Below, in pieces: positions 1 through 64,000 of a stretch of DNA of 64,000 bases. The notes beneath the pieces are model-generated. The model did no database searches. It had not been told where the DNA came from and was given only the letters and a program-made list of their open reading frames with translations. The stretch spans positions 992,001-1,056,000 of the forward strand of contig JAQOWU010000008.1 of assembly GCA_030867685.1 (NCBI GenBank), read 5' to 3'. Position 1 is the first letter of the stretch, and every line of letters starts with the position of its first letter. This DNA is from Wickerhamiella versatilis. Lineage: Eukaryota. A program made the position numbers and the translations under genes.

Positions 1-107
1 AAAAACTGTATTAGTTAGTAGTTATAAGTTTAGCAAACAAAAATTTAAGACCTTAATATATATACTGATGTTACGTTAAAATTCCACGCTTGGTGGCGGG
101 CGTCACA

Positions 108-1874
108 TTAAACGCTGTGATCGATATCCTCGACACTCAGCTTGTGGGATAGGCTAGAAGATGAACCTGTGGTTTTTGCTGTATCTCCTGAAGCTGGGGT
201 AGATTTCGAGGGGGATATGATACCTTTACGGAGATTACTTAGGTTCTCCTTGACCAAATCCATGGTTCGCATTTCAAAGATGTCGTCAATTTCTTCCAAG
301 GTCTTTCCTTTTGTTTCAGGCATGAACAATAGCTGGTAGAAAAACCCAAGAATGGCTAGGCCACCATAGAATCCCCAGGTGAGACCCGTATACTTCATTG
401 CTGTAGACATTCTAGTGAAGTTATACGTTACAATCCAGTTCCACAAAAATACGGAAGTGGAGCAGATGGCCATCCCTTGTGCGCGGGTACGTAGGTTGAA
501 ACTTTCTGCCGGAACAACCCAGGTAAGACAGGCATAAGATCCAAAGAACCATTCATATAGAATCATTCCGGTGAAATAGACACCCATTGATGCTCTTTTA
601 CCACTGGGGTCATTGTCCCAGTCAGTGGATTCCTGCTTCAAGTAACCGATACCTACAAGCATAAGGCCGAAGAAGAATAGAAGAATGTTTTGGGCCCACA
701 CACGCCGACCAAACTTGTCCATATATAGAATGGCAGGAATGGCTCCGAGCCACAGGGCACCGCCACCTACCAAAGACATGGCATTCGCCTCCTTCGGTTC
801 GAAGTTCATCTTTGACATCAAGGTAGACATATTGTAGAGGATAGCGTTCACACCTGTCATTTGCCCGAGGCATTCCATTATGTTGGAATAGACCAGTGCT
901 CGTCTGTTGCGGGGAATAGTGAAGAGCTCGAACCAGCGCACATACCATTTCTCCTGGCTGCTAAGTTCAGTTTCCCGATTTGCAGTTTCTCGCATTTCAA
1001 GATATTCGAGGAGTGCTTCTGGCTGGTTGACATCGCGTAGTTGCTTCCACACATGCCAGCCTAAGCCAGCCTTACCTTTCGACACTAGCCATCTTGGTGA
1101 CTCGGGAAGGAAAAGGAGACCAATAAATAGAATGGTCGAAAAAACCAGTGAAGATCCGAGCATGTATCTCCAGCTTCCCTTGACGTCGAAAAATATGCAA
1201 CCAATCGAATAACCTAAAACCTCGCCGAATGCAATGTTAAATTGATACATCGAAACTAGATTTCCACGAACATCAGGAGGAACACATTCCGAGATGTAAA
1301 TACCGACACATCCACCTTCGATACCAACACCAACGCCTAAAATAAATCTTCCGGCGAGCAACATCCCAACGCTTCGAGCTCCAGCACAGAGCCCTGCTCC
1401 CAAAGTATACCAGAGACAAGAAATGATCAAGGAATTCCTTCTTCCGAAGAAATGGTTAAGTGGCATCATCATCATCGATCCTCCCATGGCTCCTAGCGGC
1501 ATTAGTGAACTCACGAGGGATTGATCGTCATCGTCCACTTTAGGAGCAACATAATCCTTTGCTCCATTGGTTCCTGTATGATAAGCACTCGCACCACTAA
1601 TGACGGACTGGTCAATACCAGAAAGAATTCCTGCGAACGATGCAAATACTCCGAGTGTAATGACAAGCTGCTTTGTTGACTTGAACGTAACCGGAATACG
1701 CTTTGTTAAAAAACGCCACCATAGAGTTTCTCCTGCCTTCTGCTCCTTAGCCTCTTCGTCAAGGTCAGCAACGCGTTGCTGGAGGTCTCCATGGTTCATA
1801 TTTGCAAACTGTAGCTCATCGAGCTTTGGCTCGGGATGCTCAAAGTGATCAACAACAGCGAATTTCTCTTCCAT
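108..1874 (-). CDS. FSY1: MFS sugar porter, fructose/H+ symporter Fsy1-like
   Basis: 588 aa with about 12 hydrophobic segments and sugar-porter motifs (FGRR, GRFILGVGVG, PESPRWL, QMTGVNAILY, PETKGKTLEEID). N-terminal LGVFASFAGILSGIDQSVISGA resembles the Fsy1 subfamily as recalled. Confidence 0.75.
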   Translation of the reverse strand: MEEKFAVVDHFEHPEPKLDELQFANMNHGDLQQRVADLDEEAKEQKAGETLWWRFLTKRIPVTFKSTKQLVITLGVFASFAGILSGIDQSVISGASAYHTGTNGAKDYVAPKVDDDDQSLVSSLMPLGAMGGSMMMMPLNHFFGRRNSLIISCLWYTLGAGLCAGARSVGMLLAGRFILGVGVGIEGGCVGIYISECVPPDVRGNLVSMYQFNIAFGEVLGYSIGCIFFDVKGSWRYMLGSSLVFSTILFIGLLFLPESPRWLVSKGKAGLGWHVWKQLRDVNQPEALLEYLEMRETANRETELSSQEKWYVRWFELFTIPRNRRALVYSNIMECLGQMTGVNAILYNMSTLMSKMNFEPKEANAMSLVGGGALWLGAIPAILYMDKFGRRVWAQNILLFFFGLMLVGIGYLKQESTDWDNDPSGKRASMGVYFTGMILYEWFFGSYACLTWVVPAESFNLRTRAQGMAICSTSVFLWNWIVTYNFTRMSTAMKYTGLTWGFYGGLAILGFFYQLLFMPETKGKTLEEIDDIFEMRTMDLVKENLSNLRKGIISPSKSTPASGDTAKTTGSSSSLSHKLSVEDIDHSV

Positions 1875-2000
1875 GGCCGAAAGATTTCTAACAAACAGGT
1901 TCTGGTGTTTGGGTGTGCTCTTTAAATACTGAAGGAATTTGGAAGTTGGGAACCAGAGTCATTATGCCCTTAAAATTCTCCTTAGTCATTGCAGAAAATC

Positions 2001-2021
2001 CCCCACTTTTTGAATGTGGAG
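2001..2021. promoter_or_regulatory. Two Mig1/CreA-type SYGGRG sites upstream of the sugar transporter
   Basis: CCCCAC plus T-tract at 2001-2011 (AAAAAGTGGGG on the minus strand) and GTGGAG at 2016-2021. TATTTAAA on the minus strand at 1921-1928. Confidence 0.45.
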
Positions 2022-2871
2022 TGGATAGGTTACTGCATAAATTTGCATAGCACGAGCACACGAATTCGACTAATTCTTATCGATAATAACTTTTTAACAA
2101 TTATTTTAGCTGAACCAGGCCTTTTCCACTGGCAATAAGCTGTGAAAAAAAGCTCACAGGGCAAGGGCTGATACGAATACGTATAATCAGCGATCGCCAC
2201 AAATATTGAGGCACGCGAAGTTTTTCCGTTAGAATGCCCGGAGACGCGGGAAAATTTTTGCAAGCGTCGCTAGTTGATCGAGCTTAGTAAATCCTGCCAT
2301 TGAGCTCCTGAACTCTCGGATATTCCTGTGCCCAGGTTTTCCTACGCGACAGACATGCATGGCTAAGGGTTGATGTGCTTATGGTCATTGGGCCTTCTGG
2401 AATTCACTGATCTTTCCATCCCGGGTCAAATCCGTTCCGAACATTAATTATCCGGAAGTGTTGAATTGATAGAGGGTGGATTATCTATTCCAACCCTGTC
2501 AGTATACTCTTAGACTCGACACTAGTTCGCACTGCTTGTCTAAAATATCTCTTTATGCTCGTATACAGGAGTCTCAAGGACGTTCAGGCTAATATATATT
2601 GGGTATTTTTAGCTTGCTGCGGGTCTTGACAAAAAAAATAAATCAATGGTAACAGTCAGTAGGCAATTTCGACCACTGAAATCTTATTTGTCAAGTATAA
2701 CGAATAGTCTTGTTTAGGCAAAGTATCCGTTTTCAACAACCGTAGCTAATCAAGTAGGGATACCAGTGGGCTTGATTTGTCAATCGCTTTCTGTTTCTAA
2801 ACAAGGAAGGCTCAACTCTAGTCTTTCTATTATCAGTACACTTTCCCGTATCTCTTGTAGACTCTAAATGA

Positions 2872-2878
2872 TATAAAA
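2872..2878 (+). promoter_or_regulatory. TATA box of the secreted repeat protein gene
   Basis: TATAAAA about 50 nt upstream of ATG 2930. Confidence 0.5.
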
Positions 2879-2929
2879 GTGACATCGAATCAGTGGAGTA
2901 TCCTTGCCTGAGCCTGGAGCGTGTGTCTG

Positions 2930-4756
2930 ATGAAGTACGCTCTGTCCACCCTCGTAGCAGCATCGGTGGTCCTCGGTGCGCCGACCTACGATATCAAATC
3001 GAATGGAGACAAGTTGACAGTGAATGAGGTCCTTGGAGATTTTACTGATCTCAGAAATGAAGGGTCTCACTTGAAAGTTAAACGCCAACTCCAGCAAGGC
3101 TATAACAATTATGGCGGGTATCCTGAACATCCTGGTTATGGCGGCGGCTATGGTGGTTATGGTGGACAACAGTGTCAATGTGGTCCACCCCCTCAGCAAC
3201 CACCACCTCCTTCTTATCCTCAATGTCAGTGTCCACCACCACAGCAACCTCCTCCCCCGCCTCCCCCTCAACAATGTCAGTGTCCACCACCACAACAACC
3301 CCCTCCCCCTCCTCCTCCTCAGCAATGTCAGTGTCCACCACCACAACAGCCCCCTCCCCCTCCTCCTCAACAACAGCAACCCCCACCACCATCTCATCCC
3401 GAATGCCAATGTCCACCTGAATCATATGGCGGCTATGGTGGATATGGATATTACGGAGGAAATCCAGGTAATGAGCGACGTGGTGGCGGTGGCTGCGGTG
3501 GCGGTAGCGGTGGTAGCTGCGGCGGCATTGGTGGCAGTAGTGGTGGTGGCTGCGGTGGCGGCCGCGGTGGCGGCTTCGGTGGCGGCTTTGAAGGTGGTGC
3601 TGGTGGTGGTCCTTTCGACTGCGACTTCAATTTTGGCGATCTTTGCGATCCCAATAAACTCAATCGCTACGCATGCAATGATGGATGCGGAAGATGGTTT
3701 AAGTGGCTCAATCCATTTGTCTATCTCAAGGCCCTCGAAGATTTCTGCCCAGGTCTGCTTATCTCCACTCCACAGGGTGAGCGCGGTATTTGCGGACCTG
3801 GTAGCTATCCTCCAGCAGGTGGATGGGATAGTGCAGGTGGAGGCAGTAGTAGTTGCGGTGGCCTTGGTGGTGGTGGCGGTGGCGGCTGCGGTGGCGGCGG
3901 TAATCGCAACAATCAAGGCGGCTACCAGCCATACGGCTATGGCGGCTACTATCCGTACTATAACTATGGTTATGGCTATAGTACCCAGGCTAATTCAAAC
4001 CAAGGCAATAGCGGTAACGCCGACAACACGCAATTGCTACAGTCTTCATGCCAGCAGGCTCAGCCGGCGCAAATGATACAATCGTGCCAGCCAGTGCAAA
4101 TGAATAGTTGCGGTACCGACAGCGATAATTCTCAAGCCATTGAGGGCCCTAACAGCGCTGCTCAAAATCCGCAATTGCCCCAGCCAACACAAATGGACTC
4201 CAATCCCTCCCCACAAACGGGTTCTAATCCTTCAGCAGACCAGGGATACCCTCAGCCTCAAGAACACGAAGAGAGCTACAATCAACCATTACCCCAAACT
4301 CATCCCAGGCCTCAAGAACAGGCATACCAACGCGGTGGATCTTCCCAAGAAGAACAACGAACCCACGACATGCAGCGCGGCCAGGAGGATCGACGTATGC
4401 ACGACGGGCAGCGTTCTCAGCAGCGTATACAGGAAGCTCAACGTATTGATGAAGCTCAGCGCGCCCAGGGAGCGCAGCGGGGCCAGTCAAGACCAAGCAC
4501 AAATCACAACGAGCTGGAGCCGTCAAACGATTCCCAGAAGTATGAAGCTGATCAATTGCGTACTCAGGATATTCCTGTTCGTGATGATGAGCCCTACTGG
4601 ATGCAGCCCGTTGCTATGGAAGACATCTATGGTAACCGATGGATTCTTGCAGAACAAGAAGAAGAGAAGCAAGGTAACCAACATGTCACTGAGAATATAA
4701 TGCGTGATTCAGTATACCCTCCAAGTGCGCATTGGGATCACAGGTATCTTCCATAA
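2930..4756 (+). CDS. Secreted Pro/Gln/Cys-, Gly/Cys- and Gly/Tyr-rich modular protein, function unknown
   Basis: First ATG is 2930 (the ORF track starts at GTG 2921). Signal peptide MKYALSTLVAASVVLGA, dibasic KR (3080-3085) and RR (3476-3481), low-complexity blocks, no GPI-type hydrophobic tail. Confidence 0.85.
   Translation: MKYALSTLVAASVVLGAPTYDIKSNGDKLTVNEVLGDFTDLRNEGSHLKVKRQLQQGYNNYGGYPEHPGYGGGYGGYGGQQCQCGPPPQQPPPPSYPQCQCPPPQQPPPPPPPQQCQCPPPQQPPPPPPPQQCQCPPPQQPPPPPPQQQQPPPPSHPECQCPPESYGGYGGYGYYGGNPGNERRGGGGCGGGSGGSCGGIGGSSGGGCGGGRGGGFGGGFEGGAGGGPFDCDFNFGDLCDPNKLNRYACNDGCGRWFKWLNPFVYLKALEDFCPGLLISTPQGERGICGPGSYPPAGGWDSAGGGSSSCGGLGGGGGGGCGGGGNRNNQGGYQPYGYGGYYPYYNYGYGYSTQANSNQGNSGNADNTQLLQSSCQQAQPAQMIQSCQPVQMNSCGTDSDNSQAIEGPNSAAQNPQLPQPTQMDSNPSPQTGSNPSADQGYPQPQEHEESYNQPLPQTHPRPQEQAYQRGGSSQEEQRTHDMQRGQEDRRMHDGQRSQQRIQEAQRIDEAQRAQGAQRGQSRPSTNHNELEPSNDSQKYEADQLRTQDIPVRDDEPYWMQPVAMEDIYGNRWILAEQEEEKQGNQHVTENIMRDSVYPPSAHWDHRYLP
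3170..3418 (+). repeat. Coding 51-nt tandem repeat (QCQCPPPQQPPPPPPPQ) x4 plus a degenerate fifth unit
   Basis: Units start at 3170, 3221, 3272 and 3323 (caatgtcagtgtccaccaccac is identical in the last three). ECQCPP at 3401. Confidence 0.9.
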
Positions 4757-5009
4757 GATTTCAACATCATATAGGCTAGCTAAAGGATTATAATCACTTC
4801 TTCTATCAAATGGAAAAAAGAACTGTCTCTAACACAATTATAACATAATGGCTTTGAATGTTTAACTAACGTAAAACGATACAAAATGATAGTCTTCAAT
4901 GTCTATTTCCATGTAGAGTAAATATGTGACCGAAACCGGAAGTCGTCTCCTGCCCAAAACATTTAATACCTTCAATGGTGGGTTTTGTTAGATAATCATA
5001 GTAGTGTGC

Positions 5010-6038
5010 ATGGCCGGACTGTTTTCAAGAAGTGGTTTTAACTTCTTGGTATTTGGTGGCTTGGTTATTACAATAATCGTAGGGCTCTATGCATCTGCAG
5101 TAGCCACCTACGTTTTCTTTGTCTGGAACTATATCCCACCAGCGATAATACATGTTCCTGTAAATTTCGACTATTCTTCGGATATAACATCCTCCCCGAT
5201 TGCGCTATTTACCCTTCCCGAGCTGGGATTGTCTAAAGAAAATTATAAAGTGGATCTGGAGCTCGATATGCCCCGAACGAAAGCGAATCGAGAGCTAGGA
5301 AATTTTATGGCCAGGTTCGTGTTTACTGACGAATTACCACCTTATCAAGATTATAACCGATGGATTCGATCGAGTCAGCTCCAATTTACCAAACGGACAG
5401 CGATACTTCCATACCAATCTGAACCTGTACAAATCCTGGATTCAATTCTTTGGGCCCCTCTGTATGCGTTTGGGTTAAAGCAAGAATCGGCGCAAATACA
5501 ACTTCAGTCGGTTGAATTGGATAACACGAAAAAGCCCCGTTATGTTATTGTGGACTTGGACAAGCAGGTTCAGCTTGCAGGTGCTAAACTCACATGGAGG
5601 GTTCAGCTCGTAGGCCTGCGGTACTTGATTACAACCTATCCTATTATTTCATTTGTTACTGGTACTGGATTTGTCTTTTTCATAGAGCTGGTTTTCGCTC
5701 TCGTGGCCGCGATTAGATATCTTGCAAAGCATCCAGGACAACAACGGCCTGTTCGAGTCAAAATACCGCCCGAGGAAATGGAGGCGGCCATTGAAGATTA
5801 TTTTAAGAGAAAAATGGAAAAAGACCAATATAACGACGTCGAGATCAAGCAGGAGCCATCATCATCATACGAGGATCAGTCTAGCGATCCGACTCTCCGA
5901 GACATCTCTGTATACCAAGGAAGTCCAAAGTTAAGGCCTAAGTTTCAATGTAGTGCCTCACCGGCAACATCTGCGTGCGTGGATTCCCCTCAGGGGCAAC
6001 TGACATCAGAAAAGGCCTCCAAGAGCCTACGAAAGTAG
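5010..6038 (+). CDS. SEI1: Seipin (lipid droplet biogenesis)
   Basis: Two TM segments flank a luminal domain with VPVNFDY, YKVDLELDMPRTKANRELGNFM and TAILPYQS. First ATG 5010. Confidence 0.85.
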   Translation: MAGLFSRSGFNFLVFGGLVITIIVGLYASAVATYVFFVWNYIPPAIIHVPVNFDYSSDITSSPIALFTLPELGLSKENYKVDLELDMPRTKANRELGNFMARFVFTDELPPYQDYNRWIRSSQLQFTKRTAILPYQSEPVQILDSILWAPLYAFGLKQESAQIQLQSVELDNTKKPRYVIVDLDKQVQLAGAKLTWRVQLVGLRYLITTYPIISFVTGTGFVFFIELVFALVAAIRYLAKHPGQQRPVRVKIPPEEMEAAIEDYFKRKMEKDQYNDVEIKQEPSSSYEDQSSDPTLRDISVYQGSPKLRPKFQCSASPATSACVDSPQGQLTSEKASKSLRK

Positions 6039-6275
6039 TATCAATGCTTGAACTTCAGCAGTCACACCGAATAGATAGCTATCTTGCTGATGCCGATACG
6101 ACTAATCGTTTCAAGGAGACACTTTAAAAGAAGCCAACCACCAAAAAAAATGGTTAACATTCCATGTCGTCATAGAGGCTTTATACTAAAAATGATTCAT
6201 GAATCTAATGATCTGGATAAAATAATAAGAAGAAATACTATATGAAAAGGATTAGTGTTCAATCAATATACAGAG

Positions 6276-8636
6276 CTAGCCCATGGCCCGCCATGGGATT
6301 TCCGCTATGAGAAGTGGCATTTTCACATTGCCATCATCTGAAATCGAAACTTGGTGATTTCTGAAGCTCTCATACAGTGATACAGCAACATTCCATTCCG
6401 CAAGAGAGCGACCACCATAATTCCAATGTGCTAAGTCATTCTCAGCACTGCCCGTCCCAGCCGCGTGTAAGCTTTTGTCCGACAAAGACTGCTGACCGGG
6501 AAACCGCGGCAACGATACTCGTCTTTGTTCAGGCAGCAACGTTTGGATTGGCGCCAGCGCAAATCTGTGCTGAGGTGGTTGAATATCAGGCTGAGGTTCG
6601 CATAAGACATTAGGAAGGGGAAGATTGGTTAGGGATCTTCTATGCTTTGTACTGTCATCTGGTGGGTCCCTGGGTCCCACCGACGGTGCTTTGTCGCTTT
6701 TGAAAAATTTACGAAGATTATCCAATGACAAAGAAGACCAACGTCGACGCCCTTCTGGTTCAGGCTCGTTGGACGTATTCTCCTCCGTAGAAGTGGGAAG
6801 CGACCACCGCCTGCCGATAGGGTCGTGTGAGGGTGCACACCAGTATGCAGAGTTGTCGAATATATCAAATTGATAAGTGCGAGTCTGGCCGCCAGAAGTG
6901 AAAAATGAAGATTGCTGAATAGGAACAATGGTTACCTGGCACTTAGGCAGGGGCAGTGATGGGGTCGCTTCAGGAGGAAAGCTAGCCATAGATGCGAGGG
7001 CCCTGCATCTTATGTAAGTGACTAGAAGCCGTTGCTTGAGCAAATCCTGTGATTCCATGCGACAGGCCAGCCGATAACACAGAAGTCTGTGATAGTAACT
7101 CCGGACGAGAGGGCTCCAGTGACAGAAAAGCTTTTGCCATGTGTTAGCACTTAAAGTCCACCGCGTCACTTGATCAGCCGCATCGTCAGTAAAAGAGGGC
7201 CAGGCGTTGAATATCATGGTCAATGCTCGAATCTCTGAATAGCAATTATTCGAGGTAAGCATTCTTTGTGCAACAGCAATCCACCACTCCCATGATATAG
7301 ACTGCGACCTTGTCTGATCCTGTGTCTTGGGATGTTCCAAGGTAACGCTGGCAGCCCATTCTTCAACGAGATCACATATCTTACCGCATGCATCAGCATG
7401 GTACACATTAATGCTTGCTGCCACAGCCTGCAAAACCTGATCAAATTGTTTCACAAAACTGTGGAAATAAACCAGGCACTGATCATCATTGTGCAGAACT
7501 TCGCGAATCACCTTAAACAACTTTAGCTCGTTCACATTTCGAGCCGTGACTGTCCCATTAGATAACCCGGGGGCTAATGCATTTACCGTTATCGCTTTCT
7601 TCCTATTCGTCGGACTTGTATGTCGCACGAAGTAGTCCAAGAAATTCACCTCCGAGGCCAGGAGCAGTGTCCATCCAGGTGCGCATTTGTGCAAGGAGAC
7701 TTGTGAATCCATTGGAAGACACACCTGGCATACCAAGGAGCAATAGTGTTTCAGGAAAGAATTGAACACGCCAGAGTCTGGCTGCCAGTACTTGCTCCAG
7801 GAGCTGTCATGCAACCATGCGAATTTAGAATCCCTACATTCTGGCGGCGGTGTAGACATCGCAGTCCTCATCCCAACCAATGGCAGCAGATGATCAGGGA
7901 CAGATTCCAGATTATTGCAAGTACATTGCTCTTCATCTTCCAACCTGGCAATTAGTCTATCAATACACCTTTGTGGGACACGTAAAAGCCAGATAAGCTG
8001 TATGGCAACCCCTGGAACGAAAAAGTAGCAGTATGCCAAGACCTTACCGGTAAAAGCGGCAATGGCAAGCGGGATTGCCGTGCCCGATGATACCTTGTGA
8101 AGCATGAACTCTCCAGTGCTGACCAGCAGCCGCAGATACTGGGCTGATGGTGCCACTAGCCATTCTGGCCGCGACATGATGCCAGAGAGAGCTTCATAAA
8201 ATGCATTTCGATCGCTCCCGGTGATATTGTCCGTACGAAGGTCCACTAGCAGTCGTTCCCACCATGCCTCTAGAATGGTAAGGCGGGATGCTACTTGACT
8301 GGATGCAGGTAGAATGAGGGAGCTTTCGCGACGGAGGAACGGAAGCAGGCTAAGCCGAAGAATGTTAGCGGCTGAGGCACCCCTCTGTGACGTATACTTG
8401 CGGAGGTATCGCTGAAGCCGGATAAATTCATGGTCGTTGTCATTGCCTTTGGCCACCAAGGATAGCCTGTCGTCATGAAACCAGAAGAAAGAACTACGGG
8501 ATGACGTGCTTGATTCGGGTGTCTCTGTAAATTCGCTAGCCCCATCGCTGGACAATGACCTTGGAGGAGAGGGTGGAGGCCCATTGCATACGGTCGCGGC
8601 CGTCTTCTTGGGCGATTCGCGGTTGAATAGCCGCAT
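6276..8636 (-). CDS. DUF1765-family protein (Ahk1-like)
   Basis: Helical protein with motifs AANILRLSLLPFLR, GKVLAYCYFF and FCHWSPLVRSYYHRLLCYRL. First ATG 8636; the ORF is open to TTG 8717. Confidence 0.7.
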   Translation of the reverse strand: MRLFNRESPKKTAATVCNGPPPSPPRSLSSDGASEFTETPESSTSSRSSFFWFHDDRLSLVAKGNDNDHEFIRLQRYLRKYTSQRGASAANILRLSLLPFLRRESSLILPASSQVASRLTILEAWWERLLVDLRTDNITGSDRNAFYEALSGIMSRPEWLVAPSAQYLRLLVSTGEFMLHKVSSGTAIPLAIAAFTGKVLAYCYFFVPGVAIQLIWLLRVPQRCIDRLIARLEDEEQCTCNNLESVPDHLLPLVGMRTAMSTPPPECRDSKFAWLHDSSWSKYWQPDSGVFNSFLKHYCSLVCQVCLPMDSQVSLHKCAPGWTLLLASEVNFLDYFVRHTSPTNRKKAITVNALAPGLSNGTVTARNVNELKLFKVIREVLHNDDQCLVYFHSFVKQFDQVLQAVAASINVYHADACGKICDLVEEWAASVTLEHPKTQDQTRSQSISWEWWIAVAQRMLTSNNCYSEIRALTMIFNAWPSFTDDAADQVTRWTLSANTWQKLFCHWSPLVRSYYHRLLCYRLACRMESQDLLKQRLLVTYIRCRALASMASFPPEATPSLPLPKCQVTIVPIQQSSFFTSGGQTRTYQFDIFDNSAYWCAPSHDPIGRRWSLPTSTEENTSNEPEPEGRRRWSSLSLDNLRKFFKSDKAPSVGPRDPPDDSTKHRRSLTNLPLPNVLCEPQPDIQPPQHRFALAPIQTLLPEQRRVSLPRFPGQQSLSDKSLHAAGTGSAENDLAHWNYGGRSLAEWNVAVSLYESFRNHQVSISDDGNVKMPLLIAEIPWRAMG

Positions 8637-9479
8637 CTCCTGAATAGTTGGTCTCCGCGTCCTAACTAGTGAGATACGAGAACAAGCGTCATCCAAAGTC
8701 TGCCCGGGTAAGGGCAAGTATTACCTATGATGTTAGGGTAAAACACGCGGGTGGTGGCTGTTCCGGAAATACCGATACCGAGAATGGCCCTGATCCGCGA
8801 TTTGATCAATCGTTTGGCAACTATTTAAAAGCATTTTTTGCTGGCTTCAATTATTTTAGTATCCAGTATGTAGCTACCCTTGATGGTCACACAGGGTGTA
8901 CGTTTGTTTTAGGGTGCGGTTTTATGTTTGCAGATAGACTTTCTAAAAAGAGCGAAGGGCAAGTTGCTAGGGTTAGGTGTTTCCGTAATTGGGAAAGTAG
9001 TGGGCTATTTCTCATGGTCGTTACGCCAAGAATAAAGTGTCGCTTAATATTTGCCCAGCCAGCCTTATCACGAAATATGTTGCTTGGGGGAAGTGCAAAC
9101 TTAGGGTTAGGCAGGTATGTACCTATAGCAAAGAGCCGAGCCGTGGCAATTGATACAGCCCACGGTCTGTTCCAATAGCTTTTACTAGAAAAAAAAAGGT
9201 GGTGTGTTGCATGTTCGGCTTCATGTAGTTTATTTTAATTGTACTTATTCTACGTGTTACAGTGTTGAACTGTTTACATATCACACCTTAGTACTAAACG
9301 CACACAGAGGCAATCGCGATATGCCGCAGTTATCTAATAATACGCAATCCAAGAAATACACTAGTTCTAATACTGGATGGCATGCTTTTTTTTCTTGATA
9401 GCGTGAAACAAATGAATTGTATCTAGCGTAATAATAACCGAGATTAAATTAATTGAGAAAAAAATTACATAAGCGGTAA

Positions 9480-10475
9480 ATGGCGTCGTTGGAGGAGGTT
9501 CTGCCGTTTCTAGCTGATCCCAAGCAGGAGGCTCGGCAACTTGCAGTGGATGCTATTCTACCATTTACCAGATCCTCCGCGGGTCATGTATGGGAGTTTA
9601 AAGCTGACGATTTGGCTCCAGTAAAGCAACTGAAGCTATTAGCATCCTCGCCCGAAAAACCCATTAAGCAAAAGGCTTTGACTGCTTTGGTGAATCTTAC
9701 AGAGGACAAGGATATTAGATCGCTAGTTGCCCAGGATATTATCACTTACGCTGAGTGGGTAGTATCCCCCTCTGAGGAAAATAAGGGCCTAGTATGTATG
9801 CTGCTGGCAAATCTTAGCCATGATCCGGCAGTGAAAAATCTGATGGGAGCTCCATTAGAGGTTTTGATATCCATTTTGGTAAAGGATTTATCTCCAAAAT
9901 TGGACTTTCTCACCTTTCTTTTCGCGGAGACTGCGAGAAGGCCTGCCACTGCATCGTTCTGGACACCTGACGTCATGGGACCCTTGTTTCCCCAGCTTGT
10001 GCTGGGGAGCTTGCAGCGCCGATCCGGGATTGCAGCTACCGTCAAAAATACATTGTTTAGTGTGCAAATGCACGAAAAACTGGGCAAAGATAGCAGGCTT
10101 ATTGAGTACATCATGATTGCACTTAAGGGATCGGAGCCTCTTGACGCGGATGATGTGAAGCAGCTCCCTGAGATAGTAAAAGATCAACTCACACCAAAAA
10201 AGCGCAGAGAAACAGATACTGAGCAAATCCTCTTACTGTTGGAATGCCTTCTTTTAATGTCAACATCTCGTGCTGGTCGCGAGGCATTGAGGGAAAAGAA
10301 GGCCTACTTCATTGTGCGCGAAGTTCATTTGGCCATTGATAATGCTGAGATTATGGAGACATGTGAGCGCATAGTCAATCAAATCATGAGAGGGGAGCCC
10401 GAGCCCGCGCCACCTCAAAATATGATTGAAAACGAGGACGACGACGATGAGGACGCTGTCATTGAGGTTCTTTAA
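9480..10475 (+). CDS. HGH1: Hgh1, eEF2 chaperone (ARM repeat)
   Basis: LEEVLPFL N-terminus, RRSGIAATVKN, LECLLLMSTSRAGREALR, acidic tail ending IEVL. Confidence 0.9.
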   Translation: MASLEEVLPFLADPKQEARQLAVDAILPFTRSSAGHVWEFKADDLAPVKQLKLLASSPEKPIKQKALTALVNLTEDKDIRSLVAQDIITYAEWVVSPSEENKGLVCMLLANLSHDPAVKNLMGAPLEVLISILVKDLSPKLDFLTFLFAETARRPATASFWTPDVMGPLFPQLVLGSLQRRSGIAATVKNTLFSVQMHEKLGKDSRLIEYIMIALKGSEPLDADDVKQLPEIVKDQLTPKKRRETDTEQILLLLECLLLMSTSRAGREALREKKAYFIVREVHLAIDNAEIMETCERIVNQIMRGEPEPAPPQNMIENEDDDDEDAVIEVL

Positions 10476-11107
10476 GAGTCGAAAACGAATTCATTGAGAT
10501 TTAAGGATTGCCGTGCGGATCCACAATCGATCTCCTTCGACGCTGAGGTGTCTTTTTCCTGGTTTAGGTCCTCCCGCAAAGCTTGCAGGTGATGAAAACG
10601 AGAAACTAAATGATGATGCTGGAGAAAGAGCTGGTCGTAGACCAAAAGAACATTTGTAGTGCTCTTACAGGCCATCAACGGACTTAATTTTGAGAGGAGG
10701 AGCCATTTGGATATCTTAAACTGGCGAGCGGCCCGTAGAATAGCGGTCTGGGCACTCACATCAACTTGACATGAGGAATGAACGTCAGCATTTCCATTAT
10801 TAGTTCTTGGAGACTGCTCAAAATCCTCCAATGTCTCGCTTTGTTCTGGTGATAGTTCCCGTTGCCAATCCCGAAACGTCCTCTTTAAATTAACCAGCTC
10901 CGGTGAGACCATCGCTGATGTGCTTATTGCTAGCACCTGAAGATGTAGCAGGGAGAGCTCCTGTTCCATAAGTGCATTGGTTTTTGCAATTAGGTCATGG
11001 GCACTTAGGATCACACTAATGCCCTCTTGAATCTTTTCGAAGTCATCGTATCCTAGAATCTTGCGTAAAAAGTTGAGCTCTTGTTCGATAAATACCGCGC
11101 TAATCAT
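10472..11107 (-). CDS. Hypothetical helical protein
   Basis: 211-aa ATG ORF filling the gap between HGH1 and CAX4. No recognised motif. Confidence 0.6.
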   Translation of the reverse strand: MISAVFIEQELNFLRKILGYDDFEKIQEGISVILSAHDLIAKTNALMEQELSLLHLQVLAISTSAMVSPELVNLKRTFRDWQRELSPEQSETLEDFEQSPRTNNGNADVHSSCQVDVSAQTAILRAARQFKISKWLLLSKLSPLMACKSTTNVLLVYDQLFLQHHHLVSRFHHLQALREDLNQEKDTSASKEIDCGSARQSLNLNEFVFDS

Positions 11108-11239
11108 ATAGCTATTTACCGAATAATACTCTGCCTATAATATATTATCTCTTCGTAGTTTGATTACACTAATTATACTCACACCTAGAGTTAAATGTGG
11201 ATTAGATAACCATTGCATCAGCAGACAGATCTCCTGACA

Positions 11240-11929
11240 ATGTCATATTTTGGTGGGGTTCATATGGAGCGTGCTGATAGTTCTGTAGTAAAAGGCTCTT
11301 ATTACGGCATTGCCCCAGAGTTTACTGCTGTACTATATCACCCAGATGATAAATTGGGATTGGTCTGCGCGTTCGCATCACTTGTGCCTGTCGCGATCCT
11401 AATTGCCCATCTTAGTGTATTTCTGTGTCGTAGAACTGCTGATGACCTTTTCTTTGCTGGCGGCCAAGTTTTCTGTGAGGCTATGAACGTTATTTTAAAA
11501 CTAATTATACGACAGCCGAGACCGATTACTCCAGTGTCCAACATGCCTGCAGATTCTTTCGGAATGCCATCATCGCATGCCCAGTTCATGGGGTTCACTA
11601 CGGTATATCTTATAGTCAAACTAGCTGCATCTCCGCACATACCGGTCTTTGAACGCATTCTGCGGGCATTTCTGCTATTGGTCGTGGGTATAGGTGTCGC
11701 ATTTTCCCGGTACTATCTGTGGTACCATACTGGTCCTCAGGTAACTCTGGGATTTTTTATCGGTGCTGTCTTATCCCTTGCCTGGCTCTGGTTCGGAAAG
11801 CTGATTAGGAGGCTTGGCCTGTGGCAATGGTTTTTAACACTGTGGCCATGTCGCATAATGTACGTGAAAGATGCAGACTATGATGTGCGTGCAGAATACG
11901 CTGCATGGAAAAATCAAAAAAATCGCTGA
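11240..11929 (+). CDS. CAX4: Dolichyl-pyrophosphate phosphatase (PAP2 family)
   Basis: PAP2 motifs KLIIRQPRP, GMPSSHAQFMGF and SRYYLWYHT. First ATG 11240. Confidence 0.9.
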   Translation: MSYFGGVHMERADSSVVKGSYYGIAPEFTAVLYHPDDKLGLVCAFASLVPVAILIAHLSVFLCRRTADDLFFAGGQVFCEAMNVILKLIIRQPRPITPVSNMPADSFGMPSSHAQFMGFTTVYLIVKLAASPHIPVFERILRAFLLLVVGIGVAFSRYYLWYHTGPQVTLGFFIGAVLSLAWLWFGKLIRRLGLWQWFLTLWPCRIMYVKDADYDVRAEYAAWKNQKNR

Positions 11930-11957
11930 TCCATTCCTAAGTCTTTGAGGGCGCATT

Positions 11958-13454
11958 TTAGTAAAATCCACCTGATGCTAGTGAGGCTGCGGAGCCTATT
12001 CTGGATAGCTTAAATGGCTCTGCAGCACCATCTAATGAGACACCAGCAAGAGGAATCCGAACCACCGTATTGCGATAACCATTGGGAACAACCTCAACCA
12101 CCTGATTGGCCGGGAATTTCAATTTTGGGATGTCCTCTACTGATAAATTCATAATATAGCCGTATAGGACCCGCAGAACCGATTCGTGGGCTATGACCAC
12201 AAGATTAGATTCAATTCTTTCGAGCTCCATCATCAATGGCTCAAGCCTAATGGCGACGTCCTGATAACTCTCACCCCTCGGGAAGCGATGGTGATAGGGA
12301 TCTTTCTGATAGGCCTCCCACTCAGCTGGGTTTCGGGCCAACTCATCCAAATTTTCACTCCTCTCCAGGTTACCAGGGTTCAGTAGATTCAACAAAGACC
12401 TATTGGAGACTGGCACACCTGCATCTTTGAACGGCTGACCTGTTTCGATACTCTTACGCCGTGCAGACGTCCAAACTATCAAAGGCGCCTCTTCAGTTGG
12501 TGTGCCACAGAGTGATGTTGTCGCAGATGCCGTCGCACTGCCGAAGTATCTAGAGGATGGATCCGCATAACGACGAACCCCCTGTAAGTCTACTACGGAA
12601 TTCTGAGCAGACTCCAGCTGCTTGGCGCTAACATACCCAATAATAGTGTTGGCCAATGTTCGGGCATATATCATTCCCTTCTCGGACAGATCGCTATCAT
12701 CCCTATAAGTTTCATCCGGCACACCCGTGGAGCCCGCTCGGGCAAAGAATATCGACCCCCGTCTTGGACGGACATTGAGTAAAAATAAGAGAACTCGGTT
12801 CAGCAGGTAGCCTAGCGGTCCGTTATTGACAATGCATCTTTCCCCGTCATTGACAAGCTTAATCGACAGCAGATTCGGCTCTATAACCGATTCATATTTA
12901 GCCACTCTAGCCTCCATATTCTTCAAATAATGCAACAGACCCTCTTTTGGGTCTCGATTGATATAATCTGGAGAGTATGTCCGAACGTCACCGATATTGC
13001 GGGCGAGAATCCGCTCATCCGTCACAAGGCTCTCAACAAATAGAGATTCGATGCCATAGGCCTTCAACCTCGCCCTTAGCGACTCACGTTCTGATATGGA
13101 ACCATTTATGGCGTCATATACTGCCACCTGGCCACCTTGCGAGTAGAAATCAACCATGGCGCCGAAGCAGGCATCCGTAACTCTCGTCCGTAAAACTGAC
13201 AGTTTCGGGTCACTGCCGTCAAAATAACTTGGTGTTACTTCAAACTTGCTCCCGGCAATGGCCCGTCGAAACTCCCCGAGGTGGAAAACTTGTGCCTTTA
13301 CGCCTAGCCAGCGAAGGTATCGTGTGATGGCCTCCGAGCGTTGTGTCTTTCCACGCCCCGGCAGGCCTACCATAATGATGCATATTTTCCCTGCATAGAA
13401 CAAATGGCCCGAGGCCGTACTATACAGTTGACCTGGTGAAACATTCAGTACCAT
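11958..13454 (-). CDS. 6-phosphofructo-2-kinase/fructose-2,6-bisphosphatase family, YLR345W-like
   Basis: SPGQLYSTASGHLFYAG N-terminus, P-loop GLPGRGKT, and a histidine-phosphatase-like half (FPRGESY, VIAHESVLR). Confidence 0.85.
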   Translation of the reverse strand: MVLNVSPGQLYSTASGHLFYAGKICIIMVGLPGRGKTQRSEAITRYLRWLGVKAQVFHLGEFRRAIAGSKFEVTPSYFDGSDPKLSVLRTRVTDACFGAMVDFYSQGGQVAVYDAINGSISERESLRARLKAYGIESLFVESLVTDERILARNIGDVRTYSPDYINRDPKEGLLHYLKNMEARVAKYESVIEPNLLSIKLVNDGERCIVNNGPLGYLLNRVLLFLLNVRPRRGSIFFARAGSTGVPDETYRDDSDLSEKGMIYARTLANTIIGYVSAKQLESAQNSVVDLQGVRRYADPSSRYFGSATASATTSLCGTPTEEAPLIVWTSARRKSIETGQPFKDAGVPVSNRSLLNLLNPGNLERSENLDELARNPAEWEAYQKDPYHHRFPRGESYQDVAIRLEPLMMELERIESNLVVIAHESVLRVLYGYIMNLSVEDIPKLKFPANQVVEVVPNGYRNTVVRIPLAGVSLDGAAEPFKLSRIGSAASLASGGFY

Positions 13455-13819
13455 GGTGGTAGCGCTTCACTTGGTGTGGGCAAGGGTAATACTACATCAC
13501 ACCCGTATCTGGACTAACCCACCTAGTTTGAACCCCTCACTAGACTCGCCGTACATATTTTTTGGGGTAACTCACTACCATTGGCTAGTGCCATTTTATC
13601 AAGTGTGAACAAAATTGATTCACGTGCCAACATATAGTTATTCGCTACAAACCCCGACGTAAGTGGCTCTACCACAGCTTAGGAGACACGACTCGGTTTA
13701 GGGTAAACCACCAGAGTAGTTAGAGCCATTTTGTCGGCATCCTGATCCCAATGTGGAATGCAGCATTGGTAGCCTGCACATATATGTGACGAACATTCAG
13801 AAATATCGTGGTACTCGTG

Positions 13820-14839
13820 ATGGAGCAAGAAATAAGATCAGCTGACCATCACGTCCCCGCCGTCTGGCCTGGAAGTTCCCCGCATATTTCTCACGATCAC
13901 AATGTCTTTGACTCGAAGCATGGACTACTTGAGGACTCACAATATATTTGCGAGTTTCGACTGGCGGCATTTGCAAGAGCGTTTGATGAACTGATTATGG
14001 AACGTGCAATGTGGAGTCGAGAGACTCTCGAGCTTCGTAAAAACTTGTGCGCCAGTGAGTGTGAGATTGACTCTCTGAAAGTAGATATCGCAAGGAAGGA
14101 GTCAAAAAACCAAAAATCCTCCGCCATTGAGCTGAAAGCTGATAAGCTGCAGCCACTAATGGAAAAACTCGACATGGCAAATAAAGAGCTTCGCAAAGCA
14201 CGGGATAACAGTATGGAAACCCAGGTCACCCTCCTCAATACTCAAATTGAACTCTCTGAATTAGAGGATGCACATAAAGAACTTCGCCAGAGTCTTAACA
14301 AGTGTGAGACTGAGCTAGAGATACTGCGATCCGACAGGAAGTCGCTTGAGTATGAGCTTAAACAGGGGAGTGACACTGACTTAAGTGAATTGAAGGCCAA
14401 AGAACTTCAGATAGGCATGATATCTGCTCTGGAAGAAGCACAGGAAGCACGGGCTGAGTATGAAAAAGCATCTCAACAGAACCAAGTGCTGAAGGAACGA
14501 AGTGATATATTGCTGAGTTGTTTGTATGATGCCCTCGAATCCACTGTTTCCCTCCGCAATGTGCTTGGCAGGATAAGTACGAGCACGGGTGCAAAGGACT
14601 CTTGCCCGCGTGACTCTACGGATAGAATTGACGAAACCTCGGCCATTCAAACAGCGAGGCAGATCGTCGAGAAATATCTGATCAAGTGCAATGTGACAGT
14701 CCACTTGGTACAAGCATCTCTTCAGGATATTTCAGACCATGCCACGCCTAAAATCAAGGAATTAGTGAACATCTGTCGTAGGAGTCTTAGCGATATTGAC
14801 CCGGATGTTAAGGGCGTTTGTCACGACATCTATAGCTAG
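13820..14839 (+). CDS. Hypothetical coiled-coil protein
   Basis: Long E/K/L heptad-rich region. First ATG 13820. No family recognised. Confidence 0.7.
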   Translation: MEQEIRSADHHVPAVWPGSSPHISHDHNVFDSKHGLLEDSQYICEFRLAAFARAFDELIMERAMWSRETLELRKNLCASECEIDSLKVDIARKESKNQKSSAIELKADKLQPLMEKLDMANKELRKARDNSMETQVTLLNTQIELSELEDAHKELRQSLNKCETELEILRSDRKSLEYELKQGSDTDLSELKAKELQIGMISALEEAQEARAEYEKASQQNQVLKERSDILLSCLYDALESTVSLRNVLGRISTSTGAKDSCPRDSTDRIDETSAIQTARQIVEKYLIKCNVTVHLVQASLQDISDHATPKIKELVNICRRSLSDIDPDVKGVCHDIYS

Positions 14840-14859
14840 ATTTCTTATTTAATGCTCTC

Positions 14860-15366
14860 TTAATGGTCTTCCGTCAAAGAAGCCTCGTAGTCCTCAAGGT
14901 CCATAAGATTCTCAAGATCCGCAACATTCGACAGTTCAAGTTTTGCTATCCAGGCGGCACCCATCGGATCCTCGTTGAGCAGTGGTGGGCGCTCGACCAA
15001 CTCTTCGTTGGCCTCCACCAATTTGCCAGAAACTGGTGAATACACATCTGAGGCAGACTTCACGCTTTCCACAGAGCCAACAGCATCACCAATCTCTACG
15101 TCGGAGGGAATTTCATTCACCTCGACATATGTAGTGTCACCCAATGCGTCGGCGGCATACTTCGTCACACCTAGGAAAGCTATCTTGTCATTATGGACCG
15201 CGAGCCACTCATGGTTCTCGGTATAGAATACTTTTGGTGACGGACCGTAGGCTGTCACAGGCGACTCGCTTGTCAAAGCATTCGATGATGCGAGCCTTAC
15301 AGGAAACGAAAAAGCCCTAAGCGGCTTGGCATTTCGGAGGAAAGGACGTATTGTGGAACGTAGCAT
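14860..15366 (-). CDS. GCV3: Glycine cleavage system H protein
   Basis: Mitochondrial presequence, YTENHEW, lipoyl motif VESVKSASDVYSPVSG. Confidence 0.95.
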   Translation of the reverse strand: MLRSTIRPFLRNAKPLRAFSFPVRLASSNALTSESPVTAYGPSPKVFYTENHEWLAVHNDKIAFLGVTKYAADALGDTTYVEVNEIPSDVEIGDAVGSVESVKSASDVYSPVSGKLVEANEELVERPPLLNEDPMGAAWIAKLELSNVADLENLMDLEDYEASLTEDH

Positions 15367-15531
15367 TGGGTCTGGGATGACAAGCTCCGTAACTGCTTAT
15401 ACCCCTGTATACCCGGGACACTGTTTTACTCAGGTTTCTTCTGTGACTCGGGTTGTAACACACCAGCCCAAGTCAGTGGGTTATTCAGCAAATCTGGGCA
15501 CCACCGAATTTTAGCGTCCTTAAATCACGGC

Positions 15532-15876
15532 ATGCTTTATGAACTGGTTGGGATCGCACGGTGTCCACCGGTACGCCATGTCGAAGAGGCAGCTGATCTA
15601 GTACGTCATATCGGGAAAATGGTTCTAAATAATCGGGGAGTTGTTCGAAAAATTGAGAATTGGGGAGTCCAACCGCTACCTAGGATCTGGAACAAAAATC
15701 GTCAGAGTCATATTATTGCCGCACACTTCTACATGAAGGTCGATACGTCCCCCAGCGTGCAACGGGAAATCCAGCGTGCATTAAATGCGGATGCTCGTAT
15801 GCTTCGATGCACAGTAGTCAAAGTAGGAGGTGAGGCTCTTCCTAGCCTTCTGGAATCAAAGCCTCCTAAGTTTTAA
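15532..15876 (+). CDS. MRP17: Mitochondrial ribosomal protein bS6m
   Basis: MLYELVGIAR...GKMVLNNRGVVRKIENWG...LP pattern of bS6. Confidence 0.9.
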   Translation: MLYELVGIARCPPVRHVEEAADLVRHIGKMVLNNRGVVRKIENWGVQPLPRIWNKNRQSHIIAAHFYMKVDTSPSVQREIQRALNADARMLRCTVVKVGGEALPSLLESKPPKF

Positions 15877-15923
15877 GCATATACACGCTAGTACATAGTC
15901 CTAATATCATTATCGTTGCTGAC

Positions 15924-16760
15924 ATGTTGTGTGATGCACATTGCCATCCCACAGACACTCCGGGCACATTGGATGCCATTGCCGGACTGCCTGCAAGGCT
16001 AATTTGTATGACTACCCGCTTTGACGACGTCGATCTTGTGGACCGCATTGCAAACTTTCCTAATGTGATCCCAGCATATGGACTCCACCCATGGTTCAGT
16101 CATTTGGTGTCGTTTGAAAATGACATCACAAAAGAGGAACACTATTCAAAGGTTTTTTCGGAGCCACCATCTCCGCAAGACCTGGATCAGCTTCCCAGCC
16201 CCATTTATTTTCCCAAGCATGTTCAACGTCTCGAGCAGAGCCTAGAACGACATCCCCGAGCTATTGTGGGCGAAATTGGCCTTGATAAAGCTTTCAGGGT
16301 AAAGTTGAATGGTATACTAACCCACTATAGGGTACTAATGAGCCACCAAAGAAGGGTCTTGGCTGCGCAGCTTAAACTAGCGTCAGACTATAACCGTAGT
16401 GTTTCAATGCACGGTGTACATTGCCACCAGGCACTGTACGATGAGTGCAGCAATTATAAACTTCGCTCTCTCTGTCTCCATTCCTACTCGGGCTCAGCGG
16501 ACTTTTATGCAAACCAGTGGCTCAAAATACGTTACCCCGTCTACGTCTCAGTGGCTGTTTTGATTAATGGAAAGTCCCCACAGAAATTGCATTCTATGCT
16601 TGCTGGGGTACCGGCAGATCGAATTCTCACCGAAAGCGACTACCACGACGCGAGCGGCATTCTCAGCCTCTTGGAACAATCTTACGATGTATTAGCGAAC
16701 TTCTATGGGTGGTCCAATCCACGACAGGTTGTAGAGAACTTTGAGAATTTTCTAAGATAG
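15924..16760 (+). CDS. TatD-family metallo-hydrolase (Scn1/YMR262W-like)
   Basis: DAHCH, GLHPWF, VGEIGLDK, SMH, LHSYSGS and LTESD motifs. Confidence 0.9.
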   Translation: MLCDAHCHPTDTPGTLDAIAGLPARLICMTTRFDDVDLVDRIANFPNVIPAYGLHPWFSHLVSFENDITKEEHYSKVFSEPPSPQDLDQLPSPIYFPKHVQRLEQSLERHPRAIVGEIGLDKAFRVKLNGILTHYRVLMSHQRRVLAAQLKLASDYNRSVSMHGVHCHQALYDECSNYKLRSLCLHSYSGSADFYANQWLKIRYPVYVSVAVLINGKSPQKLHSMLAGVPADRILTESDYHDASGILSLLEQSYDVLANFYGWSNPRQVVENFENFLR

Positions 16761-16761
16761 A

Positions 16762-17853
16762 CTAATAATTGTACTCTCTTAATATGACCGGCACTGACGA
16801 GGCAGGCAATGGTCCAAGTTCCGTGATAACTTTTGATATGAACTTTTGGTCGGTGAGATCATAAAAGATTGAATCTGTATTTGGGAGAAGCTCATTAACT
16901 GCCAAAGAATCAAGTTGAACCCGTTCACTAAACTTGATCGTCTCACACAATACCAAAACTGGGATTTCACGAGCCCGGGCGGTAACAGCGACCAGCGACG
17001 TCCCAACCCGAGAGTAAAGATGGCCGTTTGAAACCATAGCATGTGCACCAACTAGCACGAGTGAAACCTCTGAAATCATGTATGGCAGCGCCGTAATCAT
17101 GACATAGGTGGTGGGTATTCCTAATGCCACCAGTCTCGCAGCCAGTTTCTTGCCATCGAACAGCGGCCTCGAGTCAGCACAAATAACCCTAAAATTCTTA
17201 TTCTGGCGAAAGGCCTCTGCCAACGTGAGGAAAACCGCCTCTGACTGGCCGTACGTCAATATTACATCGCCATCACCTCGGATATGTGCTGATGCGGACT
17301 CCACAATAACTCGATCAGCCACATCGATTCTGTCTTGAATGAAGTTTTTAATGCTGCGAATAAGGTTTTCCTTAGCCTCTTTTTCACCGAGATCAATGCT
17401 AATGGCCGACGTCTCTTTCTTTAACCACCGGATGGCATTTCCCATACTAACGCTCAGACCTCGGCTTGACTTCAGCATTTCTATTTGAGGGCTGAGATGT
17501 AATGCAAAACTACGACTGAAGGTGGAGCCCTCTGGCGTGACGTAGTCGGCAACAACTTGTTCAAAAGCATGCATCATCGCCTTACAACGACATGAGCTTC
17601 CGATAATCCTGCATGATTGCATTCGTATTGCCAGATTAAGAACTGCAGGGTGAACCTCTTTGTTGAATTCAATGCCCTTGGGACGTTCTATGCTATCAAA
17701 CATTGAAAGAGGGGCATCGTGGTTCGGCTGCCGCTCAGTATTTACACTGGGGCTTGCGGGAGGTCCACCAGTGGCCTTAGCAGCTGCCCTCTGTGATTGC
17801 TTCTGCTGCTTTTTCTGAAGCTTGAGCTGTTTCGGCGTCAGCTCCTTGGACAT
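16762..17853 (-). CDS. GCD2: Translation initiation factor eIF2B delta subunit
   Basis: VHPAVL, SMGNAIRWLK, DSRPLFDG, SRVGT, CETIKFSERVQLDS, LPASSVPVILREY. Confidence 0.93.
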   Translation of the reverse strand: MSKELTPKQLKLQKKQQKQSQRAAAKATGGPPASPSVNTERQPNHDAPLSMFDSIERPKGIEFNKEVHPAVLNLAIRMQSCRIIGSSCRCKAMMHAFEQVVADYVTPEGSTFSRSFALHLSPQIEMLKSSRGLSVSMGNAIRWLKKETSAISIDLGEKEAKENLIRSIKNFIQDRIDVADRVIVESASAHIRGDGDVILTYGQSEAVFLTLAEAFRQNKNFRVICADSRPLFDGKKLAARLVALGIPTTYVMITALPYMISEVSLVLVGAHAMVSNGHLYSRVGTSLVAVTARAREIPVLVLCETIKFSERVQLDSLAVNELLPNTDSIFYDLTDQKFISKVITELGPLPASSVPVILREYNY

Positions 17854-17906
17854 AAAATCCCGGTTTGTTCCTCAGTCGTATACGTTACGTAAGCGACCTA
17901 TCACAC

Positions 17907-18158
17907 ATGGCGGGATTTCTCGACCTTGCAGCATGGGGTACCTTTGGTGCTTGCGTGCAAGGCCTCGCTCAGGGCATGCGCCACAAACCACTTAACTATA
18001 AACCTGCCGGCTATGTTGCATCAGCAGCGCTTTTCGTAGGAGTGGGATACCTTTTGGACGGAGTCCGGGAAACTCAAAAGGATTACCTGGACCGTCGCAT
18101 AGCTGTTTTGGCACAGGAACGTGCGCAACGTGGTGTGACTTTCTCAAGACTTCAATAA
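17907..18158 (+). CDS. Respiratory complex I accessory subunit (14 kDa / NDUFC2-like)
   Basis: 83 aa, two TM segments, W-x-x-FG...GMRHKPL pattern, C-terminal amphipathic helix. First ATG 17907. Confidence 0.65.
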   Translation: MAGFLDLAAWGTFGACVQGLAQGMRHKPLNYKPAGYVASAALFVGVGYLLDGVRETQKDYLDRRIAVLAQERAQRGVTFSRLQ

Positions 18159-18385
18159 AAGTCTCCACGACATGGTACTAGTTAAATAAAAGGATATAGG
18201 TACTAGGTTTTTGATCTTGGACTTTATTGTGTGCCCACTCAGACTTTTATGGCTCATGTATGCTAAATAGAGACAGAATTTCATATTTTGATATCTAGTA
18301 TGGGAAGCACTGCTCCTGAGGTAAACCGTTGGATTAATTGGCCAACGCCCTAATAGCCGGCCACACGCGAATATTAGGTCAGCCG

Positions 18386-21300
18386 ATGTTTGACTCGTAC
18401 GAGCCTGGCGCGCGGTGCTGGTTACCAGAAGCTCAGGCAGGATGGATTGGCGCTATCGTTAAGAGTAGAAGCGACAAAGAAGATGGTCGCACCACACGTT
18501 TATTGTTAGAGACAGAGGATGGCTCCACCACGGAAGTCACATTGGACGCGTCTAAGCCTGAAAGCCTCCCTCCACTGCGAAACCCACCAGCTCTAGAGGC
18601 AACAGAAGACCTCACGTCCCTATCGTATATGAATGAGCCTGAAGTCTTGAATACAATCCGGACGCGTCATGCTCAGCTCAACATATACACATTCAGTGGC
18701 ATCGTCTTAATCGCTACGAACCCGTATGCACAAGTAGACAACCTTTATACCCCCGAGATCATTCAGAGTTATGCCGGTATGCAACGTGGAGAGCGTGATC
18801 CACATCTCTTTTCTATTGCCGAAGATGCCTACCGATGCATGGTTAGGGATGACAAGAATCAGACAATTGTGGTCAGTGGAGAATCGGGTGCCGGCAAAAC
18901 CGTTTCTGCTAAGTACATTATGAGGTACTTCGCCACGGTTGAGGACCCTGAGCATCCTCGTGGGAATACACATGACGAGGAATTAAGTACGGTTGAGCGT
19001 GAGATCTTGGCCACAAACCCTATTATGGAGGCGTTTGGAAATGCGAAGACCTCCCGAAATGATAATTCGTCTCGGTTTGGAAAGTATCTCGAGATACAAT
19101 TCGACAAACGGGGTCATTTTGATATATGCGGGGCACGCATCCGTACTTATCTTCTAGAGCGCTCACGAATTGTCACGTATCCTAGCATCGAGCGTAATTA
19201 CCATATATTTTACCAGCTACTTCGTGGGGCTCCTGAGGATCTTAAGTCGCAGCTAGGCCTTACTGGTGTTGACGATTTCTTCTATCTGAATCAGGGTAAC
19301 ACTGTCATACCTGGAGTGGATGATGCCAAGGATTTTGCGGATACTTGCCAGGCATTATCTGTGGTTGGAATAACGGCACAGGAGCGCATCTGGGAAGTGC
19401 TTGCTGCTCTTGTTCACTTAGGAAATATTAATATCAAGGGAATGCGCTCTGGTGTATCCATCGCATCAGATGATCCGGCACTTCTTAAAGCTGTGGAGCT
19501 ACTGGGCCTGAATAAAAGCACTTTCCAGAAGTGGCTTATGAAGAAGCAAATTGTTATGCGCAGTGAAAAGATTGTCAGCGATCTTGACTTGAAGACCGCT
19601 CTAGCAGTTCGTGACTCTGTGGCCAAGTATATTTACAGTGCCCTATTTGACTGGCTGGTCAGTGCAGTCAATACCACCTTGGGTGCTGGAGCCCCTCCTG
19701 ATACTTCATTCATTGGCGTTCTCGATATCTATGGGTTTGAGCACTTCAAGACTAATTCGTTCGAGCAGTTTTGCATCAATTACGCCAACGAAAAGCTCCA
19801 GCAAGAGTTCAACCAGCATGTGTTCAAGCTTGAGCAAGAGGAGTATAAAGAGGAAGAAATCGATTGGACATATATAGACTTTGTGGACAATCAGCCATGC
19901 ATCGCCCTCATTGAGAATAAGCTAGGTATTCTTGGTCTCTTGGATGAGGAAACTCGGCTTCCCGCAGGTACTGACGAAGGTTTTGTGCAAAAGTTGTATT
20001 CGCAACTTGGTGATAAGCCTAATTTCTCTAAGCCTCGTATTGGTCAAAGCGCATTCACTGTCTCGCACTACGCCCATAATGTCACTTATGAATCCGAGGG
20101 CTTCTTGGCAAAGAATCGTGATACAGTGCCTGATCAAATTGTTGAAGTTTTGCAAGCTACGAGTAATCCGTTTTTGAAGCAGCTCTTTGATGCGATGCCC
20201 GATTCAGCACCGGCAGCAAAAAGTTCTAAGGCCGCACAAGGACCAAAACGAAAACCCACGCTGGGAAGTATGTTCAAGAATAGTCTCATCGAGCTGATGG
20301 ACACGATTAATTCGACCAATGCCCATTATATTCGATGTATCAAGCCTAATGAGCAAAAGCAAGCGTGGGCATTTGATGGTCCTATGGTGCTCAGCCAGCT
20401 GCGGGCATGTGGTGTTCTGGAGACCATTCGTATATCATCCGCTGGCTTTCCTAGTAGGTGGTTATACGAAGAATTCGCACGGCGTTATGAGCAACTGCTA
20501 CATTCCAGTGAACGTTTGAGTACGAATGACCCACAGGAATTATGTCGAAGGATTATTTCAAAGACTGGTCTTGAGCCCAAGCAGTATCAAATGGGTAAAA
20601 CAAAGTTGTTTTTGCGAGCTGGCTTGCTGGCGTCTTTGGAGAATTCTCGTTCTAAGCGACTACGTGATGCTGCTATCATTCTTCAAAAGCATATTGCCAC
20701 GTTATATCATCGCCGAAGGTATCTAGAAGCTACTGCATCACTCAAAGATTTCCAAAATTTGGTTCGTCGTTTCAATATATTACACAAGGTCCAGGGATGG
20801 CGAAGGGATGCATCTGCACAATATCTCCAGGCACAGCTTCGTGGCTACACCCAACGCAAGATCTTCACTTCTTCAAGGGAATCCGTCATCCGGCTACAGG
20901 CTGTCGTCAGAACTCGTGGTGCCAAAAAATTGGCTGTGCAGTTGCAGCAGGAAAATGCAGCGGTTGACGTGCAGTCACTTATCAGGGCCTTGAGATCGCG
21001 AAGGGTATATAATAGAGATCTTTACTATGTCACTAAAGCTCAGAGTTTAGTGCGTCGTCGTAGCGCTCTACGTGAAGCCAAGAAATTGCGCGAAGAACAG
21101 CATTCTGTCAGGCACTACGAGGAGGAACAGTATCGTATGGAAAACAAAGTCATCGAACTCCAGTCTGTGAACCAAGGATACCGTGAACAGATACGAAAGA
21201 TGGAGAATGAGTTGACGTCCTTGCGGAATGAACATGAGACTACTCAACGTGACATTTCTAAGAATTCAACGGTTTATGATGAGCTACAAACTAGCCACAA

Positions 21301-22960
21301 GAATGTCCAAGAGCAGTTGAATGAAGCTCAGAAACAAGTGCATGCTCTTTCTACAGAGTTGGAGACGACGCGACAAGTGTTGAAACAAACTCGCGATGCG
21401 ACAGGGCACAAGGATGAACTTATTGAAGGATTCGAACGGGAAATTCACGAGCTTCGTGAGCAGCTTCAGGCGACACAGACGGTACAAGCTGTACAGGCTT
21501 CAAGCAATATATCTCGGACCCACCGTCCAAGACTTTCTCAGACTTCGTTTGACAATCAGCAAGTGGTACCTGTTGCAGGTGAGGAAGCCGCTGTCAATAA
21601 CGAGATTGAGAAACTGTTAGTGAAGGATCACGCGGCTCGGGATGAGCTGGTTTCCAAAATTATTCGAAACTATGATGTTCCTACGCCTAAGCAAAACGAG
21701 CGTTTTAGATATCGTGATGTCATGTTCCCAGCGAATGTCATTAATCTTATGATTTCAGAAATGTGGAGACTAGGCTACGTGGTTGAGAGTGAAAAACTTA
21801 TTGGCACCATTTTGCGCAGCATTCAGGAAAACGTAGGGAAGTTTGGCGGTGAAAGGATGATACCAGTCGGTGCATTTTGGATGAGCAATGTCCAGGAAGT
21901 TTACAGCTTTCTCTGTCTAGCTGAAGACAATATATTGAGGTCTCAAACTTTGCGTAGTGAAATGACACAGAATGAGTTGTGGCAATATGAACAGCTTATA
22001 AGTATGGCGAAGTCTGACACCGCAACAGTCATGTTCAATGTTTATTTTATGTGGATGAAAGAGGTGAAGCGTATAGTTGACAAGATGATTGTACCTGCCG
22101 TCGTTGAGGAGCAAAGTTTACCCGGGTTCCAGCAAGAGCCTCAAACCCGTTTCCTTTCGAAACTTTTTACTACGCAACAACAGCCTAAGATGGATGATTT
22201 GATTACTTTACTTTCGAAAGTTTACACAGTTCTTACAGCCTTCCATCTTGAACCGGCGTATCGCCGTCAGCCTTTGGTGGAGCTACTGAATATGATTGGA
22301 GCGAAAGCATTCAATGATATGATCATGCGTAAGAATTTCTTGACATGGAAGCGTGCAGTCCAGATAAATTACAACGTTACGCGTATTGATGAATGGTGCA
22401 AGCATCACTCCCTTCCAGAAGGTGGCTTATCTCTTGAACGCATTCATCAAGCTGCCAAACTCTTACAGCTGAAGAAAAATTACGAATCCGAGGCAGGAAT
22501 TCTTTATGATATTTGCTGGAGCTTAACTCCCACTCAAATCCAACGTCTCATGACAAACTACTGCCAAAGTGATTACGAGCCTCCGATTCCAGCTAGTGTG
22601 CATCAATTTGTTGCAAGGCGTGTACGTGAAGACAAACACTCTTCAACTCAGCTTCTACTAGATTATCGTGGAGTCCAGGATAGTGGTCCATTTGAAATGA
22701 CGATACCCCGTCAATTGGAGCGCATCGATTCATATATCCCAGCCAACGTTGATGTGCCGCAATTGCGTTTCTTGGCTGAGTTGACAACACAGTATAGTCG
22801 GTTGATGGATCCTCAAAGACATCAATCCTCTGATGCTATTCCTGAAACTAATGGGAGTGATGTCCAGGCGCTTCCAGCTAAGGAAGATATTGTAGAGCCG
22901 GAGCAGCCCCCGCGTGCTGCTTCTAACAGCCAGGTTGTCATGGAAAATATCGAGGAATAG
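18386..22960 (+). CDS. MYO2: Class V myosin
   Basis: GESGAGKT, EAFGNAKT, NDNSSRFGK, LDIYGFE, IQ repeats, coiled coil and DIL cargo domain. First ATG 18386. Confidence 0.97.
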   Translation: MFDSYEPGARCWLPEAQAGWIGAIVKSRSDKEDGRTTRLLLETEDGSTTEVTLDASKPESLPPLRNPPALEATEDLTSLSYMNEPEVLNTIRTRHAQLNIYTFSGIVLIATNPYAQVDNLYTPEIIQSYAGMQRGERDPHLFSIAEDAYRCMVRDDKNQTIVVSGESGAGKTVSAKYIMRYFATVEDPEHPRGNTHDEELSTVEREILATNPIMEAFGNAKTSRNDNSSRFGKYLEIQFDKRGHFDICGARIRTYLLERSRIVTYPSIERNYHIFYQLLRGAPEDLKSQLGLTGVDDFFYLNQGNTVIPGVDDAKDFADTCQALSVVGITAQERIWEVLAALVHLGNINIKGMRSGVSIASDDPALLKAVELLGLNKSTFQKWLMKKQIVMRSEKIVSDLDLKTALAVRDSVAKYIYSALFDWLVSAVNTTLGAGAPPDTSFIGVLDIYGFEHFKTNSFEQFCINYANEKLQQEFNQHVFKLEQEEYKEEEIDWTYIDFVDNQPCIALIENKLGILGLLDEETRLPAGTDEGFVQKLYSQLGDKPNFSKPRIGQSAFTVSHYAHNVTYESEGFLAKNRDTVPDQIVEVLQATSNPFLKQLFDAMPDSAPAAKSSKAAQGPKRKPTLGSMFKNSLIELMDTINSTNAHYIRCIKPNEQKQAWAFDGPMVLSQLRACGVLETIRISSAGFPSRWLYEEFARRYEQLLHSSERLSTNDPQELCRRIISKTGLEPKQYQMGKTKLFLRAGLLASLENSRSKRLRDAAIILQKHIATLYHRRRYLEATASLKDFQNLVRRFNILHKVQGWRRDASAQYLQAQLRGYTQRKIFTSSRESVIRLQAVVRTRGAKKLAVQLQQENAAVDVQSLIRALRSRRVYNRDLYYVTKAQSLVRRRSALREAKKLREEQHSVRHYEEEQYRMENKVIELQSVNQGYREQIRKMENELTSLRNEHETTQRDISKNSTVYDELQTSHKNVQEQLNEAQKQVHALSTELETTRQVLKQTRDATGHKDELIEGFEREIHELREQLQATQTVQAVQASSNISRTHRPRLSQTSFDNQQVVPVAGEEAAVNNEIEKLLVKDHAARDELVSKIIRNYDVPTPKQNERFRYRDVMFPANVINLMISEMWRLGYVVESEKLIGTILRSIQENVGKFGGERMIPVGAFWMSNVQEVYSFLCLAEDNILRSQTLRSEMTQNELWQYEQLISMAKSDTATVMFNVYFMWMKEVKRIVDKMIVPAVVEEQSLPGFQQEPQTRFLSKLFTTQQQPKMDDLITLLSKVYTVLTAFHLEPAYRRQPLVELLNMIGAKAFNDMIMRKNFLTWKRAVQINYNVTRIDEWCKHHSLPEGGLSLERIHQAAKLLQLKKNYESEAGILYDICWSLTPTQIQRLMTNYCQSDYEPPIPASVHQFVARRVREDKHSSTQLLLDYRGVQDSGPFEMTIPRQLERIDSYIPANVDVPQLRFLAELTTQYSRLMDPQRHQSSDAIPETNGSDVQALPAKEDIVEPEQPPRAASNSQVVMENIEE

Positions 22961-23334
22961 ATATGTTTCCCACTGTATCCAACGCAGTTTTAATCAATCT
23001 TTAAATTAGATAAAGCTCAATATGCTGTTGAGATTTCTTAACTTATTATAACCTCGTCTGAATGTTTGGACACTCGATTGCATTAGATGTCGATTAGTTA
23101 TCCAATATGAAATCAACTATATGCCGTGATCACAAAGAGGCGTATGAATTCTGCCATCTCCCCGACCCAGCTGAATATACACACTAGGTGTATAAGTATA
23201 TATATATAGATAACATCGAACTCATTAAAGAATGCCCACTTGAAACTTGGAAAGGAGAAATTAGGGAGCACCATATAATTAGTAATAGGTGTGTACACCT
23301 TAGATATCGTAAACAGCGGCAAGCGCACGCTGCG

Positions 23335-25329
23335 ATGATGAAAGGGTGGACACGGCGTTTAGGCCGAAGTAAAAGCTCGTCCGATAAGAGCCGCAAGCAA
23401 AGTGAATCTTCTACTAGCAGCGCGCCATCAGATATCAGGCCTGAGGCACTGGACGTGAATAATACCACTGTCTCGTCAAGGCGCGAGAAGCCCAGCAAGA
23501 GCGAATCTAAAGGCTCCAGTTCACGGAACAGTGGAACCCCAGCATTGAATATTGTGACTCCACAAACTGTCAGTGCACCTCAGATGGCCACGCCAGTTGC
23601 GCCTGATCGCGCGGCTGTCCACGACGACGCGCTGCGCCCTGCGCTGGGTAGCGGTAGCCCTCCATTAGGTCGTCTTATGGCACAACAACTTGGCCAAATG
23701 GATGGCATCCAGACACCCACACGGCATAATTCATCTATGCTCGAGATCAGCCAGGAGCGACAGCTTGAGCAATTACCTGCATTCGAGGAGGTTCCTCCGA
23801 AAGAACACTATTCACTATTCCTGCAAAAAGTTGAACAATGCTGCGTGGTATTCAACTTTAGTGATCCAGGAAGTGATATGATGGGTAAGGAGATCAAGCG
23901 CATCACTCTTTGCGAGCTCATCGAATATATTTCGACCACAGAAATCTTTATCAATGATCAGATGTATCGAGAGGTGATAAGAATGTTCAGTAAGAACGTT
24001 ATTCGATCTATTCCACCGCCGAAAAACCCTTTTGGTGATATTTTCGACCCAGATGATGATGAGCCTGTAAACGTTGACGCATGGCCACACATGAGTCTGG
24101 TATACGAGTTTTTCTTAAGATTTGTGGATGCACCAGACTTCAATGTTACTACTGCCAAACAGTATATCGATCAGCACTTCGTACTTTCGCTTTTAGAGCT
24201 CTTTGATAGTGAGGACCCTCGCGAACGTGATTATCTGAAAACGGTGCTTCATAGGATATATGGCAAATTCCTTACTCTACGTCCGTTCATCAGACGCAGT
24301 GTCAACAACGTATTTACTCAGTTCATTTATGAAACTGGAAGATTCAATGGAATAGCGGAACTTTTGGAAATATATGGAAGCATCATCAATGGATTTGCGA
24401 TTCCACTCAAGGAAGAACATAAGATTTTCCTCAAGAGGGTTCTCATACCCCTCCACACGGCGCGTTCACTGGGCTTATACCACTCACATTTAACATACTG
24501 TGTCGTTCAGTTCCTGGAAAAGGATCCCACCCTCACCGAGGAAGTAATTCATGGTTTACTACGCTACTGGCCAAAGACCAGCTCGCCAAAAGAAATATTA
24601 TTCCTGCTGGAACTTGAGGATATTTTTGATACCATGGAACCCTCTGAATTTGTGAAGGTTGAGGTGCCACTTTTTGAGCAACTCGCCAGATGTATTTCGT
24701 CTCCTCATGGACAAGTAGCTGAGCGGGCTCTCTATAATTGGACCCATGAGTACTTCAGCACACTCGTTGCTGAGAACAGTGAGACTATTCTGCCTATTAT
24801 TTTTGGATCCTTAAGAGAGAACGCCGGTCATTGGAACAGGAATATCCATGGTATGGTGTTCAACGCATCCAAAATGTTCTTGGAGACTAATCCCCAACTT
24901 TATGACCGGTGTGCTGCTGAATATCGTGAGCGCAAGCGCTTTGAAAGAGAGCGTGGAACTGTTTTGAAACAGAAATGGGACGTAATAGAGCGCATGGCTG
25001 CACAGAGGGTCAAAGAAAGAAAGCAGCCTGCTACGGAAGAGGGGACAGATGCGAAGGCTCATCGAGCAACGTTGGCAGATTATCAGGGCGAAAACTTGGT
25101 CTCTCCGGTTGCTGTGACCCAGTCACAACCAGCTACCCCTTCTCAAACCCAAACTGCGGCACCCACAAGGAATCCTTTATTACCACAGCGCTCTGGGCTG
25201 AGTGGGCCGAGCCAAACTAGTGTAACTTCTGATGAGGGTGAATTCGAGGATGCGCCAAGTCCGGCGTCTCCAACGCTTCTCTCTTGCCCCCCATCACCAG
25301 AGGAAGAACACACGCCTATCCACGACTAG
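23335..25329 (+). CDS. RTS1: PP2A B56 regulatory subunit
   Basis: [52 protein letters not shown]. First ATG 23335. Confidence 0.95.
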
Positions 25330-25453
25330 TATACTTAGCATTGATCATTTAAACAAGGGCATATCTTTGTTAGAAAAGGACGAAGACGTGGCATCTCATG
25401 TCGATGCTTCGCTTTAGCAGAAAATATATGAAATATAAAGTTATCTATGTACA

Positions 25454-26263
25454 TTATTCTGAGGATAGTGCCTCGTTACGTGTGAACCCATCTGCCACAG
25501 CAATACTAGTATCGTTCTTTTCAAGTTCATGCAAGCGAGCAACTAACGGACTCTCTGTCGTCCTAACAGTACGAACAGTTTTTTTCACTTGCGGTGGATT
25601 GGGAGCACCAACCAGGTAACCACGGCTAGAGGGATCACGGTAGAACTCAATATTACGACGGTCGGATGGTCTTGCACGGAGTGGTAATCGGGCAAACTTT
25701 TTTAGCACTGCCTCTGGACGAGTGAGAGCTCGAATACCGAGGCTATTATAATATTCTGCGGTGAATTTACCCCCTAAGCTCTCGATTTTGTCGATGGCCT
25801 GTGGGGTAGCACGTGTAGCACTAATCGTTAGTTTTGACATAAATGAATCACTACCACCTCCCAGAATTTTGATGCCATGACGTGCATTAGCCCCCAAAGC
25901 TCTGCTGCGATACAGCTCGCGCATGGTCACTGGCTTCGATGGGTCGATCCGGCCACTGTTGATGAGCTGCTGTATCGTATCAAGATTCAAGGTGGCCGGT
26001 TTAGGGATCTTAGACCTGAATCCAACTTTTGGAAACAACTTTGTTATAGGAGTCTGTCCACCTTCAAACCATGGCTTAACTGATGCTCTCGCCTTTTGAC
26101 CTTTTTGACCGCGACCCGAAGTCTTACCACGACCACTACCAGGACCACGACCTACTCGTGTCTGCTGCTTTGTGGAACCACTTGAAGGACCAAGTTCTGA
26201 CAGTGCACCCAGTCTCCAGCTGGACGTACTAAACAACCGTCTGGCTGTCCTAGCGAAAGTCAT
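25454..26263 (-). CDS. MRPL10: Mitochondrial ribosomal protein uL15m
   Basis: RVGRGPGSGRGKTSGRGQKGQKAR, WFEGGQTP. The presequence starts at ATG 26263; an alternative in-frame ATG lies at 26356. Confidence 0.92.
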   Translation of the reverse strand: MTFARTARRLFSTSSWRLGALSELGPSSGSTKQQTRVGRGPGSGRGKTSGRGQKGQKARASVKPWFEGGQTPITKLFPKVGFRSKIPKPATLNLDTIQQLINSGRIDPSKPVTMRELYRSRALGANARHGIKILGGGSDSFMSKLTISATRATPQAIDKIESLGGKFTAEYYNSLGIRALTRPEAVLKKFARLPLRARPSDRRNIEFYRDPSSRGYLVGAPNPPQVKKTVRTVRTTESPLVARLHELEKNDTSIAVADGFTRNEALSSE

Positions 26264-26480
26264 GAGACGTCTATGACTAATGGGTAATTCCAGGTACTGA
26301 AGAGTATGAAGTGACCTGGATCTGCTGAACAACTTGCAATACGAAGACTGAAACATTTAAATTATCTTAATTATTTCAAATCTAGTAGCTTCAATGAAGT
26401 TCTATTAAATTGTTGACGGGGCCTTCAGAACAGTAGAAGGACTCGGAAAGGTGGATTACAAATCCACCATTGGGCACCAA

Positions 26481-27953
26481 ATGCACTCATCGATCTTGCA
26501 CAATCTGGGTGGACGCCGTAGGGGAGACCATGCTGAGCAAAGTCCATCCCCTAATTTAAACCCTGTCAAGACAGGTGGGTCGGTCCGGTCTACAGGGTCG
26601 TCAGATCAGCCGGCGCGTTCTAATGTTGAACCACTGGCGTTAGCTTTCCGAATCGAGACACCCCCCATTGTGATGTATGGACCGCCTAATGAAAGTGTTG
26701 GGGCTATGTTATCCGGTGTTTTGGATATGAATGTTACTGGGGATGAGAATGTCACAGTTACCAATGCATCTATGGCGGTCATCCAGGAAATTCATTTCAA
26801 GAATTTACCTTCCCATGTTGCTTCTGTTCTTCCTGCCCAGTTACGCGTGGAAGAACTGGCTGTTTGGCAGGTGCTCGATCACGAAAGTGTATTCAGGCCG
26901 AACGTGACCTTTAACTATCCATTCTCGCATTTGCTTCCTGGGGCGTTACCACCAACATGTTCTTCAAGTCTCTTCACAGTCAAATATCTGCTTGTGGCAA
27001 AAGTCATGGTATCTGGAGGTCACAAAGTGGAAATTGTATCTAACCTCCATGTTGGTAGGTCAGTTCCCCTTGTGCAAGATAAAACCAGTGTTCGGGTGTT
27101 TCCTCCAACAGAACTCACCCTAAGCATGATAGTCCCCAGTGCTGTCTTTCCCAAGTCCGATTACCCTGCAGAACTTCGTCTTGAAGGCATTATAGGTCCA
27201 AAAGATCCTAGTACTGGGCGCATAAGGCGTTGGATAGTAAAAAAGATCAGTTGGCGAATGCAGGAAGTGACCGTACTGACGCCTCCTGAATCAGAGCCGT
27301 ACGAGCATCGTCGAATAGTTGCCACGGGCCAACATAAATCTGGTTGGAAGACAGACTTTCATATTGAGAAGGGTCTGGTGGAGTATTCAGTCCCAAATTT
27401 CTGTCCTAACGCGCTTGATTCCGTCTCCTGTGATGTGCAAGATAGTGTGGCGGGAATTTCTTTGAGCCATAACTTAATAGTCGAAATCCTCATTGCTGAG
27501 GAGATGCTGGCGAGCAGCAGCCAGCGGCAGCCTGTCCTAACAGGATCGGCCCGGATTTTGCGTATGCAGTTCAGCACGCAGGTCACGGAGAGGCCCGGCC
27601 TTGGTATATCTTGGGAAGATGAGGTTCCTCCCATGTATGCAGATGTCCCGCTAAGCCCGCCCACCTATGATACTGTTGCGAATATGCCTAGCTTGGAAGA
27701 AATTTCGAACATGACGTTCAGTCCAGCTGTAATGCCACAAGTTCCATCGCCTTCTCCTACATTTCGCCATGTCGACCCTTCACTCAGGGAACCTGAGTTC
27801 TTGCCGACAACAGCTGCCGCGCGCCTGGCGCGTTTACGCCTTCACAGGGATGGTGGTGATAACTTACTTGCACCTAGTATGAGTGCTCCTGTGGTCGACT
27901 CGAGTCGTAGAAAGAGAGGTACTACTGATCTCAGAAGAGTAAAGGAGGCTTAA
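26481..27953 (+). CDS. LDB19: Arrestin-related trafficking adaptor
   Basis: IETPPIVMYG...GAMLSG, YPFSHLLPG, SVRVFPPT, GWKTDF, GLGISWEDEVPPMY and PPTY motifs. Confidence 0.88.
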   Translation: MHSSILHNLGGRRRGDHAEQSPSPNLNPVKTGGSVRSTGSSDQPARSNVEPLALAFRIETPPIVMYGPPNESVGAMLSGVLDMNVTGDENVTVTNASMAVIQEIHFKNLPSHVASVLPAQLRVEELAVWQVLDHESVFRPNVTFNYPFSHLLPGALPPTCSSSLFTVKYLLVAKVMVSGGHKVEIVSNLHVGRSVPLVQDKTSVRVFPPTELTLSMIVPSAVFPKSDYPAELRLEGIIGPKDPSTGRIRRWIVKKISWRMQEVTVLTPPESEPYEHRRIVATGQHKSGWKTDFHIEKGLVEYSVPNFCPNALDSVSCDVQDSVAGISLSHNLIVEILIAEEMLASSSQRQPVLTGSARILRMQFSTQVTERPGLGISWEDEVPPMYADVPLSPPTYDTVANMPSLEEISNMTFSPAVMPQVPSPSPTFRHVDPSLREPEFLPTTAAARLARLRLHRDGGDNLLAPSMSAPVVDSSRRKRGTTDLRRVKEA

Positions 27954-28074
27954 GTTTTTTTTCTATTTATTTCTAAGATATATCGCATTTGGTGTAGTAG
28001 TCGATTAAACCCTTTCGCCAATTGTATCCTTCGTAGTAAGATCACCTAATCAGTAATCTCTGTTATCACATATC

Positions 28075-28719
28075 ATGGTGGACTCACAAAATGTGCTGGT
28101 GCTGCCGCAGACGAACCAAATAAAAGGCTTGTACACCGTTATTAGAAATGTGAATACTGTGCGCAATGAGTTCATTTTTTTTGCAGATCGCATTATCAGG
28201 CTCCTAGTGGAACGAGGACTGGATCTTCTGCCAGTGGAACCAATGTCGGTTCCTACGGCTATGGGTGAAACATACGATGGTGTAAGGTTTAAGGGGAAAA
28301 TTTGCGGTGTGAGTATCATGCGAGCCGGTGAAAGCATGGAACAGGGACTACGAGAGTGCTGCCGCTCTGTTCGCATTGGAAAAATTTTGATTCAACGAGA
28401 CGAAGAGACCGCCAAGCCAAGACTTTTCTACGACAAATTGCCCAGCGATATTTCGGAGAGATATGTATTTTTGCTGGATCCGATGTTAGCCACTGGTGGC
28501 AGCGCTCTGATGGCTGTAGATGTGCTTAAAAACAGGGGTGTACCGCCGGAGCGGATCATTTTCTTGAACTTAATTGCATCTCCCGAAGGTATTCAGAAAT
28601 TCACAGCCATTCATCCGCAAGTTCAGATTGTTACTGGCTGTGTTGATGAAGGCCTTGACGAAAATCATTTCATTCGTCCAGGACTTGGCGACTTCGGTGA
28701 TAGATATTATTGTACTTAA
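28075..28719 (+). CDS. FUR1: Uracil phosphoribosyltransferase
   Basis: SIMRAGESME, LLDPMLATGGS, PGLGDFGDRY. Confidence 0.97.
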   Translation: MVDSQNVLVLPQTNQIKGLYTVIRNVNTVRNEFIFFADRIIRLLVERGLDLLPVEPMSVPTAMGETYDGVRFKGKICGVSIMRAGESMEQGLRECCRSVRIGKILIQRDEETAKPRLFYDKLPSDISERYVFLLDPMLATGGSALMAVDVLKNRGVPPERIIFLNLIASPEGIQKFTAIHPQVQIVTGCVDEGLDENHFIRPGLGDFGDRYYCT

Positions 28720-28843
28720 CTAGCGAGTTGCTTCTTGTTGTTATAACGCTTGTATATTATTATGTTAGCCTATAGATTCATCCAGGTCCCTTCATTTGCT
28801 CACTTAAAAGGTTGAGCTTACGTCATATTTATTTTTCACTCTG

Positions 28844-29536
28844 ATGCCGAAATCAAGCAGAAATCAGGTCGTGTCCCTTACACGTACGGAAAAGAAAGGG
28901 AGAGAAAATAAAGAGCGTATAGCTGATGATATCAGAGCGTCTATGGACAAGTATGCTTATATTTGGGTCCTAAATGTCCAGAACATGCGTAACAATTTTC
29001 TTAAAGAGATCCGCCAAGCTTGGGAGGGCTCGCGTATACTATTTGGACGTACGAAGTTAATGCAAAAGGTGATTGGCAGGAGCGCTGAAGATGAATATCT
29101 TGACAATGCTCATGAACTCTCGAAAATTATCGTTGGTGATGTTGGTCTTCTATTCACAAATGAGGAGCCTGAGGTTGTGAAATCCTGGTTTTCCTCCTAT
29201 GTTAAAACTGACTACGCACGATCGGGCCAAGTATCACCAATTGACTTCGTTGTCCCAGAGGGAATAGTTTATTCCACTGGAGGTCAACAACCTATTGACG
29301 ATGATGTTCCTTTGGCCCACTCTCTGGAATCAACATTACGCCAGCTTGGCATGCCGACACGCCTTGTAAAGGGAAAGATAATTTTGTCGGAGCCCTACAC
29401 AGTTTGTAAGAAAGGTGATGTTCTCAACAGCAAGCAAGCACAGCTTCTTAAGCAATTCGGTTGCCCATGTGCAGAATTCAAAATAAAACTTTTAGGACTG
29501 TATTCCAAGAACAGTTCGGAAACCGAAGTATTTTAG
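28844..29536 (+). CDS. MRT4: Ribosome assembly factor Mrt4
   Basis: MPKSSRNQVVSLTRTEKKGRENK, NMRNNFLKEIR, GDVGLLFT. Confidence 0.95.
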   Translation: MPKSSRNQVVSLTRTEKKGRENKERIADDIRASMDKYAYIWVLNVQNMRNNFLKEIRQAWEGSRILFGRTKLMQKVIGRSAEDEYLDNAHELSKIIVGDVGLLFTNEEPEVVKSWFSSYVKTDYARSGQVSPIDFVVPEGIVYSTGGQQPIDDDVPLAHSLESTLRQLGMPTRLVKGKIILSEPYTVCKKGDVLNSKQAQLLKQFGCPCAEFKIKLLGLYSKNSSETEVF

Positions 29537-29565
29537 GCATATCATTGATTATATAATAGATCTTT

Positions 29566-29970
29566 ATGGCTCGAGGAAAAGATCTGGATATAGGATATCC
29601 ACCAGATGATTTGGATAATAATGAAGTCATTTCTAAAGTACTGGTTAATAAAGGCACCAGCTTTGAGGTAGAGTTAGCCCCAAGTCATATTCAGAAAGCT
29701 ACGGCAGCGCTTGAAACAGATGAGCCACAAACGACTCTTGTCGTAAGTTTGTCTCCAGTACTTCGTAACAAGTACTTTATTCGCCGTGGTGGGTTAGTTG
29801 TTGTTGCATTAGAAGATCGTGGAAAAGTCAAAGGAGAAATAATAAACTTGATTGCTGATACTAGAGAGTGGCAAAAAATGCCGTGGTGGCCATCTGAATA
29901 TGTCGAGAAACGAGATACCGTTGCCCTCGATCTGCCACCATCGGATTCCGACTATGAAGAGGAGTATTGA
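29566..29970 (+). CDS. eIF1A-domain (EIF1AD-like) S1/OB-fold protein
   Basis: LRNKYFIRRGGLVVV...GKVKGEI...WQKMPWWP...DLPPSDSD pattern. Confidence 0.8.
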   Translation: MARGKDLDIGYPPDDLDNNEVISKVLVNKGTSFEVELAPSHIQKATAALETDEPQTTLVVSLSPVLRNKYFIRRGGLVVVALEDRGKVKGEIINLIADTREWQKMPWWPSEYVEKRDTVALDLPPSDSDYEEEY

Positions 29971-30320
29971 AGGAGACTATCTACCAGTGGTGACGAATGC
30001 GAGTCACCAAATCGAATTTCAAGCCCTGCCGATGCAAATGCTCCAAAGTATCGGGTAATCATATCGCTTCTAGTTGATTTGCGCCGCTCCAACCAGCTGA
30101 GCAGTCCATATATCACTGTTTTCTGTTCAGAGGGTGATGCATTCGTCCACGCCAACTTAAGCGCGTCTTCCCCTGTGGAGGCAAAATTAACCTCTACTTC
30201 ACGAGCCCTACTGCCGATATTAATCACTGTTTCCTCAGATAATGTCCAAAACTCATTCTCTGTACCTATGAAGATGATTCGAACAGGTGACAGGTGAAGA
30301 GCCTCCGCAAGTGTAAGCAT
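29952..30320 (-). CDS. Small alpha/beta protein, possible Shu1-like Rad51 paralogue
   Basis: 122-aa ATG ORF filling a gap. Alternating strand/helix pattern (RIIFIG, VEVNF, TVIYGL, EIRF). Confidence 0.5.
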   Translation of the reverse strand: MLTLAEALHLSPVRIIFIGTENEFWTLSEETVINIGSRAREVEVNFASTGEDALKLAWTNASPSEQKTVIYGLLSWLERRKSTRSDMITRYFGAFASAGLEIRFGDSHSSPLVDSLLQYSSS

Positions 30321-30368
30321 AAAAATATAAAGTCTTGCAAATAATGGAATTATGTTATCTACAATATT

Positions 30369-31475
30369 TTAGTGATTCATCCCATCCGATTCGGGAGAAG
30401 ATATGTCGTTACTTTCGTCTGTGTCACTGCCACTTGTATCGCTTCCAAAAGATTCCTCTGTATCACCCTCTATTTGTTCACTGTGGGGCTCTTGTCGTTG
30501 CTGTGAATAATATTTCTCAAGCTCTTTGGCTGCCTTTCGATCAACACCTGATGCATCGGCCTCAAAATCAAGTCTAGCTTTGCGCTGAACTTCGGACCAT
30601 TTTGGATAGTTTCCAGAGACCCCGAAACGTGCAGTAAAGTAATGTCTTATCGAGTCCACGTCGCGCTCAAAGTATTCCTGAGCATTTGGGTGATCTATAG
30701 ATACACACTGTGGGAAGTCGATGATTACTGCTTCAGACTCGGGAGAATCAGCATCATAATCCTGAACTAAAATATTGAACTCATTAAAATCGCAATGGAT
30801 GAGACCGTGATCTGCGAGTCTAGCAATGAAGTCCATCAACAATGCGTACAATCTCTCTGGGTCTGGAACATCTCGCAGTTTCCTAAGCAATACGCCGTCT
30901 ACTAAGTCCATAACCACGCAGTGACGACTGTAATCAATCGGACGAGGAACACTGAATCCTGCTTCATACAATAGCCGCATATACGTGAATTCTTTTTCTG
31001 CACTTAATTTTGACAAAGTTAACCAGTTGACAGTTGTGTTACCTTTTTGATAATCACGCGATTTTCGGGCAGCTCCTCTGAACGAGACGCGGCCGAGACG
31101 ATGGACTTTTAAACAGAGCTGCTCAGCTTTTTCATTAGCAACAGTGTAAATATCCGATTCTTTGCCAATTCCTATTTGGTGGCCAACTGCCGCTATCGAA
31201 TCCCTGGTAACAAGGGATTTGAGGGCTAAATAATCGAATCCATGATAGGTCAAACGCCAGCCATCATAATTTTGACGCGGATCACGAGTGATAAGATTGA
31301 TTTTCGATAAAATTGAAATTGACTTTTGAAGAAGTGATTTATTTCGTACACCTGAAAGAGTTAGAAGCAGTGAAGTTGGCACAATTTCGTGATTCTTTGA
31401 TCCATTCTCCATTGCCTGTAAAACCTTGAAATCTGCTTTGGACAAGTAACGCATGTGCGAAGTCTCCAAGCGCAT
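30369..31475 (-). CDS. RIO2: Atypical kinase Rio2
   Basis: Winged-helix N-terminus, IGIGKESDIY, IHCDFNEFN, IIDFPQ. Confidence 0.96.
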   Translation of the reverse strand: MRLETSHMRYLSKADFKVLQAMENGSKNHEIVPTSLLLTLSGVRNKSLLQKSISILSKINLITRDPRQNYDGWRLTYHGFDYLALKSLVTRDSIAAVGHQIGIGKESDIYTVANEKAEQLCLKVHRLGRVSFRGAARKSRDYQKGNTTVNWLTLSKLSAEKEFTYMRLLYEAGFSVPRPIDYSRHCVVMDLVDGVLLRKLRDVPDPERLYALLMDFIARLADHGLIHCDFNEFNILVQDYDADSPESEAVIIDFPQCVSIDHPNAQEYFERDVDSIRHYFTARFGVSGNYPKWSEVQRKARLDFEADASGVDRKAAKELEKYYSQQRQEPHSEQIEGDTEESFGSDTSGSDTDESNDISSPESDGMNH

Positions 31476-31558
31476 GATCTCAGACCTTCTTTTTTTCTTC
31501 TAAAGCAGAGATTTAAAAGTATTTGTCAGTTAGTGCACGTGATCTATCCCGGTATATC

Positions 31559-31567
31559 AGTGGCAAA
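31559..31567 (+). promoter_or_regulatory. Rpn4/PACE-like element upstream of UFD4
   Basis: AGTGGCAAA in the RIO2-UFD4 divergent spacer. Confidence 0.45.
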
Positions 31568-31723
31568 AATGGTTCTTAATGAAGCGCTGGGAGTGGTGGA
31601 GCTTCAAATTTTATTTTCTGTAATAATAGGTGAATAAATATACCGTGCATGTAAATGCCATCGCCATTATGCGTCAATACCTATTTTCGCGCAATTGCTG
31701 CCTAAGCGAGTGCTAAATCATTA

Positions 31724-34700
31724 ATGCCTGGCACTGACGACGAGCACGATTTGGGAGAAATGAGCGAGTTCGGGGACGAAGCCCAAGCGAGTGAACAGGA
31801 AGAGGGAGATGAAGATGAAGACGAGGATTTCGAGGATGAAGCCAGTCACTTCATTGAAGCCCTGCAGAACGCTGGCTTGCGATTTCCGGCACTCCAAAGC
31901 CTAATGGATCCTGGCATTGCTACCTTGATACAGTCTCTGCAGAGTCCTGAAACTGCCATTGTTCTGGATGGTTTGCAGCAGTTGAGCAGTATGTTGCTCA
32001 TGCCACGTGAAGCTGCTTTGATGCTGTTCCCCACGCGGCAAATAAGTCAAGAGCTTATAAGACTTATGACTGCTGAAGAGCAGAATCCTGAGGTGCTTGT
32101 AATGACAGCTAGGGCAGCTGCACAATTGCTTGATTCGGGTGTCCCTGGTGCGATGGACTCTCTCGTCCGAGATGGGATTGTTGGTGGCCTCAAACACCTT
32201 TTTGAGAGTAGTATCGGATACATTGATGTTACAGAACAGGCTGTAGTTGTTCTGAGGCGTGTTGCTGCAGAGCATCCAGCGAATGTGCTTGAAGGAGGTT
32301 GTCTTCCACCAATATTGGGGACCATCGACTTTTTTAACATTCACATACAGCGTACAATCCTTGATGCCGTCTCAAACTGCTGTGGTGCTATAACTGACAG
32401 TAATTGGGCTGCGACAAAACCTTTGGTCCCTTTGCTTGAGCAACATCTTACCACCACTCCTGAAGAACTTGCAGATATGGCCGCAGGCGCGCTCAGTCAA
32501 ATAATAGTTGCAGTGGCACGTAGAGGAGGGCAGAATGAGGCTGCAAGTATCGTTGGAGAAAATACTTGGCGTGCGCTGGTCGCACGCATTATGCCTGGTA
32601 CGCCTTTTTTAGGAAGGATTCTACGAGCTCTCTCTCTACTTGCCGGTATTCAGGAAAGAGCTGCTGCTCTCATATCCGAATGTCATATTGCATCAGTTGT
32701 TCAGCGTGCATTAACAGGTGGTGAGGGAGATGCCTTCAAGACGCTCCTACACTGTCCTAAAGATACCCTGGTGGGCTCTTTGAAGCTTTTTGTAGCGTTA
32801 ATGCCGGTGCCTGGTAGCCATTTTCAATTCTCAGGGCCCTTCAGGCGCCGTGAATCGCGGGAGTTTATTCCACCATCGGGATTTGATGCATATGCTACGA
32901 CTGTAGTGGATACGGTAAGCCAAATATATAATGCCAGTGCAGATACACATGTCCGGGAGTTGACATTGTTTGTATTGCTTCAGATTACATGGTACTCTCC
33001 AATTGATATTCTCGTTCAGTTTCCTGAGCAAGTTGGTCAATTTGCTACCTCAGTAATTTCTCATGCTGATAGCAAACTACTTGTAGTTGGAGGTCTTGAC
33101 ATCGCTTATAATTTAATATCACGTGCGTCAAGCCGATTTGTCGAAGTTTTTGAAAATATAGGCCTACCTGCAGAGCTCAGTGAGTTACAATCAAGTTCTG
33201 TGGAACCTCACGGCACGTTCCAGAGTCATGATGATCTAGAGCCGGTCTCAGCTTTTATGGTATATCAAATTATGGCTTATTTCAATCTGAAAAGCAAGGA
33301 TTATCCAAGATTACATGGATATGTCGAGGCTCTTAGGAGTGGCGAGATTGAAGGGTTAAGTAATTTAGATAGCATCTTGCACGAATGCTCGACGCCTGAG
33401 CTACTACGTCTCGGAATTTTCGACGTAATTGCTGATATAGGATGTCAGAATGCATCCACACCTTCCGTTTTCATGGAACATATACGCCCTGCGTTACCGA
33501 GACTTATTGCAACTTTACAAGATGCACTAAGTCGTTCTGAACGATTTGAGGCACTATCCTCATCTCACTCTGGATCTGTCCCTTCCCTGCGTAATGCCTT
33601 AACCCGATTTGTTAAGGTCAGGCTACAAAGTCGAAGAAATGCGGAAGTTGGCTGGGCAGTTAGTGTACAGGCTATAGCTGCGCTTGAAGTTCTCGAAGAG
33701 TTTTGCCGCTCAAGACTTAGTCTTCGTACTAGGTTCTTGCCGGTGGTTGGCGAAGATGATCCTGAAAGTGAGGAGGAAGAAAATGGGGGTAGGTTTGGTT
33801 CTCAAGAGCATTTCCGCTTTTTCTTCAATAACCAGCCTTTACCACATGATATGTCTGTATTAGGAGCTGTATATCCTCAATTCTCGCGAGATATGAATGA
33901 GGCCGTTATTCCGAGAAGTATATGGTCGGAGACATTCACATTACAATTCGAAAGAGGTAGACCAGAGCAACGGGTACCAGCGACGGAGGCAGAAGAAGTA
34001 GATGTTTGGCATAGTGTACCTCACAGTTTCGGGGCGAATCAGCATCTGGCAGTTACTATAAGACTACTGCGTGTAATTGCGACATTAAATGATGCGTACC
34101 CTATACTATCACCACACGAATTCTTGAATTCAAAACTTACGACAAAGCTTAACCGCCAACTCGAAGATCCATTGATAGTTGTAGGAGCTATCCTGCCTCA
34201 ATGGACATTTGACACCGTTCATCTATATCCGTTCCTATATCCATTCGAGACACGTTTGCAATTTGTAAGGTCAACATCCTTTGGATATTCACGATCCATT
34301 TCCAGATGGTCTACTGAGTCGTCTGAGGTGGGCCGTCCAGTAACTCAGAAATACCGAATTGGTAGGGATGGTCTACTTCAGGGAGGTCTTAAGCTCCTCG
34401 AAATGAGCTCTGCAAGCCCTGCTATTGTCGATATAGAATTTTATGGTGAAGTTGGTACTGGATTGGGTCCCACCCAAGAATTCTATGCTGACATTTCTCG
34501 TGAGTTCGCTTTGCAAAAGGATATGTGGCGTGATGGGGATGGGTTGTTTCCCCGTGCGTATGCGCAAGATGACCCCAGACTCGAAAATGTGTGCGTTAAG
34601 TTCAAAGGACTCGGACGATTGATAGCAAGAGCTCTTCTTGATCAGAGATTGCTGGATTTTCGGTTCAACCTAGGTTTCTTTTCAGTGCTGCTTGGATTGC

Positions 34701-35395
34701 CATCGGCGAATATTTTGGATCTCGTCGACCCAATGCTCTTGAAGTTTTTGAATGAGCTACCCAATCAGACTAATATTGCTTCTTTAGGTCTCGATTTCAC
34801 TTTACCAGGCACCAACCTGGAGATGTTGCCTGCTGGAGCAGACCAGGACCTCACACCTAATCGTGTATTTGAATATATTTACCTGGTGAAGGATTGGACG
34901 CTCGAAAGAGGCATTCGCCACCAGCTAGATGCTTTTGTCTCTGGCTTTTCGGCAAGCGTCTCAATTGATGCCCTTCATGCATTTAGTCCTCACGAGCTGG
35001 TTATGCTGTTTGGGGGCGGGGGCAACGATGCAGACTGGTCCATCCAAACCTTGCAGGCAGTTATCAAGGCAGATCATGGCTATACAGTAGATTCTGAGCC
35101 AGTAAGAACCCTAGTAAGGGTAATGTCTGCCCTTTCTCGTGAGGAAAGACGTCAGTTTCTACAATTTATGACTGGCAGCCCCAATCTCCCTCTAGGTGGG
35201 TTTAAGGCACTTCAACCTCAATTTACTGTAGTCTTCAAGCATCCTGAGAATGACGCTCAGCCAGATCTTACGTTGCCATCAGTGATGACCTGTGCTAATT
35301 ACCTCAAACTTCCAGCCTACTCCTCTGAGGATGTGCTTCGAAGACAATTACGTACAGCTATCTCAGAAGGAAGTGGTTCTTTCCCACTTTCTTAA
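31724..35395 (+). CDS. UFD4: HECT E3 ubiquitin ligase (Ufd4/TRIP12)
   Basis: ARM region YIDVTEQA, NSKLTTKLNRQLEDPL, EVGTGLGPTQEFY, catalytic LPSVMTCANYLKLP. Confidence 0.94.
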   Translation: MPGTDDEHDLGEMSEFGDEAQASEQEEGDEDEDEDFEDEASHFIEALQNAGLRFPALQSLMDPGIATLIQSLQSPETAIVLDGLQQLSSMLLMPREAALMLFPTRQISQELIRLMTAEEQNPEVLVMTARAAAQLLDSGVPGAMDSLVRDGIVGGLKHLFESSIGYIDVTEQAVVVLRRVAAEHPANVLEGGCLPPILGTIDFFNIHIQRTILDAVSNCCGAITDSNWAATKPLVPLLEQHLTTTPEELADMAAGALSQIIVAVARRGGQNEAASIVGENTWRALVARIMPGTPFLGRILRALSLLAGIQERAAALISECHIASVVQRALTGGEGDAFKTLLHCPKDTLVGSLKLFVALMPVPGSHFQFSGPFRRRESREFIPPSGFDAYATTVVDTVSQIYNASADTHVRELTLFVLLQITWYSPIDILVQFPEQVGQFATSVISHADSKLLVVGGLDIAYNLISRASSRFVEVFENIGLPAELSELQSSSVEPHGTFQSHDDLEPVSAFMVYQIMAYFNLKSKDYPRLHGYVEALRSGEIEGLSNLDSILHECSTPELLRLGIFDVIADIGCQNASTPSVFMEHIRPALPRLIATLQDALSRSERFEALSSSHSGSVPSLRNALTRFVKVRLQSRRNAEVGWAVSVQAIAALEVLEEFCRSRLSLRTRFLPVVGEDDPESEEEENGGRFGSQEHFRFFFNNQPLPHDMSVLGAVYPQFSRDMNEAVIPRSIWSETFTLQFERGRPEQRVPATEAEEVDVWHSVPHSFGANQHLAVTIRLLRVIATLNDAYPILSPHEFLNSKLTTKLNRQLEDPLIVVGAILPQWTFDTVHLYPFLYPFETRLQFVRSTSFGYSRSISRWSTESSEVGRPVTQKYRIGRDGLLQGGLKLLEMSSASPAIVDIEFYGEVGTGLGPTQEFYADISREFALQKDMWRDGDGLFPRAYAQDDPRLENVCVKFKGLGRLIARALLDQRLLDFRFNLGFFSVLLGLPSANILDLVDPMLLKFLNELPNQTNIASLGLDFTLPGTNLEMLPAGADQDLTPNRVFEYIYLVKDWTLERGIRHQLDAFVSGFSASVSIDALHAFSPHELVMLFGGGGNDADWSIQTLQAVIKADHGYTVDSEPVRTLVRVMSALSREERRQFLQFMTGSPNLPLGGFKALQPQFTVVFKHPENDAQPDLTLPSVMTCANYLKLPAYSSEDVLRRQLRTAISEGSGSFPLS

Positions 35396-35560
35396 AAAAG
35401 TTTGTATCCTAAAATTTAAAAGTAAATCGTGCATATTCGTTCCCACAAGACTTAACATTGAGCAAAGTTAATGATTGATTATCTCTCTCGTTGAGATTAA
35501 GCGAGCCATACCGTTGCTGACTCAGTCGGCTGCGTAGCTCAAAGTGACACAGAGCCGGCT

Positions 35561-36511
35561 ATGTGGAGTGTTCCCTTAGAAGCCTCTAACACTGCAAATA
35601 GAGGCCCTGAGTTCTCATCCGATTTTGTTATGAAGCTTTATCAAATGCTTGATACCCCTGAGTATTCAGGAATTGTCCGATGGGGTGATTCACATGACTC
35701 TTTCGTTATTTACGACACAAATCTGTTCCAAGAGCTCGTAATCCCTCAGGTTTTCAATCACTCAAATTTTTCAAGTTTTGTTCGACAGCTAAACAAATAT
35801 GATTTTCATAAAGTGCGATCTAAAAACCCGCAGTCCAAGGCTTGGGAATTCACACATCCGGAATTCCGCCCAGAAAACCGGGACAAGACACATCTTATCC
35901 GTCGAAAATCCCCCAACAAAACTAAGACACAAGTGTCAAAAAAAGCAGAGAGCCAGCTGCAAGACGAAATTTTGGATCTTACCTCTAGAGTTGAGATTAT
36001 TGAGAATACCAACAGGCAGCTGCTGAATGCCCTTAGACTTCAGCAGAGCCTGGTAGAACGACTCCTTAATGCTGTTGATCTTCCGGATGATGAGGATAAA
36101 GAAAATCCGACACCACAAAATCGCAAAGTTCTTCTTGCACTTGACGACTCTGAAGCTGGGGAAATTTGCCGCAAATTCCTAGAGCAGTATGGCTGTACAG
36201 TAGAAATGGCTCCTAATGGCCTCGAGGTAGTACAACGTGCTGAGATTAATCGCTACTATTGCATAGTCATGGACGTCGTGCTTAGTGCCCTAGATGGAAT
36301 GTCGGCAACGGAACTCATAAGACAATCAGACCCTACAACTCCAATAATTGTAGTTGTCGACGAGAAGTCTAAAAGCGTACTCCCTGGATCAAAACCGATA
36401 AATACAGACTTGTCAGGTTATTTAAAGAGAGGGGCATCAGCAGTTCTTCTGCGACCTTTCACAAAAAATCAGCTGTTCCAAGCTCTGAATACTATTGCTA
36501 CGGAAACATAG
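35561..36511 (+). CDS. SKN7: HSF-type DNA-binding plus receiver-domain transcription factor
   Basis: FVMKLYQML...HSNFSSFVRQLNKYDFHKV, a short coiled coil, then a receiver domain (KFLEQYGCTV, MDVV, DG). Confidence 0.85.
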   Translation: MWSVPLEASNTANRGPEFSSDFVMKLYQMLDTPEYSGIVRWGDSHDSFVIYDTNLFQELVIPQVFNHSNFSSFVRQLNKYDFHKVRSKNPQSKAWEFTHPEFRPENRDKTHLIRRKSPNKTKTQVSKKAESQLQDEILDLTSRVEIIENTNRQLLNALRLQQSLVERLLNAVDLPDDEDKENPTPQNRKVLLALDDSEAGEICRKFLEQYGCTVEMAPNGLEVVQRAEINRYYCIVMDVVLSALDGMSATELIRQSDPTTPIIVVVDEKSKSVLPGSKPINTDLSGYLKRGASAVLLRPFTKNQLFQALNTIATET

Positions 36512-36581
36512 GGTTCTATGAGAATTATTATACATGGGTGTCCCTTAATCGAAGAGCTTCTAGCTAAAGAATACTAGGTCA

Positions 36582-36866
36582 TCAGCGAAGAAGCCCAACA
36601 AGCATCTCAATACATGACGCGAGCTGTACCATTCCGTAGAAACAATTCCAGCAGTTTTGGTTTCTGACACCGCCACCACCGCCACCACTAGGTTGTTGTA
36701 CATAAACTGGCTGTTGACCGTAGCCCCCTTGAGGAGGTGGTGCTTGATTCTGATAGTTGTACTGCTGGCCGCTGTAGCTGTGGCTATAACCTTGTTGAGC
36801 TCCAGCTGACACCTGGGCGGGGGGTGGAATCTTCTCTGGAGGAGCTGGATAACTCTGTGTCGCCAT
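36582..36866 (-). CDS. Small Pro/Gln/Tyr-rich tail-anchored protein (CYSTM-like)
   Basis: PPPQGGYGQQPVYVQQP followed by a Cys-containing hydrophobic C-terminus. ATG 36866. Confidence 0.6.
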   Translation of the reverse strand: MATQSYPAPPEKIPPPAQVSAGAQQGYSHSYSGQQYNYQNQAPPPQGGYGQQPVYVQQPSGGGGGGVRNQNCWNCFYGMVQLASCIEMLVGLLR

Positions 36867-36896
36867 CACCGCTTGATTTCAGGATGGTGATGTTTA

Positions 36897-36972
36897 TTAG
36901 TAATTATAAGGGATGCATGTATAACTGTCTTGGCCGCCTATTTATTAAGTGTTGATAACAAATTGACGTCAA
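36897..36972. promoter_or_regulatory. bZIP sites: YRE-like TTAGTAA and palindromic CRE TTGACGTCAA
   Basis: TTAGTAA at 36897-36903 and TTGACGTCAA at 36963-36972, in the CYSTM/GSH1 divergent spacer. Confidence 0.4.
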
Positions 36973-37421
36973 CGATTATCGGTAATCTCTAGAAGAATCA
37001 GTGTGAGTTTTGCTTCTCATAAATGCTAAATATTGAAATGTTTGGATATATCCACTGAGGTATTTTAGAAGTATTCGTGGAATTCTCGCAGGGGCAGGTT
37101 GTACAGTGCAATCAGGTCTTATATCCTTGGATGATCTAGAACAAGGATGTCATTTTTAATTTTCATGAAAGTGTCTAACACGCTTCAACATAAAAAAAAT
37201 ATAAAGATAGAATTTTTATGAATCTACTCCCGCCTCAAAGAAAGTACATTAATTTTGGTAGGATCATGAATTTAAGACTCTGGTAGTATTAATCCTTATT
37301 TTCTTTCCCTCCTAAACACACTTGAGCAGTAAGGTCCATGTGGACTAGACGAGTAGATACAGATCTCGTGATCTTACGTGATTTCACTTATCCCTCCGTG
37401 ACTGGGATATTCAAAAACACA

Positions 37422-39236
37422 ATGGGCCTGCTATCGCTGGGTACGCCACTACCCTGGGCAGAAGTTGAGAAGCATGTTGATTATGTTCGTATGCATGGTA
37501 TTAAACAGTTGCTAGAAACATTCCGAAATTATGCTGGGCGGACCTATGATGCGCTCCTTTGGGGCGATGAGCTAGAATACATCGTGGTACGATTCCATCG
37601 TAGTGGCGATAAAAAAAAGGCCGTTCTTTCTCTTCGACAAGAAGAAATCCTTGATAAGCTTGTTGCAAATAGCGAGCAATGCATTAAGGAGGGTGTAGAA
37701 TACCATCCTGAATACGGTCGATACATGATTGAGGCTGTTCCAGCTAACCCTTACACGCATGAGTTCTCAAGTTTTCTTTCAGTAGAAAAAAATATGGCTA
37801 AGCGGAGGCTGATCGCCAAACAACATATGCTAGAGGATGAGTATCCTATGACACTCACCAATTTTCCTCTTTTGGGCCAAGGCCATTTCTCAGAACCATG
37901 GGAGGAGCCTGGTGGGCCTGTTGCACGGTCGTACTTCTTACCTGACAACATAATTAATACTCACCCCAGGTTTCCATGGCTGACAGCCAATATCCGGACA
38001 CGCAGAGGCAAAAAGGTAGCCATGAACGTTCCTATGTTTAGAGATAAAAATACAAAGTGGCCATTCAGAGATCCTTCTATACCTACGAATCGACACATGT
38101 GGCCAGAGGATGAGATAAAGGATAATCTTGATAACCACATATATATGGATGCTATGGGTTTTGGCATGGGTATGTGTTGCCTGCAGGTAACTTTGCAAGC
38201 TAGTGATATCACCGAAGCGAGGAATATCTATGATAAATTTGCCCCTGTTACACCATGGTTTCTAGCTTTGAGCGCCGCTACACCTATATTTCGAGGCTTA
38301 CTTAGTGACCAAGATGTTCGGTGGAATGTGGTAAGTGGCGCCGTTGATGATAGAACTAGTGCTGAAAGAGCACCTGGTGGAATTCCCAAATCTCGATATG
38401 CAGGCATTGATTCTTATATCGGTACAGATCCTCGAATATCGCAATTTAATGACATTGAAACTCCTACGAATGACGAAGTGGAAAAGATGTTGCGAGGCCA
38501 CATGCCAGAACCGCTAGTAAATCATTTTGCGCACTTGTTCATTCGTGACCCATTGGTTATTTTCGAAGAGTTGATAGAACAAGATGACTCGAAGTCAAAA
38601 GATCACTTTGAGAATATTCAGAGTACAAACTGGCAATCGTTGAGGTTTAAACCTCCTCCTAATGATAAAATGGGATGGAGGATAGAATTCAGGACTATGG
38701 ATGTACAAATCACTGACTTTGAAAATGCCGCTTTCACAGTATTTCTAGTACTTCTTAGCCGGGCATTGCTGAGCACAAATATAGACCTATATCAGCCTAT
38801 CTCCCAGATTGAGGAAAATATGTCTACGGCACATATGCGAGATTCCGTAAATAGAGGGACTTTTTGGGTCAATGCTGGTGGAGAATTTATCAGGCTTCAT
38901 CTTGACGAAATTTTCAATGGATGTACTCGATTTGTCGGTCTTGTACCGTTGGTCAGGCAGTACTTATCAACAGTAGATATCGACCTGGACACTTATCACT
39001 CTTTCAGCAAATACTTAAGTCTAATATCCCGTCGGGCTTCTGGAGAACTACAAACAGCTGCTAAATGGATAAGGGATTACGTTGAAAATCACCCGTCATA
39101 TAGACATGACAGCGTGATTCCAGAGGACCTTAATTACGATTTGCTTAAAGTGCTATTGGAAATTGGCGAAGATAAAGACTGGGATACTACTGCTAAAGGG
39201 ATGCTGGGAGGTTGTTCTCCGTGCGCTAGGGCTTGA
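37422..39236 (+). CDS. GSH1: Glutamate-cysteine ligase
   Basis: MGLLSLGTPL start, LWGDELEY, HPEYGRYMIE, YMDAMGFGMG, HFENIQSTNWQ, GWRIEFR. Confidence 0.97.
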   Translation: MGLLSLGTPLPWAEVEKHVDYVRMHGIKQLLETFRNYAGRTYDALLWGDELEYIVVRFHRSGDKKKAVLSLRQEEILDKLVANSEQCIKEGVEYHPEYGRYMIEAVPANPYTHEFSSFLSVEKNMAKRRLIAKQHMLEDEYPMTLTNFPLLGQGHFSEPWEEPGGPVARSYFLPDNIINTHPRFPWLTANIRTRRGKKVAMNVPMFRDKNTKWPFRDPSIPTNRHMWPEDEIKDNLDNHIYMDAMGFGMGMCCLQVTLQASDITEARNIYDKFAPVTPWFLALSAATPIFRGLLSDQDVRWNVVSGAVDDRTSAERAPGGIPKSRYAGIDSYIGTDPRISQFNDIETPTNDEVEKMLRGHMPEPLVNHFAHLFIRDPLVIFEELIEQDDSKSKDHFENIQSTNWQSLRFKPPPNDKMGWRIEFRTMDVQITDFENAAFTVFLVLLSRALLSTNIDLYQPISQIEENMSTAHMRDSVNRGTFWVNAGGEFIRLHLDEIFNGCTRFVGLVPLVRQYLSTVDIDLDTYHSFSKYLSLISRRASGELQTAAKWIRDYVENHPSYRHDSVIPEDLNYDLLKVLLEIGEDKDWDTTAKGMLGGCSPCARA

Positions 39237-39282
39237 GGTAGTACTAGTGTTTGATGACTCAGTACACTGATGACGTTGGCTT

Positions 39283-40680
39283 ATGCCTGATGACGAGGAA
39301 CAGCTGGTAACGCGTCATGTATTGAAGAGAAAAAAAAATCAACGCGAGAACCGGGAAACTTATTCTGTTTGTCACAACGTACCGAAAAGACAACAGCAAT
39401 GCTTAACCAGTAACCTGGTGGTGAACTGGGTTCTGCTTCTGGTGCCCGTGGGCGCTGTCCTAGGCCGATATCATGATGTATTATTCTGGCAAGAGTGGGT
39501 ATGGATTTTAATGTCCATTTTTGCTTCCTTAAACCGTCCTGTGGAGTCACTGTTGCTACCAATCATTACATCTGGAGCATGTGGTGGTCCCGAATTGCTA
39601 CGCCTAAACTTAGGTATGAGTCTTGCATATTCCTTTAAGGGTGCTATCTGCGGATCAGCTATAGTCTGGCCATATCCTTTTCCCCTTCTTACTTTTGGGT
39701 TGAAACGCTTTCTGCAGCATATTATAAAGGAGTCTTTACCTGAAGCAGAGACTTTTCTCATATCTGTAATTTTAATGAATGCAGGATATGGCGCAATAAA
39801 TGGGCATCCAGCGCTGGTTATGTTCGCCTGTGGGTTAATTGGTTTGCTTCCGTGCTATCCTTTTGTAAAGATGATCGCCAACAAATGGCGCACTTATCAC
39901 CGCCTAGATCGTAAGGCGTCATTAATTGCCAAACTATCTTATTTTGTCTATTTTCTGGTATCAGGTGTGTCTTACTATCTCTATATCTCGTCGCATCAGG
40001 GTATCTTCTGGTTAGCAGAACAAATTGAGGCCAATGCCACTTTGGTGGCCCGTTGGGGCCTTATTTTGTGCGTTGCATTTTTCACAGCATGGCTTTGGGG
40101 CCCTTATTTAGGCTTAGATGGTCGACGGAAGCTATGGCATTTAACTTCTGTTCTTTTATTTTTGCCTAAGTCTGCGCGTGTCCCTTTCACTCAACTAGCT
40201 CTTGCTGCCATGCTTGTGGCATTTATAGATCTCGAAATAGTCCGCTCTGCTGCCTTGCCGCCACTGGGTATCCTTATCCACGAAGCTCTCCGAGGTTTCA
40301 TAGATCATCGAGATGTTAAGGGACCAGTGATTATCAGTCACTTGTATTTGCTGCTTGGAATTACATTTCCTATGATTGCTGGTAATGGCAATCCTGCAGG
40401 TTTAATTTGCTTAGGTCTGGGTGACACCTTGGCATCTTTGATTGGCCGCAATTTTGGAAATTTCCGTATATTCGGAAAGAAATCTGTGGAGGGCACCATG
40501 GCATTCATTATAGTGACCACAATAGCCCTGAAATACTGTGGTAATTTCACTTGGATGAGTAGTCTGTTTGTCTGTTTCCCCAGTGCATTAATTGAAGCAG
40601 TGAGCCCCCTTAATGATAACCTTATTTTACCACCGTACATGATGGCCTTGATGTGTCTAGTACAGGTGAAAACTAAGTGA
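39283..40680 (+). CDS. SEC59: Dolichol kinase
   Basis: Multi-TM protein with RRKLWH, GPVIISHLYLLLG, LGLGDTLASLIG, KKSVEGT and NDNLILP. Confidence 0.9.
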   Translation: MPDDEEQLVTRHVLKRKKNQRENRETYSVCHNVPKRQQQCLTSNLVVNWVLLLVPVGAVLGRYHDVLFWQEWVWILMSIFASLNRPVESLLLPIITSGACGGPELLRLNLGMSLAYSFKGAICGSAIVWPYPFPLLTFGLKRFLQHIIKESLPEAETFLISVILMNAGYGAINGHPALVMFACGLIGLLPCYPFVKMIANKWRTYHRLDRKASLIAKLSYFVYFLVSGVSYYLYISSHQGIFWLAEQIEANATLVARWGLILCVAFFTAWLWGPYLGLDGRRKLWHLTSVLLFLPKSARVPFTQLALAAMLVAFIDLEIVRSAALPPLGILIHEALRGFIDHRDVKGPVIISHLYLLLGITFPMIAGNGNPAGLICLGLGDTLASLIGRNFGNFRIFGKKSVEGTMAFIIVTTIALKYCGNFTWMSSLFVCFPSALIEAVSPLNDNLILPPYMMALMCLVQVKTK

Positions 40681-40818
40681 ATTGTGATTTACTAAAATAA
40701 TTAAATTCTTAAGTAGAATACACTAGCCAAAAAATCTATATTTTGGATTGGTGCATTATATTTGGTTTTACATATGACCACTAGCGTGTAAAAGCTTTCC
40801 CTCAGTTCTGTTCACGAT

Positions 40819-43800
40819 TCAATTATAGATCTCTAGAGGGGCCATGCGGTCCATCTGGAAATTCCAATTGCCGGAGTCTAACTCACGATTAAGCCATTCA
40901 GTCGGGAACACCACGAGATGGCCAGTTACCCCATGAAGCAGATCTTCTGCCACCTGGGCATCAAGTACATGTTCAAAATGAGAACCTCGCCGGTTTGTCA
41001 GAGGTTTAGGACGTCTCTGAACACTTTGTTGAGGTTTCAAGTCTGTCGAATACTCTGTGTCTGAGGTCGGCGGCGTCGACGGAGTCATCTGATTCAGGCT
41101 ATTATCATTAGCACTGTTATGATGGGAATAATCTGGTGTCCTCAAGCCCTCAGGGTTTGTATGGGAAATATCTCCCGCAAGTACGTGCTTATCCACCCTT
41201 TCTGGCTCATGATGCCCTTCTCTGCGCAAGGCACCTGGACCCCCGTCTTCGCGTTGCTTCTCATAGAATCTTTCCTGATGAGCCTGGAATTTCTTGTAGT
41301 CCTTCCATGTCTCGACCTCATCGTCGGGTTGGCACCGGAATACCAGGCGATATATTAAAGTGTTGCGCTCAGCAGCAGCAAACCACTTGTCATGCAGGAA
41401 GGTATCATCAAGCGGGTCGTTTAGTGACCATGGATCTATGGGAATACTATCACAGTCGATAGCTCGTCTTCCTTCATCGTCTACATGAGGCAGAGGAAGC
41501 TCTCCAAATGACGGCACTGGCCGAAGGATGTTTTGACCAGTAAATTTCGAATAGAATTTTTTTAAGAAAAGTTCTTTCGAATCTATCTCTGGATCTTGCA
41601 GAAGCTCTTGCATTATCTTGCGAGCTTCATTCTCATCTTTCTCGTTAGAAGGGGGAGTCGCCTCCAAAATTGCCGGTTTTTCTTGACGGTCAGCCATATG
41701 GTCGAATCCATGACCTTCCACATCAGCTTTGTGTGCAGTATTTCCTTGGATTCTACTGTCTGTGCTGACCTTCTTATGCTCTCTGATACCTCTGTTATAA
41801 GGTGTACCAGCATACCAATTGAAGGTGTGCAATTCTGGATATAGCCATGAAGGAAAGTCATTATCTGCTGGGAACGGAGAAGGTGCTCCATCCTTTAGTG
41901 GAGTACCTGGTCTTGTTGGGACTGGCGTGTCGAGTGGCGTGCTACCTGGTGTAAGCCTATAGGAGGTAACTGCAGCGTTTTCCAAAGTGTGCATTAGTCT
42001 CTCGATTATTTCAAGTTTGTCGATATCGACACCAAGGTGCTCGCGCATCAAACGAACCCTTAGTGAATGCGCAAATTTTGCCGCTTTCCAGGGCTTACCG
42101 CCCATGCTACTGTCCACGACCTTAGTATCGCGAACACATACAGCAACCTCGGAATCTCTGACCCCGCGCATGCTGCGTTCATTAATATTTGCCGAACCTA
42201 TAACGGCAATACGGTCATCAACAATTATGGTCTTCGCATGGATGTATAGCTGTTCTGTGGTAAGCAGATCATCCCGAAACTTCCCCCATTGCCTGAGCGA
42301 GAAAAAGTGTATATACATGTCTGGTCGAATCCCGAGGGACTCAAGTCGATAGAATATCGACTTTGCTCCCCGAGAAATCGAGTTGTACTCACACTGGTAA
42401 ATTACACGAACACTTGAAGCATCATTTGAGTCAACCTGTGCTTCGAATCCTGGAGTAAGAGGTATCAGTATGAACGCTTTCCAAGGCTCTCCCGCCTCAT
42501 ATGCCTTTACTATGCGTTGAACCAAAGCATTACCAATCTGATTCTCGACGACAATGCCATCCACCTCCGTGCTAGTAATAAAAAATTGGTTTTCAATATA
42601 AACAAACCTCTCCGATTCTTGAATCAATGTCAAATATGCGTTCTGAATGCTCTGCTCATGCTCCTTTAGGCCTAAACTCCAATCGCCAGAGCTTCTTAAG
42701 GCCTGGTATTCGCATGTACCGGTAAGCCCTAAACGATCTAATTCAGCCTGAGTAAAATCCGGCGGCGGCAGCAGAAATGGTGTCTTGCGACTAGGAATTT
42801 TTTGTCGTATAACATAATTCCATCGCTGCACGAAGTGGCGAGCCAAGTCACGAGCTGGCTGGCCCATCACCATCTGATGAATATCGTGCCATGGCATACG
42901 AGGAACCGTAAAGCGATCATACATGTCCTCGAATGGTTTGTCGAGACTAAAAAAGTCATGCACCCTAGGATTACTGTAGTCTTTTCCTGGTATCAATTGT
43001 GTCGGCTCAGGTGGAGGGTGTTCATCCGTCCAGAAGGGCACAGCTGCATCGTCTATGAGAGTGTGCTGCCAAGTATCCCAACGCCCAAAGCATAGATCGA
43101 TCCCACCGTTGAATGCAACCACATTATCGATGACACAAAGCTTTTCATGGTGTGCCCAAAACAATGCATTCTGCTGTAAGAGCTGATTGGGGGACCGAAT
43201 TATGTGTATGTTTTCATGTAAATCGAGTAAAGAGTGCTTTGTCCACATTGAATCGATTGGTATCGCAGCACCTACATTCCGATAAACCACCACAAAAATC
43301 TTCACTCCAGCCTCTGCCCTACGCTTGAGTACTCGGTCGAGGCGCCAACGCTGATTACCTTCAGGTGGACGACGTAGATATAACTCAGGACTTAGCCACC
43401 AGTCCAAAATAAATATGGTGTCCTGAGCATTTTCGAGTGCTTCACTTAGCATCCAATAGTAATCGCGTGCATCAACAAACCATTGTCCGAAGACGTTATG
43501 CCGAACGGGTGCGTAACTACCGAACCTGTGGTGACGACTCCACGGTGTAAGCCTTTTCATTTGAAGAATGGATGCCTGCCACCTCCTTAGTTCACGATCA
43601 CTCACAACAGTGAACTTGATGTCACGAGAACCATTTCGCAAATGTAGGTTAATCGCCGTTTTGGCCATTTTCTTTGACGTCTCCGGAGCTGCAACCGCTG
43701 CTGGTGTAGCATCTTGTTGATTGTCAACCCTCTCAAGAGGTACTTCGCTTTGTTCGGGAACGTGTACCACTTCGAAAGAGGAGTCCACCTGAAATACCTC

Positions 43801-45009
43801 GCGGACCTGTGTGCTAGAAATACTATCAACGACCACCAAGTACGATTCACGCACTAGAACCCACTTCGGGGTATGACGTTGAATCATTAGTGCAAAATCC
43901 ATGGGATGTAAATGATGTACTCTCCATCCCATCTCTCCTGCTCGTGATCTGATTACCAGGACACCCTCTTTGCCATGATACGACGACTCAGGAGCAAGAC
44001 ACACAGACATGTGACTGAGTTCCAAAAAAGCCAGCACACGGTTTATCTCTGTACGTAACTGAAATATCCGTAATGTGGCCTTCAGCCATTTTTCCATAGC
44101 CTCCTCGTACGTTTCAGGTTCTCCATCGAGGCTTACAGAGGAAACAGAGGATGCTAATGATGCTATCCGCGACAGGTCCCCACCATCATCAGCAATATTA
44201 TGTTGTGAATTATCATATGGCATCCTGTTCTGTTTCTCGTAGTGCGTGCGGCGTTTTGGAAGCTTCGGGGGTTTAACATTTCGCATTCGCGCGTCTGTCT
44301 TAATCTTTGCTCTTAGCCATAAAAAGTCTCTGTATCCTCTTATGACACTCCATTTCATTGTGGAATTTCCACTGCCGTACTCCACATTGACACTAACAGC
44401 ATTCCTGTATGAGTCTCCACTAGGCGGTTTTTCAACTTTGAGGCTTATCTGCTGAATGAGGACTGGAACAATTTTATCATCTCGATCTTCCGTACTAAGA
44501 ATTTGTGATGCCAACACCATAGTCGTTGGTGTGACAATAAAAAGCTCGCCAAAAAGCAAGTGTGATTTCTCGATGTGCCTCAACCTCTCTGCCTCGGTTG
44601 TACGCCTACTACCTTTTAAGGCCCATCCACGCGCCCTACGCGCAAGGCGAGCAAAAACAGAAGGCTGTGGGCCCCCTTCGCCATGAGCAGGTCGATGATG
44701 GTGACCATGATGACCATGATGAAATCGGTTTGAACTAAGCCCACGCTGCATCTGTTGACGGAATACATTTAGCCTACTCGTTTGACGTGGAGCATGAGGT
44801 CTCTGAGGAACCGAATTAGGTCCTGGCCCGCTCGTGGGTCCGGTGGTAGTAATGCTAGGAGTCGTCGGCGTTTGTGGCGACGAGGGTCCCTTCTTCTTGG
44901 GCGAACTGTCCCCTGACGACCTCTGTGAATCATGAGCCGCAATTGTCGGGTCTGTCTGGCCAGTCTCCTCTTTCAAATGCGGATGCCATGCAACATGGCG
45001 CGCAGACAT
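40819..45009 (-). CDS. SPO14: Phospholipase D1
   Basis: PX/PH-like region, DWWLSPE, two HKD motifs (HEKLCVID, HAKTIIVD), PRMPWHD, GSANINERS. First ATG 45009. Confidence 0.96.
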   Translation of the reverse strand: MSARHVAWHPHLKEETGQTDPTIAAHDSQRSSGDSSPKKKGPSSPQTPTTPSITTTGPTSGPGPNSVPQRPHAPRQTSRLNVFRQQMQRGLSSNRFHHGHHGHHHRPAHGEGGPQPSVFARLARRARGWALKGSRRTTEAERLRHIEKSHLLFGELFIVTPTTMVLASQILSTEDRDDKIVPVLIQQISLKVEKPPSGDSYRNAVSVNVEYGSGNSTMKWSVIRGYRDFLWLRAKIKTDARMRNVKPPKLPKRRTHYEKQNRMPYDNSQHNIADDGGDLSRIASLASSVSSVSLDGEPETYEEAMEKWLKATLRIFQLRTEINRVLAFLELSHMSVCLAPESSYHGKEGVLVIRSRAGEMGWRVHHLHPMDFALMIQRHTPKWVLVRESYLVVVDSISSTQVREVFQVDSSFEVVHVPEQSEVPLERVDNQQDATPAAVAAPETSKKMAKTAINLHLRNGSRDIKFTVVSDRELRRWQASILQMKRLTPWSRHHRFGSYAPVRHNVFGQWFVDARDYYWMLSEALENAQDTIFILDWWLSPELYLRRPPEGNQRWRLDRVLKRRAEAGVKIFVVVYRNVGAAIPIDSMWTKHSLLDLHENIHIIRSPNQLLQQNALFWAHHEKLCVIDNVVAFNGGIDLCFGRWDTWQHTLIDDAAVPFWTDEHPPPEPTQLIPGKDYSNPRVHDFFSLDKPFEDMYDRFTVPRMPWHDIHQMVMGQPARDLARHFVQRWNYVIRQKIPSRKTPFLLPPPDFTQAELDRLGLTGTCEYQALRSSGDWSLGLKEHEQSIQNAYLTLIQESERFVYIENQFFITSTEVDGIVVENQIGNALVQRIVKAYEAGEPWKAFILIPLTPGFEAQVDSNDASSVRVIYQCEYNSISRGAKSIFYRLESLGIRPDMYIHFFSLRQWGKFRDDLLTTEQLYIHAKTIIVDDRIAVIGSANINERSMRGVRDSEVAVCVRDTKVVDSSMGGKPWKAAKFAHSLRVRLMREHLGVDIDKLEIIERLMHTLENAAVTSYRLTPGSTPLDTPVPTRPGTPLKDGAPSPFPADNDFPSWLYPELHTFNWYAGTPYNRGIREHKKVSTDSRIQGNTAHKADVEGHGFDHMADRQEKPAILEATPPSNEKDENEARKIMQELLQDPEIDSKELFLKKFYSKFTGQNILRPVPSFGELPLPHVDDEGRRAIDCDSIPIDPWSLNDPLDDTFLHDKWFAAAERNTLIYRLVFRCQPDDEVETWKDYKKFQAHQERFYEKQREDGGPGALRREGHHEPERVDKHVLAGDISHTNPEGLRTPDYSHHNSANDNSLNQMTPSTPPTSDTEYSTDLKPQQSVQRRPKPLTNRRGSHFEHVLDAQVAEDLLHGVTGHLVVFPTEWLNRELDSGNWNFQMDRMAPLEIYN

Positions 45010-45388
45010 GTTGACGATGTGGGCAAGGGTAAGGTAGACGACTTTGCAGCTAACAACCGAGATCACTTCACGGAATAACTTTATCACACGCGTAAGTCAT
45101 GGATTAAAAAGCCACTACTTTTACCATTACTGCCTTATTATCCCCTTGCCATTGTTGTATCTTTACCAACTTTTGAAATCGGCTCGACTACAGTCAACGA
45201 AGAAAAAAATTATTCAAGCTACATCTAGACTTAAAGGAGCCCTTTAGTATGTCTACTGTGGATTTATGGATCTAGCAACCCTCACAAATATTGATACTTC
45301 ACCTCACCACATGATAGTAGTCATAGAGTGTTATATAATCAGACTCAAATCAAATTGTAAAAAAGTTGAATTTGATTGAGAAGAGACT

Positions 45389-46306
45389 ATGAGCAAGGTA
45401 GCCTCGCGAAAGATTGTAACAGACGCTTCAAAGCTTCCTCAGTCTAGTGATCCTAAGGAAATACTGTCACAGGTTGAGTTCTATTTCAGTGATAACAACC
45501 TGCCAACTGATCGCTTCCTTTGGCAGGCAACACAAAAGAACGATGGGTGGGTTTCCATCGAATTGATCCACAGCTTCAAGCGAATGCACCGTTTCCAGCC
45601 TTATGAAGCTGTCGTCGAAGCGTTACGCCAAAGTCCAGACCTCCTTGAAGTTTCCGAGGATGGGAAGCAAGTTCGCAGGAAGATCCCGCTTGTTGAGCCG
45701 AAGGCTGAGGCTAAAAAAGAAGCTTTCAAGAGAACTGTTTATGCAAAGGGCTTTGGTGAGGAAACTCCAACATCCCAGTTCGACATCGAGAAGTTCTTTG
45801 GAGAGCATGGGTCCACGAAGCAGGTCCGCCTTCGCCGCGCTGAGGATGGTACGTTCAAGGGTTCAGTTTTTGCAGAGTTTGAGAATCTTGATGATGCTAA
45901 AAAGTTTGTCGAAGCGGAGTCAAAGCCAAAATGGGATAATAAAGAGTTGCTTGTTATGTCCAAGCAGGCTTATGTCGACATGAAGAGCGCTGAGCATGGG
46001 TTCACGGACAGTGCTACTGGGAAGCGTAGACGTGGCTTCAACGCCTTCAATCAGAAGCAGCCCCAACCGAAGAAACGACGTTTTGAAAAGAAGAAAGTAG
46101 TAGAGGCCGCACCAGAAGAACCCTCGGGTGACAAGTCAGAGAAGGTAGAGAAGGTTGAAAAGACAGAACAAGAGCAGGAAGAGAGCACAGGTAAAGAGCA
46201 AGAAGAGAAAGTACCTCAGAAGACGGATGAGGCGCCCCAGAAGACTGACGAGGTACCTCAGAAGACAGACGAAGCTTCAAATGCTTCGGAGGAAAAGTCG
46301 AAATAA
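45389..46306 (+). CDS. LHP1: La protein
   Basis: La motif QVEFYFSDNNLPTDRFL and RRM (RTVYAKGF, FKGSVFAEF). Confidence 0.95.
   Translation: MSKVASRKIVTDASKLPQSSDPKEILSQVEFYFSDNNLPTDRFLWQATQKNDGWVSIELIHSFKRMHRFQPYEAVVEALRQSPDLLEVSEDGKQVRRKIPLVEPKAEAKKEAFKRTVYAKGFGEETPTSQFDIEKFFGEHGSTKQVRLRRAEDGTFKGSVFAEFENLDDAKKFVEAESKPKWDNKELLVMSKQAYVDMKSAEHGFTDSATGKRRRGFNAFNQKQPQPKKRRFEKKKVVEAAPEEPSGDKSEKVEKVEKTEQEQEESTGKEQEEKVPQKTDEAPQKTDEVPQKTDEASNASEEKSK
46214..46276 (+). repeat. Coding 21-nt tandem repeat x3, PQKTDE(A/V)
   Basis: cctcagaagacggatgaggcg / ccccagaagactgacgaggta / cctcagaagacagacgaagct. Confidence 0.85.
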
Positions 46307-46322
46307 ATTGGACCAAGAATCT

Positions 46323-46449
46323 CGCGTACATGAAATTGAAAACTAGTCATATTAAAGTTTCGATGCCCCATCTAATCCACAATATACAGCACTAAGTACC
46401 TAACTTTTCTAATGACGCGCTTCATTACTAATTAATTCATTATACGCGT
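46323..46449. promoter_or_regulatory. MCB (ACGCG[T]) cluster upstream of POL12
   Basis: CGCGT at 46323, ACGCG at 46415 and ACGCGT at 46444, in a 149-nt spacer before a replication gene. Confidence 0.6.
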
Positions 46450-46455
46450 GCGTAT

Positions 46456-47976
46456 ATGGGGACCCTTCTAGTGGAATATTTTCCGGCAGCAAAAGATAAT
46501 GCCATCAACGATCGCATTAATGACTTGTTGAAATCTTTTGCTCTCAGTCCCGAGGACCTACTGGCCAAGTGGGAAACCTTTGCCCTTTCAAATGGGGGCG
46601 ATTTAGAGCTTACCACTGACACAATTGAAAACTTCAAAAGTCATCTCCAGTTGTCCTTGGAGCATCCGCGTAAAAAACATAAGCATAATCACATGCCTAT
46701 CACGCTGCGCAGCCCTCCTACCACTAGTAGAGTCGCTCATCCGCCAAGTACGGGCTCGATCCCTCAGGCAACAGGAATGCTTGAAAATAATATCATTCTC
46801 ACATTGAACAGAAAGGTGAGTTTACCTGAGCATACTAGCTTGTCAGCTCCTGTTAATTTCGAAATCATTCATGATTTCAACTACCGACCCATGTTTCAGA
46901 AGCTCTCGGACGCAAGCAGAACTTTGGACCTGGAAATCGAGAATGTTATTTCCAGAATAGATATTCCAAGGTCTGAAATAGTAAATCCGTCACATGTGAA
47001 TCTCTCTGGAAGCTCTCTTGCGGTTGGACGCGTTGTTAGTGAGAGTTTTGAGGACGGGCCTCTAACTTCAAAGGGGTGTCTGCTTGAGACGTCACGAAGG
47101 ATTGGTGCTGGAGCCAGAGTTTCCTTGGATCTTAGTGGTGTGAAGCGGCCAGTTTTTCGAGGAGAGATAATAGTTGCACGTGGCACAAACCCAAGTGGCT
47201 CTGAATTTGTAGTCACTGAGCTGCTTCCTCTACCTCAGCTACCCATGCTTAACGACGTCATGACGAGCCACGAAGTGGATCCAATGAGGATTTTGGTAGT
47301 AAGTGCTCCATTTGAGCAGGGCGACTATGAACCTTTGCGCAAACTTGTGGCCCACTGCAAATTCGAACCTCCTTCAGCTGTAATTTTAACTGGTCCACTT
47401 GTTCATGACTCAATTGGAGACGATGAGCAATACCGCAAGAATATTTATCCCCTTCTTTCTCAACTACCTGGACAATTAATTATTATCCCATCTGTACACG
47501 AACTTTTGAGTGCTCAGCCGGTCTTCCCCCAACCGGGAATTGAGCTACCTACTAGTGCAATGCTGTCTGAAGCCCATTGCCCATCTGATCCTGCAATATT
47601 TAAGTTGAATGGAATTTCTATAGTTGCGACATCTACTCCAGGAATAGAAGACATTCGTTCCACCAGCACTCAGCAGGAGCAAAAAGTTGTAACACAGGCA
47701 ACTGCATTCAGACACATTCTAAGGCAAGGTCGTATATATCCTGTGCATCCATCTGTTAATATTCCTATTGATGTTCCACATCTTCCGATGAGTTATTTGA
47801 ATCAAAAGCCAAACATTCTAGTGGTTCCATCCCCAGAAAGTTATTCAGCAGAAGTTGTTGATGGAGTCATTTGTGTCAACCCCGGTAAAGCATGTGAGCA
47901 ATTTGCAAGAATAACGATTAACCCTGGGAAAGAATTATTGCAAGATCGTACGAGGGTAGATTTTATTTCTATGTAG
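46456..47976 (+). CDS. POL12: DNA polymerase alpha subunit B
   Basis: DLLAKWETF, YRPMFQKL, LLETSRRIGAGARVSLDLS, RGTNPSG, VFPQP, CVNPG. Confidence 0.88.
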   Translation: MGTLLVEYFPAAKDNAINDRINDLLKSFALSPEDLLAKWETFALSNGGDLELTTDTIENFKSHLQLSLEHPRKKHKHNHMPITLRSPPTTSRVAHPPSTGSIPQATGMLENNIILTLNRKVSLPEHTSLSAPVNFEIIHDFNYRPMFQKLSDASRTLDLEIENVISRIDIPRSEIVNPSHVNLSGSSLAVGRVVSESFEDGPLTSKGCLLETSRRIGAGARVSLDLSGVKRPVFRGEIIVARGTNPSGSEFVVTELLPLPQLPMLNDVMTSHEVDPMRILVVSAPFEQGDYEPLRKLVAHCKFEPPSAVILTGPLVHDSIGDDEQYRKNIYPLLSQLPGQLIIIPSVHELLSAQPVFPQPGIELPTSAMLSEAHCPSDPAIFKLNGISIVATSTPGIEDIRSTSTQQEQKVVTQATAFRHILRQGRIYPVHPSVNIPIDVPHLPMSYLNQKPNILVVPSPESYSAEVVDGVICVNPGKACEQFARITINPGKELLQDRTRVDFISM

Positions 47977-48007
47977 TATCAAGTAAATGTTAGTCAGAGA
48001 TAATCAT

Positions 48008-50626
48008 ATGTCGGCACGTATAAAAGGTCTGTCGCAGTTTGTTGCGGACCTACGGGCTGTAGGTTCTTCCGAAGCTGAAACAACACGTGTTCAATCAGAG
48101 CTTGCGTCTTTGAAGCGCAAAATTGCCCGCTCACGGAAGTCACATGATGTCGGAGGCTACGAGACAAAGAAAATCGTCGCCAAACTCATACATATATATC
48201 TGCTGGGCTATGATGTAGAATTTGGGCACGAGGAAATGCTAAATCTATTGCGCTCAGACAGATACTCAGAAAAAATGTTTGGTTACCTTGGCATGTCCTT
48301 GTTACCTGCTACTCAGGCTGACCAGAACATAGCTTCAGACCTGAGTATTGAAGATCTAAGGGCACAGAATGACCTTTTTACCGGGCTTGCTCTCAATTAT
48401 ATCAGTACACTTAAGCATGTTGACAGAAGAATTGTGCCAGAAATTTATAAAGTCCTCGTGTCCCCTACGTCCCCAGCGTCAGTAACGAGGAAAGCAGCTC
48501 TGACTTTAGCACACTGTTTCAAAGCGGATAATTCCGTGATACCAGATGAATGGATTGAACGGATTCTGGCTATCATGGATAGTCCTATTATAGGTGTTGC
48601 ACTAAGTGCATTGCCTTTGATCCAAGAGTTGGCCAAAGTTCGTCCCGCACAATGTTACGCGTGTTACGGCAAGTCAATAAGACGGCTGAAAGCAATTTGG
48701 GATGGTAATACTGTAGAGGGCGTAGTACCACCGGATTATATTTATCACGATGTTACAGCACCTTGGCTAGTTGTGAAATTACTGCAAACGCTTTGCCTTT
48801 ATCCACCTCCTCTTGATGATGAAGTTTTGGATGAATCAACCCGTGAACTTGTCGTGAAAATAGTAGAGTGGTGTGGACGTGTTGATCATCAGTCACACAA
48901 CCAGTCACATCAAAACTCTACGAATGCCATTTTTATGGAAGCGGTGAGGGTAGTTTCTCACCTCAATATCAATGAAATGAATATAAAATATCAGTTGGGT
49001 GAGATAATGAAACAGCTTCTAGCTTCCAAAGACCCAAGCTGTCGGTATCTTGCGCTGGACGCAATAACCGTACTACCACTTTTACCTGTTGAAACGGTAT
49101 TCCCCCTGATTAAAGATCGTGACTATTCTGTTAGAGATCGAGCTTTGGATGCGCTATATAACACGACATCATCTGAGACGATTGAAAAAGTCGCCGCAGA
49201 CCTTCTAGATATCCTCTCCGTCTCCGACTTGGGAATTCGTCCTAAGATAGTAGCTCGACTTGCTGCATTAATGGAAAAGTATGCAACCTCAGCCACATGG
49301 TACTTTGATACCTGTTTGACACTCTTAAACCTTGGTGGAGCGTATGTGGATGAAGAGGTTTGGCAAAGACTAGTTCAAGTTGTTCACAACAATCAAAACC
49401 TGCAATCTTACGCTGCAAATATGTGTCTTAAGGCATTACAGTCTAGTCGTCAAGATGGTATAACTGATAACACTGTAAAACTGTGTGCATATGTGATAGG
49501 AGAGTTTGGACCTCGAACAGGTTTAAAGCCTCTCGACGCATTCGTTGCTCTACAGGACCAAGTTGATGAAGCAGGAAGTGAGTCATACCGGATTATATTG
49601 GCAGCGTACCTTAAGTTTGCTGCAGCTTGGCCCCAACTTCAACCGCAGATTAGGGAGACGTTTATCGTTTGGTCTGAATCGAGTGATGTGGAGGCACAGC
49701 AACGAGCATCCGAGTACGCTAGTCTTTTACAGCATCCAAACCTTTTACAACGTGTGACAGCGCCAGCCCCGGCTTTTTCGTCGCAATCTAATGGTCTCAT
49801 TGAGAGATTGAAACCTCAACACACGAGGCCGCCAATAGATTTCCAGAAAACCGGAAAATCTACCAGCAGCAATAATGTACCGATACTCAGCTCCAATTGG
49901 GAACATGGCTTTCGCAGAATGCTCACACATGATCAGGCTGTCTTGTTTCAAGATGCATTACTCCAAGTAGGTTGCACGTATGAATTTCGGAGAAGCCTCG
50001 GATTTGTACGGCTTTATCTGCGAAATATGTCGAACCTCAATACGCTGTATTCTTTTTCAGTCGAAATAATGAATCCAATGGGAGAGAATATATTGTCAGT
50101 AAGCCGTAAATCGATTCCTGCTGCGACGTTACCTCCATCAGGATCTACTGAAGAGTCAATACTATGCGAAATAAAGCACCCTTTTGCTGTATCTCCCATA
50201 TGTCGTATAACCTATATGAGTGGAACCATGGGTGAATTAATCTTCCGTCTACCTATCGTACTGGATAGATTCATGGAACCCTCTGTGCAAGATCTTCAGG
50301 AATTCTTGGTTCGATGGGATCGTTTAGGTGGAGAAGGGGAATTCAAAAAGGCATTTAAAAACTATTCCGCATCTAGGAAGCGTACTGTAGTCGAGGATGA
50401 CGAAGTCGCTGTAGCAGCGATGGGGTGGGGAATTGTGAATGGAGCTGGTTCCGAAAACATATTTGGAGGATCTATGATTCATACAACTGCCTCTGGAAAT
50501 CTTGGCTGCCTATTGAAGCTGGAAAGAGATGCTGGCCGTCACCAGTATGTTGCGACAGTCAGATCGACAAGACGTATGGTCTCTGTCGTTCTAGCAAACA
50601 ACCTAAGTCAAGTTTATCAACTATAG
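48008..50626 (+). CDS. APL3: AP-2 adaptor alpha subunit
   Basis: IKGLSQFVADLR, YSEKMFGY, APWLVVKLL, DVEAQQRASEY and an appendage domain. An alternative ATG lies at 47987. Confidence 0.93.
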   Translation: MSARIKGLSQFVADLRAVGSSEAETTRVQSELASLKRKIARSRKSHDVGGYETKKIVAKLIHIYLLGYDVEFGHEEMLNLLRSDRYSEKMFGYLGMSLLPATQADQNIASDLSIEDLRAQNDLFTGLALNYISTLKHVDRRIVPEIYKVLVSPTSPASVTRKAALTLAHCFKADNSVIPDEWIERILAIMDSPIIGVALSALPLIQELAKVRPAQCYACYGKSIRRLKAIWDGNTVEGVVPPDYIYHDVTAPWLVVKLLQTLCLYPPPLDDEVLDESTRELVVKIVEWCGRVDHQSHNQSHQNSTNAIFMEAVRVVSHLNINEMNIKYQLGEIMKQLLASKDPSCRYLALDAITVLPLLPVETVFPLIKDRDYSVRDRALDALYNTTSSETIEKVAADLLDILSVSDLGIRPKIVARLAALMEKYATSATWYFDTCLTLLNLGGAYVDEEVWQRLVQVVHNNQNLQSYAANMCLKALQSSRQDGITDNTVKLCAYVIGEFGPRTGLKPLDAFVALQDQVDEAGSESYRIILAAYLKFAAAWPQLQPQIRETFIVWSESSDVEAQQRASEYASLLQHPNLLQRVTAPAPAFSSQSNGLIERLKPQHTRPPIDFQKTGKSTSSNNVPILSSNWEHGFRRMLTHDQAVLFQDALLQVGCTYEFRRSLGFVRLYLRNMSNLNTLYSFSVEIMNPMGENILSVSRKSIPAATLPPSGSTEESILCEIKHPFAVSPICRITYMSGTMGELIFRLPIVLDRFMEPSVQDLQEFLVRWDRLGGEGEFKKAFKNYSASRKRTVVEDDEVAVAAMGWGIVNGAGSENIFGGSMIHTTASGNLGCLLKLERDAGRHQYVATVRSTRRMVSVVLANNLSQVYQL

Positions 50627-50704
50627 CACTATATACGATGGAAGCATGAATAAGACATTTTATATATAATAGCGCAATGCAGTCAGGATGCTGATTGTCA
50701 TTGA

Positions 50705-51445
50705 TCACGACTGCCCCTTAATCTCTTCCTTAGTCTTCCTTGCGCCAAATATATTACTCCCTACACGAACATTAGTAGAGCCCTGTCCTATAGCCTGCAA
50801 ATAGTCGTGGCTCATCCCCATACTCAGACCAAGCGATCCAGTTGGCCAGCCCAGATAATTCTCAAGCTTCGACCTGTACTCGTTGAGAACAGAAAAATCT
50901 TTATTCTCACCCTCAGTGGTTGACTGGTCGAAAGATCCAATCGTCATAAGCCCCACAAGATGGAGATGTTTGCAATTCGAGATGACATGTTGAGCAAGCT
51001 TCTGGACAGCCTCAATGCCTAAGACTCCAGACTTCTGCGACTCTCCACTGGTATTTACCTGAATATATACATCCAAAACTGGCAGTTCCTCACCACGCTG
51101 ATTGTTCAACTTGGTTGCTTTGGAATCAGAGTCAAGAGTTTCAACGACAGTAAGATTCGGAATTTCCCGCACAATTTTAGCCTTGCCTGATTGAAGGTGA
51201 CCAATGAAATGCCAGCGGATGTCATCAGGTAGCTGCTTAGCCTTTTCTTGAAGTTCTTGTACATAGTTTTCACCAAAATGCCGATGGCCTAAGTCGTAAA
51301 GTGTTCGAATATCTTCTGCTGGTTTATATTTGCTTACTGCCACCAAATTTGGCAGAGTGCGTCCATATTTTGCACAAGCCTGCTTGATCTCTTCGGTTAC
51401 AGCACGATACGCAAGCTCTAGTTGACTCTTGCGGGTTGCACTCAT
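50705..51445 (-). CDS. PLP homeostasis protein (YggS/PLPBP, YBL036C-like)
   Basis: LVAVSKYKP, FGENYVQEL, WHFIGHLQS, QVNTSGE, LSMGMS, VRVGSNIFG. ATG 51445. Confidence 0.95.
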   Translation of the reverse strand: MSATRKSQLELAYRAVTEEIKQACAKYGRTLPNLVAVSKYKPAEDIRTLYDLGHRHFGENYVQELQEKAKQLPDDIRWHFIGHLQSGKAKIVREIPNLTVVETLDSDSKATKLNNQRGEELPVLDVYIQVNTSGESQKSGVLGIEAVQKLAQHVISNCKHLHLVGLMTIGSFDQSTTEGENKDFSVLNEYRSKLENYLGWPTGSLGLSMGMSHDYLQAIGQGSTNVRVGSNIFGARKTKEEIKGQS

Positions 51446-51490
51446 AATGTCCTTTCCCCCACTACTAAGCCACGCGTGACACTTGTACCC

Positions 51491-53302
51491 ATGAGCGGCA
51501 AACACGACGAAAAAGTGTCAATTAGGCAGCGTAAACCGGGAAAATTGGATGATTCAAAGCCGCCTGCTGGTATCGAAGGAGCAGATATCGGTCTTTCAAT
51601 CGACCCCGGTCATGCACAGGGCATTCTCGAGAGTTTGCGACAGGCAGGCCTCTATGCCACGCAGTTGACCGATTTGCCTGGATTTATAGTGGCACGACTG
51701 AAACCACAGACATTGGCAACAATTGCTGTAAAATCACAGCAAGAAGATTGGGATTGCGGTATCAAGACACCTGCTTTCGATATAGTAGGATCGGAGACAG
51801 GAGTTAGTCGGCCGCTCACTCCAGCTCTTCGCGAAGATATGGCTTTTCGTATGTTGGCATTCTCAGGATTACTGAAAAATCCCCATATTAAGGAGGTCAT
51901 TTCACCTGAACTTCTCCCTTTCAATCGCGATTTGTTCAGTTTCAATGATACCCCTAGTGGACAGATATTGCTGCAATGCGGTGAGAATGTGGCAACTTAT
52001 TTTGAATTCTTAGATTTTGCCTTTAGAAATCTTCGGTTTCCAGCCATGTTTGCTGGATTCGCTCTTCAGTTTTTTGACTATTCCTTAGTTGTGAATGCTG
52101 TTTTTCTTAGCCTGTCCCTTGTCATTGTTTATAGTTGGCGATTCAAGGAGCGTATTTTGGCCGCTAAATGGGGTTCTTCTGAAACCAATGCGTTGCCCTT
52201 AAGTTTGGCTACCCCTAATAAAGCTTTTCAAGGCACCAGCTCAGAGTCTAGGCACTACAGGCAGCTTGCTTTTATACCCGTTGCTATTGTGCTAATTTTG
52301 CTCTATTTTATTTGTCTTGTTGTGCTTCTAGGATTTGAAGTATTTTGCACACAGCTTTATGACGGTGAATACGCCTCTGTTGTTGCTCTTCTACCCACGG
52401 GAGTGAACGTGGTGGCTACAAAGATTCTTGCGCTTGTGTATGGAATTATACTGAAAGGCTTTGTAGATTGGGAAGACTATCCTATAATGGATGAGAAGGC
52501 GAGGATCACTGCGCAACGCAAATTCTGGCTTACTTGTTTGTTGAACTACGCGCCACTATTCCTTACAGCATTCATTTACTTACCTTTTGGCCATTTGCTT
52601 ATCTCTCAGACCGGCAATGTCATGATGGCCACTCGAGGAACTATCCCTGTAAAACAGGCGTTCATGCTGAACACTGATCGGCTCCGAAATCAGGCTGTTT
52701 ACTTTGCATTTACGAACCAGATAGTGGCAGTCGGATTGGACACCATACTTCCTCTAGCGCTTGATTTCGTGTTTAATCGTAAAAATGGATACGCCAAGGC
52801 TTTTTCCAGAGCAGAATTCAATTTGGATGAACGACTACTTGCTGCCTGCTCATTAATTGGTTACGGTTTGCTTATAACCCCAATTTACCCTGCAGCTGCG
52901 GCCTCTTGCTGTATAGGTCTTTGGATACAGTCACGTGCATCACTACTACAGTTGACCTCATGTTCTCGTTGCCCCGTTCCTCGCAGAGGGACTACCATTG
53001 GTATTTGGAATACGAACCTCCTGTTTCTGGTAGGTTTGGCCAGCGTGATAACACCTGTGGTTTGTGTCATGTACAGCTCCACCGAAAAATATAGCGCAAC
53101 GCAAAGCTACATCTCTCGGAGCGTTACTACAGTATTAGCAGTGGCTTTAATTTCAGAAAATGTGTTTCTGCTGTTGTCTAAGATTATAGATTCCTTTTTC
53201 AAGGGATTGCCTCTTCCCGTCTCACGACGGCCTGCGTCAGTACAGCCAGAGGTAGTTCCACCGCTCACTCCTATCGACATAGCTTGGAATAAGTCTATAT
53301 AG
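51491..53302 (+). CDS. IST2: Anoctamin/TMEM16-family membrane protein (Ist2-like)
   Basis: GENVATYFEFL, NYAPLFLTAFIYLPFGH, DRLRNQAVYFAFTNQIV, PRRGTTIGIW. ATG 51491. Confidence 0.8.
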   Translation: MSGKHDEKVSIRQRKPGKLDDSKPPAGIEGADIGLSIDPGHAQGILESLRQAGLYATQLTDLPGFIVARLKPQTLATIAVKSQQEDWDCGIKTPAFDIVGSETGVSRPLTPALREDMAFRMLAFSGLLKNPHIKEVISPELLPFNRDLFSFNDTPSGQILLQCGENVATYFEFLDFAFRNLRFPAMFAGFALQFFDYSLVVNAVFLSLSLVIVYSWRFKERILAAKWGSSETNALPLSLATPNKAFQGTSSESRHYRQLAFIPVAIVLILLYFICLVVLLGFEVFCTQLYDGEYASVVALLPTGVNVVATKILALVYGIILKGFVDWEDYPIMDEKARITAQRKFWLTCLLNYAPLFLTAFIYLPFGHLLISQTGNVMMATRGTIPVKQAFMLNTDRLRNQAVYFAFTNQIVAVGLDTILPLALDFVFNRKNGYAKAFSRAEFNLDERLLAACSLIGYGLLITPIYPAAAASCCIGLWIQSRASLLQLTSCSRCPVPRRGTTIGIWNTNLLFLVGLASVITPVVCVMYSSTEKYSATQSYISRSVTTVLAVALISENVFLLLSKIIDSFFKGLPLPVSRRPASVQPEVVPPLTPIDIAWNKSI

Positions 53303-53364
53303 ATAGATCATGTTCGTAAACAAATATCACAATGCGCCGTAGCTTAAGTTGACTCAGCGAGGAC

Positions 53365-55725
53365 ATGATTGAGCTGGTGCTGCTAGCAATCCTTTTAACC
53401 ACAGTATATTGCTCAGATCAAGTTCCTACGAAGACTGTCGTCGACGTCCTATCTGAAAACCCCCAATTTTCAGAATTTTTAGGAGCCTTGCAAAAGGAGG
53501 GTCTGGTTCCCTTCCTTAATCAACGCTGGAATGTCACTTTACTTGCACCAGTGAATAGCGCCTTTCTTTCGGCTAAGGATTACGATCTCAGCAGGCAAGA
53601 ATTACTTTACTATCTGCTCAATGTAACTGTTACTTCCTCTGACTTTGCTGATGAAATGCTTCTACCATCATTTGCCGATAAGGATGATAAAGCTTATCCT
53701 GTGTTACTGAAAGGACATTCTGTCAATAATGGAATTTCCGAGATTGTAGACTTTGACTTGAAAGCAAGTAGTGAGCGTGGAATTGTACAGGGTCTATCCG
53801 ATCTTCTTCCACTTCCAGAACCGCTGTGTAGTAAAGTTTTCTTATACGACAATCTGTCAATATTTGGACACCTTCTTATTGAATCAGAATTCTGTAAGAA
53901 TGCACCTACTAGTAATGGAATGACGATTTTTGCCCCTACGGATTCAAGTTTATATTCAGATTTTGAAGTGATTCAGTATGAATATCTAATGTCCAAATAT
54001 GGATCTGAAGACCGAGAAAAATTCATTCGACACCATATTATATCTGATATTGTTGCCCCACAGCTGCTTCCGGGACAGTTTTATTTGCTGGATGGAACAC
54101 TTGTTGATCTAGACAAAGATCACCACATCAATAGAACGCATGTTCTAGATTCCTGGGAGGTAGCTGCCGGTGGAACTTTAAATATTATCGATGCCAGTCT
54201 AGGGATCCCTATCAGTTGGACAGCTGAGAAATACCTACAAGCTTTGGGTGCTGAGACTTTCGTACATGAAGCACATCTTTATGGATACGAGGCAAAAATC
54301 AATGGATCCAGCAAGAACCACCAAACAATATTAGTTACCTCTAATCCATCAGCCCCTTGGTCAAGGGTAGCGGGCAGCAGTTACGATCACTACCTTTACC
54401 AATTTATTGATTCGCAACTGCATCTCTCCATATCTGTAGGGAAACCCCATACTGGTGACTCTTGGAGTGCTCTATTGAACACGCATATGCCGCTAAAATC
54501 GGGGCTTTATCCACAGCGGGTTCATCTTGATCACCATGTTTCCGGTTCTACCTACGTTAACTGGCAACACATCAAAAGTCGCGAGTATGCGGTGGGTAAC
54601 TCTTCCATTTATCTCATTGATGGAATTCTTCCTACACCTCCAAGTCTCCTAAGTGCTGTCGGGCCCCTGTTGTCGAATAGCTATAGTCTGGAGTATTTGG
54701 AGAAGCTTGACCTTGCGTCTCTTCCAGTAGAGAATAGTTGGACGCTTTTCCTGCCCATACGAGATGCTTGGGAACGAAATATCTTGATCAAAAAATATAT
54801 GGATAGTAACCAAACGGCCTTGAATCTTATGTTTGACAATTTGATACTCAGAGCCCCGATATATTCTGACTCGAATAAAACTGTTGTCAAACAGGCAGGT
54901 GGCCATCCTCTCCTTATTGAACCTAAGGATAACGGTTTCCTGGTCAATAATTCTGTATTTTACGAGGTTGATGTTCCAGATGTTCTTTTTGACAATGGTG
55001 TCGTACACTTTAGTAGTAACTTCTATTTGCCTGATAATCTGGAAATTTCGGCAGAAGATCTCGTAAAGGCTGGAGAAAGAGAAATATTCCTCGAATTGAT
55101 CGAAGCAGCAGGTTTGAGTGATTTACTTTGTGACTGCGCTAGTAATAAGACGTTTATAGTCCCACCCCCTAGGGACTTACGTCGTCATAACTACACAACA
55201 GAATCTGCTCCTGAAAAATTACAGGAAATGCTAAAATTACATATTATTGAAGGAAACCCTTTCCTTGATGGAATTCCAGATGGCACTGTTGTTACAACTA
55301 TTTCTAACGAAGGCTTGGAGGTTACGAAGATTGCAGAAAACACCTTGTCCCTGTTGTTGAAGTCTGGATCTGGTCAGCAGGTTTTCGCTACTTTAATGAG
55401 TAATACCAATGGCGTACTCTGCTCTGGTTCGACTGTGCTCTTTGTTAATCGTTTGATCTCCCCTTCTTGGATCTTTCACTCACCCTTTGGGATTCACACG
55501 CATACTGCACTGATCATAGGGCTAATACTTGGGCTTATGGCAGGATTTGGAGGAGTAGTTGTTATTGTTTATGCTTTTTTCTCTGACAACAGCAAAATCA
55601 GCGATTCAGAGGAACAAAGGCAACCTTTGCTTGAAGGAGAGGAAGAAGATACCATGGATGACGATAGCGTAACCCATCCAGTACGTACACCTGGTGGTTC
55701 GCGAACTCCTGAAGGTATCATTTAG
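53365..55725 (+). CDS. Fasciclin (FAS1) domain type I membrane protein (YLR001C-like)
   Basis: Signal peptide, TVVDVLS...VTLLAPVNSAF, TIFAPTD, WTLFLP, DVLFDNGVVH, a C-terminal TM and an acidic tail with QRQPLL. Confidence 0.85.
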   Translation: MIELVLLAILLTTVYCSDQVPTKTVVDVLSENPQFSEFLGALQKEGLVPFLNQRWNVTLLAPVNSAFLSAKDYDLSRQELLYYLLNVTVTSSDFADEMLLPSFADKDDKAYPVLLKGHSVNNGISEIVDFDLKASSERGIVQGLSDLLPLPEPLCSKVFLYDNLSIFGHLLIESEFCKNAPTSNGMTIFAPTDSSLYSDFEVIQYEYLMSKYGSEDREKFIRHHIISDIVAPQLLPGQFYLLDGTLVDLDKDHHINRTHVLDSWEVAAGGTLNIIDASLGIPISWTAEKYLQALGAETFVHEAHLYGYEAKINGSSKNHQTILVTSNPSAPWSRVAGSSYDHYLYQFIDSQLHLSISVGKPHTGDSWSALLNTHMPLKSGLYPQRVHLDHHVSGSTYVNWQHIKSREYAVGNSSIYLIDGILPTPPSLLSAVGPLLSNSYSLEYLEKLDLASLPVENSWTLFLPIRDAWERNILIKKYMDSNQTALNLMFDNLILRAPIYSDSNKTVVKQAGGHPLLIEPKDNGFLVNNSVFYEVDVPDVLFDNGVVHFSSNFYLPDNLEISAEDLVKAGEREIFLELIEAAGLSDLLCDCASNKTFIVPPPRDLRRHNYTTESAPEKLQEMLKLHIIEGNPFLDGIPDGTVVTTISNEGLEVTKIAENTLSLLLKSGSGQQVFATLMSNTNGVLCSGSTVLFVNRLISPSWIFHSPFGIHTHTALIIGLILGLMAGFGGVVVIVYAFFSDNSKISDSEEQRQPLLEGEEEDTMDDDSVTHPVRTPGGSRTPEGII

Positions 55726-55814
55726 TCTAGTGAAGCTTATAATTCATTTTCATATAAAATTATATATATATACCATGCGATGCAATCCGTGACGTGACTA
55801 AGCTTAGCTTGACT

Positions 55815-56162
55815 ATGAGCACTTCATCCGGTGCGCCACCATATTATGAGCTCTATCGTAGGAGCAGTGTGGGCTGGGCACTTACAGAGAGTCTCGACCA
55901 ACTTATTGGAGAGTCCTACATAGAGCCACAGCAGGCTTTACGTATCTTATCGCACTTTGATCGGGTTATGACAGATACTCTTCGAGAAATGGTTAAAGCT
56001 CGTCTCAGTCTGAAGGGTCATCTCCAGACCTATCGCTGCTGCGATGACGTTTGGACTTTTTTGGTGAAGGATGTCACGTTTAAGATGGATGATGGCGAAA
56101 TGGTTCAAGCAGACAAGATTAAAATTGTAGCTTGCAATTCACGGAGACCTCAAGATCAATAA
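55815..56162 (+). CDS. TOA2: TFIIA small subunit
   Basis: [34 protein letters not shown] 55815. Confidence 0.95.
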
Positions 56163-56189
56163 ATAATTAATTGCAATTTATATTAAGTT

Positions 56190-56675
56190 TCATTGTGCAC
56201 GCTTTAGTACTACTGGCTTCCGGCCAATATACTTCTTGTTCATCTGCTGAAATGCATGAAGGTAATCAGAAGCATCTTTAAATGATACAAAGCCATAACC
56301 TCGGGAAACTTGAGTACGTTTATCCAATACAACATTGGCATTCGTTAAACTATGGTACTTTCTGAACGCTTTATCTAGCATTTCCGTCGTAACATCCTGT
56401 CCTAAGTTACCCACGAAAAGACGAAAGTTCGAGGGGCCGCATGCATCTGAAGTCTGATTCTTCGTTTCCACAGTGTTCATTTGTTTTTTAATATCCCTTT
56501 TGCGTTTTTTCCTCCCTTCTGTTACAACCCCCAGAGAGTTCGTTTCGGAAGATCTGGAATTTTGTTTAATGTTCGGTTGCTCCTTAGTCTCAGATAACTC
56601 TCTGCTGTCTTCTTCATTCACTGGAGATGCTCCTTGATCCTCAAGCGTTTGCTGCACGTCAACTCGTTTCCACAT
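56190..56675 (-). CDS. RRM protein, RBM42-like
   Basis: FRLFVGNLGQDV, RGYGFVSF, MNKKYIGRKPVVLKRA. Confidence 0.8.
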   Translation of the reverse strand: MWKRVDVQQTLEDQGASPVNEEDSRELSETKEQPNIKQNSRSSETNSLGVVTEGRKKRKRDIKKQMNTVETKNQTSDACGPSNFRLFVGNLGQDVTTEMLDKAFRKYHSLTNANVVLDKRTQVSRGYGFVSFKDASDYLHAFQQMNKKYIGRKPVVLKRAQ

Positions 56676-56714
56676 AAAGCCATCTAGTTATCTAAGCGCC
56701 ATCAGAACCAGGGA

Positions 56715-57254
56715 ATGCTTCGCATTTGGGATCTGAAAAAGGAGGCGGATAAACAAAAAGCTGAGGGACTTCAAGGAAAAAAAGTTACTAGTGCTCAGCT
56801 CCGTGTACAAGGCGATGTGAGCTCTTTACAGTTACCACGAACAATGACAGTGGAATTTCCTAATCCTGACGACTTGATGTACTTTCGATTGTATCTGGTG
56901 CCAGACGAAGGCATATATAAAGGCGGCCACTTCTCTTTCACGTTTGATATTCCGGCAGAATATCCAATTGAGCCCCCGAAGGTCCGGTGCCAACAAAAGA
57001 TTTACCATCCTAATATCGACTTGGAGGGAGCCGTCTGTTTGAATATATTAAGGGAAGACTGGAAACCGGTACTTTCCCTGAACGCAATTGTAATAGGTAT
57101 TCAATTTTTATTTTTGGAGCCTAATCAAAACGATCCTCTTAATCGTGATGCTGCTGCCTCGTTACAAGCTTCACCTTCAACTTTTGCGTCAAAGGCTAAA
57201 AGAGCTATGCTAGGTGGCATGGTGGATGGTGAATCTTTTGACCGTGTTATCTAG
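56715..57254 (+). CDS. UBC12: NEDD8/Rub1-conjugating enzyme
   Basis: MLRIW N-terminal docking peptide, AQLRVQ, YHPNIDLEGAVCLNILREDW. Confidence 0.95.
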   Translation: MLRIWDLKKEADKQKAEGLQGKKVTSAQLRVQGDVSSLQLPRTMTVEFPNPDDLMYFRLYLVPDEGIYKGGHFSFTFDIPAEYPIEPPKVRCQQKIYHPNIDLEGAVCLNILREDWKPVLSLNAIVIGIQFLFLEPNQNDPLNRDAAASLQASPSTFASKAKRAMLGGMVDGESFDRVI

Positions 57255-57290
57255 GTTTGCAAGAAGAGATAGCTAGAATAACTTATTGCG

Positions 57291-58202
57291 TTATGGATGG
57301 AAGTCAGGAGGTGGATTAAAAAACTCGGTAGGTTTCGTTGGCTCTTCGTATGCCAATGCTTCAGGAGGAATTCCGGAGAGTGGGCTTTGATCATTACGTT
57401 CTCCCTTATTTGTTGCATCTGATTCTTCCTGTAAATCTTGTTTACCGCTAGGTTTGAGTGGTGTTTGTGGTGGTGACTTCTCGTCAATTGGCTTGGCAGT
57501 GGGCAATGATACTCTTTCTGTGTTTTCGTCATTATAGGCCTGCTTGGCAGGGGAAATGGCCGTTCGAGCACCAGGAGTTACGCGGTGAGTGGTATCCCAT
57601 TGAGTTTGCATGGCCACAAATCCCGTAGCCAATGCGATCTCTGGGTCTAGGCTACTGTCAACCAGCAGCTCCCATTCAAACCGGTACGGTCGAAGCAAAC
57701 GGACTCGAGCAAGGCGTTCACGACGCTCTTCATGTTTTCCTCCCGGGTTTATCGTTCGTTCAAGCCACTGACTGCGGCGCGTCCAGTGATAAGACGCGCC
57801 ATCTGTCAGGAAAAACTGGCGTCGGAGCCAGCCTGTTACCCATCCTTGATCTGGGGTTAGCTGACGATGCTGCAAGCCAGGTTTATCTAGGAAGTCAACA
57901 GATTGCCATACCAAACCGATGCGAATTAGAGCGACCTGGCGCCGCACTGGTAGTTCGTATAGAGACCACAATGTTGAGTATTCTGAGGTTCTCTCGAAGG
58001 AAAATACAGGCTTCCCTAGTGCATCATAAACATTGACCGTCGTGTTCGGTTCTCCGTTGTCGCTACGAATATAAAAGGCGTCGGCATCCGGACTTAAAGC
58101 TTCATAGGTTGCAGCAGAGCTGCTTCCACCAATTCCATCAGGTACAAATCTCACGCACAGATTAGTGAAGGCAGTAAGTAGTGAGAGGGTGGTAGTCTCC
58201 AT
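57291..58202 (-). CDS. Hypothetical beta-rich protein (possible tubby/scramblase-like fold) with a disordered tail
   Basis: ATG 58202. Serial short beta strands, a YHW motif and a terminal hydrophobic helix (PEIALATGFVAM), then a P/E/K-rich tail. Confidence 0.7.
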   Translation of the reverse strand: METTTLSLLTAFTNLCVRFVPDGIGGSSSAATYEALSPDADAFYIRSDNGEPNTTVNVYDALGKPVFSFERTSEYSTLWSLYELPVRRQVALIRIGLVWQSVDFLDKPGLQHRQLTPDQGWVTGWLRRQFFLTDGASYHWTRRSQWLERTINPGGKHEERRERLARVRLLRPYRFEWELLVDSSLDPEIALATGFVAMQTQWDTTHRVTPGARTAISPAKQAYNDENTERVSLPTAKPIDEKSPPQTPLKPSGKQDLQEESDATNKGERNDQSPLSGIPPEALAYEEPTKPTEFFNPPPDFHP

Positions 58203-58454
58203 GAGGAGCAAATCAGCGAGGCCAGAATATATTCTGTGGTGACCTTCCCTTCTCAGAAATATGCATTTTCCAATAAGAGATACTACTCGGTATGGTAATT
58301 CGTGCTAACTTGATAGGGAAAGTGAAAGTACCAAATAAGGAAATAGTGTTTTTCAGCATACTCCTAAGTGCGGTAGTATCAAATTTATTTCCCTGATATA
58401 TCTAAATTCCTAATTTCAAGATAGCACACCCTTCTGGGCGAGCTCTAAAGCCAT

Positions 58455-59675
58455 TTACTGGTTCTCAGGACGCAGCTTGCGGACCTCACGGCCAACACGC
58501 CAGATCTCGAGATCGTCAATGTCCTTGAGTTCCTTAGCATATTTTTCACGGTAGTCAGGCTGGCTGTTGAAATCCAGAGAACGCTTGGTCTCGGTACCAT
58601 CAACGACAGAGTCGTAGAGCTTGTTGAACACAGGCTTCAAGGCGTCCTTGAATGTAGGGAACCAATCCAATGCACCACGACGAGCGGTGGTTGAGCAAGC
58701 GTTGTACATGTAGTCCATGCCATGTGCACCAATGAGAGGATAGAGAGACTGAGTAGCCTCTTCCACGGTCTCGTTGAATGCCTCGGATGGGGAATGACCA
58801 CGCTCACGCAAGACCTCGTACTGGGCGAGGAAAAGACCGTGGATGCCACCCATCAAGCAGCCTCTCTCACCATAGAGGTCTGAGTGAACCTCCTTCTCGA
58901 AGGTAGTCTCGTAGACGTATCCAGACCCAATGGCAACAGACATTGCGATGGCCTTCTCTTCGGCCTTTCCTGTGACATCCTGCCAAACAGCGAAAGACGA
59001 ATTGATACCGCGGCCCTCCTTGAACAAGGTACGGACAGTACGGCCAGATCCCTTGGGTGCGACAAGAATAACATCAACATCCTTTGGAGGTTCCACTTTG
59101 GTCAACTCCTTGTAGACAGGTGAGAAGCCATGACTGAAATACAAAGTCTTACCCTTAGTGATAAGTGGTTTCAAACTTGACCAAGTCTCACTCTGAGCAG
59201 CATCAGACAGAAGGTCCATAACGATAGTACCCTTCTGGGCCGCCTCTTCGACAGTGAAGAGGTTCTTGCCTGGGACCCAACCGTCATCGATGGCAGCCTT
59301 CCAGGATGCACCGTCCTTACGAACACCCACAATAACGTTAAGGCCATTATCACGAAGATTCAAGCCCTGGCCATGGCCCTGGGAACCATACCCGATAAGG
59401 GCAAACGTGTCATCCTTGAAGTAGTCACGCAACTTCTCGAGGGGCCAGTCATCACGCTCGTAGACCTTCTCAACAGTGTCAGCGAACTTGATGCTCTTGA
59501 CACCACGAGTCATAAGTGGCTGCTGAGCAGCGGCTGTGCGAGCGGAAGCAGGCAACTTGCGCAAAGCGACAGGTGCTTGACGAGCGAGCACGCTGAAGGT
59601 ACGCTTTTCAGCAGCACCCATAGCGCGGCTCAGAAATGTTTTGTTAGCGCGAGACATCATCATACGGGACGACAT
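58455..59675 (-). CDS. ILV5: Ketol-acid reductoisomerase, mitochondrial
   Basis: IGYGSQGHGQ, SHGFS, APKGSG, SDLYGERGCLMG. Presequence starts at ATG 59675. Confidence 0.97.
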   Translation of the reverse strand: MSSRMMMSRANKTFLSRAMGAAEKRTFSVLARQAPVALRKLPASARTAAAQQPLMTRGVKSIKFADTVEKVYERDDWPLEKLRDYFKDDTFALIGYGSQGHGQGLNLRDNGLNVIVGVRKDGASWKAAIDDGWVPGKNLFTVEEAAQKGTIVMDLLSDAAQSETWSSLKPLITKGKTLYFSHGFSPVYKELTKVEPPKDVDVILVAPKGSGRTVRTLFKEGRGINSSFAVWQDVTGKAEEKAIAMSVAIGSGYVYETTFEKEVHSDLYGERGCLMGGIHGLFLAQYEVLRERGHSPSEAFNETVEEATQSLYPLIGAHGMDYMYNACSTTARRGALDWFPTFKDALKPVFNKLYDSVVDGTETKRSLDFNSQPDYREKYAKELKDIDDLEIWRVGREVRKLRPENQ

Positions 59676-59746
59676 TTCCTGAGATTCAAGTAAAAGTATA
59701 AGCTTAGGTGGAAATTTCACTCACAGAGTGTCTAGGGTTGGGGTAG

Positions 59747-60099
59747 TGACTCACCGATTTCGTGGCCGCTATCGGCAAGTGGTCAGAAGTGCGGAGACGT
59801 AGAGCAGATAGAAAGTATGCTAGCAGGCCGATATTTTGATCAACACTGACAGCACAGACCGCAACTTGGTTAAATGATTTGCTTGCGATTAACATGCTGC
59901 TCACCAATGGCAGAAATTCAAATATATTTAAAACGAGCTAAACATGTTACTCGTCTGATAGTCTGGATAAATTTACACCAACCACGTGGCTGTGGTGGGC
60001 CTTTTGCTTTATATTACATGTCTTATTTTTAACTGTCGTATTACTATATACAATGAATATCACCCAGATTTTTACCAATGTGTATATTGACTCACGTGA
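59747..60099. promoter_or_regulatory. Gcn4/AP-1 sites and E-box in the ILV5-TEM1 divergent promoter
   Basis: TGACTCA at 59747 and 60088, the latter overlapping TCACGTGA at 60092-60099. ILV5 is a known Gcn4 target in S. cerevisiae. Confidence 0.55.
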
Positions 60100-60138
60100 T
60101 CTGCTTATATCATCGTGAAAGGTACCAGGCAGGTAAAC

Positions 60139-60762
60139 ATGAGCCGCAAGCCCACCCCAGTGAACCTGGCAGAGCCACGCACTGAGCAGATGCAGGTAAA
60201 AGTTGGGCTTATAGGAGACGCCCAAATAGGTAAGACAAGCCTCATGGTACGTTACTGTGACGGTAGTTTTGACGAGGATTATGTTCAGACTTTAGGCGTC
60301 AACTTTCTCGAAAAGACAATTGCCATCCGCAATACGCAGCTTACATTCAGTATCTGGGATCTTGGTGGACAACGTGAGTTCATAAACATGTTACCTATTG
60401 TGTGCTCTGATGCAGCAGCAATCATTTTCATGTTCGACCTTACCAGAAAAGCGACGCTAAATAGCATCCGCAACTGGTACCGACAGGCCAGAGGTTTCAA
60501 TAGAATTGCTGTTCCACTGCTCGTAGGTACAAAATTTGACCGATTTTACGAAATGAGCGATGATGAACAGATTGAAATTTCTGAGCAGGCAAAGAAGTAT
60601 GCCAAGGCCATGCGCGCCCCACTAGTATTCTGCTCAACGTCGGAGGGGATTAATATATCAAAAATTTTTAAAATCATCATTTCGAAAACGTTTGATCTCA
60701 CGCTTAAGATGCCTGAGCTAACCCAAGCTGGCGAGCCGCTAGTGATATTTTCTCAGTGGTAA
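60139..60762 (+). CDS. TEM1: Mitotic exit / septation GTPase (Tem1/Spg1)
   Basis: GDAQIGKTSLMV, QTLGVNF, WDLGGQREFINMLP, VGTKFD. ATG 60139. Confidence 0.95.
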   Translation: MSRKPTPVNLAEPRTEQMQVKVGLIGDAQIGKTSLMVRYCDGSFDEDYVQTLGVNFLEKTIAIRNTQLTFSIWDLGGQREFINMLPIVCSDAAAIIFMFDLTRKATLNSIRNWYRQARGFNRIAVPLLVGTKFDRFYEMSDDEQIEISEQAKKYAKAMRAPLVFCSTSEGINISKIFKIIISKTFDLTLKMPELTQAGEPLVIFSQW

Positions 60763-60812
60763 TATATAACCGCGTAAAGCAGGACTTCGTGGCATCTAAT
60801 ACCTAGACATTC

Positions 60813-62891
60813 TTAGAGCATTCCTCCTACATCCAAATCTGCCTCTAGTGCATCTTTCAGGACCTCTTGTGGGATGAGAAGCCTGATTTTCGGTGTGGCC
60901 TCCCCTTGAATCGCTTGTCGTACCACAACCCCTGCCTCCACCAACTCATTAATTACTGCCTGAAAGCCTTTCAACCTTTTTTCATCCGCATAAAGCACCT
61001 GCTTAATTATCTTGGCTTGTTTCGCCAGAGGCACCAGCTCTTCCGCTTGACCCAGTACACTGGAGAGAGGCGCTTCGGTGTTACGCGTTCGGCGAACGCG
61101 GGCCAGCAACCCGCAAAGCAGCACCTTCCCACTTACTGGGAGCCGCCTTAAATATGTCGTCATAGGAGTAACATGTGTCTCAGCAATAGCACTTCGAACC
61201 TCAGGCAGGCCAACTCGATTCCCACCTCCAAGCTCCACTGCTCGGCGAATTAAATCAAGAACTCTCCTAGCATCGCCATTTACACCAGCTACCTTGCGAG
61301 CAGCATACTCTACTGCATCTGCATCTATTATATCAATGTCCTGAAGGCGGCCCATTATTATTTGGCGCAGTTGCTCATAGGTATAACCTTTGAAGGTTAT
61401 GCGGGTGAGTCCAAGACGGCTAGATATACGGTTTGAAAGCTGGCGCTCGGGCAGATCCATTGAGTTCGCGATGGCGACGACAACTAGCTTAGAATGTGGT
61501 AGTGACGGCCAATTGAAGAAATTGTACATCAGTTTCTGCTCCTTTGTAACCATCATATCCAGTTCATCAAGCAAAACTACAACAGGTGACCGCCTCGGAT
61601 TTTTCTTGCGAAACTCAGACTCCAAAGTGCTTACGATGTTGGCAGTAGACAGGCGCTTCTTAGCGGAGTTGCCCATGGCCGTGGAAACTGCCTCCCAGAG
61701 TAGGTCATAAGCAGCAGTAGAATGTGCTAAACGCAAGCCATTTATATCGATAAACTCAAATTTAGGTAGTTCGCCATCCTCCACCCGTAAATATAGCTGT
61801 GTTATAGCCTCCATCACCGTCGCTGTTTTCCCCGTTCCTGGAGTACCACTAATATAAACACAGGAGCCTGTTTCTGCTCCTATTGCATTCTCTAATGCGA
61901 GAAAAATGTCACTATACTCACTTTCACGGCAAGGAAGTGAGTCTGGAACACTAGAAATATGTAATGATGCACGGGCCTGTAGATCTGCCTCCTCAAGCGG
62001 GCGAGGCTTTCGAGGAGTTGGCGGGAGAGACATAGTTACCGCCTGACTTTTATTGTTGGTTTCTTGGCTTATTGTATGCGCACGCGATTTTTTTGGCGTA
62101 TCATGCTTCTGTGGGGGTCGTCCACGTCGTTTTCTAGGTGAGGGACTTGGTTTCGGTTCATGCATAACTTCTTGGCCATCGCTATCATCCAAGAAGCTTC
62201 CTCTAGCCTCTATATTTTCCGAGTCTGGGAGTTCAGACCCTGACTCGGACTCAGATTCCCACGATCCCCTTGAGTTATCGTCAGACCCACTATCAGACGA
62301 TCCCGGAGAATCCGGGGAACGTGGAGAAAAGAGTCTTACTGGAGTCACTGTTTTACGATCCTGTGGCTCCGAGGTTCCCTTCTTTCTAGGGGTTGACAAT
62401 TTACGTTTGAGAGGACTATCCTGTTCGCTGCGGAATAACGAGACTACTTGAAATGAAGTCGCTTCAGCCGTTTCGAGCATTCTCACAGGGCCCTTGATTT
62501 TTTTCTGGTGGTTGATTGCCCGATAAACAAAGAATTTCTCTGCATCAGGCCCTTCTTTCTGCGAAGGTTCGGAATTTACAAGAGTCAGTTTACGCTCTGT
62601 CAAGGCCGAAGCCGGAATATATTCAAGTAAATGTGTAGCAAGTAGTTCGTTGTCTGCACCATCCACCCCTACTGATTCTGGAGTATATAAAACCAGTAAG
62701 CGAACTTGCAGCGTTATTCCATCTGGTGAAGTAATTTCTCTGAATCGTTCGATAACACCATATCCCTTCTCATCCCCTTTCTCCATGTATTCCACACAAT
62801 CTCCTGGATTGAATACTGTCTGGTCAGGAGAGATAATCCGTTCGATCCAAGAGCGACGACCTCGGCCTTTCAACTCTGGAGTCCAGGACAT
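60813..62891 (-). CDS. ORC1: Origin recognition complex subunit 1
   Basis: BAH-like N-terminus, VPDSLPCRESE, GTPGTGKT, LLDELD, RISSRLGLTRI, GDARR. ATG 62891. Confidence 0.93.
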   Translation of the reverse strand: MSWTPELKGRGRRSWIERIISPDQTVFNPGDCVEYMEKGDEKGYGVIERFREITSPDGITLQVRLLVLYTPESVGVDGADNELLATHLLEYIPASALTERKLTLVNSEPSQKEGPDAEKFFVYRAINHQKKIKGPVRMLETAEATSFQVVSLFRSEQDSPLKRKLSTPRKKGTSEPQDRKTVTPVRLFSPRSPDSPGSSDSGSDDNSRGSWESESESGSELPDSENIEARGSFLDDSDGQEVMHEPKPSPSPRKRRGRPPQKHDTPKKSRAHTISQETNNKSQAVTMSLPPTPRKPRPLEEADLQARASLHISSVPDSLPCRESEYSDIFLALENAIGAETGSCVYISGTPGTGKTATVMEAITQLYLRVEDGELPKFEFIDINGLRLAHSTAAYDLLWEAVSTAMGNSAKKRLSTANIVSTLESEFRKKNPRRSPVVVLLDELDMMVTKEQKLMYNFFNWPSLPHSKLVVVAIANSMDLPERQLSNRISSRLGLTRITFKGYTYEQLRQIIMGRLQDIDIIDADAVEYAARKVAGVNGDARRVLDLIRRAVELGGGNRVGLPEVRSAIAETHVTPMTTYLRRLPVSGKVLLCGLLARVRRTRNTEAPLSSVLGQAEELVPLAKQAKIIKQVLYADEKRLKGFQAVINELVEAGVVVRQAIQGEATPKIRLLIPQEVLKDALEADLDVGGML

Positions 62892-63005
62892 CTTGCTGAC
62901 ACAAGATGTCAAGGCGTGAGTATACAGATACTGTTTGATTACACCTAAGTTGAGAGGTAATTTATCGTTAATTTATTCTTTAGTGTTTCTTTCTATGCCT
63001 GAAAG

Positions 63006-63482
63006 TCAATCGACCCAATGTTTAGGATCTGCAAAAGAATACTCAGAAAAGTCCCAGTCTTTTTCATCTTTTAGTACTTCTTCTTCCAATTCTGCCCGCC
63101 ATACATAACATGAAGTGCGTATAATTTCACCGTTTGCTGCTATTACTTCGATTTCCCGGTACTCATATTCGTCACCTTCATAGTCATGCAACTTCACCAG
63201 GTCATCTTCACTTAAACCCGTTACTAGCATTCCGTTTACAGACGATGAATCACCACTAGTGTCAGGAAGCACACCTGGGTAACGACGATTCTTCAGCCTA
63301 TATCTACGATAACCATGGAGCTGGGCAGATGTGAAGTTAAACGAAGTCCCAGGCAGAATATAAGACAGAACATCTGGACTCATCAAAGTACCGTATACGA
63401 AACATGTACGTGCTTTAGCTTTAGTGTGCGATTTTGAACATGCTGCTGGCGCTCCTTGGTTACTATCACCTCCAAGTGCCAT
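63006..63482 (-). CDS. AIG2-like gamma-glutamylcyclotransferase-fold protein
   Basis: FVYGTLM, YPGV, VNGMLV, LHDYEGDEY. First ATG 63482. Confidence 0.85.
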   Translation of the reverse strand: MALGGDSNQGAPAACSKSHTKAKARTCFVYGTLMSPDVLSYILPGTSFNFTSAQLHGYRRYRLKNRRYPGVLPDTSGDSSSVNGMLVTGLSEDDLVKLHDYEGDEYEYREIEVIAANGEIIRTSCYVWRAELEEEVLKDEKDWDFSEYSFADPKHWVD

Positions 63483-63609
63483 TAACTCAGCACAATGTAG
63501 ATGTCCCACCTGATCCCACGAGCTAGTGCGTAACTATACAGCTCCGCATCTTGGATTTAATCCAAAGAGATGAGAAGTGAGCAAAATGTAAATAGAAAGA
63601 CTTCGATAT

Positions 63610-64000
63610 CTAAAACCTAAATTCATTACGAAACTCGTCAAGACGCATATCCGGGCGTACTTTAGCGAGTAAATCATGCCTATCCATTGCTAAAAATACT
63701 CTTCGCAGTGTTTCCATGAGATTGGTAGATTGCTGCACATGATCATCATCAGTAGTTTGATGCAACGACATGGCACTCAGCAAATGCTCGGCTGCTTCAT
63801 GGTAGCATCCTATGTTCACACACGAGACACCAAGATTGCATCGTGCACGGACGAAAGACGGACGTAGTTCTAGTGCCTTATAGTAGGCTTCGATTGCCTC
63901 CTCGGGGCGAGCTGCATTCGCTAAGGTAGCACCAAGTCGATTCCACAGTAATGCATCATCGGGGCGTACTGAAAGTGCTGCACGAAAGCAGTCTACTGCC
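63610..64000 (-). CDS. PEX5: PTS1 receptor Pex5, C-terminal TPRs (partial; runs off the window)
   Basis: My translation from 63999: [28 protein letters not shown]...[31 protein letters not shown]. Confidence 0.93.

Follow-up and report, generated by a model that had tools for sequence, protein, structure and literature searches.

Introduction

Fungal walls are usually seen as polysaccharide combined with mannosylated, Ser/Thr-rich proteins held by GPI remnants or PIR repeats, and the known yeast wall proteins are usually rich in Ser/Thr and heavily O-mannosylated. Yeast PIR proteins carry a signal peptide, a Kex2-cleaved propeptide, Gln-containing repeats and a Cys-containing C-terminal part, and have no GPI anchor. 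Kex2 processing is also known from the yeast killer preprotoxins and from Ustilago Rep1, and nematode Gly/Tyr-rich antimicrobial peptides are cut out of precursors. In plants, the C-terminal eight-cysteine motif (8CM) of HyPRPs follows the pattern C..C..CC..CXC..C..C.

Candida albicans Hwp1 has a Kex2-processed propeptide and Cys-containing, Gln/Pro-rich tandem repeats, is largely unstructured in AlphaFold, and offers its Gln-Pro-rich repeats as substrates to host transglutaminases, according to the available part of its description (PMC9273023). In the nematocyst wall, CPP-1 and Cnidoin are described as polyproline and elastic Gly-rich proteins polymerised by disulfides via short Cys-rich parts (PMC6910907), and minicollagens are reported to show the same disulfide polymerisation (PMC4863159, PMC6989532). 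Plant class I/II glycine-rich proteins (GRPs) are secreted into the wall and consist of (GGX)n repeats, to which some add a Cys-rich C-terminus (PMC5298957), and HyPRPs place an N-terminal Pro-rich repeat domain before a Cys-motif domain (PMC2216038). Silencing of the loricrin-like PiLLP of Phytophthora impairs the formation of thick-walled oospores, as stated in the available text of PMC5298957, so Gly-rich proteins can matter in microbial spore development.

The protein described here comes from a budding yeast of an early-branching lineage in the vicinity of Trichomonascus, Blastobotrys and Sugiyamaella, lacking any annotated close relative. It is made up of Gly/Tyr, Cys-polyproline and Gln-rich blocks arranged about two small, apparently ordered regions, and has the look of wall or coat material that could be cross-linked; the protein collections searched contain hardly any relatives of it. 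The literature yielded analogues only, and no described equivalent was found. A secreted yeast protein with neither GPI remnant nor PIR repeat would indicate another way of building or attaching extracellular layers in a poorly studied early-branching lineage, and the protein itself, as a small block copolymer made by nature, might be of interest as a material.

Reading frame and genomic context

The window analysed here is the whole stretch of 64,000 nucleotides from which the features in Table 1 are taken. The reading frame of the coding sequence is that of a real gene, since the divergence among its repeat units is almost all synonymous and since a relative, P0012, aligns with its product and shares the same end. 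A 51-bp tandem repeat (3183-3391) encodes three 17-residue units (98-114, 115-131 and 132-148), whose synonymous/non-synonymous codon differences are 5/0, 5/1 and 2/1; both this repeat and the composition of the protein are far from chance. Further tandem-repeat rows lie at 3480-3606. A search for paralogues, comparing four non-repetitive pieces of the protein with the window, revealed self-matches only. The gene occupies a slot between the sugar-transporter gene of Table 1 and a seipin gene.

Three other open frames overlap the gene (3111..4076 on the forward strand, 2864..3397 and 3078..3425 on the reverse strand) and were rejected as by-products of low-complexity DNA. CTG accounts for 16% of the Leu codons in 20 other ORFs, so that a reassignment of this codon is unlikely.

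Table 1. Features of the locus, in window coordinates
Feature	Position	Strand	Basis
Sugar-transporter gene, divergent neighbour	108..1874	-	Pfam Sugar_tr
Intergenic region, 1,055 bp, presumed promoter	1875..2929	.	ORF list; between divergent genes
TATA-box-like TATAAAAG, 51-58 nt upstream of the ATG	2872..2879	+	Direct reading of the sequence
Full coding sequence of P0001 (608 codons and a stop)	2930..4756	+	Single ATG-to-stop ORF; ORF list
Predicted signal peptide, residues 1-17, hydrophobic stretch MKYALSTLVAASVVLGA	2930..2980	+	Hydropathy, inspection
Putative propeptide, residues 18-52, ending LKVKR with Kex2-type dibasic K51-R52	2981..3085	+	Sequence
Gly/Tyr block 1, residues 53-79 (11 Gly and 6 Tyr of 27)	3086..3166	+	Composition
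Cys-Gln-Cys/polyproline-Gln repeat region, residues 80-163	3167..3418	+	Motifs, tandem repeat
Gly/Tyr block 2, residues 164-181 (8 Gly and 5 Tyr of 18)	3419..3472	+	Composition
E-R-R (dibasic R183-R184), then Gly/Ser/Cys tract 1, residues 182-229	3473..3616	+	Sequence, tandem repeats
Six-Cys core, complex sequence, residues 230-296	3617..3817	+	Cys 231, 239, 249, 253, 273, 288
Gly/Ser/Cys tract 2, residues 297-325 (Cys 309, 320)	3818..3904	+	GGGGGGGCGGGG at 313
Tyr-rich block, about residues 326-352	3905..3985	+	10 Tyr, at 332-350
Q/N/S/P-rich region, residues 353-470 (Cys 374, 386, 394)	3986..4339	+	Composition
Charged Q/R/E/D/H segment, residues 471-516, containing R488-R489	4340..4477	+	Predicted single long helix
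Conserved C-terminal module, residues 541-608, Trp/Tyr-rich	4550..4753	+	Alignment with P0012

Modular organization and secretion features

Residue-level inspection of the 608-aa product recovered every module that an earlier note, made from the DNA letters alone, had listed, and in the same order. Signal-peptide and GPI calls were made by direct inspection together with Kyte-Doolittle hydropathy. The most hydrophobic 15-residue window covers residues 3-17 (1.81), the five highest windows listed all fall within the signal peptide, and this is the sole hydrophobic segment of the protein. Signal cleavage probably follows G16 or A17, and the propeptide would be cleaved at K51-R52. The last 30 residues are hydrophilic (mean -1.37), so that hydropathy detects no GPI-type C-terminal signal, and module-by-module counts of Ser plus Thr (56/608 in the whole protein, 48/556 in the mature protein, no module above 19/118) detect no long Ser/Thr-rich stalk; the only N-x-S/T sequon is at N533. 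Secretion is likely in view of the lone N-terminal hydrophobic segment, the dibasic KR 35 residues further on, the even number of Cys and the absence of a hydrophobic C-terminus, and the protein most likely leaves the cell unanchored by GPI and sparsely glycosylated. Since Pfam is blank and both stalk and GPI tail are missing, the protein falls outside the classical yeast adhesin and mannoprotein families, as had been proposed. These features support the anatomy of a modular protein of low complexity that is secreted, cut by Kex2 and free of a GPI anchor; the earlier interpretation as a whole is partly supported.

The whole protein contains 101 Gly, 81 Pro, 75 Gln, 35 Tyr and 24 Cys; in the mature protein Gly, Pro and Gln are the three most frequent residues, accompanied by 33 Tyr, 24 Cys and a net charge of -22. 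The first Gly/Tyr block has [GS]Y[GS] motifs at residues 69, 73 and 76. It is followed by five CQC motifs (residues 82, 99, 116, 133 and 159) in a region with 44 Pro and 24 Gln among its 84 residues and Pro runs of three to seven. Gly/Ser/Cys tract 1 has Cys at 189, 197 and 208, with GGGGCGGG at 185 and GGGCGGG at 205. The six-Cys core, with spacings of 7, 9, 3, 19 and 14, is the only stretch of complex sequence in the middle of the protein and holds three of the five Lys of the mature chain, and ten Tyr lie within residues 297-352.

No two of the 24 Cys are adjacent. The C-Q-C motifs and the Cys scattered through the Gly/Ser tracts form a C-x-C/Gly-Cys layout reminiscent of fungal copper metallothioneins, as might be expected of an extracellular thiol or metal buffer that binds copper or other thiophilic metals, or of a redox sink at the cell surface. 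Such a function seems very remote given a Cys density (24/608) that is low next to that of metallothioneins, a passage through the oxidising ER that would favour disulfides, and a Pfam search with no metallothionein match.

The ratio of 75 Gln to only 5 Lys in the mature protein makes Gln-Lys self-cross-linking unlikely, so that the isopeptide bonds once suggested for this protein are poorly supported; disulfide and tyrosine coupling fit the composition better. The same ratio is a donor-only profile, which would suit a Hwp1-like adhesin module whose Gln/Pro-rich Cys repeats act as glutamine donors for a transglutaminase, supplied by an animal or insect host or by a partner organism, so that the yeast or a secreted matrix becomes covalently fixed to a surface. 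The order of signal peptide, Kex2 site and Gln-Pro-rich repeats does resemble that of the Hwp1 N-terminus in the available part of PMC9273023, which nevertheless confines the Gln-Pro repeats of Hwp1 to C. albicans and C. dubliniensis, and which mentions no blocks like the Gly/Tyr and Gly/Cys blocks seen here. Hwp1 moreover has a Ser/Thr-rich stalk and a GPI anchor, and the GPI-anchored Hwp1/Als/Flo adhesins share a hydrophobic GPI signal and a long Ser/Thr stalk; neither is found here to provide cell retention. With no homology to Hwp1 in Pfam or in an exhaustive phmmer search, an adhesin of this kind is improbable.

Relatives and conservation

The exhaustive phmmer search, against 1.84 billion representatives, returned five proteins at E<=0.001. 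Four of these were judged, on reading them, to be low-complexity matches, bearing out the earlier expectation that any likeness to animal proteins would be compositional only. The sole true relative is P0012, a 186-aa fragment (E 3e-39) that aligns to about residues 391-607, in the C-terminal 218 residues, and stops where the protein stops. The fragment begins at the equivalent of M391, which places the low-complexity modules and the six-Cys core outside its reach. A search with the C-terminal 218 aa scored one of 65 candidates, again P0012, and for the six-Cys core a word-indexed search (region 228-312, lengths 334-1064) scored none of 25, with no core relative in the exhaustive phmmer search across all lengths either.

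A hmmscan of the whole protein against Pfam-A found no family at E<=0.01, and for three pieces of the protein and the relative P0012 at E<=10 the only match was a non-significant one to GRP (PF07172; E 1.3, 10.1 bits against a gathering threshold of 30 bits, residues 53-79 only). A search of PDB sequences at E<=10 gave six chance-level matches, the best at E 0.39, and the ESM Atlas gave no usable match to the whole protein or to the core (226-300). Orthology to a characterised fungal family was thus found neither in Pfam nor in the PDB sequences nor in the 1.84-billion-protein library.

By exact look-up the protein collection contains neither the complete protein nor two forms of it that start at internal Met, nor two ORFs read in alternative frames, and three similarity searches of protein collections found no self-match to the window's own protein, even though the collections hold several neighbours of the gene. 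Genes of this kind are therefore missed systematically in unannotated yeast genomes, which effectively lie outside a search of collections that lack the window's own protein, and the apparent orphan status calls for caution. The label "lineage-specific", given to the protein in the earlier note, can be assessed only in part, being judged on protein collections that leave out unannotated yeast genomes.

Within the alignment to P0012, limited to the C-terminal 218 residues, the best-conserved part is the C-terminal module, which is identical at 50 of 68 positions, an unbroken stretch of 30 residues (545-574, nt 4562-4651) among them. Elsewhere in the aligned tail 46 of 150 positions are identical (~31%), with a locally conserved patch around residues 399-421 and a gap in P0012 at about residues 488-517. 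The C-terminal module, which was absent from the earlier reading, is by this comparison the element under the strongest measurable constraint. What had been read as one long Gln-rich tail is indeed rich in Gln (41 of 236, residues 373-608) but is heterogeneous, comprising a Q/N/S/P region with three Cys, a charged helix missing in P0012 and the conserved end.

This distribution of conservation bears on the possibility that the protein is a polyprotein precursor, from which Kex2-type cuts at KR52, RR184 and perhaps RR489 would free three products: residues 53-182 with their Gly/Tyr, CQC and polyproline sequence, the six-Cys domain between its Gly-rich flanks, and the C-terminal part. One or more of them would then diffuse as a factor such as a killer toxin or antimicrobial peptide, or coat the surface in the manner of a repellent or hydrophobin. 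The three dibasic sites do fall at module boundaries, RR183-184 exactly between two symmetric cassettes, and the six-Cys core is small and predicted to be disulfide-rich, as in secreted toxins. There are nevertheless only three such sites, with no repeated peptide-plus-spacer pattern; RR488-489 sits in the segment missing from P0012; no toxin or peptide family resembles the protein in Pfam, the PDB or the 1.84-billion-protein library; and the strongest conservation, as far as it is visible, lies in the C-terminal module and not in the Cys core. We regard a polyprotein as quite unlikely.

Predicted structure

AlphaFold2 run without an alignment gave a mean pLDDT of 43.3 for the full-length protein and of 41.4 for the six-Cys core alone, with 470 of 608 residues below 50, and most of the chain is predicted to be disordered. 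These single-sequence models place a low-confidence helix at 32-43 in the propeptide and a long helix at 473-514 in the charged segment (block pLDDT 69-88); for the six-Cys core the prediction is weakly helical (235-272, pLDDT about 50-64 in the full-length model). They give no confident fold for either the six-Cys core or the C-terminal module.

Predicted disorder, together with the lack of a family assignment from Pfam or exhaustive phmmer, is also what a fast-evolving orphan would display, in which the low-complexity body has no specific structural role, the repeats are tolerated spacer, and only the C-terminal module, perhaps joined by the core, is functional, for instance by binding a partner in the lumen or after secretion, or by serving the secretory pathway as a factor that acts like a chaperone or forms condensates. 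The tail points the same way, having low identity outside the C-terminal module and a gap of ~30 residues in a pair of species with 76% identity in Gsh1. The repeat units, however, are identical in protein sequence almost throughout while their synonymous sites have diverged, an indication that the repeat sequence itself is under selection, and symmetric, ordered Gly/Tyr and Gly/Cys blocks around two cores would be unexpected in a neutral spacer. An orphan with a tolerated body is, in our judgement, unlikely.

Proposed role and comparison with known systems

The composition resembles that of structural material, and the sequence features make the protein a candidate component of a protein coat. 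Our preferred reading, to which we assign a probability of roughly 0.4, is that it serves as a structural unit of a protein matrix outside the cell (the outer layer of the wall, the coat of the ascospore, or a pellicle or biofilm) made insoluble by disulfides. The prepro-protein would enter the secretory pathway and be trimmed after K51-R52 by a Kex2-type protease, leaving a mature chain that would behave as a block copolymer. Stiff polyproline-II rods interrupted by Cys-Gln-Cys staples, and a small six-Cys globular core, would be flanked by flexible Gly/Tyr and Gly/Cys linkers, and a Gln-rich disordered tail would close with the conserved aromatic-rich module. Intermolecular disulfides among the 24 Cys would render the matrix insoluble, possibly aided by oxidative coupling among the 22 Tyr across three Gly/Tyr blocks. 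The low-complexity blocks would provide bulk and mechanics, and specificity would reside in the C-terminal module, through docking to the wall or a partner or through control of assembly. Selection focused in a non-repetitive module at the terminus, as in the tail aligned with P0012, is the pattern of assembling structural proteins.

Some observations run counter to a wall role: Pfam and hydropathy reveal no PIR repeats, GPI signal or known carbohydrate-binding domain, and the protein is neither Ser/Thr-rich nor sequon-rich, against the habit of yeast wall proteins.

By analogy, the protein could also be the scaffold of an undescribed, mostly proteinaceous outer coat, of ascospore or cell surface, in a Dipodascales-type yeast, a bolder proposal that we consider rather unlikely. 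Such a coat would assemble like cnidarian nematocyst walls and vertebrate cornified envelopes: disulfide exchange at the Cys-x-Cys motifs would staple the polyproline rods, tyrosine coupling would harden elastomeric Gly/Tyr linkers, and the aromatic module at the C-terminus would either set off assembly or attach the polymer to wall polysaccharide. If true, it would represent a convergent, non-mannoprotein route to fungal surface armour.

With its CQC-stapled polyproline rods and Gly-rich linkers the protein is like the nematocyst wall proteins in design logic, but Pfam and exhaustive phmmer show no sequence relationship to them, and since the host is a yeast the likeness is at most convergent. 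In minicollagens, polyproline and terminal six-Cys CRDs flank a Gly-X-Y triple helix; polyproline runs occur here too, but Pfam shows no collagen or CRD match. The Gly-loop and Pro/Gln/Cys-rich compositions of loricrin and SPRR proteins are similar in composition only, and those proteins depend on Gln-Lys isopeptides, for which the Gln donors here would face few Lys acceptors, most of them in the core. To plant GRPs, which belong to another kingdom, there is only the weak, below-threshold Pfam signal. The HyPRP 8CM is not found, as the six-Cys core has neither CC nor CXC and no LTP-type Pfam match, and hydrophobins have eight Cys with two CC pairs, unlike the protein here, which also has no Pfam hydrophobin match. 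The protein has dibasic sites, the kind of site at which yeast killer preprotoxins release their subunits, and searches of PDB sequences and of the protein library revealed no relationship to a known toxin. The PIR proteins appear to share the signal peptide, the KR-ended propeptide and the lack of a GPI signal, all predicted here, but their repeat is not detected by Pfam and the Cys spacing differs; the only D-G-Q tripeptide (492-494) lies within the segment 471-516 that is largely missing in P0012. PiLLP has no signal peptide in the available text of PMC5298957, whereas one is predicted here.

Upstream region and codon usage

The TATA-box-like element was matched to the consensus by eye. A middle-sporulation-element-like (MSE) pattern, GNCRCAAAW, is not enriched (the window has 9 matches where 10.1 would be expected), an observation that runs counter to a spore role; with a window count no higher than chance, the upstream match at 2196-2204 is uninformative. 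The codon usage of the gene is nearest, among 19 other ORFs, to that of ILV5, a gene for an abundant enzyme (0.511, against 0.365-0.463), a weak hint at high expression that is partly a Gly-codon effect.

Frame support and modular organization

The gene at 2930..4756 (+) is one uninterrupted open reading frame running from ATG to stop (608 codons), and a script run over its translation recovered all the modules listed in an earlier note on this DNA, in the order claimed there. The finding is real and was rightly described: the product is a secreted-type, modular, low-complexity protein with no known domains and a single detectable, fragmentary relative. The 608-aa protein is a candidate member of the extracellular cross-linkable structural proteins and not a categorically new system; orphans of this sort, secreted, of low complexity and quick to evolve, occur commonly in fungi, and the function of this one is putative.

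Other frames are open over the same low-complexity DNA, at 3111..4076 (+), 2864..3397 (-) and 3078..3425 (-) (321, 177 and 115 aa), and the 2930..4756 frame therefore needed independent support. A 51-bp tandem repeat encodes three 17-codon units whose pairwise synonymous/non-synonymous codon differences are 5/0, 5/1 and 2/1: the peptide stays the same as its DNA drifts. P0012, a 186-aa fragment from a different organism retrieved from the protein library, aligns to residues 391-607 (E 3e-39) with coincident C-terminal ends, which likewise argues for this reading frame, and a TATAAAAG element lying 51-58 nt 5' of the ATG was counted as a third support for the gene. The three competing frames look like by-products of repeat DNA and not like genes, with monotonous translations rich in V/A/H/L or in R/L/W.

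Across 20 other ORFs, CTG accounts for 16% of the Leu codons, and the standard genetic code is therefore appropriate. Codon usage of the gene is ordinary for the window; its ILV5-referenced codon index (0.511) is the highest, with 19 other ORFs at 0.365-0.463, a weak hint of good expression that would be driven in part by Gly codons.

Modules of the 608-aa protein encoded at 2930..4756 (+), in N- to C-terminal order
Feature	Position (residues)	Details
Signal peptide	1-17	Hydrophobic N-terminus; sole hydrophobic segment; top 15-residue Kyte-Doolittle window 1.81
Propeptide	35 residues, ends K51-R52	Translation script
Gly/Tyr block 1	53-79	
Cys-Gln-Cys/polyproline-Gln region	80-163	CQC at 82, 99, 116, 133, 159 (n=5); Pro 44/84, Gln 24/84
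Gly/Tyr block 2	164-181	
Second dibasic pair	R183-R184	
Gly/Ser/Cys tract 1	After R183-R184	Contains GGGGCGGG and GGGCGGG
Complex-sequence core		Six Cys: 231, 239, 249, 253, 273, 288
Gly/Cys tract 2	313	GGGGGGGCGGGG
Tyr-rich block	326-352	Ten Tyr between 332 and 350
Gln-rich tail		Gln 41/236

The block order is strikingly symmetric, Gly/Tyr-(CQC-polyproline)-Gly/Tyr-RR-Gly/Cys-(six-Cys core)-Gly/Cys-Tyr-rich, and is followed by a disordered Gln-rich tail and then a conserved end module. As previously proposed, there is neither a Ser/Thr stalk nor a GPI-type end, given the low Ser+Thr content (56/608), the single N-x-S/T sequon and the hydrophilic last 30 residues (mean Kyte-Doolittle -1.37); the signal-peptide and GPI calls are based on inspection and hydropathy. 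The dibasic pairs would also allow a rival reading, which we consider unlikely: a polyprotein that cleavage at KR52, RR184 and RR489 would divide into several products, including a toxin- or peptide-like factor.

Searches for relatives

Pfam returned no family for the whole protein and, for three pieces of it and P0012, only a non-significant match to a plant glycine-rich protein (GRP) family (E 1.3). All six matches among PDB sequences were at chance level, and neither the whole protein nor the core drew a usable match from the ESM Atlas. When 1.84 billion representatives were searched exhaustively with phmmer, five proteins came up at E<=0.001, four of which were discarded as plain low-complexity matches; the fifth was P0012 (E 9.3e-30), a Logan singleton from an 85,017-bp contig. 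Another Gsh1, sharing 76% identity with that of the window, comes from a contig of 85,017 bp too, so P0012 probably derives from a moderately distant species in which the gene occupies the same neighbourhood. Word-indexed searches retained none of 25 candidates with the core and one of 65 with the C-terminal 218 aa, which was P0012 again and added nothing. Keyword-based searching of the open-access literature turned up no account of a yeast protein like this one.

An exact look-up of the 608-aa protein, as the full-length and two internal-Met forms, found it absent from a collection of 15 billion proteins, and no self-match appeared in the core, C-terminal 218-aa or exhaustive phmmer searches; the gene is evidently overlooked by the gene callers on which these collections depend. 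The 786-aa DUF1765 ORF at 6276-8636 was absent from the same collection. Exact sequences of four other neighbours were found there, solely from Logan or Logan/ENA sources, and the genome is therefore unannotated. With two proteins absent and four neighbours present, automatic gene calling on the host genome is patchy, which makes "no homologue" results for this genome weaker than they look. The absence of homologues is thus a real negative among annotated fungal proteomes, but not among unannotated yeast genomes.

Conserved C-terminal module and predicted structure

P0012 begins at the equivalent of M391, and the comparison thus covers the C-terminal part only. In this two-sequence alignment 50 of 68 positions are identical over residues 541-608, against 46 of 150 in the remaining aligned tail, which makes the C-terminal module the single element clearly subject to strong constraint. 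It includes a 30-residue block (545-574) that is 100% identical and an aromatic-rich end, ...YPP.A.WD.RYL, common to both proteins. The tail is otherwise divergent, with a locally conserved patch at ~399-421 and a ~30-residue gap in P0012 that removes much of a predicted long charged helix (473-514; block pLDDT 69-88, AlphaFold2 without alignment). The region earlier described as a long Gln-rich tail is indeed Gln-rich, but that description had folded into it this distinct conserved module, for which there was no Pfam match, no PDB match and no confident predicted fold. Such uneven conservation would suit a reading that we regard as rather unlikely: a rapidly evolving orphan with no part of importance other than the C-terminal module and perhaps the core.

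AlphaFold2 models made without an alignment are weak for this protein: mean pLDDT was 43.3 for the full-length chain, and 470 of its 608 residues scored under 50. In that model the core shows three or four short helices (pLDDT ~50-64); folded alone, it reached a mean of 41.4.

Proposed function and comparison with known systems

Our preferred reading, to which we assign a probability of about 0.42, is an extracellular cross-linkable matrix or coat protein. The chain would be exported after Kex2-type trimming; its Pro runs of 3-7 residues would form short, stiff polyproline-II rods, with the flanking C-x-C pairs acting as intermolecular disulfide staples, the Gly-rich blocks would be flexible linkers whose Tyr are open to oxidative coupling, and the C-terminal module might confer specificity through docking or assembly control. 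Its 24 Cys are an even number, glycosylation sites are very few and there is no membrane anchor. Service as a thiol/metal buffer seems to us highly improbable. Isopeptide (Gln-Lys) self-linking, also suggested previously, is unlikely given 75 Gln against 5 Lys in the mature protein, taken as the chain after residue 52; at best the protein would donate Gln to a different protein. Candidate locations are the vegetative wall, the ascospore coat or a pellicle, and the sequence favours none. A match to a middle-sporulation-element-like pattern lies at 2196-2204, ~730 bp 5' of the ATG, and carries no weight since this sporulation-type promoter motif is not enriched in the window (9 observed, 10.1 expected).

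The defining sequence feature of each system compared was sought in the 608-aa protein and found in no case, so the protein belongs to none of these families and resembles them in composition and design only, in line with the earlier caution that similarity to animal proteins would be compositional and no evidence of homology. PIR proteins carry a Kex2 propeptide and lack GPI, a plan that the 608-aa protein would share, but Pfam found no PIR repeat in it. Nematocyst wall proteins come nearest in working principle: minicollagens, the elastic Cnidoin and CPP-1, a polyproline protein, are described as disulfide-polymerised via short Cys-rich parts (PMC6910907; PMC4863159, PMC6989532). Among fungal proteins the most similar layout is that of Candida albicans Hwp1 in its N-terminal part, which has a signal peptide, is processed by Kex2 and carries Gln-Pro-rich repeats that host transglutaminases use; Hwp1, however, runs on into a GPI-anchored stalk (PMC9273023), which the 608-aa protein lacks, and a Hwp1-like adhesin serving as transglutaminase substrate is in our view very unlikely. 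The secreted plan of repeats plus a Cys domain is common to the 608-aa protein, to plant glycine-rich wall proteins, whose class II has a Cys-rich C-terminus (PMC5298957), and to hybrid proline-rich proteins (PMC2216038).

Genomic neighbourhood and host

The window is compact yeast DNA that carries housekeeping genes and few introns. Upstream of 2930..4756 lies a divergent sugar transporter gene, the two sharing a 1,055-bp intergenic region, and downstream a seipin gene; farther genes encode myosin V, PP2A-B56, uracil phosphoribosyltransferase, an Mrt4-like protein, Rio2, a HECT ligase, Gsh1, phospholipase D, La, Pol alpha subunit B, alpha-adaptin, ILV5 and Orc1.

Among the named matches listed for Gsh1, identity is highest with Trichomonascus vanleenenianus (53%) and Blastobotrys adeninivorans (52%), followed by Lipomyces starkeyi and Tortispora (both 49%). 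In a maximum-likelihood tree of this single gene (25 sequences, with 24 of the 120 listed matches picked to span taxa), the window shares a long branch with several other sequences inside a clade that has 100/99 support and includes Sugiyamaella, Trichomonascus and Blastobotrys. These identities and the tree put the host among the early-branching budding yeasts, in the Dipodascales neighbourhood and without a close annotated relative. The Gsh1 ORF itself (37338-39236) encodes 632 aa, against 604 aa in a 98%-identical relative at 96% query coverage, so translation may start at a site other than its first ATG.

ORFs without a Pfam family lie at 10472-11107 (-) (211 aa), 13820-14839 (+) (339 aa), 39283-40680 (+) (465 aa) and 57291-58202 (-) (303 aa). 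The 316-aa ORF at 35561-36511 (+) combines HSF-type DNA-binding and response-regulator receiver domains and is Skn7-like; Skn7-type proteins are usually longer, so this gene model may be incomplete. The region 28844-35395 groups the Mrt4-like gene with Rio2 and a HECT/TRIP12-like (Ufd4-like) ligase gene; MRT4 and UFD4 are neighbours in S. cerevisiae, and their closeness here may be left over from a conserved gene order. A further candidate extracellular or vacuolar protein, of 786 aa, is encoded at 53365-55725 (+) and has a fasciclin domain near its N-terminus (residues 33-148).
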